From Candidatus Magasanikiibacteriota bacterium (GTDB lineage Bacteria > Patescibacteriota > Patescibacteriia > Magasanikbacterales > UBA922): a DNA stretch of 64,000 nucleotides. The stretch is taken from NCBI GenBank assembly GCA_021648085.1, contig JAKITS010000001.1:746759-810758 (forward strand), given 5' to 3'. The position numbers were made by a program, and so were the translations under genes. Shown piece after piece: positions 1-64,000 of the stretch; position 1 is the first letter of the stretch, and the number at the start of each line of letters is the position of its first letter. The notes below the pieces were generated by a model, which saw only the letters and a list, made by a program, of their open reading frames with translations, had not been told where the DNA came from and did not search any database.

Positions 1-71
1 CAAAGAAAGATCACAACTTTTAGCTGATGTCAGGAAATTGGAAAAAGCTATCAGAATCGAAATCAAGTAAT

Positions 72-971
72 ATGAAAAAGAAAGTTTACCTACTCACAAC
101 CTGTAAACCTGAAAACTCTTCAGTAAGTACAAGAATCTTGGGAGAGTCTGCAAAAAAATTAAATATAGAACTAAAAACAATATATACTGAACATTGTCAT
201 TTAAAAATAGAAGATGGAAAACTTACCCTTTTTGAAAATGACAAAATACTAAAAGGAATAAAAAAAATATTATTCAGAAAAACTGTATCATCTACAAGTA
301 GTGTTTTCCACAAATCAATACTTCATCAATTTGAACTTAACGGTACAAAAGTTATAAACAGAATTCAAGGAATTTCTCAAACACGAGATCAATTTCACAC
401 ACTTCAAATATTGGCAAAATATAGCATACCAACACCAAAAAGTTTTCTTTTAGGATCTATAAAACAAATAGATTCTATCATAAAAGAAATTGGAAAACCG
501 CCCTATATTGTAAAAATTCTAGATAGCAAAAAAGGTAGAGGGGTTTTTATTTTGGAAAGTAAAAGAAGTCTAATTTCTTTTGCGAGTATAATAGTCGGTA
601 GCAGAGAATTTCCACCACTTTTAATTCAAGAATTTATAGCAGAAGCAAAAGGAAAAGATATAAGAGTTTTTATAATAGGAAACAAAGTCGTAGCTTCAAT
701 GGAAAGAAAAGCAATGAAAAAAGGAGAGTTTCGTTCAAATTATAAACTTGGTGGAAGTGTAAAAAAAATAAAAATTACAAAAGAAGAAGAAAAATTAGCA
801 TTAAAAGCGGCAAAAGTATGCGGGTTACAAATAGTAGGTGTAGATATTATAAGAAGCAAAAAGGGTCCACTAATAATAGAGTTAAACTCGAATCCAGGAC
901 TGGAAGGAATTACAAAAGCAACAGAAAAAGATATTGCTGGCGAGATTTTAAAATATGCAATAAATCGATAA
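72..971 (+). CDS. RimK-family ATP-grasp alpha-L-glutamate ligase
   Basis: ATP-grasp motifs LIQEFI, GKDIRVFIIG, FRSNYKLGG, GVDII and ELNSNPGLEG. Likely start is ATG at 72; the ORF is open from 27. Confidence 0.9.
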   Translation: MKKKVYLLTTCKPENSSVSTRILGESAKKLNIELKTIYTEHCHLKIEDGKLTLFENDKILKGIKKILFRKTVSSTSSVFHKSILHQFELNGTKVINRIQGISQTRDQFHTLQILAKYSIPTPKSFLLGSIKQIDSIIKEIGKPPYIVKILDSKKGRGVFILESKRSLISFASIIVGSREFPPLLIQEFIAEAKGKDIRVFIIGNKVVASMERKAMKKGEFRSNYKLGGSVKKIKITKEEEKLALKAAKVCGLQIVGVDIIRSKKGPLIIELNSNPGLEGITKATEKDIAGEILKYAINR

Positions 972-1053
972 TATTTAGTATATCGCCTAGTTTAATGAAT
1001 TAGTAAACTTTGTTTGCTTTGATAAATCTCTTCACTTAAATTAGAACAAAAAT

Positions 1054-1083
1054 AAAAAAAGAGTTTTAAAACTCTTTTTTTAT
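1054..1083. terminator. Bidirectional intrinsic terminator-like hairpin
   Basis: aaaaaaagagttttaaaactctttttttt between convergent genes. Confidence 0.55.
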
Positions 1084-1114
1084 TTTCTATCATCCTGAAT
1101 ATATGCCTGTCTAT

Positions 1115-1555
1115 TATTTTTAACTTGATCGGGGATCCAAGGTTTGCATAGTAATGTAATTATTATAGTTTATATATTTTTATATAAAATAATTCTAATT
1201 TATAGACTCTGAATTCCCGATCAGGGTCGGGAATGACAAAATAAAATACACGTCATATTGAGCGGAACGGAGTGGAGTCGAAATATCTCGGGATTGTATC
1301 ATTAGAACTTTGAGTATTTTGTGTTTTAATGATCCTGAATCGAGATCCTTCGGCTTCGCTCAGGATGACGTGATGGAAAACTCCCCTCAGGATGATGTGT
1401 GGGATTTTTGTCATTTTTAATTTGATTGAGGGTCCCAGCCTGCCGACGGGCAGGCAGGATTTATATTACAATGTAATTATTATAGTTTATATATTTTTAT
1501 ATAAAATAATTATATTTTGTAGACTCTGGATTCACAGTCAAGCTAGGAATGACAA
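1115..1555. repeat. Cluster of CGTC/TGTC-tagged REP doublets: family C at about 1115-1238 and 1410-1554, family A/B REPIN at 1251-1370
   Basis: cgtcatattgagcggaacggagtggagtcgaaatatctcg ... cgagatccttcggcttcgctcaggatgacg, plus attcccgatcagggtcgggaatgac. The 1085-1240 block recurs inverted at about 56535-56708. Confidence 0.9.
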
Positions 1556-1587
1556 ATATTAATTTAGTATAAATGAACCTTTATTTT

Positions 1588-4500
1588 TTAAATCCCCAAT
1601 TCACCAACCCATGAGAATGTTTCCTCAATGTTCTTCAAAATAACTTGGAACACACTTTCTTTTTGTTTTGGTGTTAGAATTGTGAATGTTCTTGATTTTG
1701 TTATGTTTCCAGTTGAGTCTTTGCTTTCTACTTGAAACTGGTAAACAGAGCCTGGTTCAAAATTTGTAAGAACCAGAACGTGCCTCTTTACATAATTTGG
1801 ATCTAGTGCTGTCTTACTTTTCAATGTGTCTGAAGTGCTAAATCCTTTTTGAAAATAAATCTGACTTGTTGACGGCTCATTTGTAGCCCAAGAAATCACA
1901 GCTTGAATTCTTTGATCATCTCCAGGCAGCATTGCAGAATCTGTTTGAACTTGTGAAATTATAGGTGCCATGTCTATATCAGTAGTAGAATATGTTGGGA
2001 TTACCTTTGAGACTATGTTTCCGGAAACATCTTTTCCAGAAAGTTCTATTTGATACACAATTCCCCCTTCAAAATCTCTGATCTCAATTTCGTGAATTGT
2101 TGTCATAGCTTTATCATCTTTTGAAACTGCCTCATCAAATGACAACACACCATCTCTATATGGAGTATATGTAACTTTTGAGTCTGCAATTACACTTGTC
2201 ACCCAATAAAAATTGGCTTGATCCATAGCGGAAGAGTCTATTCTATAATTTGTAATTTCCACCTCTTCTTGTCTTGTGATAAATATAAAATTTGGTGATT
2301 TTGAAAGAGGGCTTACTGGAGTTTTACTTTGCACTTGATAATTATAGGATGTTCCTGGACTTAGCTCATTTACTACCACAGTATGTTCTGTCACATCTGC
2401 ATCTGAATTACCTACAACCTGGCTATATTTTCCTGTATTCCCAAAAATATTAGATTGGGCAAAAGCTACCAAAGAATTAGAGTTTTTATCTGTTGTCCAC
2501 GAAATACGCGCAGAAGTTGCCCCCGCATCAACCACTGGCTGACCTCCGATAAGTGGTGACGGAATTAATCGCGCCAATTCTCGCAATGATTTATATTGTG
2601 TATTTACCTCCCTTTCAAGTGCTGCTACAGAAACTTGTGTTGCCATTTTTGCAATCAACTCACGAGTTCTTTGCAATAGGTTTGCAAATGAACTTTCAGA
2701 CGTGCCTTCATCGTCTATTTCTGCCAAATCTTCTTCCGACAAAAATGTTTTTGTCTCAAAAGTAAAATCTTCCGAATTTGTTCTATTTCCACCTGCATCT
2801 AATGTCGTCACACGGTAATGATATGTTGTTCCAGCAGACAAATGAAGTATTGTGACTTCATGATTAGTAACATTTGCAACAGAACCAGCAATACTTCCAT
2901 AAGAATCAGAAAGTCCAAACTCCACAATACTATCTCCAACCTCATCACTTTCCCAAGTCATTACAGCAGAATCCATTGTTATGTCTTTTACATTTATATT
3001 AAATATTGATGGTGGGATTGAATCTCCTCCTTGAATAATTATCATTCCTCCAGAAGATGCATTTGCCTGACCTGTCGCTTCTGCTGCTGCTTCTCTAATT
3101 TCTACAGCTGACTCTTCTGATAACAACTCCAAAGTTGTAAATGTATATTCTGTAGAAGTTGAAGTATTACCAGAACCATCTGTTGAAACAACAATATAGA
3201 AATAAGGTGTATCTACAGTAAGCCCTGTCAAAGTAACAGCATGATTTGTATTTAAATTGGAATTTTCTATTGTAATAGTATCGTACACTCCAGTTGCAAC
3301 CCCATATTGAACTTGCGATGTTGCCCCTTCGTTTGATGTCCAAGTAATTACAGCATCGTCGTCTGTGACGCCAATTGCGGTAATCGCTGTTAAAACTGGC
3401 GCGACCGTATCATTTGATGTAGTAAAAGAATAATAACTTCCGCCATTATTATCTACAGCAACACCAGAAACAACATAATAGTAATATGTTGTAGCCGCGA
3501 CAAGCCCAGTCACATTTGCGGTATGTTCTGTCACACTTTCAGAAACTGTAAGCTCTGTTGCCTCAGAAAGATCTGAATTTGTTGAATAAAATATAGAAGT
3601 ATTCGATGATTGATCTGTATTCCAAGTAATTGTAGCATTTGTGTTTAAAACTGTTTTAGTTGTTACAGCCGAGATAGAAGGTCCATCTACTGTTGTAAAT
3701 GAATAGCCATCTCCACCATTTACCTCTGTTCCTATATTTCCAGAAGGGTCTACCGATTTTGCTTGATAATAATAGGTAGTATTTGGAGTAAGCCCTGTTA
3801 TTGCAACCGAATGCTGATCTCCACTTGCAGAAACGCTATCCACCATAGTTGAAACACCCACAGAAGTTGTAAATGTAGCAGGAGTTGTAGAATAAGTAAT
3901 TGTAGAATCAGAAAGCTCATCTGTATCCCAAACTATAACTACAGATTGAGTGGACAGTGTGGAGGTTGTCACATTTGTAATGGTTGGAGATGTAGCATCA
4001 GAACCACCCTGCCCATTTGGTTGGTCGGACAAAACAGAAGAGAAAAAAGAAGCATTTCCATCATCATCTACTGTATTTGCTTTATAATAATATTCCGATG
4101 AGGAAACCAAACTACGATTAAAATAATAGTTTGTCGTTCTTGTGGTCACCTCTGTCAAAATAGAAAAGTCTGTACCATTTGTCGATTGCCACACTTGATA
4201 CCTATTAAATGGTTCAGATACAGTTCTCCATGCAAAGAAATGTTGATATTCATCTGTACTTACATTTGAAAGATCTCTCAAAATAATTAGCTCTGGTGTC
4301 TCGGCAGTTGATGCACTTGCAGAATATGTGTTTTGATAAGCATCTTTAAATCTCACATATCCTGTGTCTGGGTCTGTCACAAATGATAATGATGATGTTG
4401 TGTTGTAGTCAGTGTAGCTACTACAATCTGAATAATCGCTTTGGATAGTCACGCACATTTGCAAACCAGCGCTATCATCTGATCCTGAAAGTGTTACCAA

Positions 4501-7500
4501 TGCTGGTGTGGATGTAGCCTCCACATATATTGGAATAATACCTGGAGTTGGATCTTTTACATCCACAGTAAAGACAGTAGACGAGCTAAGTGCTGTATTA
4601 TTTGCACCTTCTCCATCGTTTATTGTCACGCGAATTGCAAATGTTGTGGAGTATGTCCCATCTATTTGAGCTTTTGAATTCCATGTTGGGGTATATGTTG
4701 TATAGTTGGTAGTTGTAACAGTTTTTGTAGATGTTGCATTTGCAGAAAGTCCGGTGGTAATTGGAGTCCAATTGTTTCCACTATCTGTAGAATAATGAAA
4801 AGACGGTGTAACACATTCAGCACAGTTTACACCACTTGATGCAGTGTCAGTATCACGAACAGAATATGCTATGTTTATATAACCAGTACTTGTAGCCTGT
4901 ACAGCAGTAATTGTGCTTTCAAAATTTGGAGCATCATTTACCACATATGTCATATTTAAATCTGAAAGTATTGGCACATTTATTCCATCGGAAGTTAAGA
5001 TAGCCTTATACTGAACCCACTGATCATTTACTCCATCTGTATTTGTGCTGTTTATTGTGTGTCCGCCAGCAGGAGTAGAATAATAATCTGCATCACTAGT
5101 TGGGCCCAACCAAGAAGTCCATGTTCCGGGAGAGCCACTAGAATCTGGTGCTGTACGAAGTTGAAACCTCACATTTGAACCTGTTGGTTTTGTCTCTATC
5201 CAAGACATATCACCCATTACATTTGCAGAGCTTCCAGTGTCATAAGCAGAAGATATTAGGCTTTGATTTGTGAGTGGATAGCTTTGGTGAACTATTGTGA
5301 TATCTTCTATTGTTGGTGTTGCGTCCACATCGCTTGATGTTAGAATAGCTTGGTATTGCACATACCTATTCGTATCCGATACACAAGTAGCGTCATCTGT
5401 GATGTCTGTGCCAGAACTTAGAGAAGTACATGTTCCCCACTCTCCTGCTCCGCTCATACCAGAATCATCAGATGTTCTGGCTTTTACTGTTAGAGTTGTA
5501 TTTGATGGGAGAGCACCATTCCAAGAAAGTGCGCCAAAAGAAACATTTGCAGTTGTATCTATTATTGAGGAGGTGAAAGTTCCTGAAGTTTTGTAATTTT
5601 GTACTTTTATTATATCTAAATAGCTAGTACTGTTTTTTGAATTGTACACATAAAGATAATTATCCAACACAAAGACATCTGAAAGAGTATTGTACGATCT
5701 ATTTGAAGCGTGAGTTATATTAGCAGGATCAGATATGTTTATTACAGCAAACTCTTTTGAACTTGATAAATAAGCGTAATCTCCAGAAACTGAAATATTT
5801 CTAACCACTACTCCAATATTTATAGAATCAGATAGTGTTGGTGCAGTAGAGCTAGAAACATCTACAACATATAATCCATTTACCCCACAAGCAAGGTAAG
5901 CATAATTTCCTATCACACTCAAATCATAAACATTACTTCCACAAGCAGTATATGAACCAACAATTGATGGTGCAGTAGAGCTAGAAACATCTATTATTTG
6001 AAGTCCTCCCGTATTATCATCTGCTACATATGCAATTGTGCCAGAAACCACAACAGCATACGCAAGACCTGGTGTATCTTGTGTCGCCAAAAGAGTTGGT
6101 GCAGTAGAGCTAGAAACATCTATTAAATGAAGCCCTGCAGAAAAATCTGCCACATATGCAATTGTGCCAGAGACAAAAATATCATAAGCATAATTAGTTG
6201 TATTATAAGTTCCCAAAATAACAGGTGCCGTAGAGCTAGAGACATCTACTATTTTAAGACCAGAACTTCTTGCAGCTACATATGCAATTGAACCAGAGAC
6301 AAAAACATTGTTTGTGCTATCTCCCATTGTTGCTGTAGTCCCCAAAACAACCGGTGAATTAGGATTAGAAATATCTACTATTTTCATCTTATTAAAAGTA
6401 CTTTGCACAACATATGCCAAGTCTCCAGAAACAAAAAGTTCTCCAGAATAATTATCTTCAAAATTAACACTTCCTGTTTTACTTAAAGATGTAAAACTAG
6501 ACACATCTAAAATACTTAAAGTACCATAAGAGGTACTTCCCAAATATACAATATCATTAAAAACATTTAAATATCTTATCGAATAAAAAGACATATTTCT
6601 TGCTATTACAATAGGATTGGTAGAGCTAGAAACATCAATTATTATTACACCTCCATCAGTACCACTATCTTCTGCAAGATAGACATTTGTACCAACCAAA
6701 TCTAAACTGTAAGAACTTCCTTCAACAACATCAAAAGTAGTCGAAAGATTAATATTAGTAGAACTGGCAATATCTACAATTTTTAAACCATTTGTATAAT
6801 CTGCCACATAAGCAATAGTATTAGAAACAACAACATCATAAGCCCTGGTCATAGCTAAACTATCTAAAACTGTTGGGTTTGTAGAGCTAGACACATCTAT
6901 AGTTCTAATATTATAATAATCTGCTAAATATGCAACTGTACCAGAAACAGTGACGGAGTAAGCTATACCAGAATCTAGATAAGTTCCAATAATATTGGGA
7001 GTAGTAGGGTTAGAAATATCTATTATCCTTAAGCCGCCAGTACTATCTGCAACATAAGCGATAGTACCAGAGACAAAAACATCTTGAGCACCAACAGTTG
7101 CAACACTACCGATAATAGAAGCTGTTGCGTAATTAGCTACATCTATAATAACTAAACCGTCTGTTCCAGCAGCCACATAAGCCAAAGTACCCACAAGTTC
7201 AACACCATACCCCTTATTTGTAAGTGTTATACTTTTCAAAATATTAGGATTATAAGGATCTGTCACATCTAATATTCTAAAATCTCCACTACCGTCTGCC
7301 AAATATGCGAGTGTGCCTGATACAAAAATATCATATGGACCTGAGACAGGAAAATATGTATTAGAAGACCTGTCGGATAAATCCGTAAAACTTATATCTG
7401 TTCCTAAATTTAAAGTATCATTAGACGCAGTGGTAGAAGAGTGAGTCCCACCATCAAAATCTGCGTTTGATGTTTGTGTGTTGTTTGTGTCTGCTAGACT

Positions 7501-8508
7501 TAGTGTAAGCTCTGTTCCTGTTGATATTGAACTAGAAGCAGAATCATAAAGTGTCCAACCTGTTTTGTTTGTTGGGTGTACTCCTGTTGCGGTAGTACTC
7601 GCTGCTGTCCATTCTGTCTGCACAAAATCATAAGTAGCAGCCCAAATTGGTGGTGCTTTGTCTACAAAATAAATAGTGGCTTGAATCATAACTACAAGAA
7701 AGAATACCCAAGAAACAAAAGCAACTCGCAAAGGGTGAAACTTCTTTGATATAAATATTTCTTTTAAGTTTGTCCAAAGATTTACATTGCCTTTAAAGAA
7801 GTTTGGTGTGAAAAAATGAAGGATAAACAAAGGAAAAAATACAATACTTTTCAAATAGTGCACCAATACACTTGTCCTAACTCCTAGAACTTCTTGGTTT
7901 GGTCTCACCGCATATTTCTTCGCCAAATTTCTGAGTTTCTTTTTTCTGTCCTTTTTTGAAACTATTTCATGATTTTGAGAACCATCCCATCTTCGAACAA
8001 TCCCCTCTTTAATCACGTCATCCTGAGCGAAGTCGAAGGATCTCGCTTTTGTATCACAAGACTTTGAATATTCACAATTCTGGTTATTCTTTTTCGAGAT
8101 ATTTCGACTTCGTTTCACTACGCTCAATATGACGTGTTTTTTACCGCCATTCTTTGATTTAAAAATGTTCAAGCGATTCCTAACTTCGTTCGAAATGACA
8201 GAAATAAAACTTACTTTTGTATCACCATTCTTCCCGTCATCCTGAGCGGAATGGAACGAAGCGGAATGCAATCGAACGGATCTCGCTTTTGTATCACAAG
8301 ACTTTGAATATTCACAATTCTGGTTATTCTTTTTCGAGATATTTCGACTTCGTTTCACTACGCTCAATATGACGTGTTTTTTATTACTTCTTTTTTTCTT
8401 TGTTTTTGAAAGAAAATTTATATCATTCCTTTTTCTTTTTCCAAAACCAAAAGAACCACCAAGTTTCCTTAGGTATTTTTGTACTTTTTTATTTATTTTA
8501 TGAAGCAC
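1588..8508 (-). CDS. Giant membrane-anchored surface protein with LVIVD repeats and multiple fibronectin-III/purple-acid-phosphatase-N-like domains
   Basis: More than 10 repeats of V.VSG.IAYVAD...GL.IIDVS..T.P, and repeated I.W.TDE.S.S.V.Y...H.V.ITGL.P.T.YYY. Hydrophobic segment near aa 260-282. The N-terminus contains translated REP sequence and the start (GTG) is uncertain. Confidence 0.85.
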   Translation of the reverse strand: MLHKINKKVQKYLRKLGGSFGFGKRKRNDINFLSKTKKKRSNKKHVILSVVKRSRNISKKNNQNCEYSKSCDTKARSVRLHSASFHSAQDDGKNGDTKVSFISVISNEVRNRLNIFKSKNGGKKHVILSVVKRSRNISKKNNQNCEYSKSCDTKARSFDFAQDDVIKEGIVRRWDGSQNHEIVSKKDRKKKLRNLAKKYAVRPNQEVLGVRTSVLVHYLKSIVFFPLFILHFFTPNFFKGNVNLWTNLKEIFISKKFHPLRVAFVSWVFFLVVMIQATIYFVDKAPPIWAATYDFVQTEWTAASTTATGVHPTNKTGWTLYDSASSSISTGTELTLSLADTNNTQTSNADFDGGTHSSTTASNDTLNLGTDISFTDLSDRSSNTYFPVSGPYDIFVSGTLAYLADGSGDFRILDVTDPYNPNILKSITLTNKGYGVELVGTLAYVAAGTDGLVIIDVANYATASIIGSVATVGAQDVFVSGTIAYVADSTGGLRIIDISNPTTPNIIGTYLDSGIAYSVTVSGTVAYLADYYNIRTIDVSSSTNPTVLDSLAMTRAYDVVVSNTIAYVADYTNGLKIVDIASSTNINLSTTFDVVEGSSYSLDLVGTNVYLAEDSGTDGGVIIIDVSSSTNPIVIARNMSFYSIRYLNVFNDIVYLGSTSYGTLSILDVSSFTSLSKTGSVNFEDNYSGELFVSGDLAYVVQSTFNKMKIVDISNPNSPVVLGTTATMGDSTNNVFVSGSIAYVAARSSGLKIVDVSSSTAPVILGTYNTTNYAYDIFVSGTIAYVADFSAGLHLIDVSSSTAPTLLATQDTPGLAYAVVVSGTIAYVADDNTGGLQIIDVSSSTAPSIVGSYTACGSNVYDLSVIGNYAYLACGVNGLYVVDVSSSTAPTLSDSINIGVVVRNISVSGDYAYLSSSKEFAVINISDPANITHASNRSYNTLSDVFVLDNYLYVYNSKNSTSYLDIIKVQNYKTSGTFTSSIIDTTANVSFGALSWNGALPSNTTLTVKARTSDDSGMSGAGEWGTCTSLSSGTDITDDATCVSDTNRYVQYQAILTSSDVDATPTIEDITIVHQSYPLTNQSLISSAYDTGSSANVMGDMSWIETKPTGSNVRFQLRTAPDSSGSPGTWTSWLGPTSDADYYSTPAGGHTINSTNTDGVNDQWVQYKAILTSDGINVPILSDLNMTYVVNDAPNFESTITAVQATSTGYINIAYSVRDTDTASSGVNCAECVTPSFHYSTDSGNNWTPITTGLSANATSTKTVTTTNYTTYTPTWNSKAQIDGTYSTTFAIRVTINDGEGANNTALSSSTVFTVDVKDPTPGIIPIYVEATSTPALVTLSGSDDSAGLQMCVTIQSDYSDCSSYTDYNTTSSLSFVTDPDTGYVRFKDAYQNTYSASASTAETPELIILRDLSNVSTDEYQHFFAWRTVSEPFNRYQVWQSTNGTDFSILTEVTTRTTNYYFNRSLVSSSEYYYKANTVDDDGNASFFSSVLSDQPNGQGGSDATSPTITNVTTSTLSTQSVVIVWDTDELSDSTITYSTTPATFTTSVGVSTMVDSVSASGDQHSVAITGLTPNTTYYYQAKSVDPSGNIGTEVNGGDGYSFTTVDGPSISAVTTKTVLNTNATITWNTDQSSNTSIFYSTNSDLSEATELTVSESVTEHTANVTGLVAATTYYYYVVSGVAVDNNGGSYYSFTTSNDTVAPVLTAITAIGVTDDDAVITWTSNEGATSQVQYGVATGVYDTITIENSNLNTNHAVTLTGLTVDTPYFYIVVSTDGSGNTSTSTEYTFTTLELLSEESAVEIREAAAEATGQANASSGGMIIIQGGDSIPPSIFNINVKDITMDSAVMTWESDEVGDSIVEFGLSDSYGSIAGSVANVTNHEVTILHLSAGTTYHYRVTTLDAGGNRTNSEDFTFETKTFLSEEDLAEIDDEGTSESSFANLLQRTRELIAKMATQVSVAALEREVNTQYKSLRELARLIPSPLIGGQPVVDAGATSARISWTTDKNSNSLVAFAQSNIFGNTGKYSQVVGNSDADVTEHTVVVNELSPGTSYNYQVQSKTPVSPLSKSPNFIFITRQEEVEITNYRIDSSAMDQANFYWVTSVIADSKVTYTPYRDGVLSFDEAVSKDDKAMTTIHEIEIRDFEGGIVYQIELSGKDVSGNIVSKVIPTYSTTDIDMAPIISQVQTDSAMLPGDDQRIQAVISWATNEPSTSQIYFQKGFSTSDTLKSKTALDPNYVKRHVLVLTNFEPGSVYQFQVESKDSTGNITKSRTFTILTPKQKESVFQVILKNIEETFSWVGELGI
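8016..8374 (-). repeat. Two intragenic REPIN copies (8016-8134, 8235-8374) plus a family D half-site (about 8173-8200)
   Basis: About 105 bp are identical at an offset of 240 bp. The peptide HVILSVVKRSRNISKKNNQNCEYSKSCDTKARS occurs twice. Confidence 0.9.
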
Positions 8509-8567
8509 AATTCTTTTAGTTTATTTCCAAATATAAACAAATCGCCTCTGTTTAGAGCCATGTAAAT

Positions 8568-8621
8568 ATTATACCATTTTTTGAGCCTTTTTTTAAGACG
8601 CTTTCACGATAGTTATCCACA
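8568..8621 (-). promoter_or_regulatory. Extended -10 element (TGGTATAAT) and an upstream perfect DnaA box
   Basis: attatacca at 8568-8576; ttatccaca at 8613-8621. Confidence 0.5.
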
Positions 8622-8768
8622 TTTTTTACAATAAAAAATAACTCTTTTAAAAAGTTATTTTTTATTTTTATTTTAAACCCGTTTCTTATCACCAACAACT
8701 CATTTTTCTATTATGTTTAAACATTTTTATCTGTTTAATTCACTATTTTTTGTTTTGTGATACTTTCA

Positions 8769-8885
8769 CGAGATCCTTCGGCTTCGCTCAGGATGATGTG
8801 TGAGTATTTTATGCTTCGATCAGGATAACGTGTTTTTTTATTCACATCATATTGAGTGGAGTGAAACGGAGTCGAAATATCTCGT
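8769..8885. repeat. REP half-sites (B, then A)
   Basis: cgagatccttcggcttcgctcaggatga and catcatattgagtggagtgaaacggagtcgaaatatctcg. Confidence 0.85.
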
Positions 8886-8957
8886 GTTTGTTTCACTATT
8901 TATATTTTATCTTTTTTTTCATTACTTAATCTACTTATTCCGCACAACTTACTTCTT

Positions 8958-9632
8958 TTATTTATTCCCCGCATCAATTTGACCTTGATAAAAATCAATT
9001 TTCCCTTGTATTTTTTCTACAGTTGGACGCTCTTCTATTTCTGCAAAACCTTTTTTAAAAAAATCAATTTCTACATCAATTTCCTCTACCCATTTTGATC
9101 CCGCTTTTTTTAATCCTCGCAATTCTTCTATTTTCTGTGTCATTTCTTCTTGCTCACTTTCCAGTTTTTCTACCAATTTTCTGTATTCATCTTTTTTTTC
9201 ATTTTGTGCCAAATCCAAAATATATTCTTTCAGTTTACTGTTTGCTTCCACTTCTGCTTTTTCTATTTCCAAATCCTCTTCCACAGAAAAATAATTTTCA
9301 TATTTATCCCCTTCTCTATAATTATGCATTTCTCCACCTTCAGACTCAAACCTATTCCACTTTTCCTTTAAGTTTTCTGGCAGTAAATCTAGAAAAAAAC
9401 CTTTTCTTTTTTCTTCTCCATAAAGCTCCAAAAATTTATTTTGCGCCTGCATAAATGGCCAAACTTTTTTTCCATAACTTATCATAGAAAACTCTACTTG
9501 CTCTGGAGTTTGTGCTTCTTTTTCCAAACGCTTATAGTCTTTCTGCCCTTCTGTAAAAACAGCAACAGGCAATCCAGCCGGTTTTTGGTCTAACAATAAT
9601 TTATATAAATCTAATGAATATTTCGGTACCAT
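8958..9632 (-). CDS. Hypothetical helical/coiled-coil protein, paralogue of the adjacent gene
   Basis: 224-aa ORF sharing a YGKKVWPF / FFLDLL..LKEKW / FSVEE pattern with 9635..10336. Confidence 0.8.
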   Translation of the reverse strand: MVPKYSLDLYKLLLDQKPAGLPVAVFTEGQKDYKRLEKEAQTPEQVEFSMISYGKKVWPFMQAQNKFLELYGEEKRKGFFLDLLPENLKEKWNRFESEGGEMHNYREGDKYENYFSVEEDLEIEKAEVEANSKLKEYILDLAQNEKKDEYRKLVEKLESEQEEMTQKIEELRGLKKAGSKWVEEIDVEIDFFKKGFAEIEERPTVEKIQGKIDFYQGQIDAGNK

Positions 9633-9634
9633 AT

Positions 9635-10336
9635 TTATCTATTAAAAATTTGTTTTTCTTTTTTTCTATTGCAAAAATGTTCTTCTGCTCCAAATACTTC
9701 TCTATAATCTAACTCTGGTGCAAACCTGCACAATGAATTTTCAAAATACTGAACTTTTGAAATTATTTCTTCACTCAAACTTGGACAATCTTTCTCGTTT
9801 TCTTCTGCCATTTTTCTCAATTTTTCCAAAGTTTTATCCACCTCTTTCAAAATTTTACGATATTTTTCTATATTTTTTCTATATTTTTTATCTGAGGTGC
9901 TATAAATAGACTGTTTCGTAAATTTTTTAATATCCCCACCAACTTCTACCAAAAACTCATTCAAAAGTCTGCGTTCTTCATAAGAAAAATCCTCTATTCC
10001 TCTTCCTTTTTTAATATCGCTGAAGGTTTTTCCACTGTGTTTATAATCTCTATATTTAGATTTTAAATTATTTTCCAATTTGTCCACAAAAAAACCTTCT
10101 CCCAAATTTTTATGGTGCTCACCTATCAAATCATAAAAAGACCTCCAAAAAGGCCACAGATATCTACCAAAAAAAATAGCTATTTGCTCCAATTCTTGCA
10201 AATCAGCCTCATTTTTTCTAGCACTTTTTAAAACCTGCCCCATCCTATCCTCCACCTCGACAGGAACCATTGGTGGCAAATCATTATAAAAAAGCTCCAA
10301 CAAGTTCAAAGTATGTTGTGAATTAAAATTATTCAT
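9635..10336 (-). CDS. Hypothetical helical protein
   Basis: 233-aa ORF with operon-like spacing; FGRYLWPF / FFVDKL..LKSKY / FSYEE. Confidence 0.8.
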   Translation of the reverse strand: MNNFNSQHTLNLLELFYNDLPPMVPVEVEDRMGQVLKSARKNEADLQELEQIAIFFGRYLWPFWRSFYDLIGEHHKNLGEGFFVDKLENNLKSKYRDYKHSGKTFSDIKKGRGIEDFSYEERRLLNEFLVEVGGDIKKFTKQSIYSTSDKKYRKNIEKYRKILKEVDKTLEKLRKMAEENEKDCPSLSEEIISKVQYFENSLCRFAPELDYREVFGAEEHFCNRKKEKQIFNR

Positions 10337-10374
10337 ATAACTATTATATCACTAATTTTAAATTCAAAAAAATA

Positions 10375-10833
10375 TTAATTAATCTGACTAGCTATTTCAT
10401 ACATTGCAATCCCAGCAGCAACACTTACATTTAGACTTTCTTTTCTACCTTGCATATTTATATGAACCACTTCGTCACACATTTTCAAAATTTCAGGATT
10501 TACTCCATCCACTTCATTCCCTACCACAAGTGCAATTGGCCCGCTAAATTTTGCTTTTTGAAGAAGTACGCTTTTTTCACTTTGCTCCAAGGCAACGATT
10601 TTTACACCTTTCTTTTTTAAAATATTTATACAACGCTTCGCGCTTTTGTAATGTTTCCATTTCATCCATTTTTCTGCACCCAAAGAAACCTTGTCTATTT
10701 GTGGTTTTGGAGGACAAGCTGTATATCCACACAAAAAAAGTTTGGAAACACCAAAAGCGTCCGCAGTCCGAAACATTGCACCCACATTGTGGCACGACCT
10801 TATGTTTGGCAAAATTAAATAAAATTTATTCAT
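10375..10833 (-). CDS. TrmH/SpoU-family RNA methyltransferase
   Basis: NIRS.HNVGAMFRTADAFG, GNEVDG and ESLNVSVAAGI SPOUT motifs. Confidence 0.93.
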   Translation of the reverse strand: MNKFYLILPNIRSCHNVGAMFRTADAFGVSKLFLCGYTACPPKPQIDKVSLGAEKWMKWKHYKSAKRCINILKKKGVKIVALEQSEKSVLLQKAKFSGPIALVVGNEVDGVNPEILKMCDEVVHINMQGRKESLNVSVAAGIAMYEIASQIN

Positions 10834-10867
10834 ATCTAAACATTAAACCATAAAAAAGACAAAAAAT

Positions 10868-10894
10868 AAAGAGCCACATAGCTTGTGACTCTTT
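10868..10894. terminator. Terminator-like hairpin
   Basis: aaagagccaca-tagct-tgtgactcttt downstream of 10920..11228. Confidence 0.55.
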
Positions 10895-10919
10895 CGGATA
10901 ATATTTAAATCAAAAGATA

Positions 10920-11228
10920 TTAAACCGCATCCTTGTTTTCCCAATCCTCATTTCTCTTAATATAAAACAACTCACTAGCAGGATATCTATCTTCTAAATA
11001 TTTATCCAATTTATCTTGCTCTTCTATAGAAAGTGTCTTATATAATTTTTTAAACTCCTCTTTTGCTATCACAGATTTATTCCAACCAATAGAAACTTCT
11101 TCAGACATAATTTCAGAAGTCCAAACTTTGACAGCTTCAACATAGTCTTTTAAAAACCCTAACATTTGTTCATTAGTTACTTTGTTTTGTTCAGGATTAT
11201 TTAATCCTGTTTCATAATTATTATTCAT
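10920..11228 (-). CDS. Hypothetical protein
   Basis: 102-aa ATG ORF followed by a terminator-like hairpin. Confidence 0.6.
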   Translation of the reverse strand: MNNNYETGLNNPEQNKVTNEQMLGFLKDYVEAVKVWTSEIMSEEVSIGWNKSVIAKEEFKKLYKTLSIEEQDKLDKYLEDRYPASELFYIKRNEDWENKDAV

Positions 11229-11432
11229 AAAATTATTATTTTTTATAACGCTTAAAATGAAAACGGAATTAAATTGTAAAAAGAACTATTTAAAAATTTA
11301 AGAAAAAACTTTTTTTGTTGCCTTAACTCAAGGTTAAGATGTTTGAGAAAAAATGTTTATAATTAAATTTTAAGGATTACGAACCGAAATGAAATGAATT
11401 GTGAAGCATGAAAACTAACTTTGAATTGTATT

Positions 11433-11504
11433 TAGACTCACTACATAATTGTTTGTAGCCAATTTTATAAAACATTGGCTAAAATGAATTATGTAGTGAG
11501 CCTA
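11433..11504. repeat. Short inverted-repeat element
   Basis: tagactcactacataatt ... aattatgtagtgagccta (17/18 match). Confidence 0.65.
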
Positions 11505-11542
11505 CTCTAAAAATCTAAGGAAACTAACTTATACAACCAAAC

Positions 11543-11665
11543 TTACGCTACGGAACTACGAGGTAGAAATAAAAAAACAGCAACTGAAACTAACAGGGCT
11601 GCCGTAAGATAATAGTAAACTACAGTAAAATTTTCTGAGCTAATTAGCTCTTGTTTATTTTGCAT
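11543..11665 (-). CDS. Putative 40-aa single-pass membrane protein (not in the ORF track)
   Basis: Manual translation MQNKQELISSENFTVVYYYLTAALLVSVAVFLFLPRSSVA*, downstream of a consensus promoter. Confidence 0.5.
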   Translation of the reverse strand: MQNKQELISSENFTVVYYYLTAALLVSVAVFLFLPRSSVA

Positions 11666-11769
11666 ATGGATTTTATTTTTATTTTTGTTTTTTTGCCGTA
11701 ATTACGGACTTGTTGTCTACTCTTGGTTAAGAGTTAATTTTGAAACTTCTTTATTTTTGAAGTTCCTTT

Positions 11770-11928
11770 TAGAACCTGTTCATAATATTTTTTTGAGTCA
11801 ATTTTATTATATTTTGAGCGAAAATTTTATAAAAAAGTGAAGGATAATGGTATTATATTAAACTTTTTTATAGGATTTGTAGCCAAAATAAAATGAATTG
11901 AACGAAAAAGGATTATGAACAGGTTCTA
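11770..11928. mobile_element. MITE-like long palindromic element (family E)
   Basis: Perfect 17-bp IR tagaacctgttcataat/attatgaacaggttcta; internal ttttgagcga...gtagccaaaat pairing. Confidence 0.65.
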
Positions 11929-11957
11929 TGTAGACATTGTTCGACCTTTATAAATAC

Positions 11958-12000
11958 AGTATATCACAAAATTGACCCTTTGTCAATGATGTCGTACAAT
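11958..12000. promoter_or_regulatory. Overlapping divergent sigma70 promoters
   Basis: Plus strand: TTGACC(11972)-17-TACAAT(11995). Minus strand: TTGACA(11986)-17-TATACT(11963) with a TG extension. Confidence 0.7.
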
Positions 12001-12026
12001 ATAATAAAGTCCCCTAACAAAGATAT

Positions 12027-12998
12027 ATGAGCAAAAATTTATTAGAGTTCCTACAAGAATTCCTTGAGCACTTAGAGATAGAAAAAAATCGTAGTCCAAA
12101 AACACTACAAAATTATGAGTTTTATGTAAACCGTTTTATAGAATGGTTTGGCGACAAAAAACCAGAAAAAATTAATTTAGAAGAAGTTAGAAAATATAGA
12201 ATTTGGCTAAACCGATTGGAAGATGTTCATGGCGACCCTCTCAAGAATAATACACAAAATTATCACCTTATTGCTTTGCGCTCATTTTTGAAATACTTGG
12301 CAAAACGAGATGTAAAAACGCTTACGCCAGAAAAAATTGAACTAATGAAAATGCCAGACCGTGATATAACTTTTCTAGAAGCATCGGATTTGAATAGAAT
12401 TTTGGAAGCACCAGAAAAACATTTAAAAACTCAGCAAACAAAAAACCCAAAAGTCTCCAGAACAACCAAGCTTATCGCCTATCGCGACAAATCTATTTTG
12501 GAAATGTTGTTTAGCACAGGACTTCGCGTCTCTGAATTGGCAAAATTAAAAAAAGAAAATGTAAATGTAAAACGCGATGAATTTACTGTAAAAGGAAAAG
12601 GTCAAAAATCTAGAATTGTATTTTTATCCGAACAAGCAAAACATTGGGTAAAAAAATATATCGCTGAACGCAATGATATGAATCCTTATTTATTTATCTC
12701 TCACAATCCAAATAAAACTGGTGAAAAAATAGAACACGCACCAATCACACCACGCTCTATTCAGAGACTAACAGAAAAATACGGAAAACTAGCAGGAATT
12801 ACAAAACAAGTGACACCGCACACACTTCGCCATTCTTACGCCACAGACCTACTCCGCAACGGCGCAGATATACGAAGCGTACAAATAATGCTGGGCCACA
12901 CCTCTATCACAACTACGCAAATTTATACTCATATTTCTGACAGAGAGTTGAAATCTGTTTATAAAAAGTTTCATAATAAAGATAAAGAAAGCGGATAA
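12027..12998 (+). CDS. XerC/XerD-like tyrosine recombinase
   Basis: RD..ILEMLFSTGLRVSEL, KGKGQKSR, TPHTLRHSYATDLL and LGH.SITTTQIYTH catalytic motifs. Confidence 0.93.
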   Translation: MSKNLLEFLQEFLEHLEIEKNRSPKTLQNYEFYVNRFIEWFGDKKPEKINLEEVRKYRIWLNRLEDVHGDPLKNNTQNYHLIALRSFLKYLAKRDVKTLTPEKIELMKMPDRDITFLEASDLNRILEAPEKHLKTQQTKNPKVSRTTKLIAYRDKSILEMLFSTGLRVSELAKLKKENVNVKRDEFTVKGKGQKSRIVFLSEQAKHWVKKYIAERNDMNPYLFISHNPNKTGEKIEHAPITPRSIQRLTEKYGKLAGITKQVTPHTLRHSYATDLLRNGADIRSVQIMLGHTSITTTQIYTHISDRELKSVYKKFHNKDKESG

Positions 12999-13180
12999 AT
13001 CGCTGTATCGTCCACTTTGTTCGCTTGGATTATAATAGGAACAGAGAAAATATAATACAAATTATAAAACCCCAAACGATAAATCGTCTGGGGTTTGTTT
13101 TTTAAAGAGGAGTAATCCCTCTCCAAAAGAAAAATATTTTGTTTATCCTTTGGAGAGGGATCCAATATTACTTACAAACA

Positions 13181-13317
13181 AGGGCTGTTTCCAAACACAT
13201 TTTTAATTGAACTAACTTAACAAAATTAAAGAAAAAAAGTTGTATTAAATTATCGGAAAATCTTTTCTTTATATTGTTTTTACGAATTTTTAAAAAATAG
13301 TGTTTGGAAACAGTCCT
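13181..13317. mobile_element. MITE-like palindromic element (diverged family E)
   Basis: agggctgtttccaaacac ... gtgtttggaaacagtcct (17/18); internal aaagaaaa/ttttcttt stem. Confidence 0.6.
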
Positions 13318-13761
13318 GCAAGTTTATCAAAAAAATAAATTCTTTCAATAAACAAATATGGGCTTACCTTTTAACAACATCAAAAGTGCAAGAAATTCCA
13401 TATGTAGTTAATTTTAGAAAACTCCTCCCAACTTTAGTTACAATTTTTTGTAAATAAAGTTGGGGTGAGTTGAAGCCTCTGATGAACCTCAAACTTAAAT
13501 AAGTTAGAAATTCATTTGAGGTCAAGAGTCACGGCAACTACTAGCATATTTTTTACCAACCTCTTTCCCTCCAAAGTTTATAAAGGGATTTAATTTCTCT
13601 CTTGCAAACCTAAACTTACGAAAAAAGTGGTTTTTGAAAAAAACACGCTGTTTTTAACTTTTTTAGCTAAATTTAGCCAAAAACAGTCTTTTTTATCATT
13701 TTTAGGAACATTTGTGAAACAATTCTGTTTCAAACCTAACTTTCTAATTATTTAATAAATA

Positions 13762-13790
13762 AGTATACCACAAAAAAGTCCTTTTGTCAA
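13762..13790 (-). promoter_or_regulatory. Consensus sigma70 promoter with no long ORF downstream
   Basis: TTGACA-17-TATACT with a TG extension on the minus strand. Confidence 0.7.
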
Positions 13791-13881
13791 GGATTTTAGG
13801 TGTTAGACTAAGTATATAAAGTAAAAAATTAGAAAATTTTATAACAAAAAAACACCTTATTAAAATGTTTGACTAAAAACT

Positions 13882-14158
13882 CTATCATTTCGAATCCAAG
13901 AATATGAATGAGAAATTGCTTAAATGTTGTAATTAAATATATTTAGTGTTTTAAAAATGTTTAAAGGGTTCCCGTCTGCCGGCGTGCCGGCCTCACTATC
14001 GTTCGAAGTGCCGGGAAAAGACGTTTAATTTGTCAGTTTTATGCTTTGGTGAACCAAATTAGGGAACCCGTGCCGGCAGGCAAATATCCCTGTGCAGTAT
14101 CACTATTTATAATCTATTCCACTTTCACAAAATCCCTCTTTGACGCTCGGGATGACAT
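13882..14158. repeat. Degenerate REP doublets (family D and B-like) carrying GC-rich micro-insertions
   Basis: tcatttcgaatcc...aaatgtttaaag, homologous to 57421-57549; gctcgggatgaca at about 14145. Confidence 0.6.
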
Positions 14159-14211
14159 GTATTTTTTGTATCATGTTATCTACATCATGTATTTTGTATT
14201 TGTTTGTCATA

Positions 14212-15873
14212 CTATTCTTCTATAAAAACAATAACTTTTTGACCCTCTTTCAACCCACTTACTATTTCTATACTTCCATCTACTCCACGAATTCCTGTTT
14301 CTACTGCAACCTCCACGATCATTTCTCCTTGCAAAACACGGACATATTTATCTCCACTTCTCCTAATCACAGCTCTTTGTGGAATTGCGATTACATTTTC
14401 TTTCGTTTTGTTTACAATGTCAATATTTGCCGTCATTCCAGAACGAATTCTTTCATCTTCTTCTATAAAATCAAATGTTGTTCTGTATGTTGCCACACCT
14501 TCAAACACGGTTTCTGCAGGATCTATAAAAGAAACAATAGCATCAAAATGTGCATCGTTTCCATAAGCGTCCAGTGTGACATTTGAAATATTTCCCAAAG
14601 CAACACTAGAAATATCTACTTCTGGGATATTGGCTTCAATTTCAAATTTTGTCTCAGAAATAAGTGTAATTATAGGACTGTTTGCTGTCACAATTTCACC
14701 TTTTTCTATTCCTACTTTTGTCACCAAACCTTTTATCGGAGAAATGATAATATCTTTTGTATATTGTGCTTGCAAATTTTGTATATTTGCTCGCGATGCG
14801 TTCACATTCGCTTTTTGAGCATTTATTTGTTCTATAGATGACCCAGATTTTTTTATATTTAAATTGTCTTTTTCTATCGCCAAAGTATTTTCTGCAGTAC
14901 TTATCGCCATTCGTGCAGTAAGTATAGAATTTGTATTTGTAGCTTTTTGAACTACTATAGACTGTTGCGCCAATGTAAGATTATAAATTTCAGTTGTCAC
15001 ACTTGTTTTTGCACTCTCTACAGATGATTTGTCTGAGGCAGAAAAAGAAGATGTCACTTTTATTTTTTCAACCGCTTTTAACACGTCTTGTAGTGCTGCA
15101 ATTGCTCGAACAGACGAATCTTCTATATCCACTCTATCTTGAGTATCTATTGCATTTTGAACTTCTCCATATGCTCCTCCGGTCAGTGGACTTATAAATT
15201 CAGAAAGCCAACCTCCAGCCGACGTACCAAGCAAACTTTGAAGTGCTTTGGATTGAAAATCTTCCAACTCCAAAACAACCAAATCATTGGAAGACCCATA
15301 ATATGTTGATTGGATATTTGCTATAAAAACTATAGCATTTTTACCAACTCCTACAGCTTTTTGTGCTGTCACCAGTGTTGTAATATAAGAATTATCTAAA
15401 TCAGTTTCAGCTTTTGATTTTACATTTTCCAAATTTTTCCTAGCTTCCAATAAATTTTTATTTGCATTAAATACTTTTGTTTCTGCCAATTGAATTTCTT
15501 CTGGTCTTGTTCCTCTTTCCAACTCAGCAAGTCTTGCCAACTCTGCCTGCAAATTTGCATTTGCTTGAGCAATCTGTGCTGACAAAATAGGATTAGACAC
15601 TCTTGCAAGTACTTGCCCCAAATAAACATCATCTCCAACTTCTACGTTTACTGCCCCAATTTTACCAGATTTTTCAAAAGCCAATTCCACTTGATTGCTA
15701 GAAATTACTTTTCCTGTTACACTTACATCTTGAGAAATGTCTGATTTTTCTGCAACAACAAATCTATAAGGTAAAATCTCTTCTTTGCTTAAAGAGTAAG
15801 CAGTCATAATTGAACCTAAAATAATAATAATTCCAAAAATTATCAAAGGAATTTTGAATTTTCCTAGTTTCAT
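14212..15873 (-). CDS. Efflux RND/ABC periplasmic adaptor (HlyD/MacA-like membrane fusion protein)
   Basis: N-terminal TM, SGKIGAVNVEVGD.V..GQVLA lipoyl half-motif, long coiled coil, SPIKGLVT, IRSGMTANIDI and GLKEGQKV. Confidence 0.9.
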   Translation of the reverse strand: MKLGKFKIPLIIFGIIIILGSIMTAYSLSKEEILPYRFVVAEKSDISQDVSVTGKVISSNQVELAFEKSGKIGAVNVEVGDDVYLGQVLARVSNPILSAQIAQANANLQAELARLAELERGTRPEEIQLAETKVFNANKNLLEARKNLENVKSKAETDLDNSYITTLVTAQKAVGVGKNAIVFIANIQSTYYGSSNDLVVLELEDFQSKALQSLLGTSAGGWLSEFISPLTGGAYGEVQNAIDTQDRVDIEDSSVRAIAALQDVLKAVEKIKVTSSFSASDKSSVESAKTSVTTEIYNLTLAQQSIVVQKATNTNSILTARMAISTAENTLAIEKDNLNIKKSGSSIEQINAQKANVNASRANIQNLQAQYTKDIIISPIKGLVTKVGIEKGEIVTANSPIITLISETKFEIEANIPEVDISSVALGNISNVTLDAYGNDAHFDAIVSFIDPAETVFEGVATYRTTFDFIEEDERIRSGMTANIDIVNKTKENVIAIPQRAVIRRSGDKYVRVLQGEMIVEVAVETGIRGVDGSIEIVSGLKEGQKVIVFIEE

Positions 15874-15950
15874 AAATGTTTTATTAAGTTAGTTTACATC
15901 ATACCATAAAAAATATAAAATATGATACAAAAAAATAAAAACTTCTAATT

Positions 15951-16040
15951 TGTCATTCTCAGCTTGACTGGGAATCCAGAAGTTTAAATAACCAGAATGT
16001 TGACACAAATCCTGGATCCTCAATCAAGTTGAGGATGACA
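15951..16040. repeat. Family C REP doublet
   Basis: tgtcattctcagcttgactgggaatccag ... ctggatcctcaatcaagttgaggatgaca. Confidence 0.8.
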
Positions 16041-16117
16041 ATTAAAATGAAGAAGGACAAAAAATTATTATTTTTTATAATTATTTTTTTAAAAAAATAC
16101 AAAAATTTTCATTTTCA

Positions 16118-16146
16118 TTGACAAAAAGCTAAAAATAAGCTATTAT
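16118..16146 (+). promoter_or_regulatory. tRNA-Arg promoter
   Basis: TTGACA-17-TATTAT. Confidence 0.7.
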
Positions 16147-16181
16147 TTCCTATGAATACAACTGTAAAAAAGTTGTCTCAT

Positions 16182-16253
16182 GCCCTTATAGTTCAACGGA
16201 TAGAACATCGGCCTTCTAAGCCGAGGATGTAGGTTCGATTCCTGCTGGGGGTA
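16182..16253 (+). tRNA. tRNA-Arg(UCU)
   Basis: Cloverleaf; anticodon arm tcggc-cttctaa-gccga; T-loop GGTTCGATTCC; CCA not encoded. Confidence 0.95.
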
Positions 16254-16258
16254 CTGGG

Positions 16259-16414
16259 GACTATTTTCAAATACCATTTCTATTAAAATTTCTAAATTCC
16301 GCCTACGACTTCAAGAAAATAGTTAGATTATGCTATGGCATAAGCGAAAAATTTTCTTTTTGTCTCGGCAGAAATTTAAAAACTTTAATAACGAAAGCGT
16401 ATTTAAAAACAGAC
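16259..16414. mobile_element. Family E long palindromic element
   Basis: Its reverse complement aligns over its length with 55979-56130. Confidence 0.7.
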
Positions 16415-16471
16415 TTAATGATCTATTTTTAAATATTCTATTTCAAAAAAAATTATTCATAACATATTTAT

Positions 16472-17254
16472 ATGTACACAGTACTTATACTAGTTCTAGT
16501 TATCGTATTAGTGAGTATTCGCCAAATCAACGAATACCAAAGAGGAGTTAAATTTCAACTTGGTAAATTTACAAAAGTTTTAAATCCAGGTTGGAACTTG
16601 ATAATTCCTATTTTCCAAAGCATGACAAAAGTGGATATTCGTATCCGCACAGCAGATGTGCCTTTTCAAGAAGCAATTACAAAAGATAATGTTTCTGCGA
16701 AAATTAACGCTGTAATTTATTACAAAGTATCAGATCCCGCAAAAGCTATTCTTGAGATTGAAAACTTCAAATTTGCAGTGAGCCAGCTAGCTCAAACTAC
16801 AATGAGGAACATTGTTGGTGAAATGGAACTAGATGAGTTGCTTGCAAACAGAGAAATTGCTGCAAAAAGTATTAAAGAAATCGTCGACAAAGCTTCTGAC
16901 CCTTGGGGAATTGAAGTTGAGTCAGTAGAATTAAAAGATATTATTTTGGCAGATGACATGCAAAGAGTAATTGCAAAGCAGGCCGAAGCTGAGCGTGAAA
17001 AGAGAGCTGTAATCATCAAATCTACTGGTGAGGTGATGGCAGCAGAAAACTTGGCAACAGCAGCAAAAATGTTGGCTGTGACTCCAGGAGCATTACACTT
17101 AAGAACTTTAAACACTTTGAACGACTTAAGTTCAGATCAATCAAACACAGTTATCTTTGCACTTCCACTAGAAGTACTTAGAGCTTTCGAAAGAGTTGGA
17201 ACAGATCCAAAAGAAATTAAAGATGCAATTGAAAAAGTAGGAAAATTACTTTAA
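16472..17254 (+). CDS. SPFH/band-7 (slipin, QmcA-like) membrane protein
   Basis: EYQRGVKF.LG, TKDNV, LAQTTMR..VG, WGIEVESVELKDI and QAEAEREKRA. Confidence 0.93.
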   Translation: MYTVLILVLVIVLVSIRQINEYQRGVKFQLGKFTKVLNPGWNLIIPIFQSMTKVDIRIRTADVPFQEAITKDNVSAKINAVIYYKVSDPAKAILEIENFKFAVSQLAQTTMRNIVGEMELDELLANREIAAKSIKEIVDKASDPWGIEVESVELKDIILADDMQRVIAKQAEAEREKRAVIIKSTGEVMAAENLATAAKMLAVTPGALHLRTLNTLNDLSSDQSNTVIFALPLEVLRAFERVGTDPKEIKDAIEKVGKLL

Positions 17255-17269
17255 AGTAAAATCCAAAAA

Positions 17270-17304
17270 ATAAAAAACTCGCAAAAATGCGAGTTTTTTA
17301 TTTT
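17270..17304. terminator. Bidirectional terminator
   Basis: aaaaactcgcaaaaatgcgagttttt between convergent genes. Confidence 0.7.
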
Positions 17305-17333
17305 AGGGTCGCCTACTGAAGGAAGTTAGAATT

Positions 17334-18468
17334 TTAATTATTCAAAAACAAATCAATATATTTTTTATAACTATAACTTTTATCATAAATTTCATTTTCA
17401 TCTAATAGTTGTAAGATACCAAGATCTATAAATCTATATATAACCCTATCAGCACCCGAACGAGTATAGCCAGTCCATTCCATTATAATTTTAGACGATA
17501 TAATTGGCTGTCCATACAACTTTTTTAAAACCTTTACACCACTTTCTGATTCTCGCTTACCCAAAGATCTTAACTTACACATATCTTCTTCATATAATTC
17601 AGTAATATTTTTACATATATTAATAGATTTATTACTAATTTCTATAATACCATCCAAAAAAAAGTTAACCCATGCTTCAACTTCTCCTTCATGATAATTG
17701 TTCAGTTTTTGATAATATATTTTTTGATGTTTCTTAAAATAAGACGATAGAAATAAAACGGGCGATTCCAAAAGTCCCCTATTAATTAGCATCATTGTAA
17801 CAAGTAAACGACCCGTTCTTCCGTTTCCATCAAGAAATGGATGTATTGTTTCAAAATGTGCATGCATTAATGCAATATGAATTAAAGGTAGTGTCGCTTT
17901 TTTATTATGTAAAAATTCTTCAAAATCACCTAAAGCACGCCTCATATCTATTACTGGTGGAGGTACAAATGAAGCGTTAAGCGGATTTGTTCCTCCAATC
18001 CAATTTTGTGAAACACGAAAATCTCCCGGATTAGGATATTGTGTAAATCTTGCCCCAGTCATCAATTTTTTATGTAATTCTTTTATAAACCTTAATGAGA
18101 AAGGAAAATTCTTCAATCTATCAATTCCATATTTAAAAGCCTTTATATAATACAAAATATCATCAGCATCAGAATCATCAACTTCTAGTCCAACCTTTGC
18201 TCCCAAAGCTTCTGCCATCGTCGCCTTTGTTCCTTCTATTTGGGCAGACGATGTAGCATCTTTTGCAACAAACATATTAAGAAAAAAATCTGTGCTAGGC
18301 AACTTATGTGTTATTCCGTCTAATTTAGAAACTGAACCTCTTGCTTCATCTGCTTTTATCATTGTTTCCATTGAAAAAATTAAAAATATCCTTCACTGGA
18401 AAAGAATGTGGAATAAAAGCAGAAAAACCTTTTTTTTGCTTAACGTTTTTACCTATTTCGATATTCAT
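17334..18468 (-). pseudogene. Fic-domain protein with a +1 frameshift near the 5' end (intact frame 17334..18371)
   Basis: HPFLDGNGRTGR Fic motif and SAQIEG inhibitory motif. The upstream frame from ATG 18468 (MNIEIGKNVKQKKGFSAFIPHSFP) is 1 nt out of register at the A6 run 18374-18379. Confidence 0.75.
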
Positions 18469-18620
18469 AGTTAGTATACTTTAATTCTTTATACATATAC
18501 TATCTTAGTATTTAGTATATATTTTGTCGAGCAATGTATACTAAATATTTTTTCTTTAAAACTTAATAGTTCTTATTTTATATAAAAAACAGCCTTTTTC
18601 AAAGCTGTTTTTTGTTTTTG

Positions 18621-18693
18621 GGTGGTATTCGGGAATTGAACCCGAATTTTCGGCACCACAAGCCGAAGTAATAACCATTATACCAATACCACC
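18621..18693 (-). tRNA. tRNA-His(GUG)
   Basis: Anticodon loop ttgtggt closed by tcggc/gccga; encoded G-1; T-loop GGTTCAATTCC. Confidence 0.95.
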
Positions 18694-18725
18694 ATATAAT
18701 AGGCCTAGTCTCTATTTACGTAAAA

Positions 18726-18754
18726 ATTATACAACATTTTTAACTATAAGTCAA
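18726..18754 (-). promoter_or_regulatory. tRNA-His promoter
   Basis: TTGACT-17-TATAAT. Confidence 0.7.
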
Positions 18755-18809
18755 GACTATGTGTAAGAACTAAAATATTATACATATTAGTTTTGGTAGT
18801 TTTCTAAAA

Positions 18810-18972
18810 ACTTTGAATGTTTTTTGTTTTTGTAATACTTTCACGAGATCCTTCGGCTTCGCTCAGGATGACGTGTGAGTATTTTGCCATTCTCAGCTTG
18901 ACTGGGGCAAAGGTTTATATCATTGTTCATTGACTAAAGACTCCTGGATTCCCGGTCAAGCCGGGAATGACA
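18810..18972. repeat. REP B half-site plus a family C doublet
   Basis: cgagatccttcggcttcgctcaggatgacg and ctggattcccggtcaagccgggaatgaca. Confidence 0.85.
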
Positions 18973-19037
18973 ATATGAACAAGAACTTTATAAACTTTTA
19001 TTAAAAAAGCTGGCAGTTTTACACTGCCAGCTATATT

Positions 19038-19844
19038 TTAGATTTGCACAGAAAAACCGTGCATCATTTCATTATACATTCCAAAAGGAAACGGAATCGG
19101 GAAAGCCCAAATTTCTCTGGAGACAAAAACAAGCGTTGGTGGCTCCAATTTTCCCAACCATTCAGGTTCAAAATCTTGAGTAAAAGTAGTTAGACTTCCA
19201 GAGGTTGCACCTATAAACACCTCTGTAAGACTGTAATCTACCAAAATCCGAGCACACTTGAAATTCGGCTGAACTCCATATTTTAACGGAACATCTGGGT
19301 GTTCTGTATACACAAATTTTCCTCTAGAAATATGCTTGGCATAACCAAATTGAGCCGGTGAATCTTCTGGATAACACCAGATAAGCACTTCGCTCATACA
19401 TATTTCATCTTCAGAAAGAGGCTTCATTGGACAGGGATCCCAGTAGTTTTCACGCTCATCGCCATCCATATCCATATCACAAGTATCTCCAAAACCATCA
19501 CCATCTAAATCATCCTGTCCGGGATTATACTTACCTGAACAATTATCAAAAAATGCTGGAATTCCATCTTCATCTGCATCATGGCAAATATCTTCGATTT
19601 CATCGTTCCCAGATGGGCAGTCCACAACCCCATCACAAACAACATCTTCTGGCTTCCAATCTGTTTCGCCGTAAAAATCTCCACAATTGAAAAGTTTATA
19701 AATTTCTGCGGTAATATCACTTGAAGGATACTCCCTAAATTGTTCTGGAAGTTCCGGTCTTTCGGTTGCTAATTCTGGAAGTTCCAACTTGTCGCAACTA
19801 AATATTGCAATAAGTATCATAAATAAAACACCAAACCATTTCAT
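19038..19844 (-). CDS. Putative lipoprotein with an LDL-receptor-class-A-like motif and thrombospondin type-3 Ca-binding repeats
   Basis: SD AGGAG, then MKWFGVLFMILIAIFSC; CDGVVDCPSGNDE; DADEDGIPAFFDNC...NPGQDDLDGDGFGDTCD. Confidence 0.75.
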   Translation of the reverse strand: MKWFGVLFMILIAIFSCDKLELPELATERPELPEQFREYPSSDITAEIYKLFNCGDFYGETDWKPEDVVCDGVVDCPSGNDEIEDICHDADEDGIPAFFDNCSGKYNPGQDDLDGDGFGDTCDMDMDGDERENYWDPCPMKPLSEDEICMSEVLIWCYPEDSPAQFGYAKHISRGKFVYTEHPDVPLKYGVQPNFKCARILVDYSLTEVFIGATSGSLTTFTQDFEPEWLGKLEPPTLVFVSREIWAFPIPFPFGMYNEMMHGFSVQI

Positions 19845-19951
19845 TCTTCTCTCCTTTTTTGAATGAATAAATTTAAATGAACCATACATAAAAATAACAT
19901 ATTTTATTTATTTTGTCAATAAAAAAACTTAGGTTTTTAATCTAAGTTTTT

Positions 19952-20656
19952 TTACTCTCTAATTCCTACTTTTTCTACCACTTTTTCAAATTTCTTTTTT
20001 ATTTCCTCTATTTCCAATTCACTAAAACTATTATATTTTGAAAATTCTTCTTTTAAAATTTTTCTTGGTCTAAATTGTTGCAAATAAAAACTTTTTGAAC
20101 CTTTTAAAAGTTCCAGCATTTTTTTTACAACTTCTTCTGTGTGCAATTCTTTTACCATTGTTGTTCGGAATTCATAATCAACTCCACAATTTTTTATAAA
20201 ATCTATACTTTTTTGGACATCCTCTACATTTACCAAATTTCCTGATACATTTTTATATTCTTCCAAACTTGTTTTTATGTCCATCGCAATAAAATCCAAT
20301 AAATTTTTATCAACCAAATTTTTTAAATTATCAAATCTATTTCCATTTGTATCGAGCTTTACCAAAAATCCTTTTTCTTTTACTTTTACAATAAAGTTTT
20401 CTAAATCTGGCATTAAAGTAGGTTCGCCTCCAGAAATCACAACACCGTCTAACAAGCCAACGCGTTTATCCAAAAAATTAAAAAATATTTCTTCGGGAAT
20501 AAAACTATCTTTTATTTCTTTTATTTTTTCTGGCAACACAAACTCTGGGTTGTGGCAATAACCACACCGAAAATTGCAACCAGGCGTAAAAACTATACAA
20601 GAAGTTTTTCCAGGATAGTCAAGCAAAGTAAATTTTTGTACTGCGCTAATTAGCAT
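19952..20656 (-). CDS. nrdG: Anaerobic ribonucleotide reductase activating radical-SAM enzyme
   Basis: LDYPGK, GCNFRCGYCHNPE (CxxxCxxC), SGGEPT and KLDTNG; downstream of nrdD. Confidence 0.92.
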   Translation of the reverse strand: MLISAVQKFTLLDYPGKTSCIVFTPGCNFRCGYCHNPEFVLPEKIKEIKDSFIPEEIFFNFLDKRVGLLDGVVISGGEPTLMPDLENFIVKVKEKGFLVKLDTNGNRFDNLKNLVDKNLLDFIAMDIKTSLEEYKNVSGNLVNVEDVQKSIDFIKNCGVDYEFRTTMVKELHTEEVVKKMLELLKGSKSFYLQQFRPRKILKEEFSKYNSFSELEIEEIKKKFEKVVEKVGIRE

Positions 20657-20744
20657 AAAAGGAAATAATTAAGGATATGCCATTTTTATTCACACTATAT
20701 TGAACTTGATTGGTAATTTTATTTTGACTCAATGCTTATGTATT

Positions 20745-20933
20745 TTGACTCTGAATTCCCGATCGGGATCGGGAATGACAAAAGGTTTATTGCGTCATGT
20801 TGAGCGGAACGAAGTGGAGTCGAAATATCTCGGGATTGTATCATTAGAACTTTGAATATTTTATGTTTTGGTTAAATTGCCACGAGATCCATTCGACTAC
20901 ATTCCGCTTTGCTCCATTTCGCTCAGGATGACG
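20745..20933. repeat. Family C half-site plus an A/B REPIN (20793-20933) with an expanded B loop
   Basis: attcccgatcgggatcgggaatgaca and cgtcatgttgagcggaacgaagtggagtcg...tcgctcaggatgacg. Confidence 0.9.
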
Positions 20934-21064
20934 TGTAGGAAAAGCAGATTATGCAGATTAAGTAGGAGGTGACTTTCAACTTTATGAACCTTACAAACTT
21001 TTAACTATTTTTAAACCATTAGTCAGCCCTTTTACAAGCTGACTAATAGACCACGACAAGATGA

Positions 21065-21235
21065 TTAGTTCGAATAAGCTTCGCAAAATTGAGAATTTGC
21101 GGCTACACACTCCTTGAAATGTTTACGAGAAATGTGTTCTGACTTTTTCCCAATATTAAAATGGGAAACCGGTCTGTGATAACCCATTACGCGGGTCCAA
21201 ACTTCACAGCGAGTCCTTTCTTCGTTGCTAGGCAT
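21065..21235 (-). CDS. Separate glycyl-radical-loop polypeptide of class III RNR (split NrdD C-terminus)
   Basis: MPSNEERTRCEVWTRVMGYHRPVS..NIGK.SE carries the RVxGY glycyl-radical motif that the large ORF lacks. Confidence 0.88.
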   Translation of the reverse strand: MPSNEERTRCEVWTRVMGYHRPVSHFNIGKKSEHISRKHFKECVAANSQFCEAYSN

Positions 21236-21245
21236 AAGCTTTATT

Positions 21246-21404
21246 GGAGTCTCTGATAAATATACCACCTACTACAATCTCTAAATTTTGACTAGGACTT
21301 CAAGAAAAAATATTTCCGAAGCTAAAGCTGGGCAAAGATTTTTTCTTTTTGTCTCGCTCAAAATTTAAAGATTTCGCTACGATGTTACACTTATCAGAGA
21401 CTCC
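21246..21404. mobile_element. Family E long palindromic element between the two nrdD parts
   Basis: Perfect 14-bp IR ggagtctctgataa/ttatcagagactcc; core gacttcaagaaaa...ttttcttttgtctcgctcaaaattt shared with the 16259 and 55979 copies. Confidence 0.7.
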
Positions 21405-21436
21405 TTAATTAATTAATAAATAAATTTATCTTATTT

Positions 21437-23557
21437 TTACTTCTCACTTTCTGTATTCAAATATTTTTCTCTAAAATCTCCGTCCAATCTATTTACCTCC
21501 TGTTCTATTCCCAATTCTTTATCACACTTTGGACAAAAATCATATTCTCCTGTCAAATATCCATGCTTTGGACAAACAGAAAATGTTGGTGTAATTGTGA
21601 TATAAGGAAGTTTGAAATTAGTTAGAATTCTTTTTACCAGAGACTTACAAGCACTGGCTTCACCTATCCTCTCATTCATATAACAATGCAAAACAGTTCC
21701 TCCGGTATATTTGGTCTGAAGTTCATCTTGAAGTTGCAGAGCCTCAAACAGATCGTCTGTATAACCAACTGGAAGCTGGGAAGAGTTTGTATAATAAGGT
21801 GCATCTTCTGTACCAGACTGTAAAATTCCTGGAAACCTCTTTTTATCTTCTTTTGCAAATCTATAAGTTGCCCCTTCTGCCGGTGTTGCCTCCAAATTAT
21901 ACAAATTTCCAGTTTCTTCTTGGTAAACCATCAATTTTTCACGCATATAATCCAAAATTTCTTTTGCAAATTCTTGACCAAATGGAGTCGCAATATTTTC
22001 TTTGTCATCTGTAAAATTTCTTATAGCTTCATTCATTCCATTTACACCAATTGTAGAAAAATGATTATTTAAATGTCCCAAATAACGTTTTGTAAAAGGA
22101 AATAATCCTCTGTCTATCCATTTTTGAATCTCAACTCTTTTTATCTCTAAAGTTCCTTTGCCAAGTTCCATTAAATATCCTATTCTATTTAGAAATCCTT
22201 CTTTGTCACCTTTGAAATTGTATCCAATTCTAGACATTGGAATTGTCACGACACCAATTGAACCTGTCATCTCGGCAGAACCAAACAAACCACCTCCACG
22301 CTTTTTTAACTCTTTTAAATCCAACTGCAAACGACAACACATAGAACGCACGTCAGAAGGATTCAAGTCTGAATTTATAAAATTTTGAAAATAAGGAGTT
22401 CCATACTTTGCAGTCATTTCAAAAAGCTCCAAAGTTTGTGGATCATCCCAATTAAAATCCTTTCCAATATTATAAGTAGGGATTGGAAATGTGAAAGTTC
22501 TACCTTTTGAATCTCCCGCTATCATTACAGCAATAAAAGCTTTATTTACAACGTCCATTTCTTTTTGCAATTCTCCAAATTTATATTGAAATGGTTTTCC
22601 ACCCAAATCCAATCTTTTCTCTTTCAAATCATTTGGGCAAACCCAATCCATTGTAATATTTGTAAATGGAGTTTGTGTTCCCCACCTAGACGGCACATTT
22701 AAATTGAAAACAAATGATTGTAAATTTTGATAAACATAATTATAAGTTTTATCATCTATATATTTTTGTCTTTCTATCTCTGTCGCAAAAGATGCATTTA
22801 CTTTTTGTAATTCTTCTTCAATTTCCATTGAATATTTTTTTACATAAGGCGCCATATAAGTATCGAAGCTAGAAAATGCCTGTGCTCCTGCCCACTCATT
22901 TTGAAGTGTTCCCAGAAAATTTACCATTTGCGCTACAGCGGAACTCAAATGTTTTGGCGGTTTTGACTCTACTTTGTCTGGAACGCCGTTGAAACCTTCC
23001 TCCAAAATTGCTCTCAAACTCCAACCAGCACAATATCCTGAAAACATATCTAAATCATGAATATGCATATCACCATTTCTATGTGCTGATCCTGCTTCTT
23101 CTGAATAAATATGTGAAAGCCAATAGTTTGCTGTCACTTTTCCTGCTGTGTTCAAAATCATTCCTCCCAAAGAATACCCTTGGTTTGAGTTTGCGTTTAC
23201 TCTCCAATCCAATTTTCCCAAATACTCACTTATTGTTTTTCCAACCTCCACAACAACATTTCTATCTTCTCTAATTTCTGAATGTTTGTTTCTATATAAA
23301 ATATATGCCTTTGCTGTAGTTGCGTGCCCACTTTCAATTAAAACTTTTTCCACAACATCCTGCACATCCTCCACTGTTGGAATTGCACCATCGAACTTTT
23401 CTGACACCATATTTACAACTAAACTTGTTATGTTTTTAACCTGCGACATATCAGTACCGCCAACAGCTTCCACCGCTTTTGAAATAGCTTTTTCTATCTT
23501 TTGTGGATTAAAATCTACAATACTTCCATTCCTTTTTTGCACCTTAAACACAGCCAT
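21437..23557 (-). CDS. nrdD: Class III (anaerobic) ribonucleoside-triphosphate reductase, large part, with ATP cone
   Basis: ATP cone V.KRNG; HIHDL; RSMCCRL; NLEATPAE; YTGGT; Zn site CPKHGY...CPKC. Confidence 0.95.
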   Translation of the reverse strand: MAVFKVQKRNGSIVDFNPQKIEKAISKAVEAVGGTDMSQVKNITSLVVNMVSEKFDGAIPTVEDVQDVVEKVLIESGHATTAKAYILYRNKHSEIREDRNVVVEVGKTISEYLGKLDWRVNANSNQGYSLGGMILNTAGKVTANYWLSHIYSEEAGSAHRNGDMHIHDLDMFSGYCAGWSLRAILEEGFNGVPDKVESKPPKHLSSAVAQMVNFLGTLQNEWAGAQAFSSFDTYMAPYVKKYSMEIEEELQKVNASFATEIERQKYIDDKTYNYVYQNLQSFVFNLNVPSRWGTQTPFTNITMDWVCPNDLKEKRLDLGGKPFQYKFGELQKEMDVVNKAFIAVMIAGDSKGRTFTFPIPTYNIGKDFNWDDPQTLELFEMTAKYGTPYFQNFINSDLNPSDVRSMCCRLQLDLKELKKRGGGLFGSAEMTGSIGVVTIPMSRIGYNFKGDKEGFLNRIGYLMELGKGTLEIKRVEIQKWIDRGLFPFTKRYLGHLNNHFSTIGVNGMNEAIRNFTDDKENIATPFGQEFAKEILDYMREKLMVYQEETGNLYNLEATPAEGATYRFAKEDKKRFPGILQSGTEDAPYYTNSSQLPVGYTDDLFEALQLQDELQTKYTGGTVLHCYMNERIGEASACKSLVKRILTNFKLPYITITPTFSVCPKHGYLTGEYDFCPKCDKELGIEQEVNRLDGDFREKYLNTESEK

Positions 23558-23594
23558 AAGCTAGAGATTAGTAAATAAACAGTATTTCTATTAT

Positions 23595-23642
23595 ATACTA
23601 TATATAGTATATAAACCACATTTTAAACACTATATATAGTGT
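23595..23642. promoter_or_regulatory. Tandem NrdR boxes
   Basis: atactatatatagtat (23595-23610) and acactatatatagtgt (23627-23642): 16-bp palindromes 32 bp apart, upstream of nrdD. Confidence 0.85.
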
Positions 23643-23737
23643 CCAAAGGTATTTACTAGTATACATTAAAAAATAAATAACTTCAAAGTAGTTTAGTTTT
23701 TAGTTAGACTTAGCCGAAAAAAATGAAAAAATAAAAG

Positions 23738-23758
23738 TTATCCACCGTTTTATCCACA
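23738..23758. promoter_or_regulatory. Two DnaA boxes upstream of nrdD
   Basis: ttatccacc (23738) and ttatccaca (23750). Confidence 0.6.
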
Positions 23759-23781
23759 GTTAAAAAAAATTATAAAATTTA

Positions 23782-23900
23782 TGTCATATTGAGCGGAACG
23801 AAGTGGAGTCGAAATATCTCGATGCTGTATCATTAGAACTTTGAATATTTAAAACCTTATTATACACTCCCGAGATCCTTCGGCTTCGCTCAGGATGACG
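23782..23900 (+). repeat. A/B REPIN
   Basis: tgtcatattgagcggaacgaagtggagtcgaaatatctcg ... cgagatccttcggcttcgctcaggatgacg. Confidence 0.9.
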
Positions 23901-23981
23901 TGAATATTTTTTTCTGACTTTCTACTTTATAAACTTTACAAACTTTTAACTTTTTCATCTTTCCTGATAAACTATAGCCAT

Positions 23982-25094
23982 ATGAAAAAAAATAAAATAC
24001 TAATTATTTCCATCTCTGCTGGCACTGGTCATATTATGGCTGGCAACGCTTTGGAAAAAACTGCAAAAGAAAGTTTCAAAAATCTAGATGTAAAACATAT
24101 AGATATTGCAGACTTTATGCCAAAACCAATAAAAGCATTATCTGTAAATTCTTATGAGTTAATGGCGAAAAAAATGCCTGAGCTTTGGGGATTGCTTTAC
24201 GACAAAACAGACAATACCAAAGCGTCTACTCTATTAAATAACATATTAAAACTTTCAAAATATTTTTCTGTAAATCAATTTCTTTCGGAGATAAAAAAAA
24301 TAAATCCAGATTATATTATCTGCACACATTTTTTACCAGCATATTTTATAAATCATTCCCCAAAAAAAACTAAACCAGAATGCCCTTTGGCTATGGTTAT
24401 CACAGATTATGAACTGCACTCACTTTGGTTATCTAAAAATATCAGTCATTATTTTGTCGCAACAGACAAAATGAAAAAAAGTATAGAAAAAAAGTATATA
24501 AAAAATATAAAAATAACCGTGAGTGGAATTCCACTTCGTCCAGAATTTTACAAGAAAAAATCTGTAATAGCACTTAAAAAGAAACATAAACTACAAAAAG
24601 ATAACTTCACAATTCTAGTCTTGGCAGGAGGACACGGACTTATTAAAACAGATAAAATAGTTAAATTATTATCAAAAACTTCTTTGGATTTAAATATAAT
24701 AGCGGTTGCTGGAAAAAATTTAAAACTAAAAAATAATTTAAAAAAGATAAAAACAACAAAAGGTAAGGAAATAAAAGTAATGGGTTGGGTAAACAAAATA
24801 GACGAGTTAATAAGAATATCTGATATTGTAATAACAAAACCCGGAGGAATTAGTGTTTCAGAATGTATTGCTTTAAATAAGCCTATTTTTGCAGTACGTC
24901 CAATACCAGGTCAAGAAGAAAAGAATGTGCAGTTTATACAAAAAAACAAACTAGGTAAGCTAATAGGCACACCTGAAGACCTTTTGCAATATATACGCGC
25001 CTTCAAAACAGGAAAGCTGAAATTCTCAAAGCTCAAAGTTCAAAACTCTTCCAAAATAATACTCGGAGAAATAAAAAAGGAGATGAATCGCTAG
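23982..25094 (+). CDS. UgtP/MGDG-synthase-like glycosyltransferase (GT28)
   Basis: S.S.GTGH, PDYIICTHF, VITDY..H..W, SGIP.R, ITKPGG.SVSE and PIPGQEE.N. Confidence 0.9.
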   Translation: MKKNKILIISISAGTGHIMAGNALEKTAKESFKNLDVKHIDIADFMPKPIKALSVNSYELMAKKMPELWGLLYDKTDNTKASTLLNNILKLSKYFSVNQFLSEIKKINPDYIICTHFLPAYFINHSPKKTKPECPLAMVITDYELHSLWLSKNISHYFVATDKMKKSIEKKYIKNIKITVSGIPLRPEFYKKKSVIALKKKHKLQKDNFTILVLAGGHGLIKTDKIVKLLSKTSLDLNIIAVAGKNLKLKNNLKKIKTTKGKEIKVMGWVNKIDELIRISDIVITKPGGISVSECIALNKPIFAVRPIPGQEEKNVQFIQKNKLGKLIGTPEDLLQYIRAFKTGKLKFSKLKVQNSSKIILGEIKKEMNR

Positions 25095-25200
25095 GCTTTG
25101 TCTGCTTGATAAATCATTTATTTTGTTCGCTTGGATTAGAAAGAAAAAATAACAAAACAAAAAAAGAACTTTCTGAAAAGTTCTTTTTTTGTTTTCAACA

Positions 25201-25436
25201 CGTCATATTGAGCGGAGTGAAACGGAGTTGAAAATCAAAGTTCACGTCATATTGAGCGGAACGGAGTGGAGTCGAAATATCTCGATGCTGTATTATTAGA
25301 ACTTTGAATATTTTATGTTTTGGTAATACTGTCCCGAGATCCATTCGACTCCATTCCGCTTTGCTCCATTTCGCTCAGGATGACGTTATGAAAGGTGATA
25401 CTATCTCGAGATCCTTCGGCTTCGCTCAGGATGGCG
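25201..25436 (+). repeat. REP array A-A-spacer-B(expanded)-B
   Basis: Two cgtcatattgagcgga starts (25201 and about 25245) and two gctcaggatg ends. Confidence 0.9.
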
Positions 25437-25539
25437 TTATGGAATAATAAATTAACAAATAAGCAGATTAACCTAAAGAAACAAAAAAGAACCTCTAAAA
25501 GATTCTTTTTGTTTAAATTCTATTTAATTTATTACCCCA

Positions 25540-25839
25540 TTAAACCAAAGCCTCAAAAACAAAAGTTGTAATAGCGTAAGCGCTCAAGATTATAAATAAT
25601 CCTATTATTGAAGACATTAAAATCTTTTTTGCTTTTCCCACTTTCTCTTCATTTCCTGCAGAAGTCATCCACAAAAATCCACTATAAATAATAAGAATTA
25701 CAAATACTATTCCAAGTAAACCCAAAGCAACTTGAACAACCTGCCCAACTATTTGTCCTATACTTGCGTTAGATAATCCTGTTCCGCCGACAGCTTGGTC
25801 CAAAACAGAACTTGCATCTTTTATATTACTATTTGGCAT
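25540..25839 (-). CDS. TrbC/VirB2-like (CPR T4SS-type) pilin
   Basis: Two TMs around YSGFLWMTSAGNEEKVGKAKKIL..IIGL.II.SAY. Confidence 0.85.
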   Translation of the reverse strand: MPNSNIKDASSVLDQAVGGTGLSNASIGQIVGQVVQVALGLLGIVFVILIIYSGFLWMTSAGNEEKVGKAKKILMSSIIGLFIILSAYAITTFVFEALV

Positions 25840-25842
25840 ATA

Positions 25843-26517
25843 TTATTTAGCTAAACAAGAATATTCAGCACCAATATATGTTTTACAATCATCCCTCCCT
25901 ATAACACAAGGTTGGGTAGTTTCACACCTATATTTATTATAAATTTCACCTCTATCTGTACAAACTTTTTCTGCTTCTGTTATTGGAGTTTCAGTTCTTA
26001 TAATACTTTTACAAACACCATTAGGAGAGGTTCCTAAAACACAAAGAGAATCAATACATGTTTCACCAGAAGAACAATCTGAATTTTCTACACAAAATTC
26101 ATCAGCAAAAGGAAGATTGTTTATATTACCCCCTCCACCACCCACTCGCCCATCCAAACTACTAAAAATAAAACTAGTCAAAGCGTAAGATGCAAATACA
26201 ATTATAAGACCAATTACAGCTGCAATAATTGTATCTTTTGCTTTGTTTACAATGTCTTCTTTTCCGCGTGCGGTCATCCAAAGAAATCCACCGTAAACCA
26301 TTAAAATAAAAAATACAACTCCCACCAAAGAAAGTGCGCTTCCTATAATATTTCCCACCAAAGCTGTAAGATCGCTATTTCCTGCAAGTCCAGCGGCACT
26401 AGCAGTTTTGCTCAGCCCATAATCATCTGCCAAAACCAAAACTGGTGCAAACAAAATTGCACTAGCTCCAAACAAAGTCAAAAATTTTCTTGATAAAAGT
26501 TTACTTATTTTTTTCAT
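25843..26517 (-). CDS. TrbC/VirB2-like pilin with a C-terminal Cys-rich extension
   Basis: YGGFLWMTARGKED.V.KAKD; tail with many Cys residues. Confidence 0.85.
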   Translation of the reverse strand: MKKISKLLSRKFLTLFGASAILFAPVLVLADDYGLSKTASAAGLAGNSDLTALVGNIIGSALSLVGVVFFILMVYGGFLWMTARGKEDIVNKAKDTIIAAVIGLIIVFASYALTSFIFSSLDGRVGGGGGNINNLPFADEFCVENSDCSSGETCIDSLCVLGTSPNGVCKSIIRTETPITEAEKVCTDRGEIYNKYRCETTQPCVIGRDDCKTYIGAEYSCLAK

Positions 26518-26542
26518 AATTTTAATAAAAACAAAATTTTTA

Positions 26543-26872
26543 TGTCATCCTGAGCGACAGCCGAAGGATCTCGGGAAAGCATCACAAGGTTTTAAATATT
26601 CAAAGTTTTAATGTTCTTGAATCGAGATATTTCGACTCCACTTCGTTCCGCTCAATATGACGTGACTGAATTTTGTCATTCTCAGCGGGAAAACATGATT
26701 AAAATACACGTCATCCTGAGCGAAGTCGAAGGATCTCGGGAAAGCATCACAAGGTTTTAAATATTCAAAGTTTTAATGTTCTTGAATCGAGATATTTCGA
26801 CTCCACTTCGTTCCGCTCAATATGACGTGACTTAAAAAACGTTATTCTAAATTCACTTCGCTCAATATGACA
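26543..26872 (-). repeat. Two near-identical REPINs in tandem plus a partial A site
   Basis: gtcatcctgagcga...cgctcaatatgacg at about 26543-26662 and 26708-26827. Confidence 0.9.
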
Positions 26873-27032
26873 TAATTAATTTTAATAGAAACAAAATTTT
26901 TAATATTTTGCCGATATACAGCAAAATATTAAAAAGTTCATTCTGGGGCTACAGCACAATACGATTTCACTTGAAGTGATATTGTGCCGTAGCCCTAAAG
27001 ACGAGTTTCCCCGCCTCTTTCCTTTTTATTTA

Positions 27033-27455
27033 TTATAGATAACCTGAAACATCAGCATTTGAACCTGTCGCAGTCGATAATTGTGCGATTACAAATGTAG
27101 CAAGTGCCCATGCACTCATAATAATTGCCAAACCTATAATACCAGAAAAAATGATTTTCTTTGCTTCTCCAACTTTTTCTTCACTTCCACCAGCAGTCAT
27201 CCATTTAAATCCACCCATTAGTATAATCACTACAGCGACAACACCAAGCAGACTTAAAGCAATATTGATAACACTAGCAATAGTTGTTTGGATCGATTCA
27301 CTTCCCAAACTACCGGCTAGTCCAGTTTCAACCTCTTCCAAACCAAAAGTATCCTGAGCGAAAACTACAGGTGCCATAGCAAAACTGAAAGCAAATACTA
27401 CTATCATGGCTACAACTGCCTTTTTTTCTATTAACTTTACTATTAATTTATTCAT
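27033..27455 (-). CDS. TrbC/VirB2-like pilin, probable major subunit
   Basis: Strong SD GGGAGGTG before ATG 27455; signal peptide; GGFKWMTAGGSEEKV.EAKK. Confidence 0.87.
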   Translation of the reverse strand: MNKLIVKLIEKKAVVAMIVVFAFSFAMAPVVFAQDTFGLEEVETGLAGSLGSESIQTTIASVINIALSLLGVVAVVIILMGGFKWMTAGGSEEKVGEAKKIIFSGIIGLAIIMSAWALATFVIAQLSTATGSNADVSGYL

Positions 27456-27520
27456 TGTTTTCACCTCCCTTCCTTTTTTGGATATTGTACATAATTTAAT
27501 TTATAAAAATTATTTTTAAT

Positions 27521-28396
27521 TTAAAGTAAACAAGATACTAAAACGGTCTGTTCCCACAAAGACAAAACATCTCCATTTATAAGCTCCTTAATCCTTTCTA
27601 GATCTAAATAATCCACTACACATATTACAACATCAGAATCAACAGTCACACCACTATAATCACCAGCATAACAACTTTCTGCTTTTTTAATCTCTTGTGA
27701 TGTTGGTTTTCTTGTTGCATTTTTAATTTCTTCTGCTTCAGCTCCTCCAATTTCATTGGATACACAAGTTATAAGAGAAGACATTGATATATTTAAAGAT
27801 TTTTCTTCATTTTTTTTACTATTTCCCTCTCTTGTTTTACAACAAACAATGTTATTTCCACCTTTACACAAATTTACTTTACATGTATTTGGATTTTGTT
27901 CACACAAACCTCTATCCAAATCTACATCTTCAAAAGCTAAACTAGGCAAGTCGCATTCTCCTATATTCCTACAAGAAAACCCATCTCCAATGTCTTTACA
28001 GACAAGTTCTGGATTATTACCACCACCATTTAAAGAATCGCCAGTAATTCCAGATAATACCATATTAAGTATAGCATAACTAGAAAAAATAATGAAAAGT
28101 CCAACAACTGCATAAATCATAGTATTCCAACCCTTTTTTATCTTTTCTTGGTTGCCAGCAGAGGTCATCCACAAAAAACCACCATACATAAAAACAGCCA
28201 AAGTGACAGAACCTACAACACCCAAAGCAACCTTTACCCCACCTCCCAAAATTGTATTTAAATCTGTTCCTGCACCAATTGGATTTTCCAATTTAACTAT
28301 TTCTCCAGCTTGTGCAAAAACCTTATCTATATTTAAAAATAAACCAAAAATAGTAAAACTTATAAATGTGTATATTTTTTTAAAATCTTTTTTCAT
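27521..28396 (-). CDS. TrbC/VirB2-like pilin with a Cys-rich extension
   Basis: LENPIG; YGGFLWMTSAGNQEKIKKG; Cys-rich C-terminal part. Confidence 0.85.
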   Translation of the reverse strand: MKKDFKKIYTFISFTIFGLFLNIDKVFAQAGEIVKLENPIGAGTDLNTILGGGVKVALGVVGSVTLAVFMYGGFLWMTSAGNQEKIKKGWNTMIYAVVGLFIIFSSYAILNMVLSGITGDSLNGGGNNPELVCKDIGDGFSCRNIGECDLPSLAFEDVDLDRGLCEQNPNTCKVNLCKGGNNIVCCKTREGNSKKNEEKSLNISMSSLITCVSNEIGGAEAEEIKNATRKPTSQEIKKAESCYAGDYSGVTVDSDVVICVVDYLDLERIKELINGDVLSLWEQTVLVSCLL

Positions 28397-28454
28397 ATTT
28401 ATTTAAAACAATTTTTTTTATTATACCAACTTTTTTTCATATAACATATTTAGT

Positions 28455-28709
28455 CAAGTGGAGTGGAGTTGAAAATCAAAGCTCACGTCATATTGAGCAA
28501 AACGCAGTGGAGTCGAAATATCTCGATGCTGTATTATTAGAACTTTGAATATTTAAAACCTTATTATACACTCCCGAGATCCTTCGACTTCGCTCAGGAT
28601 GACGTGATGGAAAGGTGATACTATCCCGAGATCCTTCGGCTTCGCTCAGGATGACGTGATGGAAAGGTGATGCTATCCCGAGATCCTTCGGCTTCGCTCA
28701 GGATGACGT
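28455..28709 (+). repeat. REP array A'-A-spacer-B-B-B
   Basis: Three tandem B sites with about 52-bp period and near-identical linkers gatggaaa(a)ggtgat(a/g)ctatcc. Confidence 0.9.
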
Positions 28710-28828
28710 GATTTTTTAATCACACTATATTGAGCTCCACCTCATAAAATCAACGTATCTCAGGACTAAATTACAAATAATTAAATAAGATATTAACCTT
28801 CTTTTTGTCTCATGCTTTTCTATCCTAG

Positions 28829-29329
28829 CTATTTTATAACTCTAAATTCTCCGGTCACGCTTAATGCGTCCAAAATAAAATCTATCATCATATAAGCTCC
28901 AAAAGCTATTACCAATCCAACAACTGCTGCGACCATCACATTTTTTCCCTCTTTGAATTTTTCTGGATTTCCAAAAGATAAAATCATTTTAAAGCCACCA
29001 TAAATAAACATAGCAAAAGCTAAACCACCAATAATAGAAAAAAGGAACTGTCCAACTTTTATACCAAACTCCACCAAATCACTAACATCATCGCAATACT
29101 GTCCTTTTACATCTCTGGTAAGCGCACAGTCTGGAATTAATTTTGAACTTTTTGGTGGATTTTTTATAGTTTGTGGTGCTGTTGGGGTTGCTGGAGTTGT
29201 TGAAGTTGGAGTTGGGGTTGTTGTAGTAGTAGGTGCGCCACTTACAACTAGAGGACTAAACAAAAATCCACCAATTATAAAACCTGGTAAAACCAACCAA
29301 ATTAAAAGTTTATTTTTAAAATTTTTCAT
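28829..29329 (-). CDS. TrbC/VirB2-like pilin with a Pro/Thr linker
   Basis: IYGGFKMILSFGNPEKFKEGK...VVGLVIAFGAY. Confidence 0.85.
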   Translation of the reverse strand: MKNFKNKLLIWLVLPGFIIGGFLFSPLVVSGAPTTTTTPTPTSTTPATPTAPQTIKNPPKSSKLIPDCALTRDVKGQYCDDVSDLVEFGIKVGQFLFSIIGGLAFAMFIYGGFKMILSFGNPEKFKEGKNVMVAAVVGLVIAFGAYMMIDFILDALSVTGEFRVIK

Positions 29330-29360
29330 AATAATATTTTATGTTCTAATGTTTTTGAAT

Positions 29361-29533
29361 CGAGATCCGTTCGACTCCACTTCGTTTCGCTCAATATGAC
29401 GTGAGTAAAAATACGTCATATTGAGTGGAGTGAAACGGAGTCGAAATATCTCGTGTTTACATCATTAGAACTATGAATATTTTATATTCTTGTGATATTG
29501 CCCCGAGATCCTTCAGCTTCGCTCAAGATGACG
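29361..29533. repeat. REP half-site plus A/B REPIN
   Basis: cgctcaatatgacg and cgtcatattgagtggagtgaaacggagtcg...gctcaagatgacg. Confidence 0.88.
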
Positions 29534-29588
29534 TGTTCTATTCCTAAATTTCTACTTTACAAACTTTATGAACTTTCAACTTTCTTTT

Positions 29589-30962
29589 CTAAAGTGTTTG
29601 CTGAATAATTTGTGCTGCTCTCTGCACTGCCTGAGCCTGAATCTTCAAAAAGTCTCCGCTATTTTCCAAAGGTTGCGAATAAACATCTACCATATCTGCA
29701 AAAGCTGTGTCCGCTGCGTCTATATCTTTTCCGTGATACCAATTTTTTGCAGTTAGAGCCTGAAAAGCGAACGCTTGCATCTCCACATCTTTTTGTTGCT
29801 GTGCAATTTGAGCTCTAAACGGACTTGGCTGGCTTGTTTTATCTGTATATTTTTTTACATTATTTTGTGAGGCGATAAATCTTACAAAATCCCAAGCCAA
29901 GTCTTGGTTTTCAGACTTGTTTACAACAGACTCAACCCAATAATTTGCTATATTTGTAGGTACCGCTTCATTTAACTGTGGAACAGGAATAACATTCAAA
30001 TTCATTTGTGGTGCACCTGCTTTTATTCTATTTTTGTCGAAAGCAAACCCAAGATAAAATACTGAAGATCCTCTCATAAAATCTTGCAGCGCATCACCTT
30101 TTCTTTTATTCCAAGAATATACATCGCGCGTAGATCTAGCAAAATCTGTATAAAATCCCAATGCCTTTAGAGTTGGGTGGTCTGGAGACGGTCTTTGCAA
30201 ACCTTCTGCAAAACGAACAGAAGAACCGTTTACCATATCCACTCCGCTTTGCATCATCAAAAGAGATAAAATATCAAAAGAATTATCTATATTTTTTGAT
30301 GTTCCAAGCGCAATTCCAGATTGCACAATATCTCCCGCAACATTAAATTTTGTAGATTTTATGACTGCATCTCTCAACTCTTCCCAATCTCTTGGCGCAA
30401 GAGGCACTCCAGACTTATCCAACAAATCTTTGTTATAATAAAGCGCCAAAGTATCTACCGCCAGAGGAAGTCCAAAAATATCTCCGTCTAATATTACATC
30501 TTCTGCAACAGTTCCTATATATTGAGAACGAATGGTGTTTATGTTTGGCATTGCCAAAGTCTCACTTGTTATAATTGTTTCTTTCGCCAAAGTTCCTTTT
30601 ACCTCTACATTTGCAACATTTATACTTCTTGGCATTGGTGCAAGCCTGCTTTTATATTTACCAAGCCAACGGGTGTGAAGAGATACAACATCTGGCCCAA
30701 CATCATCTGCTAGTGCGTTTGCAAATAATTTATCAAATTCATCGTAGCGAACCTGTCTTACATTTACTTTTACATAAGGACGAAGTTGTTGATATGCTAC
30801 AGCCATGTCTCTTAAATGGTCTACATCGTTGAAAACCGTCCAATAATTTAAAGTGACCGGTCGAATAGACTGTTGCTGTTCTTTGGACAAACCCTTACAT
30901 CCAAGACCGGTGGTAATGAGTAAGGAAAAAATTATAGAAAAAATGACAAGCTTGTTTTTCAT
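29589..30962 (-). CDS. Extracellular solute-binding lipoprotein (family 1, sugar-binding-like)
   Basis: Lipobox-like GLGC; TLNYW; GPDVV; GLPLAVDTLALYYNKDLL; AWDFVRF. Confidence 0.87.
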   Translation of the reverse strand: MKNKLVIFSIIFSLLITTGLGCKGLSKEQQQSIRPVTLNYWTVFNDVDHLRDMAVAYQQLRPYVKVNVRQVRYDEFDKLFANALADDVGPDVVSLHTRWLGKYKSRLAPMPRSINVANVEVKGTLAKETIITSETLAMPNINTIRSQYIGTVAEDVILDGDIFGLPLAVDTLALYYNKDLLDKSGVPLAPRDWEELRDAVIKSTKFNVAGDIVQSGIALGTSKNIDNSFDILSLLMMQSGVDMVNGSSVRFAEGLQRPSPDHPTLKALGFYTDFARSTRDVYSWNKRKGDALQDFMRGSSVFYLGFAFDKNRIKAGAPQMNLNVIPVPQLNEAVPTNIANYWVESVVNKSENQDLAWDFVRFIASQNNVKKYTDKTSQPSPFRAQIAQQQKDVEMQAFAFQALTAKNWYHGKDIDAADTAFADMVDVYSQPLENSGDFLKIQAQAVQRAAQIIQQTL

Positions 30963-30966
30963 AGAT

Positions 30967-31902
30967 TTATTTAAATGCTTGAAATATAAAATTTACAAGT
31001 GCATAACTAGAAAGTATAACCAAAATTCCAATACTCGCCCACACAAGTGTATCCATTGCTTTCTTTTGTCGTTCCGAATTTCCATGAGCTGTCATCCACA
31101 AAATACCTGCGTAAATGAAAATTATCAAAGCCAATGTTCCAACTACTCCCATTATAGTTTTGATAACTCTTCCTATTAAAGCCGGAATATCTGTTCCAAG
31201 TTTATTTAAAGATTCAGCAGGCGGAAGCTTAAATGGTGTTTCTTTTTCATCTTTTGGTGCTGGTGGCGTGGGTGGTTTAGTTGCAGAATAAAAAGCTACA
31301 GAATGATCTTTCGCACAATTATAGCTTCTCTGATATTTTTGTACCAAATCTTGACAATCTGATGCTGTATTACAAGTCTTTTTTTCATCTGCACAATATT
31401 TAAAAAATGGATCTTTAGATGGTACACATACTTGAGAATTAGGACAAACACCTGTTTGCTCACATGATTGTGTGGCTGCTAAAAAACAAAAAAAATCTTC
31501 TTGTTTAATCTGACAATTATTGATTTCAGCTTTATAATAATAATGAAGAAAAGCCGTATCCTCTATAAACCCTTCAATGTTTGTATTATCACATGAACTC
31601 TGATCTTTAATTATTTTTTGCGAAAATAATATTATATTATTTACTATTTGCGGTTTATAAGGATAACAACTATTTTCGGGTATCATATTATTAATCATAT
31701 CAACAAAAGAAAACCCCTTATTTATAATAAATTTAGTTCCTGGATGATTTTTTGTACAATCTTGACCTGGAGAAGATGTAGATGATGCTGTTTTACCTGA
31801 TAAGTTAACATCACAAACACAATCCTCTGCTTTAACATTCCCACCAACAAAAAACACCCCAAAAACAACAAATCCTAAAATTAAAAACCTAAAATTCCTC
31901 AT
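30967..31902 (-). CDS. TrbC/VirB2-like pilin with a large N-terminal Cys-rich domain
   Basis: C-terminal IYAGILWMTAHGNSERQKKA..TLVWA.IG; Cys-rich N-terminal region. Confidence 0.85.
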   Translation of the reverse strand: MRNFRFLILGFVVFGVFFVGGNVKAEDCVCDVNLSGKTASSTSSPGQDCTKNHPGTKFIINKGFSFVDMINNMIPENSCYPYKPQIVNNIILFSQKIIKDQSSCDNTNIEGFIEDTAFLHYYYKAEINNCQIKQEDFFCFLAATQSCEQTGVCPNSQVCVPSKDPFFKYCADEKKTCNTASDCQDLVQKYQRSYNCAKDHSVAFYSATKPPTPPAPKDEKETPFKLPPAESLNKLGTDIPALIGRVIKTIMGVVGTLALIIFIYAGILWMTAHGNSERQKKAMDTLVWASIGILVILSSYALVNFIFQAFK

Positions 31903-32747
31903 AATAAACCTTCTTTTTTAGCAAAATGTATTGATGTCTTTAATAATGCCAATTTATTTCCTGTGTCAAAATATTCTCCTTCATATTCATAAGCCAAAAA
32001 TGTATTTTTCCTCGCCATATCGTCTGCTGCGTCAGAAAGCCAAACTTCACCATCTTTTCCACGACGAGTTTTTTCTAAATATTTCCAAATTTCTTTTGTA
32101 AAAACATATCTCATTCCACCCACAATTAATCCTTGCGGTGAAACCTTTTTTTCTACTGGTTTTTCTACAAATTTTCTAACCCTAAATGTTTTTTTACCAT
32201 CAACCAAGTCTGCATACACATTTCCATATTTTGTCATTGCTTTTGTGTCTGTAATTCTTTGAACTCCAATTACACTATGTCCTTTTTTCTTGAAAACTTT
32301 CAAAAGTTGTTTTATAACCGGAACTTTTGCATCTATAATACTGTCTCCATCTGAAAATGCAAAAGGTTCATCTCCTACAAAATTGCGCGCACAAAGAAGA
32401 GCATCCCCATTTCCGAGAGGCTCTCTTTGTCGTGTATAAAAAAATCTAACTTTTTTTGTAAGATTTACCAAATCTTTTATTCTATCGTATTTACCTTTTT
32501 CTTTTAAAAACTTTTCAAATGATAAATCTCTATCAAAATGATCCTCTATCGCTCTTTTTTGTGAACTTGTGACGAAAATTATTTCTGTAATTCCACTTTT
32601 TGCCATTTCCTCTACAATATATTGCACAACTGGTTTGTCCAAAACAGGAAGCATTTCTTTTGGCATTGCTTTTGTTGCAGGCAAAAATCTGGTTCCAAGA
32701 CCAGCCACCACAATCACACCTTTTTTAACTTTTTGCACTTTTGGCAT
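31899..32747 (-). CDS. galU: UTP--glucose-1-phosphate uridylyltransferase
   Basis: AGLGTRFLPATKAMPKEMLPV.DKP; IEDHFD; RQREPLG.G; FVEKP; FDTG.K. Confidence 0.92.
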   Translation of the reverse strand: MPKVQKVKKGVIVVAGLGTRFLPATKAMPKEMLPVLDKPVVQYIVEEMAKSGITEIIFVTSSQKRAIEDHFDRDLSFEKFLKEKGKYDRIKDLVNLTKKVRFFYTRQREPLGNGDALLCARNFVGDEPFAFSDGDSIIDAKVPVIKQLLKVFKKKGHSVIGVQRITDTKAMTKYGNVYADLVDGKKTFRVRKFVEKPVEKKVSPQGLIVGGMRYVFTKEIWKYLEKTRRGKDGEVWLSDAADDMARKNTFLAYEYEGEYFDTGNKLALLKTSIHFAKKEGLL

Positions 32748-32892
32748 AACTAAAGAATTATTCTTGTAAAAAGCTATTTTAAAATAGTCCTGCTATTATA
32801 CCACAAAAAATAAATGCGCAATAAAAGACAGAAGTGCGAAGTGAATAAAACCCTGGATTTTCAATCGAGATGAAGATGGTAAAAATCCCACA

Positions 32893-33082
32893 CGCCATCC
32901 TGAGCGGAATTTTCCACACGTCATCCTGAGCGGAGTCGAAGGATCTCGAAATAAAAACACTAGAACGCAAAATATTCAAAGTTCTAGTGATGCGGCATCG
33001 AGATATTTCGACTCCACTGCGTTCCGCTCAATATGACGTGAGCTTTGATTTTTAACTCCACTGCGTTCCGCTCAATATGACG
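32893..33082 (-). repeat. REP array (B'-B-spacer-A-A, inverted)
   Basis: cgtcatcctgagcggagtcgaaggatctcg and two cgctcaatatgacg. Confidence 0.9.
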
Positions 33083-33218
33083 TGAACTTTTATTTTTAAC
33101 TCCACGAGGTGAAACTTATAATATGATCTATGCTAATTTTTTAACTCCGCTTTGTTTTATTCAAAATAATATAATAAAAAAAGAACCTCTTTAGAGGTTC
33201 TTTTTTTATTTTTTGTTT

Positions 33219-33446
33219 CTATTTAGGAACAAAAGCAATTAACCCTGCAATTCTAGCCTGTTTGATAGCTTTTGCGGTTCTTCTCTGGTGTTTAGAACAA
33301 AGCCCTGTTCTACGCCTTGCACCAATCTTCAAAAAAGATGAAACAAAACGACGAAGTGTTTGCACATCTTTATAATCTATTTCTTGAGAGTTATTTTTAC
33401 AAAAATAACAATACTTCTTTTTTTGATTTTTAGCCTTTCTAATCAT
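33219..33446 (-). CDS. rpsR: 30S ribosomal protein S18 (Zn-binding type)
   Basis: CYFC; IDYKD..TL.RF; RR.TGLC.KHQR; AIK.AR. Confidence 0.95.
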   Translation of the reverse strand: MIRKAKNQKKKYCYFCKNNSQEIDYKDVQTLRRFVSSFLKIGARRRTGLCSKHQRRTAKAIKQARIAGLIAFVPK

Positions 33447-33462
33447 AACTATTTAAAAAATT

Positions 33463-33936
33463 TTAAAATGGTATATCTTCTACCTTAATTTCCTCTGTGT
33501 CGTTTGCTTCTACTTGCTGAGTTTTGCTTGTAGATTCCTGTTGAATTACTGGAATTGGTGCCGGAGTGCTTTGATCTGCATTTCCTGCATTATTTGTGTT
33601 TCCTCTAGAGCCACCGCCTAGCATTATCATTTGGTTTACAACAATTTCTGTTCTATATCTTTTCACCCCGTCTTTACCTACCCAGTCTCTTGTCTCAATC
33701 CTACCCTCCAAATATATCTTCTGTCCTTTTGATAGATATTGACCAGCAATTTCAGCCAAACGCCCCCACAATACACAGTTGTGAAATTGAACTTTTTCTT
33801 GCTTATTTCCACTCTTATCTGTCCAAGTTTGGTTTGTTGCAACAGATAAAGTTGCTACAGTTTGCCCACTTGGTGTTGTTTTTACCTCTGGGTCAGCAGT
33901 AAGTCTCCCCAAAATTGTTGCCCTATTTAAATCCAT
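33463..33936 (-). CDS. ssb: Single-stranded DNA-binding protein
   Basis: N...I.GRLT.DPE; YLSKG..IY.EGR; C-terminal DIPF. Confidence 0.97.
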   Translation of the reverse strand: MDLNRATILGRLTADPEVKTTPSGQTVATLSVATNQTWTDKSGNKQEKVQFHNCVLWGRLAEIAGQYLSKGQKIYLEGRIETRDWVGKDGVKRYRTEIVVNQMIMLGGGSRGNTNNAGNADQSTPAPIPVIQQESTSKTQQVEANDTEEIKVEDIPF

Positions 33937-33945
33937 AGAATTAAA

Positions 33946-34452
33946 TTAAACTTTTTCTAAATCACTCTCTAAAATTTTATCCAAATTTTTATCGATTTCT
34001 TTCAAGTCTATCTTTTCAGCTTCTTTTTTTATTGCAACCGGAGTTTTACTTCTTTCCCTTCTATTATTTCTTGGTCTTTCCTTTGGTGCATCTCTATCAA
34101 TCTTTGAAAGTGTTTCCATTGAAGTTTTTGGACCACCAGCTTTTCTTTCTCTTTCAGTTCTTACTTTTGCATCAAACTTTGTAATTATTGCCCTCAAAAG
34201 TTCTCTAACTTCATTTAATTTTTTTCTAACATCTGCAAATTCGCCTCCTTTTGCTTCAAATTGGATTATTTGAAAATATCCGTAACGAATATGCTTGATA
34301 GGATAAGCCAAACGACTCTTTCCTAAATTTTGCACAGTCATATTTTCAATACCACTTTTTGACAAAATTTCTTTTACATTTTCAATCACCGGCTTCACTT
34401 CTTCTTCTGTAAGAGTCCCCGGTAATACGCACAATAACTCGTAATTCTGCAT
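33946..34452 (-). CDS. rpsF: 30S ribosomal protein S6 with a long C-terminal extension
   Basis: MQNYEL; LG..RLAYPI; rpsF-ssb-rpsR synteny; start ATG 34452. Confidence 0.92.
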   Translation of the reverse strand: MQNYELLCVLPGTLTEEEVKPVIENVKEILSKSGIENMTVQNLGKSRLAYPIKHIRYGYFQIIQFEAKGGEFADVRKKLNEVRELLRAIITKFDAKVRTERERKAGGPKTSMETLSKIDRDAPKERPRNNRRERSKTPVAIKKEAEKIDLKEIDKNLDKILESDLEKV

Positions 34453-34597
34453 AATACTTGATAAAACCACCAAAATGTGGTAAATTATTAACTATGTTGT
34501 GAAATTATTTTAACTGAATTTAAAAAACTAAGCCAAAATAAAACGCACAATGGAACTAATATATCAGATTAGATATAAAAAGTCAAGAAAAACAACT

Positions 34598-35722
34598 ATG
34601 AAATACATATTTAACCTTGGGCATCAGCCAAAAATTTCTTTTGAAGAGATAGTCGCAATACTCGAAAGAGATAGAATTTCTCACGAAATATACTTTGAAA
34701 ATGAAAAATTTCTAATTTTAGAGCTGGATAAAGAAATAGATTCAGAAAAAATGCTAATGAAATTAGGCGGAACAATAAAAATTGGAAAAGAAATAGAAAA
34801 AATAGAAAGTGTAGAAAATACTGCAATAGAATATTTAAACAGAACCCAACCAGAAGGAAAAATTCAATTTTCAATAAATGGTGACGATAAGAAAAATATC
34901 GCACTTAGTGTGAAAAAGGGATTAAAAAAAGAAGGGCGTTCTGTAAGATTTGTAGAAACAAACACAAGTGCATCTGTTGTATACAATAAACTTATGCAAA
35001 AAAATAGTGATCTTATGGTATCAAAAGGATTACTTTTTGTGACAACTGCAATACAAGATTTTGAAGGATTTAGCAAAAGAGATATGAACCGCCCAGCAAT
35101 AGACAAAAAAAGTGGAACACTACCTCCAAAACTTTCAAAAATAATGATAAATTTGGCAAAAGGAAGCCCAACAAAAAATGTATTATTAGATCCATTCTGC
35201 GGTTCTGGTACAATTTTAAACGAAGCAATAGTTTTGGGATACCACAAATTGGTAGCAAACGACTCTAGCAAACAAGCAATAGAGGACACAAAGAAAAATG
35301 TAAAATGGATAGGCCGTGAGCTTGATAAACACCCAAATGTACGCTTTACTACCGCAAGAGCTGAACAGATAGAAAAAACATTAACAGAGGAATCTGTAAA
35401 TATTATTGTCACAGAGCCTTTTATGGGAAAACCCTTGCTCGGTAGAGAAACAGAGAAAGAGTTGCAAAACCAAGCAAATGGACTTTCCGATATGTATCTT
35501 GCCTCATTCAGAAGTTTCCATAAAATACTTGCAGCAAACGCAACCGTTGTTTTTATATTTCCTCAATTTAGATTTGAGGGCGATTGGATAAAAACAGAAA
35601 GAATAGAAGAAATTAAAAAACTTGGATACAAAGTGATGCCTTTCTCAAAAAATGAATCACTACTTTACTACCGCAAAGGTCAGTTTGTAGCTAGAAATAT
35701 CTGGCGCTTTAGAAAAGTTTAA
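34598..35722 (+). CDS. TRM11/Trm14-like SAM-dependent RNA methyltransferase
   Basis: RD..RP; G.LPPKLS.IMINL; LLDPFCGSGTIL.EA; IVTEPFMG. Confidence 0.85.
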   Translation: MKYIFNLGHQPKISFEEIVAILERDRISHEIYFENEKFLILELDKEIDSEKMLMKLGGTIKIGKEIEKIESVENTAIEYLNRTQPEGKIQFSINGDDKKNIALSVKKGLKKEGRSVRFVETNTSASVVYNKLMQKNSDLMVSKGLLFVTTAIQDFEGFSKRDMNRPAIDKKSGTLPPKLSKIMINLAKGSPTKNVLLDPFCGSGTILNEAIVLGYHKLVANDSSKQAIEDTKKNVKWIGRELDKHPNVRFTTARAEQIEKTLTEESVNIIVTEPFMGKPLLGRETEKELQNQANGLSDMYLASFRSFHKILAANATVVFIFPQFRFEGDWIKTERIEEIKKLGYKVMPFSKNESLLYYRKGQFVARNIWRFRKV

Positions 35723-35790
35723 AACTTAAAATAAAAAACTACCGTTTTAACGGTAGTTTTTTTATATTTTATGTTTTGGTGATTCTATTG

Positions 35791-36105
35791 CGAGATCCAT
35801 TCGACTTCATTCCATTTCATTCCATTTCACTCCATTTCGCTCAGGATGACGTGATTTAACATACGTCATATTGAGCGGAGTGAAACGGAGTCGAAATATC
35901 TCGATTCAAAATCATTAGAATTATGAATATTTAAAACCTTGTGATATTGTCCCGAGATCCTTCGACTTCGCTCAGGATGACGTATGTGTGTTTTCCGCTC
36001 AGGATGACGTTTTTTTGTTCACATTATATTGAGCGGAGTGAACTTAGGATGACGCGTGTATTTTACGTCATCTTGAGCGGAACGAAGTGGAGTCGAATGG
36101 ATCTC
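35791..36105. repeat. REP array with an expanded B site (30-nt loop insertion), a full REPIN and several half-sites
   Basis: cgact-tcattccatttcattccatttcactccatt-tcgctcaggatgac; REPIN at about 35864-35982. Confidence 0.9.
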
Positions 36106-36204
36106 CGTGCAATATAACCAGAATATAAATAATTAAATTAAAACATTAGTCCGTCTTTCTTTTTGTTTTTCTGTCTAATGTTATTTGCATAACGTATCAT
36201 GTCC

Positions 36205-37278
36205 TTATGTATTCACATGAAAGTAAATAACATCTCCATCTTGAACTTCATAATCTTTTCCAGCCAAACGCATTTTTCCTGTGCTTTTTATATCATTCCA
36301 ACCACCGTTATCTACAAAATCTTGCCAACCCACTACATCTGCCTTTATAAAACCTTTTATGAAATCTGTATGAATTACTCCAGCGGACTCTGGCGCAAAT
36401 GTATTTTCTTTTACAGTCCAGGCTCTAGTTTCCTGCACTCCACTTGTAAAAAATGTTACTAATCCTAAAATTTCATAGCCTTTACGGATCAACTTATCCA
36501 AACCAGTTTCTGATACTCCACTTTCTTTTAGGTATTCAAGTGCTTCTTCCTCACCCAATTCTGCAAGCTCTGCTTCCAATTTTGCACTTACATAAATATG
36601 TTGAATTTCATTTTCTATTACAACTTTTTCTTCTTCTTTGAAGTCCTCGCTTACATTTACTATATACACCATCGGTTTAAGTGTAATTAGTTGCAATTCT
36701 TTCAAAATAACCTGCTCTTCTTCATTATATTCCAAAGATCTGGCAGGCTGATCCGCCTCCAAAGTTGTATTTATTTTTTCCAATAATGCCAAGTTTGATA
36801 TTAATTCTTTTGCATTTGAACTTTTCAATTGTTTTTTTGTAGCTTCCAAACGTTTTTGCACTACCTGCCAATCTGCCAAAATCAATTCTGTATTTATAAC
36901 TTGAGCATCCTTTTTAGGATTTGCTTCGCTGTCTACATGAGTTACATTTGAATCTGCAAAACTACGCACCACATGTACAATAGCATCTACCTCGCGAATA
37001 TGAGAAAGGAATTTATTTCCCAAACCTTCTCCTTTTGAGGCACCTTCTACCAAACCTGCAATATCTACAAATTTTATAGCTGTAGGAATTATTTTCAAAG
37101 ATTTTGAAGAATCACTAAGCGCAGAGAGTCTTTCGTCTGGAACCTCAACAATACCAACATTTGGTTCGATGGTACAAAAAGGATAATTTTGCGCTTCTGC
37201 CTGCTTACTTCTGGTAAGCGCATTAAAAAGTGTTGATTTGCCGACATTTGGCAACCCAACGATTCCTATTGATAACAT
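36205..37278 (-). CDS. ychF: Redox-regulated ATPase YchF
   Basis: GIVGLPNVGKSTLFNALT; NYPFCTIEPN; DIAGLV.GAS.GEGLGN.FL; GKDY.VQDGD. Confidence 0.97.
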   Translation of the reverse strand: MLSIGIVGLPNVGKSTLFNALTRSKQAEAQNYPFCTIEPNVGIVEVPDERLSALSDSSKSLKIIPTAIKFVDIAGLVEGASKGEGLGNKFLSHIREVDAIVHVVRSFADSNVTHVDSEANPKKDAQVINTELILADWQVVQKRLEATKKQLKSSNAKELISNLALLEKINTTLEADQPARSLEYNEEEQVILKELQLITLKPMVYIVNVSEDFKEEEKVVIENEIQHIYVSAKLEAELAELGEEEALEYLKESGVSETGLDKLIRKGYEILGLVTFFTSGVQETRAWTVKENTFAPESAGVIHTDFIKGFIKADVVGWQDFVDNGGWNDIKSTGKMRLAGKDYEVQDGDVIYFHVNT

Positions 37279-37307
37279 GTTTTAAAATTAAAGTTTATAA
37301 AGAGTTC

Positions 37308-37426
37308 ACGTCATATTGAGCGGAACGCAGTGGAGTCGAAATATCTCGATGCTGTATCATTAGAACTTTGAATATTGATATTCTGGTGATACTTTCCCGA
37401 GATCCTTCGGCTTCGCTCAGGATGAC
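37308..37426 (+). repeat. A/B REPIN
   Basis: Canonical copy immediately upstream of ychF. Confidence 0.9.
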
Positions 37427-37509
37427 GTGATTGTTTATCTTACAATTCCTTATAGTTTACACAAAAAAAACCGCGCTGTCTAGTATGACAACGCGAGTAT
37501 TAAAGAATT

Positions 37510-37953
37510 TTACATAACCCATTGAGGATCGGCCGATTCTGCCTCATCATCTTGCAATTGGCGGTTGCAAGATAAAACTTGGCCGAAAGACCACTCAAGA
37601 GCCTCTTTTTTTTCAAAAAAAGTTTTAACCAAAAGCCTATTTTTATTTACCAAAGCCTGTTCTCCAGGCTTAATAAATTGCCAATGTGTGTTAGTGTGAA
37701 TCTTCCAATTCACACTAAGCAAACCATCTGCATTCAGAAAAAAACTTACTCCATTTAGTACTAGCTCATTTTCTTTTTTCAAAAATTTATGAAGACCATT
37801 ATGACCTTTCATAAAATTCAACTCTACATCCAACATTACAACAAAAAGTCCACAAACGGACTTTGCAACCTTTTCTCTTTGGCGACAAAGAAAGACTTCG
37901 GACGCCTTTAATACAGCCATCTCAATGTTTTCAAGAACTTTCCACTTACCCAT
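37510..37953 (-). CDS. Hypothetical protein
   Basis: About 147 aa, with a GGAGG SD upstream and a terminator-like hairpin at about 37466-37497. Confidence 0.6.
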   Translation of the reverse strand: MGKWKVLENIEMAVLKASEVFLCRQREKVAKSVCGLFVVMLDVELNFMKGHNGLHKFLKKENELVLNGVSFFLNADGLLSVNWKIHTNTHWQFIKPGEQALVNKNRLLVKTFFEKKEALEWSFGQVLSCNRQLQDDEAESADPQWVM

Positions 37954-38501
37954 CACTCCCCTCCTAATATTGTAAAGCCAGAAAATTCTGGCGACAAAGA
38001 TCTTCCTTGATCTCTTTTCTTTAAATTCTACTATTAAAAGCTAAAGAAAAAAGCAGTTTTTTAAGGAAAAACTGCTAAAACCCATACTACTGAATAAACC
38101 CTTTTAACTAGTTAGAAGCTTGTTTACATCGCGTACGCCGACATAACTTCTAAAAAGTAGAGTAAAGCCAGAAACTTTATTTTTCGATAGGTAAAGTTTG
38201 TAAACCTATTCTTTGCCAATCCCAATCGTCTAAGTTTTCGCAGCCTGATGTCGACCAACAAGAATACTTAACTCCATGGTTTTGGTTTTTTGTCTTGTTT
38301 TTAGTCCGAATATGTAAATGACTGCAAACAAGATCCCTTCGAAATGACTTTTGGTTTTCTCTCCAAGGCGTCAAAGACCTCAGTATTTGCCTATTAGGCT
38401 TTGTGTTATAGCGACCATACTGTGGACACTCAAGCCAATCGCCTGTTCACCAATTTCTCCTTTTCGTTCGGCGATTCGGATTTTTTGAAATCATGATAAT
38501 A

Positions 38502-38530
38502 ACTATACCCCATTTTTAAACTTTTGTCAA
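38502..38530 (-). promoter_or_regulatory. Consensus sigma70 promoter
   Basis: TTGACA-17-TATAGT. Confidence 0.65.
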
Positions 38531-38746
38531 GTCTTTTGACCCAAAAACCTAAAATTCTTCCTCAAATTTGACTTATTTTAGCGAAAAACTTAAAATATAC
38601 CATTTTAAACAAAACGAAACTTATTATATAATACTAAATAAAATAAAACGGAATCAAAATGACATTTTTTTGTTCACGTCATATTGAATGGAACGCCTGC
38701 CTGCCGGCAGGCAGGAAGTAGAGTCGAAATAACATGACTTAACATA

Positions 38747-39144
38747 CGTTATCCTAAGCAGAGCAAAGAGGAGTCGAACGGATCTCGTATTTATTTCACT
38801 ATTTATTAATCCCCAAACAAATCTCTCATTTCTGGATTTAATTTTTTAATTAAATTTAGTTTTTTAGCACGCACCCAACCTTTCAATTGTTTTTCACGTT
38901 GAATAGCATATAATGAACTATCGTGTTCTTCAAAATATAAAAGTTAATTTATATTATATTTTGCAGTAAAACTATTTTTGTCTTTTTTATATTTATGTTC
39001 TATTGCTCTTCGTTCTAGTTTATTTGTAATACCAATATAATATACTGTTTTGCGAGAGTTGGACATTATGTAAACATAAAATTTTTTCATAATTATATTC
39101 TGGTGATTTTATCCCGAGATCCTTCGGCTTCGCTCAGGATGACG
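38747..39144. mobile_element. Candidate autonomous REP-GIY-YIG-REP element
   Basis: Degenerate REP (38747-38787), left spacer half, gene, right spacer half, then B site (39115-39144). Confidence 0.55.
38806..39090 (-). pseudogene. Small GIY-YIG nuclease with one in-frame TAA (codon 49)
   Basis: Manual translation: MKKFYVYIMSNSRKTVYYIGITNKLERRAIEHKYKKDKNSFTAKYNIN*LLYFEEHDSSLYAIQREKQLKGWVRAKKLNLIKKLNPEMRDLFGD. Confidence 0.9.
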
Positions 39145-39206
39145 TAACGGAAAGGTGATACTTTCCCGAGATCCTTCGGCTTCGCTCAGGATGACGTGTG
39201 GAAAAT

Positions 39207-42200
39207 TTAAATAGCAGGAACTGTATCTACAGCCACAGGTTCTATCACTGGAGCAGGCTCTACCACAACCACTGGTTCTGGAATTGGTTCTTCTACAATT
39301 GGCTCAGGAATCACAGGTTCTGGTGTCGGTTCTATAATAGGCTCCGCAACAACAGGCTCAGGAGTTGGTTCTGGTACAGGCTCTATTAGAGTTGGAGTAG
39401 TCGTAGGTGTTTCCACGACAGGAACAGTTGTAGTTGGTGTTTCTACCAGAATTTCAGGTGTTGTTGTTGGGGTTGAAGTAGGAACTATAGGCTCTGGAAT
39501 TGGCTCTACTACCACAGGAGCTGGTCCAATTCTACGGCTAGCGATTACAACCCAGTCAAAAGTCGCATTACTTGTTCCACTTTGAAGTTCTTTTACGGTA
39601 AACCCGCTCACATCTTTTTGGCTTACAAAAATTCCATTTGCCTCGGCTGTAAGAGTAATAGAAACTTTAATTGGCTTGTCTGCATCTATAATTTCGCTTT
39701 CTACCGCGCTAAATAAAACTTTAAACTCACCATCTACCAAAGTTCCAGATCCAGAATATATGAGTTCAGTATCTTGAGATTGAAGCGCGTACAAATTCTT
39801 GTCTCCTTCTGTTGTTATAATCTTTGTAATAAATCTACCTTCCACATCTACACTCCATGTATTATCTATAGCTATTAGGCTTCTTACATTTATAATAGAA
39901 AAGTTATTTAAATTTAGATCATTTGAAATTGGCAAAATACTACTTCCGCTTGGTACTACTGTCAATTGAGATGGGTCTGCTTGAATATTTATTGCGTTGT
40001 CTTGAGCTACAGAAATTAAGTCTTGTTGCATTTGAGCGATAGTTTGGTTCTTATTATTTACCCAACCAGTTTTGATAAGTCCCATTATTTTTCCAGTTGA
40101 AGTTGTAAGTGAATCTAGTGCAATTCCCACAATTCCCACCACATTGTCGCCAGTGTCTTTTGTAGGATCATATCTCATAGCATGCCCTGGGACAGAAGCG
40201 GTAATGAGTAAATCTCCACGCTCAATTTGTCCATTTTCTGCACTTACTTTAATAGGAACACGACCAACCATTGCCATTACTGCGGTATGTTGTGTCTTAC
40301 CATTACCTACTGTAATTGTAGGATTTGTAGAAACCACACCCGCCACTTCTTGCACATAAGAACCTTGGCTTTTTGTATACATATCACTAGAACTAGAATC
40401 TACCACTAAAACATCTCCAGCTTCTACAATATAAGCTGGGTTTATATCTACTCGCTCTGCCAAGTCTCCCGGTGCTCCTGGAGTACCAACTGTTGCAGAA
40501 GATGCAAACAATTGTCCAGCAGCGCGAACAGTACCATCTCCTTCTACAGAGAATTTTGCAGTTCCGCCAGTTCTTACAGAAAATAGATAATCACCTGGAG
40601 AAGTGAAAGCTGTATCTGTGTCAAAAATATGTGCTGCGTCTGGAATAGAACCAGCTGTAAATGTAATTGCACCTCTTAATATTGTTTTGGTAATACTTGC
40701 ATTACCCAAAGTTACAGAATTACTTCCGTTTCCTGTTGTGGTATGTCCTATCACTATTTCATTTGTATCTCCACTCGCAAAGGCTCTTGTGTTATACCCA
40801 AGATAAAGAGAGTTGGTTGATGTTGCATTTGCTATTGAACCACCAGTTATAGATCTACCCGCCCCATAACCAACGGCTGTATTATCATCTCCTGTAGTAT
40901 TTGAAGAGAGAGCATATGAACCAAATCCAGTATTATTGTCCCCTGTGGTGTTAACCATAAGAACTGAACTACCTATTCCAGTATTATCAGTACCTATTGT
41001 ATCCCTAAGAGTTTCTGTACCAAATGCTGTATTTCCAGAAGTACTAGTAACAGACTTTAAAGTATTAAACCCAACTGCTGTATTATAGAATCCGGTAGTA
41101 TGGCCTTCACCTGAATTTATACCTACGAAAGTATTATAATATCCTTCAATTCCTGAAGTATTAGACAAATTAGTCCCCCCATCTCCTATTATCAATGAGC
41201 CTGTCATTGCGGTTGGGCGGTAAAGGACAACTGTTCCATCCAATGCTACTTTTCCTGATATGTCTAGTGCATAGCTAGGAGTAGTAGTATTTATTCCCAC
41301 AAATCCTGTTGCAGGTCTTAGGTTTAAGTCTCCATATCCTGTGTTGATACTTGCTACTTCACTTTCTACTTCGAATACTGATATGTCGTCAAATTCAACA
41401 TAACCTGTGGAAGCTGATTGCCCCAACACAAGGCTTGTCCCTCCTGCTCCTACAAAGGTTATATCGAAGTATTGCCAATCTGTTGAACTTGTTCCTGTCC
41501 ATAAACTAGATGCAAAATTCACAACCCTAGGGGCATTTGTTCCATTACCTCTTGCCCAACCTGTAAGTCTATATGTTTTTCCAACCACTATTATTGACTG
41601 AAAAGCTCCAGCATTTGCAATTCCTGTTCCTGCTACTCTTAATATTTGCAGTCCACCATGAGGATTAGTTGTTTCTTTTGTTATTGTAGGAAAAGATGTT
41701 TCACTCCATTCCCCAACTCCACTCTTTTCCATATCCCCATCAATCAATACACTCTTTCCATTCAAAGTAAGCTCATTCCCCATATTTATAGTCCTAGAAA
41801 CATAAGCATTTCCATCTACTTCCAAATTATAATTTGCTGTTGTTGTGTTTATTCCCACATATCCTGTTGCAGACATCAAATTTATATCTCCAGCTCCAGT
41901 ACTGATAGTTCCGTCTGTTTGATTGTGATACATTTCTATATATTGAGTTTTTGATGTCGCAGCCGCTGTTGCAGAATAAACTCTAAAATGTGTATTTGTA
42001 GTAGTTGCAACAGAATAATCATTAGTTTTATTTGCATTCGCAACAACACTAATGCCATAATCATTTCCTCCAGCTATAATATTTAAAGATTTATATAAAC
42101 CAGCAGCATTTGCGCCATATAACCCAGGATTTGCAACAGAAGCCCCAAAATAAATTGGTTTGAAATTCATTAATACTTGGTCGTACATTGATATTGCTCC

Positions 42201-45200
42201 AAGCGCAGAATCCAAAACTAAATACCCTTTTCCTGTTGTTATATATCCATTTGTTTGATCGTGGGTGAGGCTTAACCACTCAGATGTACTTTGATTTGCA
42301 GAATGGATGAATACTGTTGGGTTTGTTTGTAGGGTGTGAGAGAAATTATAAGTATAATCATTAAGCTCTGATATTAATATTGAATTGGCTGTTATGCCTG
42401 TATGTAATGTGACCGATGGTAACGTTTGAAAACTATTTCCTGGCATAATAGAACCATAAGCTGCTGTTGATCTTATATCTTTATTTTGTGTTATATATGT
42501 TATGCCCGCAATAAAAGTATTTCCATCAAAATAAGCAGCCCCATCAACCTCAAGTTTTCCACTTACAAATAAATCGTCATTTGCATTTAATGTGTGTGAA
42601 GTAGAACCAGCATCACCAATTACTGTAATTCCTGTTGTGTCTGGGATTAAGTTGATATCATAAGCTCCATAAGTAATCAGATTTAATGAATCTGCGTCCA
42701 GACCAAGCCCTCCTCTTGTTGCTGAATTATACATAAAAGCTATACCAATTTGACCTGCGGCATTAATTGTAAGCGGAGTTATTGTGGTATCTGTTAGAGT
42801 TGTAATCATAAGAGCTCTTGCACCCGGATCCCAATTTGTCCCAGCAGCAGTAATATCCAAAATTGTATTTGTATTTCCCAAAGTAGGAGTTTGAGTAAGA
42901 GAAATCATTGGTGAGGTTTGGTTTATTCCAGCAATATTCAAAGTTCCGTCAAAATATGAATCCCCATTTACACCCAATTTATCATGTACATAAAAGTCTT
43001 GCCCGTTCATCACAAAATTTGCGTCTGCGATAGATTCAGCAGGGGAACCTACCAAGAAGTTGCTCGTTATATATGAATCCACCGAAGATGTTGCGGAAAA
43101 AACAACCCTCCCATTATTAGATTCATCTATCAAATTAATTTGACCATATCTTCCATTTCCACCCGCACCAATTCTAGCTGATATAGAACCATTATTTGCT
43201 CTAAATGTTATTTGTGCATTTCCATTTGTATCATAAAATTCACCTGTTCCTTCTCTATTTATTACAAAAACATCAGAGCCAGCTTCTGTTATTTTAAATA
43301 AGTTTGAAGTCCCAAATGAATTTGTATTAAATGTAAATGCAGTATCGCTAGCGCTAGCATCTGTAAGGTTCGATGTAAACAAAGTCGAACTTGCAAAAGT
43401 TAAAGTTGAGGAGTTTGTGCCGTTGCTCATTCCAAAGTTTCCGTTTAATAACAACCCACTTCTTCCAATACTCAAACCTCCTTTGATGTCTACTCCATTC
43501 TCAAAACGAGAGAAATTGAATACCTGCAAATTGTCAATTTGTGCTGTACCTATCTCTGTATTTGAGATTGTTGCTCCTGTGATGTCTATTATTAATAAAC
43601 TATCATTTGAAGTGGCAGTCTGATAAACATAATTTCCCTTTAATGCCAATCCACCAGGTCCAGACACACTTAGAGACGAAACAATTGATAAATTTGATTT
43701 ATCTGTTATGTCTATTATTTTTAGTGTAGCATTAGAATAAGTTGACACATAAGCATAATTTCCTGAAATTTCTATATGTTCAGGTGCATATAAATCTGCT
43801 GTTCCTGGTTTAAAAATAGATATTGTAGTTGGACTTTCTGGATTTGAAACATCTACTACAGCAATACTATTATTACTAAAAGCTGTAAGATATGCATAAT
43901 TTCCTACAACTCTTACATCACGCGTACCATCCAAATCTCCACCAACTCCATTTGGTTGATAAGTTGAGACAAGCGAAGGATTGTATGGATCTGAAATATC
44001 TGCTATTACCATTTTATCATTCACAGAAGTTGTCAAATATGCATAATTTCCTACCACATCAAAACCAAACATATTTGTTAAAGTTCCACTTGCATTAAAT
44101 GTAGAGACCAAGGTTGGATTATATGGATCTGAAATATCTACTATTGTCATTTTTCCTCCTAATAATGCTGCAATATATGCATAATTCCCTACTATTTTAA
44201 TCGTTCTTGCTCCATTTAAATCCCCATTTAATCCTCCTGGTTGAAAAATTGCTGTTGTGGTTGGACTTGCTGGATTTGTTATATCTATTATTACAAGTTG
44301 ATCTTTATCATAAGAAAGAGCATAAGCGTAATTATTTGCAATAGCAACATCTGATATATTATCCAAATCTCCATTTAAACCTCCAGGTTGAAAAATTGCT
44401 GTTGTGGTTGGACTTGTTGGATCTGCAATATTTATTATTACAAGCTGATCTTTCGCTCCAGCGCTAGTATAAGCATAATTACCAGAAATTCTTACTTTAG
44501 ATATTCCATCCAAATCTCCATTTAAACCCCCAGGTTGAAAAGTACTTACTATTGTAGGATTTAAAACATTACCTTTTGTTAAAGTCTGCCCAGCAAAAGT
44601 AGAGGCGCCACTTATATATGCAGTTCCACTTACTGTTAAACCATAACCAGGTGTTGTTGTATTTATTCCCACAAATCCTGTGGCAGGTCTTAGGTTTAAG
44701 TCTCCATATCCTGTGTTGATACTTGCTACTTCACTTTCTACTTCGAATACTGATACATCGTCAAATTCTACATATCCTGCACTGGTACAATCAGACTCTA
44801 AAAAAATGCTTGCCCCTGCTGCAACAAATGTAATATCAAAGTATTGCCAAGTTGTTGATGTTGTTCCATTCCACTGTGCAGTTGCATTTGGAGAATCTAT
44901 ATTAGGTTTGAACGTCCCATCACCCCTCGCCCATCCTCTAACCCTGTATTTCTTACCACTCGTAACGATACTTTGAAAAGCTGAAGGTTGATTAGTACCA
45001 TTGTAAGCTATTCTTAAGTTTTGAACTCCTGTGACTGGGTCTGTTGTTTCTTTTGTAAGAATTGCATTTGAACCTACAGCCCAAGCACCTACCCCATCAG
45101 TCTCCATATCCCCATCAATCAATAGACTCTTTCCATTCAAAGTAAGCTCATTCCCCATATTTATAGTCCTAGAAACATAAGCATTTCCATCTACTTCCAA

Positions 45201-48200
45201 ATTATAATTTGCTGTTGTTGTGTTTATTCCCACAAATCCTGTTGCAGACATTAAGTTTATATCTCCAGCTCCAGTACTGATAGTTCCGTCTGTTTGATTG
45301 TGGGTGAGGCTTAACCATTCAGATGTACTTTGATTTGCAGAGTGAATGAATACTGTTGGGTTTGTTTGAGCTGAATGAGCAAAATCATATCCTCTATCTG
45401 CTGTTTGTGTAAAAATAATTGAATTAGCCACATCATCCAATCCCCAAATCATAGTATCTACAGTTTGACCTGTCGACCAATCTAATCTTGAATCTTGAGA
45501 ATTACCAAATTGTAATTCTGTGTTATTCAACATTACAATATCTCCATTCGCACCAATAGTTGTAAGACCATCAAAAACAGCTGTTGAGTCAAAATAAGCA
45601 GCCCCATCAACCTCAAGTTTTCCACTTATAAATAAATCGTCATTTGCATTTAATGTGTGTGAAGTAGTCCCAGCATCACCAATTGTGATAACAGTTGAAT
45701 TTCCTATTATTTGATCTACTCCTGTGATGTCATTTCCTGCCAACGACATTACACCACCCAATGTCACACCTGCTGTAAATGAAGCGGAACTATCAAAAAA
45801 TGAATAGCCGTCAACCTCAAAAGCTCCACTTACAAACAAATCATCATTTGTGGTTAGATCATGACTGTCTGTTCCAGCGTCACCAATTGTCACATTATTT
45901 AAATTTCCTATTATTTGATCTACTCCTGTGATGTCATTTCCTGCCATCAAAATATTCCCCCCCATTGATAAAGTACTTGCGATATATGCTGTTCCGCTTA
46001 CAGTTAATTTATATCCAGGTGTTGTTGTGTTTATTCCTACATTGCTACCAAGAATAGTCATTGCCTCATTGCCACCACCATCCGCAGAATTTGAAACAAA
46101 GAACCGCATTCGTCCTTTTTCAGCGCCAGCAGTCATATCTTGATTTAGCATCAGGATTGAACCATATTTAGTGCGTGTACCTACTGAATTTGCTAAGAAG
46201 TATTCAATACCAACATTGTTTAAACTATTATATTGTGAACCATCAAGATTTATTTTAGTTTTATTTACTGATGTACTCTGTATATCCAATATACTTTGCG
46301 GTGTAGAAGTTCCAATACCTACATTACCAGCAGCTAATATCGTCATTTTTGGAGAATTATTTGTCCTAAAAGTCAAATTGTGGTTGCTAACCGCTCCCAT
46401 AAAAACATTGGACCCGCTTGCATTTGTTCCAAAACCCCCTTCAACATCATTTGTAGTATCTCTGAAAATCATTAAACTATTTCCAGCATTGTAAAAACCA
46501 GCTTGTGCTGTAGTCCCAATTGGTGTTTCAGGAGTACCCATAGTGAAAAGATGATTTGGTATATTTGTCCCAATACCCACATAACCAGCATTATCAATTA
46601 TCATTCTATCTTGTAGTACAGCACTACTATCAGCTGTGCTAAATTTCATCCAACCACCATTTACACTTGCACTTCTATCTTGAACGAGAATTGACCCTTT
46701 TATAGCATTATTATAACCACGAAAATTAAGTGTTGGTTCATATGGACTAGCAGTTGATCCAGCAGACCCTTTTGTACCAATAGATATTGCAGCGCCACCA
46801 CTAGCTTCAACATTTAATTCATTAGTTAAAGTAGAAGTTGTTCCTATTCCTACATTTCCCTTTAGGAAAGTGTCAGTAATATTATCATTCCCCAAAGTAA
46901 CGGAATTACTTCCGTTTCCTGTTGCGTCGTATCCTATTACTATTTCATTTGTGCCACCATCTGCGAGTGCTTTTGTGTTATAACCAAGATAAAGAGAATT
47001 ATTTCCATTTATATTTGCTGATGTACCATTTGTTAAATATCTACCAGAACCCCAACCTAAAGCTGTATTATTAGATGCTACATTTGCATATAAAGACGCT
47101 CGTCCTATTACTGTATTACCACTTCCTCCTATATTAGCTGCAAGAGCAACAAAACCAATTACCACATTTTGATTTCCTATAGTCAATGCCTTAGCAGTAT
47201 TATAACCAATTAAGGTATTTTCAAGACCTGCTGTATTTGCACTTCCAGATCCAAGTCCTACAAAAGTATTATAATATCCTTCATTTCCAGTAGTATTTGA
47301 CAAATTTGTTCCTCCATCTCCTATTATCAATGAGCCTGTCATTGCGGTTGGGCGGTAAAGAACAACTGTTCCATCCAATGCTACTTTTCCTGATACATCT
47401 AGTGCATAGCTAGGAGTAGTGGTGTTTATTCCCACAAATCCTGTTGCAGACATTAAGTTTATATCTCCAGCTCCTGTTGAAATTACTCCATTTGTTTGGT
47501 CGTGCGTTAAGCTTAACCATTGAGTATTATCTGAATCTGGATCTGTGGCAGAATGTATAAATATTGTTGGGTTTGTCTGATTTCCATGGTCAAAACTTTT
47601 TGTCTGATTTCCAACTTTTGTAAATACTATTGATTGTGAATTTGTACCCAAAGCCCAAATTAAAGTTTCTGCTGTTGCTTCATTTGTGCTCCAGTCCAAA
47701 AATGAATCACTAGATCCACCAAAAGTTATATTTCCGTCATCCAACATAAATAAATCTGAAGTTGAAAGCCTTCCATCAAAAAACGAATTACCATCTACTT
47801 CTAGCCTACCACTTACAAATAAATCATCATTTGTGGTAAAAGCACGACTAGAACTTCCGGCATCTCCAACTGTAATATATGTTGAATTTCCTATTATTTG
47901 ATCTACTCCTGTGATGTCGTTTCCTGATAATGCCAAATTTCCACCTAAAGTGGATAAACCACTAATATACGTAGTACCGCTCACAGTAAGAGCGTAGTTT
48001 GGTGTACTTGTTCCAATTCCAAAATTTCCAGTTCCAATTACTACATTTTGGTTGTTTGTTGTATTTAAACTTAATGTACTTGCCGAATCTATTGTAAGAG
48101 CTCCACCAGTCATTGAAATAACTCCACCGTCCACATCGCCATTCAAGTGAAGTGTGCTAGTTCCAATATATAAATCGTTTTCAATAAATACTGCGTTTCC

Positions 48201-49280
48201 TACTCCAAGCATATCAGCCACATACATATCATTTCCACTCAAAGCAAATGTTGAAGTTGTAATAGCTTCTGAGCCAGTAGTTCCAATAAACAAGTTCTGA
48301 TTTATATAAGAATTACTATCAGCAGATAATTTAATTCCTGTTAAATTTGTACTTTTTTTAATATAAAGAGAACCTGCTTGATTTAACGCACCAATATAAT
48401 TAGTAACATAATTAGATGCTTGAGATATTTGAAATCCAACACTATTACCATTTTGAACTTTAAGATGTGCTCCACCAGAAGTTTCACCTTGTACTGTCAA
48501 GCTTGTAGTGTCGTTACTTACCACTTTCAATAAAACATTTGAATTTGTAGAAGTTCCAACCTCCATACTTCCTGCGAGAAATCCATCTCCGTCTTCGTCT
48601 ACTCGGAATTTTTCTGCGCCGTTTAAAGCTATTCCAAACAAAGTTTCATTTGCATCGGCAGAAGCAGGATTGATATAAACCAAACCACCACTCACTCCGC
48701 TAGATTGAGGATCGCCAGAAAAAGTTAAGTTTCCGTTTGAATCTGAGAGAGGAATGTAAACCGAGCTAGAAGCAGTCGCGGTCTCGTAGCCCATAAGGTA
48801 TTTACTGTTCATTGCAAAAGGCGATGCTGTGATTTGTTTTCTAGGAGAAAGTGCAGTGCCATCTACCCAAACTTCCAAGTAAATTGTTGAATTATTTTTA
48901 AAAATCGTAGAATCTATACTATTTGTAATTCCTGATCCCAAATCTACAGAGAAAATACCTTGGCTTGGTGTTATAGAAACTGTAGAAGTACTTGCCAAAG
49001 TTCCACCAGCAGTATAAAGCAAACTTCCTCCGCTAGATGCGTCGTAAAGCAAAAATGCCATTGATTTTGTAGTAGTCACAGAAGCACCGCTTTCCAAAAG
49101 TTTACCTTGATAAGAAATGATAGTTGGCGGAGTTGCAGTTTTTACTGTATTGGTTAGGAGGAGGCCTCCTAAGACAAAAAGTGAAATTAGAAAAGCAAAA
49201 GCAAGCCGTGTAAAGGCCATTTTTGGCAATCTAAAGAGTTTAGTTTTTACAACCCAATTACTTTGTGGCATGTTTTTCAC
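39207..49280 (-). CDS. Giant fibre/adhesin-like surface protein with G.VGI.TTTP repeats, an LVIVD block, two carbohydrate-binding-like domains, a C-terminal peptidase-G2/IMC-like chaperone domain and a Pro/Glu tail
   Basis: ISYQGKL N-terminal domain; many GNVGIGT/GFVGINTTTP joints; GDLAER...GDVLV...AGVVST.P...GRVPIKV...IERGDLL...PGHAM. Confidence 0.85.
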   Translation of the reverse strand: MKNMPQSNWVVKTKLFRLPKMAFTRLAFAFLISLFVLGGLLLTNTVKTATPPTIISYQGKLLESGASVTTTKSMAFLLYDASSGGSLLYTAGGTLASTSTVSITPSQGIFSVDLGSGITNSIDSTIFKNNSTIYLEVWVDGTALSPRKQITASPFAMNSKYLMGYETATASSSVYIPLSDSNGNLTFSGDPQSSGVSGGLVYINPASADANETLFGIALNGAEKFRVDEDGDGFLAGSMEVGTSTNSNVLLKVVSNDTTSLTVQGETSGGAHLKVQNGNSVGFQISQASNYVTNYIGALNQAGSLYIKKSTNLTGIKLSADSNSYINQNLFIGTTGSEAITTSTFALSGNDMYVADMLGVGNAVFIENDLYIGTSTLHLNGDVDGGVISMTGGALTIDSASTLSLNTTNNQNVVIGTGNFGIGTSTPNYALTVSGTTYISGLSTLGGNLALSGNDITGVDQIIGNSTYITVGDAGSSSRAFTTNDDLFVSGRLEVDGNSFFDGRLSTSDLFMLDDGNITFGGSSDSFLDWSTNEATAETLIWALGTNSQSIVFTKVGNQTKSFDHGNQTNPTIFIHSATDPDSDNTQWLSLTHDQTNGVISTGAGDINLMSATGFVGINTTTPSYALDVSGKVALDGTVVLYRPTAMTGSLIIGDGGTNLSNTTGNEGYYNTFVGLGSGSANTAGLENTLIGYNTAKALTIGNQNVVIGFVALAANIGGSGNTVIGRASLYANVASNNTALGWGSGRYLTNGTSANINGNNSLYLGYNTKALADGGTNEIVIGYDATGNGSNSVTLGNDNITDTFLKGNVGIGTTSTLTNELNVEASGGAAISIGTKGSAGSTASPYEPTLNFRGYNNAIKGSILVQDRSASVNGGWMKFSTADSSAVLQDRMIIDNAGYVGIGTNIPNHLFTMGTPETPIGTTAQAGFYNAGNSLMIFRDTTNDVEGGFGTNASGSNVFMGAVSNHNLTFRTNNSPKMTILAAGNVGIGTSTPQSILDIQSTSVNKTKINLDGSQYNSLNNVGIEYFLANSVGTRTKYGSILMLNQDMTAGAEKGRMRFFVSNSADGGGNEAMTILGSNVGINTTTPGYKLTVSGTAYIASTLSMGGNILMAGNDITGVDQIIGNLNNVTIGDAGTDSHDLTTNDDLFVSGAFEVDGYSFFDSSASFTAGVTLGGVMSLAGNDITGVDQIIGNSTVITIGDAGTTSHTLNANDDLFISGKLEVDGAAYFDSTAVFDGLTTIGANGDIVMLNNTELQFGNSQDSRLDWSTGQTVDTMIWGLDDVANSIIFTQTADRGYDFAHSAQTNPTVFIHSANQSTSEWLSLTHNQTDGTISTGAGDINLMSATGFVGINTTTANYNLEVDGNAYVSRTINMGNELTLNGKSLLIDGDMETDGVGAWAVGSNAILTKETTDPVTGVQNLRIAYNGTNQPSAFQSIVTSGKKYRVRGWARGDGTFKPNIDSPNATAQWNGTTSTTWQYFDITFVAAGASIFLESDCTSAGYVEFDDVSVFEVESEVASINTGYGDLNLRPATGFVGINTTTPGYGLTVSGTAYISGASTFAGQTLTKGNVLNPTIVSTFQPGGLNGDLDGISKVRISGNYAYTSAGAKDQLVIINIADPTSPTTTAIFQPGGLNGDLDNISDVAIANNYAYALSYDKDQLVIIDITNPASPTTTAIFQPGGLNGDLNGARTIKIVGNYAYIAALLGGKMTIVDISDPYNPTLVSTFNASGTLTNMFGFDVVGNYAYLTTSVNDKMVIADISDPYNPSLVSTYQPNGVGGDLDGTRDVRVVGNYAYLTAFSNNSIAVVDVSNPESPTTISIFKPGTADLYAPEHIEISGNYAYVSTYSNATLKIIDITDKSNLSIVSSLSVSGPGGLALKGNYVYQTATSNDSLLIIDITGATISNTEIGTAQIDNLQVFNFSRFENGVDIKGGLSIGRSGLLLNGNFGMSNGTNSSTLTFASSTLFTSNLTDASASDTAFTFNTNSFGTSNLFKITEAGSDVFVINREGTGEFYDTNGNAQITFRANNGSISARIGAGGNGRYGQINLIDESNNGRVVFSATSSVDSYITSNFLVGSPAESIADANFVMNGQDFYVHDKLGVNGDSYFDGTLNIAGINQTSPMISLTQTPTLGNTNTILDITAAGTNWDPGARALMITTLTDTTITPLTINAAGQIGIAFMYNSATRGGLGLDADSLNLITYGAYDINLIPDTTGITVIGDAGSTSHTLNANDDLFVSGKLEVDGAAYFDGNTFIAGITYITQNKDIRSTAAYGSIMPGNSFQTLPSVTLHTGITANSILISELNDYTYNFSHTLQTNPTVFIHSANQSTSEWLSLTHDQTNGYITTGKGYLVLDSALGAISMYDQVLMNFKPIYFGASVANPGLYGANAAGLYKSLNIIAGGNDYGISVVANANKTNDYSVATTTNTHFRVYSATAAATSKTQYIEMYHNQTDGTISTGAGDINLMSATGYVGINTTTANYNLEVDGNAYVSRTINMGNELTLNGKSVLIDGDMEKSGVGEWSETSFPTITKETTNPHGGLQILRVAGTGIANAGAFQSIIVVGKTYRLTGWARGNGTNAPRVVNFASSLWTGTSSTDWQYFDITFVGAGGTSLVLGQSASTGYVEFDDISVFEVESEVASINTGYGDLNLRPATGFVGINTTTPSYALDISGKVALDGTVVLYRPTAMTGSLIIGDGGTNLSNTSGIEGYYNTFVGINSGEGHTTGFYNTAVGFNTLKSVTSTSGNTAFGTETLRDTIGTDNTGIGSSVLMVNTTGDNNTGFGSYALSSNTTGDDNTAVGYGAGRSITGGSIANATSTNSLYLGYNTRAFASGDTNEIVIGHTTTGNGSNSVTLGNASITKTILRGAITFTAGSIPDAAHIFDTDTAFTSPGDYLFSVRTGGTAKFSVEGDGTVRAAGQLFASSATVGTPGAPGDLAERVDINPAYIVEAGDVLVVDSSSSDMYTKSQGSYVQEVAGVVSTNPTITVGNGKTQHTAVMAMVGRVPIKVSAENGQIERGDLLITASVPGHAMRYDPTKDTGDNVVGIVGIALDSLTTSTGKIMGLIKTGWVNNKNQTIAQMQQDLISVAQDNAINIQADPSQLTVVPSGSSILPISNDLNLNNFSIINVRSLIAIDNTWSVDVEGRFITKIITTEGDKNLYALQSQDTELIYSGSGTLVDGEFKVLFSAVESEIIDADKPIKVSITLTAEANGIFVSQKDVSGFTVKELQSGTSNATFDWVVIASRRIGPAPVVVEPIPEPIVPTSTPTTTPEILVETPTTTVPVVETPTTTPTLIEPVPEPTPEPVVAEPIIEPTPEPVIPEPIVEEPIPEPVVVVEPAPVIEPVAVDTVPAI

Positions 49281-49430
49281 AATTCACAGAAAATATATAA
49301 ATTCGGCCCAACAAGCTAAACCGCGAAAAACTCTTCCACGGACGAGGACTACCCTCTTTGGGTTATTTTCTGCGTACTAATAAAAAACATTTGTAAACTT
49401 AGAGTATATTGTATTCTTGTAATTCTATCT

Positions 49431-49774
49431 CGAGACCCTTCGGCTTCGCTCAGGATGACATACTAGAAAAACACTTTTTATCTCAGTAAAATAGCTGACT
49501 GAGCTAAAATAGTTTTCTAGCTATACTCTTACTATATTTTAACATAAAATGAAAGATTTTTCACACACAAACTGTGGATAAGTTTTATACTTTTTTTCTT
49601 CCTTAGGAAATATTATTTAAAAACGCTTTTTTATAGTAGAATAAGCTATAAAAATAAAATTAGAAAAATATATTTTTTGGTGTTTTTTGTATATTATGCT
49701 TCGCTCCGTTCGGGGGATGACGTGATGGAAAGGTGATGCTGCCCCGAGATCCTTCGGCTTCGCTCAGGATGACG
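49431..49774 (+). repeat. REP B half-sites
   Basis: cgagacccttcggcttcgctcaggatgac (49431) and cgagatccttcggcttcgctcaggatgacg (about 49745). Confidence 0.85.
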
Positions 49775-49841
49775 TGAATAGTTTCTGTCTCATGCTATAT
49801 GTATCGTATCTCATAATTATTTTTATTTTTAATTTAAAAAC

Positions 49842-49870
49842 TTGACATATAAAATTAAAGGTTCTAAAAT
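49842..49870 (+). promoter_or_regulatory. sigma70 promoter
   Basis: TTGACA-17-TAAAAT upstream of 49935. Confidence 0.7.
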
Positions 49871-49934
49871 TTAAATACCGCTCATTTACAATATTTTACA
49901 CAGATGTTTTGTGTAAAAAAAGGAGGAATTCAAA

Positions 49935-50324
49935 ATGAAAAAGCTTCTAGGTTTTATTCTCTTACTTTCCATCTTCACATTCCCTACTTTTCTTGTATCT
50001 TGCGGAGACGAAGGATCTCCACCGTTTACTCTTTACAACAACACCGCTGAAGATGTAGAGCCTTATATTGATGTAGTTTTGGATGTTAATCTACATAACT
50101 GCGATGAGCTTGCGTGGGTAGAAAATGTTCAAGAATGTTGTGCCGATGACACAGGTTGTCTACCAGCTACATGTAGTTTGGAACAAAAAAAATACGAGTG
50201 CTGGATCTCTTGCCCAAGCAGATTTGCAGGAGCACCAACTACAAATACACGCTTTTCATTTGATCACGAACATCATTCTTTTAAAGTTGACTACAGAGAA
50301 TTTGGAATTCTCACCTGCAACTAA
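49935..50324 (+). CDS. Cys-rich putative lipoprotein
   Basis: SD AGGAGG; MKK-hydrophobic-LVSC lipobox; own promoter and terminator (50330-50360). Confidence 0.75.
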   Translation: MKKLLGFILLLSIFTFPTFLVSCGDEGSPPFTLYNNTAEDVEPYIDVVLDVNLHNCDELAWVENVQECCADDTGCLPATCSLEQKKYECWISCPSRFAGAPTTNTRFSFDHEHHSFKVDYREFGILTCN

Positions 50325-50365
50325 GACTCAAAAACCCTCGTTTTTAACGAGGGTTTTTTTATTCA

Positions 50366-50525
50366 CGTCATATTGAGCGGAACGAAGTGGAGTCGAAATA
50401 TCTCGTGTTTGTTTCACTATTTTATGTTTTGGTGATACTTTCGCGAGATCCTTCGGCTTCGCTCAGGATGACATATTTTTATTTACGTCATATTGAGCGG
50501 AACGAAGTGGAGTCGAAATATCTCG
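50366..50525 (+). repeat. Short-spacer REPIN plus an extra A site
   Basis: A-tgtttgtttcactattttatgttttggtgatactttcg-B, then A. Confidence 0.9.
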
Positions 50526-50536
50526 TGTCTATTTCA

Positions 50537-53500
50537 CTACTCCCGTCTCAAAACATCGTCACTTTTTTTATGCAATTTTTCTCCTTTTTTCTTCATTTTT
50601 TGCACCCATTTATTTTCTTTATTTTCCATTTTAATTTTCTTTTTTTCTAATCTTTTTTCTACACTTCCTTTTTCAATAACTTTTTCACTTTTTTTGTGCA
50701 ATTTCTCTCCTTTTTTCTTCATTTTTTCTGCCCATTTATCCTTCTTTTCCATTGGTTTTTGAGCTGCTTCAAACTTCACAAAACCTTCTTTTGGATTTCC
50801 ATGCTCATCTACTTTTTGTGCCGAGTGAATAGCTTTATTTGCACCAGATTCTAAAACAACATTTTTACCAATAAATCCTTCTTTTTTAATTTCAGCGCTC
50901 AAAATATCTTCTGTTTTTGTGTTTTTAAATCCAACCTTTTCAAAAGTCACATAATAATCACTTGGACCAACCAAAAATGCATAGCGTCCTTTTGTGTCTG
51001 TAATTCTTGTTTCAATAAGTTTATTAAATTTCTTTGAAAACAAACGAGCCACAGCTTTTCCAATAGGTTTTTTATTTGATTTCTCGGATACAATCCCCCA
51101 ACCAGTTGGCTCTTTTGGTTTTATAAATCTATTAAATCCAACATATAAGCCTATTTGAATTACCAAAAATACTCCAATATACCATTCTGGTGTTATATAT
51201 AATGCCAAAGCCGTACCTAAAACACCAAGCAAAGAAATAGCGTGCTGCAAAAATACCAAACGCCCACGCCAAACAATTTTCCAAGGAATATGTTCTTTTT
51301 TACCTGAAAATTCAATTGGTATGCTTGGTGTAATTACAGTATCTTCTTCTGTCACTTTTATTGACTCACCGTGATAAACATCAAAAAATTCTCCATCTTC
51401 TTTTTTTCCTTTTAACAAACTAGATGGAAATTTGAAACCGCTTTTTGAAATTTGCATTAAGTATTCTCCAGGATCCGCAATAAACAAAAACCTACCTTCT
51501 CTGTCTGTCACTCTAGATTGAATAATTTTGTTTGTCTTTGCATCGAGCAAGCGCACAGTCGCTAAGTCAACAGGAAGCTTTGTAAGTGCATTGTAAACAA
51601 CCCCCCACTTTTTCCTCTTCCTCCTCCAAAACAAAAGTACTGGCTGGAAAAATATAAATCTAAATAGTGGTATTGCAGTAGTCCACAAAGATGGAATGAC
51701 AGCTGCAGCAGAAACACCAATTACACTTGGAGCCACAATAGTTTTAGTTAAAACTTCTATCTCTGGATCATCTGCTAACTGCTCCACTTTCAGAACTGCT
51801 TCGCCAAAAAATTCTGACAACACCCTACTTTGTTCTATAAATTTATCATTCAAATTTTCTGCAACATTTTTTATATTTTCCAAAACTGGAGCGTCTGGAT
51901 CTATAACATCTATCAAAGGCTTTGGCTTTTTAATTAAAGTTAAGTTTCTATTTACAATTCTATTTGCAACCACAAAACTCAAGGTCTCTTTTGGTCTATA
52001 TCCATCTCTTTGTGCCACAACTTTATACTGACCTGGAGGCACTATAAATGCATATGCTCCTCCTGCACTCGTAGACTGCGGATTTACCTGTCTATAGTTT
52101 GATGACGCCCACACCTGCTCCCCTGTATCCATATCAAGCAATGTAACACTTGCGTCTATTAAAATTTCTCTAGAAATATTGTCTCGTACCACACCATAAG
52201 GCAGTGAGTTTAATTCAAAACTACTAGAATCAAAAGTGCCGTCTGAAAACTCAATTTCTACATACGCAGAATACACACCAATTTGTGGCGTCACAAAATC
52301 CGAATAATACCAACCGTCTGAACTATCAAAATTGAAATTATATGAATTTCCCGCAACTTTCAAATCTATATTATCTACATCTTTCAAAGCTAAAGCTGAT
52401 TCTGATATTCCAATTGTGGTGTGATCGCCAGACAATGCACTAAGCACTCCTCCAATTAAAGTTGTATCTATTGTTCTCTCCGAAAGCCAAAAAAACAAAC
52501 TAGACTGTGGTAATTGCTCTCCAGACCCAACCGTGTCTGCTGGCGGATTGTACTCTTCTGTGTCATTTTTATTTTCACAACCCGGATCTTGCAAATCTAC
52601 TAGACCATCTCCATCATTGTCTAACCCATCATCACAAGCTGGACCCAAAGCAATACAAGCACTATTAGACGAACAATCCAAATCTGAGCAATCCACCGCA
52701 CCATCATTATCATTGTCTATTCCATCGGTACAGATCTCAACTCCAAGCGCGCAAGATGGTTCACTAATACATTCCAGATCTGCACAATCTGTAAAACCGT
52801 CGTTATCATTGTCTATTCCATCGGTACAAATCTCAACTCCAGAAATACAAACAGGCTCAAGTGCACAATCTATATCAGCGCAGTCGGTAGTACCGTCCAA
52901 ATCATTGTCCAAACTATCTGTACAAAAATTTACTTCACTATCCAAATGAGGAATAGCGGAAGCCGACACACCTGCACTATAATTTCCAGATGTATCAAAA
53001 ACAAAAATTGTATAAAAATATTCTGTCAAATTAGTTCGTCCTGTATTCAATAAACTCACACTATTTGGATTTGAAATCCTCATTATCTCTACTCCTTGAG
53101 TTATATTTGAAACAGGCGAAAGCCCACGACGAACCATAAAGTAATCAAAATCACTCAAAGAAACTGTATAATCCCAATTTAACTGGATCTGTCTATCTGC
53201 CCCAACCGCAGAAAAATTGGAAATATCAGGTGGTGGCGTAGTATCTGAAAGTGTTTCAAAAGAACTTATATGCGAAACCGTATTTCCCGAAGGGTCAATA
53301 CAAGAAATTTTGTAATAATACCTTGTATTTGGAAGTAAATTTCCAAAAGAAGATTCATAATATTGCCCACCAACATTGAAAGCACTGGCTGAAAGATCGA
53401 ACGGCTCTAGCGAATCATCCAGATCGTAACCAAAACTACACGAATCCACCAAAACATTATCCACTGCTGACCAACTTACATCTGCTGTTGTTAAATCAGA

Positions 53501-53998
53501 CACCACGCTTACACTAGAAATTACTGGTGGCTCATTTTCTCTTGTTGAAAAAATATCTGTTGAAACACTAGAATTACCAGCCAGATCTGCACAAGTAATT
53601 TTGAAAAAATAAAGTGTACCGGGTAATAAAGAAGTTAAATTTGAAGAATAATTTCCACCAACACCAGTCGCAGAAGCTGTAGTTCCATAACTTGAAGATA
53701 ACCCATACTCAAAATCACAATACAATACTCCCACATCATCAGTAGCACTCCACGAAACAGTAGCAAAAATATCCAACGCAGAAACGGAAACCGAAGAAAT
53801 AATTGGCGAAGCAGTATCTACAGGAGGATCTGGCGGATCTGGAATAACAACAGTATCCTCTTCGCCACCAGCATAATTTGCATTTACAGAAACAACCCCT
53901 GTTTCTGTGTCTGCCAAAACAACAGAAAATCCAGAAAAAACAAAGGTAAACAAAAATATAAAAAAAGTAAGAACTAATTTTTTAAAAAATTTAATCAT
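50537..53998 (-). CDS. Large membrane/surface protein with FN3-like domains, Cys/Asp-rich EIC.DG.DND.DG..DC.D..C repeats and carboxypeptidase-regulatory-like domains
   Basis: Signal peptide; four DND.DG repeats; GVVYN...P...ATVRL...TD.EGRF; TMs; duplicated Lys-rich tail. Confidence 0.85.
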
Positions 53999-54029
53999 AT
54001 TTTGTTATTTATTAAATTGATATTTTTAA

Positions 54030-54341
54030 AATGTTTAAAGGATTTCTCGCTTTACTGAGAAATGACAGAAGACCATACACACCATCCCGAACAAGACGGA
54101 ACAAAGTGTAGTGGAGTCGAAAATCAAAGCTCACGTCATATTGAGCGGAGTGAAACGGAGTCGAAATATCTCGATGTTGTATCATTAGAACTTTGAATAT
54201 TTTGCGTTCTAGTGTTTTTATCTCGAGATCCTTCGACTTCGCTCAGGATGACATGAATGTTATGCTTCGCTCCGTTCGGGGGATAATATATTTTTTATTC
54301 ACGTCATATTGAGCGGAACGAAGTGGAGTCGAAATATCTCG
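54030..54341. repeat. REP array (family D half-site, A', A/B REPIN, A)
   Basis: gatttctcgctttactgagaaatgaca; REPIN at about 54134-54252. Confidence 0.88.
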
Positions 54342-54411
54342 TGTTTGTTTCACTATTTTTCTCTTTTTTATACTAATCCAAGCGAAATAATTCATCAAAC
54401 GAAATTATATA

Positions 54412-55317
54412 TCACTTACGAAAACGCTTAACAATACGCCCTCCAATAGTAAACACCAAAATAAAACTGGTCAAAACCCCAGTCATTACATAAATAAGCC
54501 ACAAAGGAATATACCAAAAACTTTCTACATCATGAATTTGGTTTTGTGTAAGACCATATACCACAGTAAGCTCGACTCTTAACGGCCCTATCGCACCAAT
54601 ACCAACATCTTCTATTTTTAAAACTTCATGCCAAACACCTCTTGGTAAAACCTTGCGTTGATCCAAATTTATATAAACTTTACCAACCTCTTTTCCAAAA
54701 ATATTTTTTAAAACTACCTGCCCACGCGGACTAACATGAATTGTTCCTTTGTTTTGCAAACCCAACGCAAACTCAAATTCTGGTGTAAAAAATAATTTTT
54801 TACTAACACTAAATGTAGTTCGCACCAAATCTTCACTTACCTCGCCTTCTACATACAAAAACAAAAGTGAACCAATCCTAGATGAAAGCGCTACTTGCCC
54901 ACCACTGTTTACCTTTTTTGCAAAAAGCCCAAGATAATATGCTCCAGGCTGTGCCGATTCTGGAATAGTAAACAAAAACCTTATTTTACCTTTTTCTCCA
55001 GCCTTAAGTACCAATTTTGAAGATTCTGTGTTTACCCAGTTTTGTGCGTCTGAAAATTGACCAAATTTAGCAATTCCTGTCTCTGAATCTATTATAAAAC
55101 CATCTACTTCTTTTATAAAAGATGATTTTTCATCTGAATCATTTATAATATCAACAAAAAATTCTACCTCTTCTCCAGGTTTTACTATATTAGTCTGTTT
55201 CAACGGCGAAACACTAAAAGCAAATACATCTGGAGTACTCAATACAAAAAAAGAACTTATTACCAAAAAAGCAATCGTCAATAATTTAATTTTTCTACTT
55301 AAATTAAACAAAATCAT
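54412..55317 (-). CDS. Cell-surface protein, DUF916/WxL-interacting-like
   Basis: Signal peptide; SVSP; IP..A.PG.YY; NKGTIHV.P.G; C-terminal TM with basic tail. Confidence 0.65.
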   Translation of the reverse strand: MILFNLSRKIKLLTIAFLVISSFFVLSTPDVFAFSVSPLKQTNIVKPGEEVEFFVDIINDSDEKSSFIKEVDGFIIDSETGIAKFGQFSDAQNWVNTESSKLVLKAGEKGKIRFLFTIPESAQPGAYYLGLFAKKVNSGGQVALSSRIGSLLFLYVEGEVSEDLVRTTFSVSKKLFFTPEFEFALGLQNKGTIHVSPRGQVVLKNIFGKEVGKVYINLDQRKVLPRGVWHEVLKIEDVGIGAIGPLRVELTVVYGLTQNQIHDVESFWYIPLWLIYVMTGVLTSFILVFTIGGRIVKRFRK

Positions 55318-55967
55318 GGATTTACAGTCAAAGTAAATGTAACATCGTGAGAATAGTCACCAACCGGTGTTTCTTGAATTACAGCAGCTTTAAATGTAAC
55401 TGTCGATTGACTTCTCACGGCACCACCGTTTACAGAGACAATAGCCAATCCGTTTACAATCGCTTGATCGTCATTAAACAAAAATCCAGCCCCACTTACT
55501 GCGACACCATATTCTTCAAAATTTGCTGTCACCTGACTATCCAAAACATCGTTTATAATATTTACTCCAGATCTAAGGTCTCCATCTTCTGTCATAGAAA
55601 TAGAATAACCATTTTTAGAGTCAGTAGTCACTGTTAAATCAACTTCTGCACTAACTACAGCTGTTTTTGTAAGAGAACCCAAATCAATTGAGTTTGAACT
55701 TTGTGTAAAAGCTAATACTCCTTTATCTTGAGCTTGAAAACCAGACTTTAGTGTAAAAGTATTTCCTGTTGAAGTTGTCACCCCAAACTCTCCCATAGTG
55801 TCGTAAAGTGTGAACACTCCACCAGTACTAGAAACAGTGGAGACTACATTGAAAGCATCAGCATAAACCTCAAAATTACCGCCAGTCATAGCAGTATTTA
55901 CAGGCGAAGCCCATACAAATAATAGCGCAACCGCTAAAATGTTTATTTGAAACTTTTTAATATTCAT
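55314..55967 (-). CDS. Secreted beta-rich protein (WxL-like C-terminus)
   Basis: Signal peptide from ATG 55967; ends TPVGDYSHDVTFTLTVNP; ATGA overlap with the next gene. Confidence 0.7.
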   Translation of the reverse strand: MNIKKFQINILAVALLFVWASPVNTAMTGGNFEVYADAFNVVSTVSSTGGVFTLYDTMGEFGVTTSTGNTFTLKSGFQAQDKGVLAFTQSSNSIDLGSLTKTAVVSAEVDLTVTTDSKNGYSISMTEDGDLRSGVNIINDVLDSQVTANFEEYGVAVSGAGFLFNDDQAIVNGLAIVSVNGGAVRSQSTVTFKAAVIQETPVGDYSHDVTFTLTVNP

Positions 55968-55978
55968 ACCGTTTGAAA

Positions 55979-56130
55979 GATTGTTATTAAATATGCTTTC
56001 GTTGGTGATATTGTTAAATTTTGAGCAAGACAAAAAGAAAAATTTTACTGATATATTTATAAGTTAACTTTTTTCTTGAAGTTGTAGTCAAAATTTAATA
56101 ATATCAATAGAAATGATATTTAATATTAAC
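55979..56130. mobile_element. Family E long palindromic element
   Basis: aaattttgagcaagacaaaaagaaaa...ttttcttgaagttgtagtcaaaattt. Confidence 0.7.
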
Positions 56131-56394
56131 TTTTTCATTATAACATAAATACAAAAAGCAAAAAATAGCCCAAATAAGTATATAAATTGAATTAAGGATA
56201 TTTCAATAAATCATCCCCATATCAAGACCCAGGGTATTTTTTTGTATTTAATATTATGGATTAAATAAATAATTCCCAAAATAGAATTTTAGAATATTTT
56301 TGTAATAATTATTGCAATATCGAAGCAAGCTTTGATGTATTAATATGAATAAAAGAAACCCCATCAAGATAAGGATTATAAAAATCTTATATAT

Positions 56395-56665
56395 TATCCT
56401 AAACGAAGCCGAAGGATCTTGGGAATATATCACCTTTCCATAACGTCATCCTGAGCGAAGTCGAAGGATCTCGGGACAGTATCACAAGAATGTAAAATAT
56501 TCATAATTCTGGTAATACAAACCCTAAACTTCCTTTGTCATTCCCGACCTAGATCGGGAATTCAGAGTATATAAACTAAAATTGTGTTTATATAAAAATA
56601 TATAAACTATAATAAATTATACTATTATTTAAACCTTGGATCCCCAATCAAATTAAAAATAACAA
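56395..56665 (-). repeat. REP B sites plus a family C doublet
   Basis: cgtcatcctgagcgaagtcgaaggatctcg and gtcattcccgacctagatcgggaattcagag. Confidence 0.85.
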
Positions 56666-56823
56666 AAGAAAAAACATTAAGACATTATGCAGATAATATG
56701 ATAGAAAAATAGCCAAAATAAGTAGATAAATTGAATTAACGGATTGACAAAAGTGCTTTTTTGTAGTAATACTAAAAAGTTCACTCAACCAATCTCGAAA
56801 GAGATTACACCACAAGGTATAAA

Positions 56824-57036
56824 ATGTCTCAACAACTTCTGACTTCTACTCTGGAAGCTTACTCGCCTTTCAGTAAAGAAGGTGCTATTGTCGTCAAAGA
56901 TCGAAGAACAGGTCTAACAATCGCCATAGAAATATCTGGCAATGAACTTGATATCAATTACCAGCCAGAAGAAACAAGCCATGATCAAGAGGTCGTAATT
57001 AATCCCAAAAAACCCAACGTATTCATAGTGCGTTAA
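56824..57036 (+). CDS. Small hypothetical protein
   Basis: 70 aa; TTGACA at 56744; terminator hairpin gaggatttt...aaatcctc at about 57057-57090. Confidence 0.65.
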   Translation: MSQQLLTSTLEAYSPFSKEGAIVVKDRRTGLTIAIEISGNELDINYQPEETSHDQEVVINPKKPNVFIVR

Positions 57037-58753
57037 ATCAAGAGATTTTACCCAAAGAGGATTTTGTCTTTCTAGGCAAATCCTCCTTTTTCCCTTCTCA
57101 TTATACATAAATATTGTACGACCAAGCTTCTGCTTTAAAATAAATTATTTTTAGAGTAAGTCCTTAAATATTTTTCAAAATAAAATTTTAGAATATTTTT
57201 GTAATCATTAACACCACACCAAAATAAACCTAAATGTATTAATATGAATAAAAAGTTTCTTCCCTTTGAAATAAATAAATCATAGACTTTTTTCTATTAT
57301 ACTAAAATAAAGTATTTTTATTCACATTATATTGAGTGTAATGCCAGCAGGCAGGAAACAAAGTTGAACGATCGCTGTGCAGTATAACCAAAATATAAAT
57401 AGTTAGTCTCCATTTTTTTCTGTCATTTCGAATCCGAGAGTACGGATAAGAAATGGCTTAGATATTTTAATTAGTATGTTCTACATTTTTGAAATGTTTA
57501 AAGAATTCCAGTCTGCCAGCGGACGAATCTAACTTTATTCAAAATAACAGAATTCTTGTGTTTTTTTATTTTGGTGATATAAATTGTAGAATCTTTCGAC
57601 TTCATTCCGCTTTACTCCATTTTATTTAAGCTAGTGTAATTTTTCCACAAAGTTAAACCCAACACATACCATATCCTGGGTAGAATACCAACCTTCCTAC
57701 AGACAGAGCTTCGGCTATTGCTCAAGATGTTATAGTTTTTAATCCGGTTATACTGAGCAAAAGAAAAGAAAACAAAGCTTGAAGGATTTTGTGAAATAAA
57801 AAAGAACTCTGAATATTTTACACTCTTCTTCTTAAACCTACTTAATCGTTTGTCTAACTTACTTATTACCAAAACAGTTTGGTCAATCAAAAAATAGAGA
57901 AACAGGCGTTAAAAGGGAATATAATGGGCTTTGACGGCTTTTTTATCTTCAACAGTTTCGTATGAAACTAACTTTTTATTTTTTAAAATAGTTAACAGTT
58001 TATGTGGATAACTTTATAGAAATAAAAAAGTTTCTAAAGCCTTTAAAACAACTAAACTAAGCGTTTTTTGTGCGAAGACTAAAAATTAGTCTTAGAAAAA
58101 ATAAAAGTTATTAACATGTTATCAACAATACAAAATTATCGCTAAACAATGCTTTAATCTGATAAAATACTCATTATTTTGGATATACAAATTTTCTACT
58201 CCTTATTTTTTATATTTTTCCGCCATTATTAGTATTTTTTTGTCTACTATCTTCATCGCCGTCCTTTTTACTGTCCCCAACATTTTTTCTATTTATCATT
58301 TTTAGTACTTTTTTTGTGATCCTCAGCCTGATTTAGGATCTAAAAAATTATATTACTATTTATTATTTTTTACTAAGGTTAAGGATAGTAGATAAAGTAT
58401 TAAGACTAAAAACTCCTGAATTCCTGGTCAAACTAAGAATAATAAAGGCGATAAAGATTTTAAGCCTTACGAACTTTCTAATTTTCCTTTGCTTATCATT
58501 CCCGATCGGGGTCGGGAATGACAAAAGGGATTTAAGGTTTAGACTCTGGATTCTCGATTAGCGCAGTAATAACAAAAAAATACGGTTAATAATAACAAAA
58601 AAGATATATATAATTTTTATACATTATTTTTAAAAAATAAATCATTTTTAGGATGGAATCCCAGCGTATTTTTTTAAGAATTATTATTATATTAAGACAA
58701 TCCTCGGTGTATATTATTGTAAGTAAAAAACCCGCAAGTATTTGCGGGTTTAC

Positions 58754-59197
58754 TTAGTGTATGTTTTTATAACTCTCTTTTATTATCTCTTTTGCCATCT
58801 TAGAATCTGGCTGAACCTGCATTCTCTCGACACTGGACAACCAAAGCCGCTTGTTCAAACTGTAAATAACAATTTCTACACAAAATCCCTCTATAATTAC
58901 ACCAGAATAAAGTGAAGAAGATCCGGAAATTGACACAGCACCTTCTATTCTACATCGTACTGGTTTTGAAAAAAACTCTTTGTTAGTTCCACAAATAACG
59001 CAAACACCAGTCTTAGGATCTATTAATGCAATTTTATAACTAGAATTAGTTGTTTTCAAACAAATAAGTGTGTATATTTTTAAATCCTTTATCTTTATTT
59101 TTTTGTAGTCCTTAAGGATATCTACCAAAGTTTTAAAGTCTATACCAAGCTTTCCCTCTTCATTTTTTACTGTCTTTTCTTTTTTTCTGCTTCCCAT
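58754..59197 (-). CDS. Hypothetical protein
   Basis: SD GGGAGG before ATG 59197; terminator aaacccgcaagtatttgcgggttt. Confidence 0.65.
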   Translation of the reverse strand: MGSRKKEKTVKNEEGKLGIDFKTLVDILKDYKKIKIKDLKIYTLICLKTTNSSYKIALIDPKTGVCVICGTNKEFFSKPVRCRIEGAVSISGSSSLYSGVIIEGFCVEIVIYSLNKRLWLSSVERMQVQPDSKMAKEIIKESYKNIH

Positions 59198-59411
59198 TTT
59201 AGCCTCCCTGTTCATTGTACGACATTTTTATTTGTCTTATTCTAGTTTTTTTTGAAAAATATTCCTAACTACTTTCTATTACTTTTGCTTTATGTTTTAG
59301 CCCAAAGATAAACTAGAATTTATAAACATTCTTGCCTACTTTCAAAAAATAAAAACTTTTTATAAGTGATAGGTATTAATTGAAATTCTTAGCTAAAATA
59401 AGAATAAAAAC

Positions 59412-59803
59412 TGTGGATAAGGTATGGATAAACTGTGGATAAGTTTTATTTTTGTTTTTACCAAATCTATAGAAATAAGTATTTTTTTATAAAAAACCAG
59501 AAAACTAAACACTTAATTTAATCAATTATAAACTTATTTTTTAGCTTTATTTAGATTAAATACCTATTTTAAAAGTGTGGATAAGGTGTGGATAAGTTTT
59601 ATTTTTGTCTTGTATAACAAAAATAAACCAGCGAACTGCTACAGATGTCTTTTTTTATTTTATTAAACTTTTTTAAAGTTTATTTCTACTTTAGATCTAA
59701 ATTAAAAAACTGTTTATAACTTGTGTATAAACTGTGTATATCTATAAAAATACTGTGTATAACATTTTTAAACAGATAATTTTAAGGAGCTTTTTTGTCC
59801 ACA
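59412..59803. promoter_or_regulatory. DnaA-box cluster (candidate oriC or DnaA-titration locus)
   Basis: TGTGGATAA at 59412, 59434, 59576 and 59587; variants at 59423, 59711, 59722, 59733, 59754 and 59795. Confidence 0.7.
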
Positions 59804-59831
59804 ACCAAATTTTAATTATTTTGGACATTTG

Positions 59832-59903
59832 TCCTCTCGGCAGGAATCGAACCTACATCTAGGCATTAGGAGTGCCTCGTTCTATCCATTGAACTACGAG
59901 AGG
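59832..59903 (-). tRNA. tRNA-Arg(CCU)
   Basis: Acceptor CCTCTCG/CGAGAGG; anticodon loop ctcctaa; GGTTCGATTCC. Confidence 0.95.
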
Positions 59904-60055
59904 ATAGATAAAATTCTAAATATTTATTGTTCTAGTGATACTATCTAAAGATCCCTACCTACCGGCAGGCATTCTTTTTTTTCTTGCTCACACCATTATT
60001 TTATACTATAATTCTCTTATAAATTCAAGTCTTAAATATAAATATTACACTAACT

Positions 60056-61132
60056 ATGGAAGTTTTACTAACTGTTGGTTTCGTTGTCTTACTAATTATT
60101 TGTGTAGGTTTAGCAATAATTCTACATAAACAAACAAAAAAAAGTGGTGGAAACAACGAACAAGTCTTCTCAATGCTTCAAAATCAAATACAGGAACTAA
60201 ATAGAACTTTAGACACAAAAATAGGTGAGTCGAACAAATCTATAAGCGATTCACAAAAACACCTTCACAACACAATTCAACTACAATTTGGGCAAAGTTC
60301 AAAGATAATTGGCGAGGTTTCCGAGAGGCTCACAAAACTGGACGAGACAAATAAGCAAGTGGTTGGGTTTGCACAACAACTCCAAAGCTTGGAAAATATT
60401 CTAAAAAACCCAAAACAAAGGGGGATACTGGGCGAATATTTCTTGGAAACAACCTTAAAAAATGTTTTACCTCCAAATTCATATAAAATGCAGTATAAAT
60501 TTAAAGATGGAAATATTGTTGATGCTGCGATTTTTTTGCCAAACAACAAGATTGTACCGGTAGACTCCAAATTTAGCCTAGAAAACTATAATAGACTAGT
60601 TGTGGAGAAAGATCCAACGCGTAAACTTCAATGGGAGAAGCAACTTAAACAAGATTTGAAAAATAGAATCGATGAAACTGCAAAATATATTAAACCGTCT
60701 GAAGACACTATGGATTTTGCTTTGATGTTTATTCCGTCCGAAGGAATTTATTACGATTTACTAATTAGTACAGTTGGAGCTGTGGATACTCACGATTTGA
60801 TTGAATATGCTTTCAATAAAAAACATGTGATAATAGTGTCGCCAACAAACTTTTATGCTTATTTGCAAACCATAATGCAAGGAATGCGCGCACTGAAAAT
60901 AGAAGAAAGTGCAAAAGAAATAAGAAAAAATGTAGAAAAGTTGAGAAAACATCTCGTAACTTACGAGGATCAAATGCGAAAATTGGGAGGGCATATGCAA
61001 ACTTCTGTAAATTTTTACAATAGAAGTTACAAAGAATTTGGGAAAATAGATAAAGATGTAATGAAAATAACTGGCGCCGAAAAAATGTTAGACGATGTAC
61101 CACAGTTAGATGGAGTACAGGTTGATGATTAG
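60056..61132 (+). CDS. rmuC: DNA recombination protein RmuC
   Basis: N-terminal TM, coiled coil, K.RG.LGE..LE, VDSKF, T.DFALMFIPSE and VSPT. Confidence 0.93.
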   Translation: MEVLLTVGFVVLLIICVGLAIILHKQTKKSGGNNEQVFSMLQNQIQELNRTLDTKIGESNKSISDSQKHLHNTIQLQFGQSSKIIGEVSERLTKLDETNKQVVGFAQQLQSLENILKNPKQRGILGEYFLETTLKNVLPPNSYKMQYKFKDGNIVDAAIFLPNNKIVPVDSKFSLENYNRLVVEKDPTRKLQWEKQLKQDLKNRIDETAKYIKPSEDTMDFALMFIPSEGIYYDLLISTVGAVDTHDLIEYAFNKKHVIIVSPTNFYAYLQTIMQGMRALKIEESAKEIRKNVEKLRKHLVTYEDQMRKLGGHMQTSVNFYNRSYKEFGKIDKDVMKITGAEKMLDDVPQLDGVQVDD

Positions 61133-61356
61133 TAAAACAAACACGAGATATTTCAATTTTTTTTATTTTGTTCAATATGACGTAAGTTATTGTTGTCATC
61201 CTCAGCTCGACTAAAAATCCAGGGTCTACAAAAATGACAGAAGAGAAAGGTGTTTTTAACTCCAAATTCCTGATTAGCTCGAGAATAATAATATAGAATT
61301 AATATAAAAAAAACGATAGTTTAAATGACTATCGTTTTTTTATTTTGTGTAATTGT

Positions 61357-62109
61357 TTATTTTGTAAACAAAAGTGAATTTAATATGCCTTTGAGTATTG
61401 GCTCCATATCTTTTCCGCCTTCATCAAATCCAAATCTAAACATATATTCCTGACTATTAAAATCTTTTACAACATTACTTCCAATTTGGATTTTTCCATC
61501 TGTATTTTGCTCATTTACAAGAATTTTTTCTATTGAATTTACAACAATCTTTCCAGTAGAATTCATTGACAAATCATAAGTTTTATCATAGAAAAATGGT
61601 CCATATCCGTCTGGATTTATATCTATATTAAAATAGGTATTTTCCGTTCCAGAAATATCAATAAGTGTAATTTGATACCAATTTTTTGCACTTGAATTTC
61701 CAGAATATATTACTTTTACAGCATCTTTTACTATTGCAAAACCCTCTGGATAAGAAAAAGAAAATCCATAACTATCATTTGTGTAAACTTTCCAATTACT
61801 TGTATTAATAGCCAAATACTTCGTCTCTAGCACATCTTTTTTTATTACATTTAGTGTTTTTGATGTTTCAGCTACTTCTGGAATAACACCAACATCTTCT
61901 TTATTTTTATTCAATTCTTTTATTTGCGTTTGTAGTTCTTGAATTTGTGTTTGAAAAGCTTTTTCTGTATTTTTTGTACTAAGTTGTTGCAAAAAATACA
62001 TTCCAATTCCTACAATTAAAGCTGTAAGTAAAATAGACAAAACTAAAATCCAAATATTTTTTGGATTGTTGTACGATTGATTTATTTCTGTTTGTATTTC
62101 TTCATTCAT
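61357..62109 (-). CDS. Membrane-anchored PsbP-like hypothetical protein
   Basis: TM, coiled coil, W..Y.N..YGFSFSYP; ends ILNSLLF. Confidence 0.7.
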   Translation of the reverse strand: MNEEIQTEINQSYNNPKNIWILVLSILLTALIVGIGMYFLQQLSTKNTEKAFQTQIQELQTQIKELNKNKEDVGVIPEVAETSKTLNVIKKDVLETKYLAINTSNWKVYTNDSYGFSFSYPEGFAIVKDAVKVIYSGNSSAKNWYQITLIDISGTENTYFNIDINPDGYGPFFYDKTYDLSMNSTGKIVVNSIEKILVNEQNTDGKIQIGSNVVKDFNSQEYMFRFGFDEGGKDMEPILKGILNSLLFTK

Positions 62110-62194
62110 ATTTTTGTATTAATTATAAAATAGTATAACAAATTCTATTATTTTATAAAAATACTTCGCAAAAATACGAAGTGTTTTTATATCC

Positions 62195-62325
62195 TCAAAT
62201 CGACCAGCATGATCTTGCGAAAACTGCTTTACAAGGAGAGAGAGAGAGTTCAATTAAGAACAATTTGTAACGCTATTTGCGCGCGATCTCTCCAACAAAA
62301 AATGCTGAATTACTGGCCGATTTGA
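62195..62325 (-). ncRNA. Candidate structured RNA (closed stem, internal bubble)
   Basis: tcaaatcggccagt/gctggtcgatttga closing stem; ggagaga/tctctcc inner stem; terminator at 62157-62188. Confidence 0.35.
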
Positions 62326-62376
62326 AAATATAAATGATAGAGTTTTTACTGAACAGAGCAAAATATTTTTTGTTCA

Positions 62377-62484
62377 CGTCATATTGAGCGTAGTGAAACG
62401 GAGTCGAAATATCTCGTGTTTGTTTCACTATTTTTTGTTTTTGTGATACTTTCGCGAGATCCTTCGACTTCGCTCAGGATGGCG
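62377..62484 (+). repeat. Short-spacer REPIN
   Basis: cgtcatattgagcgtagtgaaacggagtcg...gctcaggatggcg. Confidence 0.9.
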
Positions 62485-62720
62485 TGTGTATTTTTTATAT
62501 TTGATTTTAAATAATAATATATACTTTGTTGAGAACTCAACCTTTTGGTTAAAAACTCAATGAAGTCCTCCAATTTTACTGTGTGTAAAATTGGAGGAAT
62601 GTTTCTGTGCTATTTATTCCTTGTTGTGCAACAAGCTGGTTAAACGAACCAGTTGGGATATGAACTACCTCCTTTTTCTCACGAATCCCGTTGTGAGGAA
62701 GGGTTGATCTTTTTTTGCGC

Positions 62721-64000
62721 TCAATGATTATTGAACATCGCCTGAAGATCATTCAGACTTCGATTGCCTTTGGAAGTTTGTTGCGCTGGCTTATTAACTT
62801 TTGCAACTTTCTTTTTTCCATTACTTTTACTCTTCACGACAGTTGTCGAGTCAAGATAAGTAATAGCCAACTGCAACCACAAATCCAAGTCTCTGGCGCG
62901 ACCCAAAGAAAAGAATTCGTCTCCCTGACAACACCAATCTAAATTGGATACTTTGTCAGCGATTGCGTCTTGCCGGCGAGCGCGTCCATAAGGAGCGTTC
63001 AGTTCGCCGTTAAAGATTTGTGTAGCTTTTTCTTTGCTACCCAAAATCTCAACAACTTTGTCGGCAAACGCACGAATCTGACGCGCCTGATCAAGATTAT
63101 CGCCATTCTCCCGAAGGATTACAGCAATTACCTCTTGTTCAAGCTCCAGATCCGCTTCCAACTTTTCAAACAGCACCTCAACTTCAGTGATAATCACTTT
63201 AGTTTCAGCAATCCATTTGGAAAGCTCTTCGACCGAAGATGATAGATAGCAATACCTTCTATCTCCAGCCTGTTTTTTGGAGTCACACTCTTTCAAATCA
63301 TACCAACCTTTACGGCCAATAAGTTTTCCGAGTGTTTCTTGAAGCTTTTTAGCTTCAAATTTCCCACGATTCTGAATCTTCAACTCTGCGAGCTGAAGAA
63401 CAGAATTTTGGAAAACCTCCTTCGCCTCGTTGAGATCCTTAACTCTCTTATTCTCGAAGATTCCATAACTGGAACTCCAAATAAGAGTACTATAAATAAA
63501 GAGATCTTCTCCTGTCACAACACACTGTCCGTAAACAGAGGTCACAAAAGGAATTGAAGAGTCTTCATCCAATAGTTCAGGAAACTTAACTTCTGGCTTT
63601 TTGTTGCCACCCAAAAACTCATGCCACTGATCAACATTAAGATATTCGCACATCTTTTTCTTGAGCGTAGGCACATCAGTTTCCTTGAAAGTTGCATAAT
63701 AGCCGAAACTAGCAACAACTTCCAACAGACGACCGCCAGGAAGGCGAACACCCTCGTCCGACAATTGGATCCAGCTATTCGCCTTCACCATCTCATCGGT
63801 AAGTTTCACTTGAGGAATATCAAAACTATTATTATAGTCACGATACTTCACCACAAGATCACTTCCGAAAAGGTTGATTGTGTCTGGATTTTCACCCAAA
63901 ACCAATTCAACAAGCTCCTCGTCGAGAGCCGGAAGCAAAATTGCTCCCGGATTTTTGATCTCGCGCGCGCACTTTGCTCCGTCGAGTTGAGCGAGGTAAA
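62721..64000 (-). CDS. 3' part of a large protein cut by the window edge; possibly the C-terminus of a HrpA/HrpB-like helicase
   Basis: The frame is open to the window edge (YLAQLDGAKCAREIKNPGAILLP...). It is visibly more GC-rich than its neighbours. The helicase assignment rests only on weak recollection; no motif lies in the window. Confidence 0.55.
   Translation of the reverse strand, partial: YLAQLDGAKCAREIKNPGAILLPALDEELVELVLGENPDTINLFGSDLVVKYRDYNNSFDIPQVKLTDEMVKANSWIQLSDEGVRLPGGRLLEVVASFGYYATFKETDVPTLKKKMCEYLNVDQWHEFLGGNKKPEVKFPELLDEDSSIPFVTSVYGQCVVTGEDLFIYSTLIWSSSYGIFENKRVKDLNEAKEVFQNSVLQLAELKIQNRGKFEAKKLQETLGKLIGRKGWYDLKECDSKKQAGDRRYCYLSSSVEELSKWIAETKVIITEVEVLFEKLEADLELEQEVIAVILRENGDNLDQARQIRAFADKVVEILGSKEKATQIFNGELNAPYGRARRQDAIADKVSNLDWCCQGDEFFSLGRARDLDLWLQLAITYLDSTTVVKSKSNGKKKVAKVNKPAQQTSKGNRSLNDLQAMFNNH

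Follow-up and report, generated by a model that had tools for sequence, protein, structure and literature searches.

What is a small nuclease gene, broken by a stop codon, doing in the middle of an inverted repeat doublet, and has it any part in the origin of the many similar repeats scattered over the same genome? These questions are raised by a locus of a Candidatus Magasanikiibacteriota bacterium (assembly GCA_021648085.1, contig JAKITS010000001.1). The locus lies within a stretch of 64,000 nucleotides (positions 746,759 to 810,758 of the contig) that is called the window below and to which all coordinates refer unless the genome is named. On balance, we favour the view that this stop-interrupted, single-domain GIY-YIG gene within a CGTCAT-headed doublet is a decayed member of the Ssn nuclease/SRM-repeat system, an assignment that we hold with reasonable, not full, confidence. 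The locus is probably a fossil selfish element.

A single GIY-YIG gene interrupted by one stop codon

The gene, which encodes an Ssn-like single-domain GIY-YIG nuclease, occupies 38806–39090 on the minus strand and consists of 94 codons plus stop. Read in the frame 39090..38806, it contains a single in-frame TAA at codon 49 (plus-strand 38944–38946, as assembled), as the initial annotation had recognized. The read-through protein matches the Pfam GIY-YIG profile PF01541 over residues 3–79, that is, over profile positions 1–78 of 78 (E 9e-15, 55 bits, with a cut-off of 22.6), and the domain profile search detects no further domain beside GIY-YIG. Among 103 homologues, 22 alignment columns have at least 90% conservation and no gap in the window protein, which keeps the conserved residue in every one of them; opposite the stop codon, the homologues carry K (n = 39) or R (n = 36). 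By sequence, the read-through protein has no relative in the PDB, and it yields no significant match in NCBIfam. The closest intact protein in a large protein collection, from a Candidatus Magasanikbacteria assembly, is 77% identical, and no near-identical intact orthologue above that level of identity was found there.

The genome is a single contig of 984 kb with 32% G+C, scored as 99.9% complete, and contains one copy of the 94-codon subfamily by tblastn. The only other match to PF01541 lies within a 420-aa frame (genome positions 475889–476116) that is probably uvrC. An intact paralogue, the presence of which the initial annotation had contemplated, was found in the 984-kb genome neither by tblastn nor by the PF01541 profile search.

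The gene divides the spacer of a repeat doublet

CGTCAT-type repeats with their heads pointing outward frame the gene, two of the B type upstream and a degenerate one downstream. Immediately 5' of the gene lies a B-type repeat on the minus strand (39114–39144), with its CGTCATCC head on that strand, and beyond it a second B-type repeat (39166–39196, minus strand), which is a 52-nt tandem copy that includes the half-spacer (a 44-nt direct repeat, 93% identical, at a spacing of 52). On the 3' side, the plus strand carries a degenerate 41-nt repeat of the CC-stem long type (38747–38787), in which the head CGTCAT has become CGTTAT.

Between these repeats and the gene are two short segments, of 17 nt (38788–38804) and 23 nt (39091–39113), that align with the left and right spacer halves, respectively, of gene-less doublets elsewhere in the window. 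The left flank of the gene matches the left doublet half as far as ...CACTATTT, and the right flank matches the right half starting at ...TATATTCTGGTGAT. The two doublets compared, both on the plus strand, are a 106-nt A/B doublet of the short-spacer class (50367–50472) and an A/B doublet with a mutated B head, GGATGGCG (62378–62484); the degenerate repeat at 38747–38787 aligns with the A repeat of both (the alignments span 50364–50476 and 62375–62487). Thus, as the initial annotation had stated, the pieces on either side of the gene are the two halves of one doublet spacer, and the gene lies exactly between them.

From this correspondence the initial annotation derived the gene-less doublets from the gene-bearing unit by deletion. 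Common spacer halves in the gene unit and the gene-less doublets are indeed what one would expect if the former were an autonomous element and the latter had arisen from it by internal deletion. The reverse order, with a gene entering a doublet, is less likely in our view; this locus alone does not distinguish it from the loss of the gene from the unit. The stem types of the ends bear on the same point: the gene-bearing unit ends in CC/CC stems and most doublets in AT/CC, so this unit is not the direct parent of those doublets.

An A-type CGTCAT-headed repeat lies just to the left of the gene unit (38677–38738, plus strand); its head and tail are as in other A-type repeats, and it encloses a nested GC-rich palindrome, GCCTGCCTGCCGGCAGGCAGG (38695–38715). 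Similar CTGCCGGCAGG cores lie within two further repeats, at about 704.3 kb and 833.2 kb of the genome.

The repeat population of the genome

The 27-nt core of the right-hand B repeat is present in 22 copies in the window, compared with 0 in 100 shuffles, and in 58 copies in the whole genome of 984 kb; a looser search for repeat heads finds 200 genome-wide. The repeats are of four main kinds, namely, the B type (30 nt, CC stem), the A type (40 nt, AT stem), long CC-stem types of 40 nt and 50 nt, and an NTS-like C type. They are overwhelmingly extragenic: 189 of the 200 heads lie outside open reading frames of at least 120 aa, which make up 83% of the genome. Nearly all intergenic spacers of the window contain repeats, and across the genome the repeats are concentrated at 100–131 kb and 742–842 kb.

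There are 39 head-out doublets of 86–192 nt, mostly with an A repeat on one side and a B repeat on the other. In all-against-all alignments of the doublets including 200-nt flanks, the start of homology lies 0–5 nt outside GTCAT for 388 of the 857 pairs aligned, and the flanks are unrelated in 167 of 254 full-length doublet pairs; with boundaries shared and flanks unrelated, the doublets are units with sharp common ends. By inspection, no duplication beyond an inverted CAC/GTG is visible in the doublet flanks. The closest non-adjacent pair of doublets is 95.9% identical and the majority are 84–92% identical, which indicates that the population is old. Half-doublets also form tandem arrays, such as three B repeats at a 52-nt spacing (window 28578–28708) and five at a 68-nt spacing (genome 108188–108487), and these 52-nt and 68-nt arrays recall BIME clusters.

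The NTS-like third type of repeat (TGTCATTCTCAGCTTGACTGGGAATCCAG) forms doublets of 86–88 bp, for example, at 15952–16039 of the window, and accounts for about 20 other heads genome-wide; this genome lacks a gene that goes with it. The same type flanks the decayed homologue, with five stops, of a genome of the same genus (locus L021).

A search of window positions 36000–51000 for Rfam families, at E up to 0.1, returned none, so the repeats there match no known RNA family. The initial annotation had treated the single repeats as REP palindromes, a view that does not survive folding. With standard DNA parameters, single repeats as ssDNA give folds that are not better than those of shuffled sequences (z 0.06 to 1.09), and the classic REP palindrome was rejected for single units on this ground. 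It is the whole doublet that folds: that at 50367–50472 forms one long hairpin of -19.5 kcal/mol (z -4.0), and 0 of 200 shuffles folds as well. Within each unit, the two variable bases that follow GTCAT can always pair with the two that precede ATC, in the combinations AT/AT, CC/GG, CT/AG, TC/GA and GC/GC. This pairing within the unit is kept even though the A:B hairpin gains mismatches, which argues for the short stem inside each single repeat mattering in its own right.

Correspondence with the Ssn nucleases and their repeats

The Ssn family, as described by Chenal et al. (2025, Nat Commun, PMC11893778), consists of 94-aa GIY-YIG nucleases that go with inverted CGTCAT-headed hairpin repeats (NTS/SRM), an NTS being a palindrome between a CGTCAT head and an ATC tail. 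According to the same paper, 71% of the ssnA homologues have such repeats around them, and in 42% both flanks have them. Four purified Ssn proteins, from Neisseria and three other homologues, bind the repeat hairpin only as ssDNA, and cut only the strand that carries it, a few bases 5' of the CGTCAT head (PMC11893778). SsnA of N. meningitidis is a 94-aa single-domain protein, and Ssn mutants at Y6, Y17 and E64 lose cutting (PMC11893778). The statement of the initial annotation that CGTC-tagged repeats have no established enzyme has thus been overtaken, given that Ssn nucleases bind and cut ssDNA beside repeats of this kind.

The locus in the window resembles this published system in that a 94-aa single-domain GIY-YIG protein is encoded between inverted repeats composed of CGTCAT head, internal stem and ATC tail, in that many extragenic copies of the same repeat are present, with clusters near surface-protein genes, and in that the family is found in many phyla. 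The read-through protein retains Y7, Y18, R28, H32 and E66, with the TAA at codon 49 in the same frame; its residues are matched to the published Y6, Y17 and E64 by position only. Unlike in the published system, the repeat core here is of a GAGCG...-loop type that has only a 5-bp stem and falls outside the SRM motif, the doublets are heterotypic (A/B), the gene is broken, and the host belongs to the CPR/Patescibacteria.

Membership of the window protein in the Ssn family (CDD cd10448) is likely, and is argued from two kinds of homologues. Four of these, L009, L011, L078 and L093 (46–52% identity), have GTCATTCCCGCG...GCGGGAATCCA on both sides; the flanks of L009, L078 and L093 fit the published NTS consensus, and those of L011 nearly so, its stem ending in C. 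Another homologue, L075, which is 49% identical to the window protein, comes from Niabella aurantiaca DSM 17617, a genome that is given in Supplementary Data 4 of PMC11893778 as having a cd10448 ssnA homologue. For Niabella aurantiaca, only a 1.6-fold SRM enrichment is reported in the same source; judged by the GTCATGCTGAGCG-type repeats of its relatives, it belongs to the class that the published SRM motif misses.

The published degenerate SRM motif has one site in the whole genome and none at the gene, compared with 0–2 sites in five simulated genomes, so by the operational definition of PMC11893778 the repeats of this genome are not SRMs. Across the homologues, the motif matches the flanks of 8 of 103 loci, compared with 59 of 103 when GTCAT plus a stem is required. 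The GAGCG-loop class of repeats was also found at 27 labelled loci from several phyla, and the Firmicutes locus L062 has the same B-type core as this genome. Repeats of the form GTCAT-NNT-GAGCG...ANN-ATC are a large, cross-phylum, Ssn-associated class outside the published motif; because this class escapes the motif, surveys that are based on the motif undercount such systems.

The repeat strings of this genome have no match in the supplements of PMC11893778, no CPR names were found in the 12 of its 14 supplementary files that were searched, and its main text does not use the terms MITE, REPIN, Patescibacteria, lagging or tandem. A search of the literature for GIY-YIG enzymes with REP, REPIN or MITE, or for later work on Ssn, returned nothing beyond PMC11893778 and a 2026 preprint (10.64898/2026.09.22.753630), in which SsnA-associated repeats serve as a benchmark class, that is, as an already known class of repeats. 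The pairing of enzyme and repeat has been in print since 2025, so the locus opens no new class.

Homologues across phyla and their flanks

Homologues of the nuclease are present in 28 of 61 related genomes, and a further 80 loci come from many phyla. We searched ±130 nt around the genes for GTCAT-led hairpins pointing outward, in a set of 103 homologues (one of 104 genes was dropped for too little flank, and the loci of the window itself were excluded), with 388 shifted positions within the same loci as controls. Hairpins were found upstream of 48 homologues, downstream of 51, on both sides of 40 and on either side of 59; the corresponding counts among the 388 controls were 6, 6, 1 and 11. A relaxed test that accepts any orientation and a GTCAY head gives 66 of 103 homologues and 32 of 388 controls. 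The enrichment of inverted CGTC-type repeats in the flanks of homologues, which followed from the initial annotation, is therefore borne out, and so are two further expectations, namely, that the type of repeat tracks the phylogeny of the nuclease and that the repeat head goes with the presence of the gene. In a maximum-likelihood tree built quickly from 104 proteins, of which 49 rows had a repeat-type label, 6 changes of repeat type are needed, whereas 500 shuffles of the labels never needed fewer than 12 and averaged 17.8. Left out were 44 rows that had no hairpin, 6 classed as 'other' and 5 that were mixed; kinship inflates tests of this kind. Among the 61 relatives, by a hand tally, a homologue is present in 17 of the 19 genomes with the head GTCATMYTGAGCG and in 11 of the 42 without it. 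This head occurs 155 times in the present genome, by far the most, and 22 times in the same-genus neighbour, the homologue of which is heavily decayed, with five stops.

In a region so dense in repeats, which occur in nearly every intergenic spacer of the window, a decaying GIY-YIG gene could have come to lie beside some of them by coincidence. We consider this extremely improbable, given that the gene splits one doublet spacer exactly and that the layout recurs in unrelated phyla far above the controls.

The flanks of the homologues also bear on the order of events at this locus, that is, on whether a free-standing GIY-YIG gene was inserted, in a homing-like manner and with the repeats serving as its landing site, into the spacer of an existing doublet, in which case the doublets would not be products of deletion. 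Such a secondary arrival would account for the CC/CC ends of the gene unit among doublets that are mostly AT/CC, for loci L012 and L004, where the gene adjoins a complete doublet and is not inside one, and for the 44 of 103 homologues that have no flanking hairpin by the strict test, several of which have variant heads or the opposite orientation. Against it, the layout repeat–gene–repeat with heads outward on both sides is dominant across phyla, with 40–41 of 103 homologues compared with 2 with heads inward, which fits an ancestral unit. Homing enzymes of the GIY-YIG fold, as generally known from I-TevI and the Seg proteins of T4, resemble the window gene in placing this fold in a small, selfish-looking gene. 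They use a DNA-binding domain, whereas the window protein is a single domain and has no separate DNA-binding domain of the homing type; furthermore, inverted repeats frame the gene here, and the published Ssn relatives cut ssDNA, not duplex target sites. We consider secondary arrival unlikely, and continue with the reading of the repeat–gene–repeat arrangement as the ancestral unit.

Gene neighbourhood and a possible host function

Several open reading frames of the window (1588–8508, 39207–49280, 50537–53998 and 25843–31902) belong to giant, secreted-looking proteins and to genes with T4SS-pilin domains. The giant proteins have 2306 and 3357 aa with LVIVD repeats and 1153 aa with CarboxypepD_reg domains, and the genes with a T4SS-pilin domain number four. 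Housekeeping genes with flanking repeats include nrdD, ssb, rpsF and ychF.

Instead of being selfish, the repeats could be kept by the host to mark single strands, either incoming or in replication, for cutting by Ssn, controlling recombination at surface genes, and could multiply by recombination or slippage. A function of this kind has been proposed for Neisseria, where NTS are clustered near surface genes and SsnA reduces transformation with DNA that NTS flank (PMC11893778). The concentration of the repeats in two regions of the genome, the giant LVIVD-repeat proteins and T4SS-pilin array of the window, and the tandem arrays with 52-nt and 68-nt periods all agree with it. A maintained function would not, however, be expected to leave the sole gene broken and the same-genus copy with five stops, and the repeats lie beside the housekeeping genes ssb, rpsF, ychF and nrdD as well; nor does the idea sit easily with doublets that have sharp common ends and unrelated flanks. 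We regard host maintenance as quite improbable, and the decayed selfish element as the preferred reading.

Probable decay and possible mobility of the unit

The initial annotation saw in the repeat–nuclease–repeat unit the autonomous parent of the repeats of this genome. As a present-day parent the unit has to be given up: it is the sole copy, it is interrupted by a stop codon and the head of its downstream repeat is mutated. Its CC/CC ends weaken the idea further. The system looks dead in this genome, considering that the only copy of the gene is broken, that the downstream head is mutated and that the doublets are mostly 84–92% alike. About 200 repeats accompanied by only a dead nuclease gene in a complete small genome imply that repeats can outlive their enzyme.

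In its active state, the system may have worked as follows. When intact, the enzyme would have cut single strands at the outer border of every repeat; doublets that lack the gene would likely be internal-deletion derivatives, similar to MITEs or REPINs, of the repeat–gene–repeat unit, and would have spread as units, the DNA being joined by host replication or repair. This spread has probably stopped, leaving an inactive system with orphan repeats. A hydrolytic GIY-YIG nuclease is not known to form a covalent intermediate for strand transfer, and a GIY-YIG hydrolase alone is not known to join DNA or transfer strands, so that any transposition model needs host functions. A clean filled/empty doublet site was not found in comparison with the same-genus genome G001, which is fragmented at repeats; the one orthologous spacer compared contains rearranged repeat remnants in both genomes.

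Beyond this locus, Ssn units in general may be, or may have been, mobile elements that shed MITE-like doublets via ssDNA at the replication fork, with the nuclease cutting and the host joining, a tentative idea that is possible and, in our judgement, somewhat unlikely. What points to it is the position of the gene exactly in a doublet spacer, the end of doublet homology at the reported Ssn cut and a bias of the heads towards the lagging-strand template. With GC skew placing the origin at about 840 kb and the terminus at about 300 kb, 59 of 77 CC-type heads are on the leading-strand sequence, which is the lagging-strand template, and the heads in convergent or divergent gene contexts have the same strand bias (12 vs 2); tandem arrays inflate these head counts, so that the bias is a lead and not a result. 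If mobile, Ssn units would represent a route of transposition without a transposase. The idea of a unit similar to an insertion sequence and analogous to RAYT/REP has already been published as a hypothesis, and the link between enzyme and repeat is established: the NTS-ssnA-NTS layout is called identical to that of an insertion sequence in PMC11893778 and is likened there to RAYT/REP/BIME. A gene unit and gene-less doublets with common spacer halves bear on this mobility, which that paper leaves open; no later literature on the mobility of Ssn units was found.

REPs and REPINs, reportedly treated together with RAYTs by Bertels and Rainey in 2011, are similar to the present repeats in being extragenic, in forming inverted doublets and tandem clusters, in the single-copy gene located between its own repeats and in an enzyme that acts on ssDNA hairpins (here by analogy with the published Ssn). 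They differ in that no Y1 transposase is present here, that the head is CGTCAT and not GTAG and that the enzyme here is a hydrolytic nuclease. For REP/RAYT, the latter being a Y1 transposase of the IS200/IS605 type, Nunvar 2010 and Ton-Hoang 2012 are among the sources cited in PMC11893778. RAYT was rejected as the mobilizer of the repeats of this genome: no match to the Y1 transposase profile PF01797 was found in the single contig, 99.9% complete, and the same search was positive in 6 of 14 control genomes. The proposal that a GIY-YIG enzyme drives the repeats in place of a RAYT thus holds as regards the missing Y1 transposase and the association of the subfamily with the repeats; mobilization by the nuclease, its other half, is hypothetical.

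Bacterial MITEs such as Correia/NEMIS, as generally known, share with the doublets a unit size of about 105–140 bp, long terminal inverted repeats, folding into one hairpin, sharp ends and dispersed copies. They differ from them in that no target-site duplication could be made out here and that the presumed parent encodes a nuclease, not a transposase.

The intact close homologues, together with the A-type and B-type repeats, offer material in which new ssDNA-cutting specificities could be sought.

Other small inverted-repeat elements

At 21246–21404, the window contains an inverted-repeat element, about 160 bp long and with the ends GGAGTCTCTGATAA / TTATCAGAGACTCC, that is unrelated to the repeats above. 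It is missing from the orthologous spot of the same-genus genome (locus L113), where at least 30 similar copies are present elsewhere. Conversely, L113 contains, at about 1150–1285, an inverted-repeat insert of about 135 bp that is absent at the matching site of the window (about 21060), so that the two sites form a clean filled/empty pair, though for another small element.
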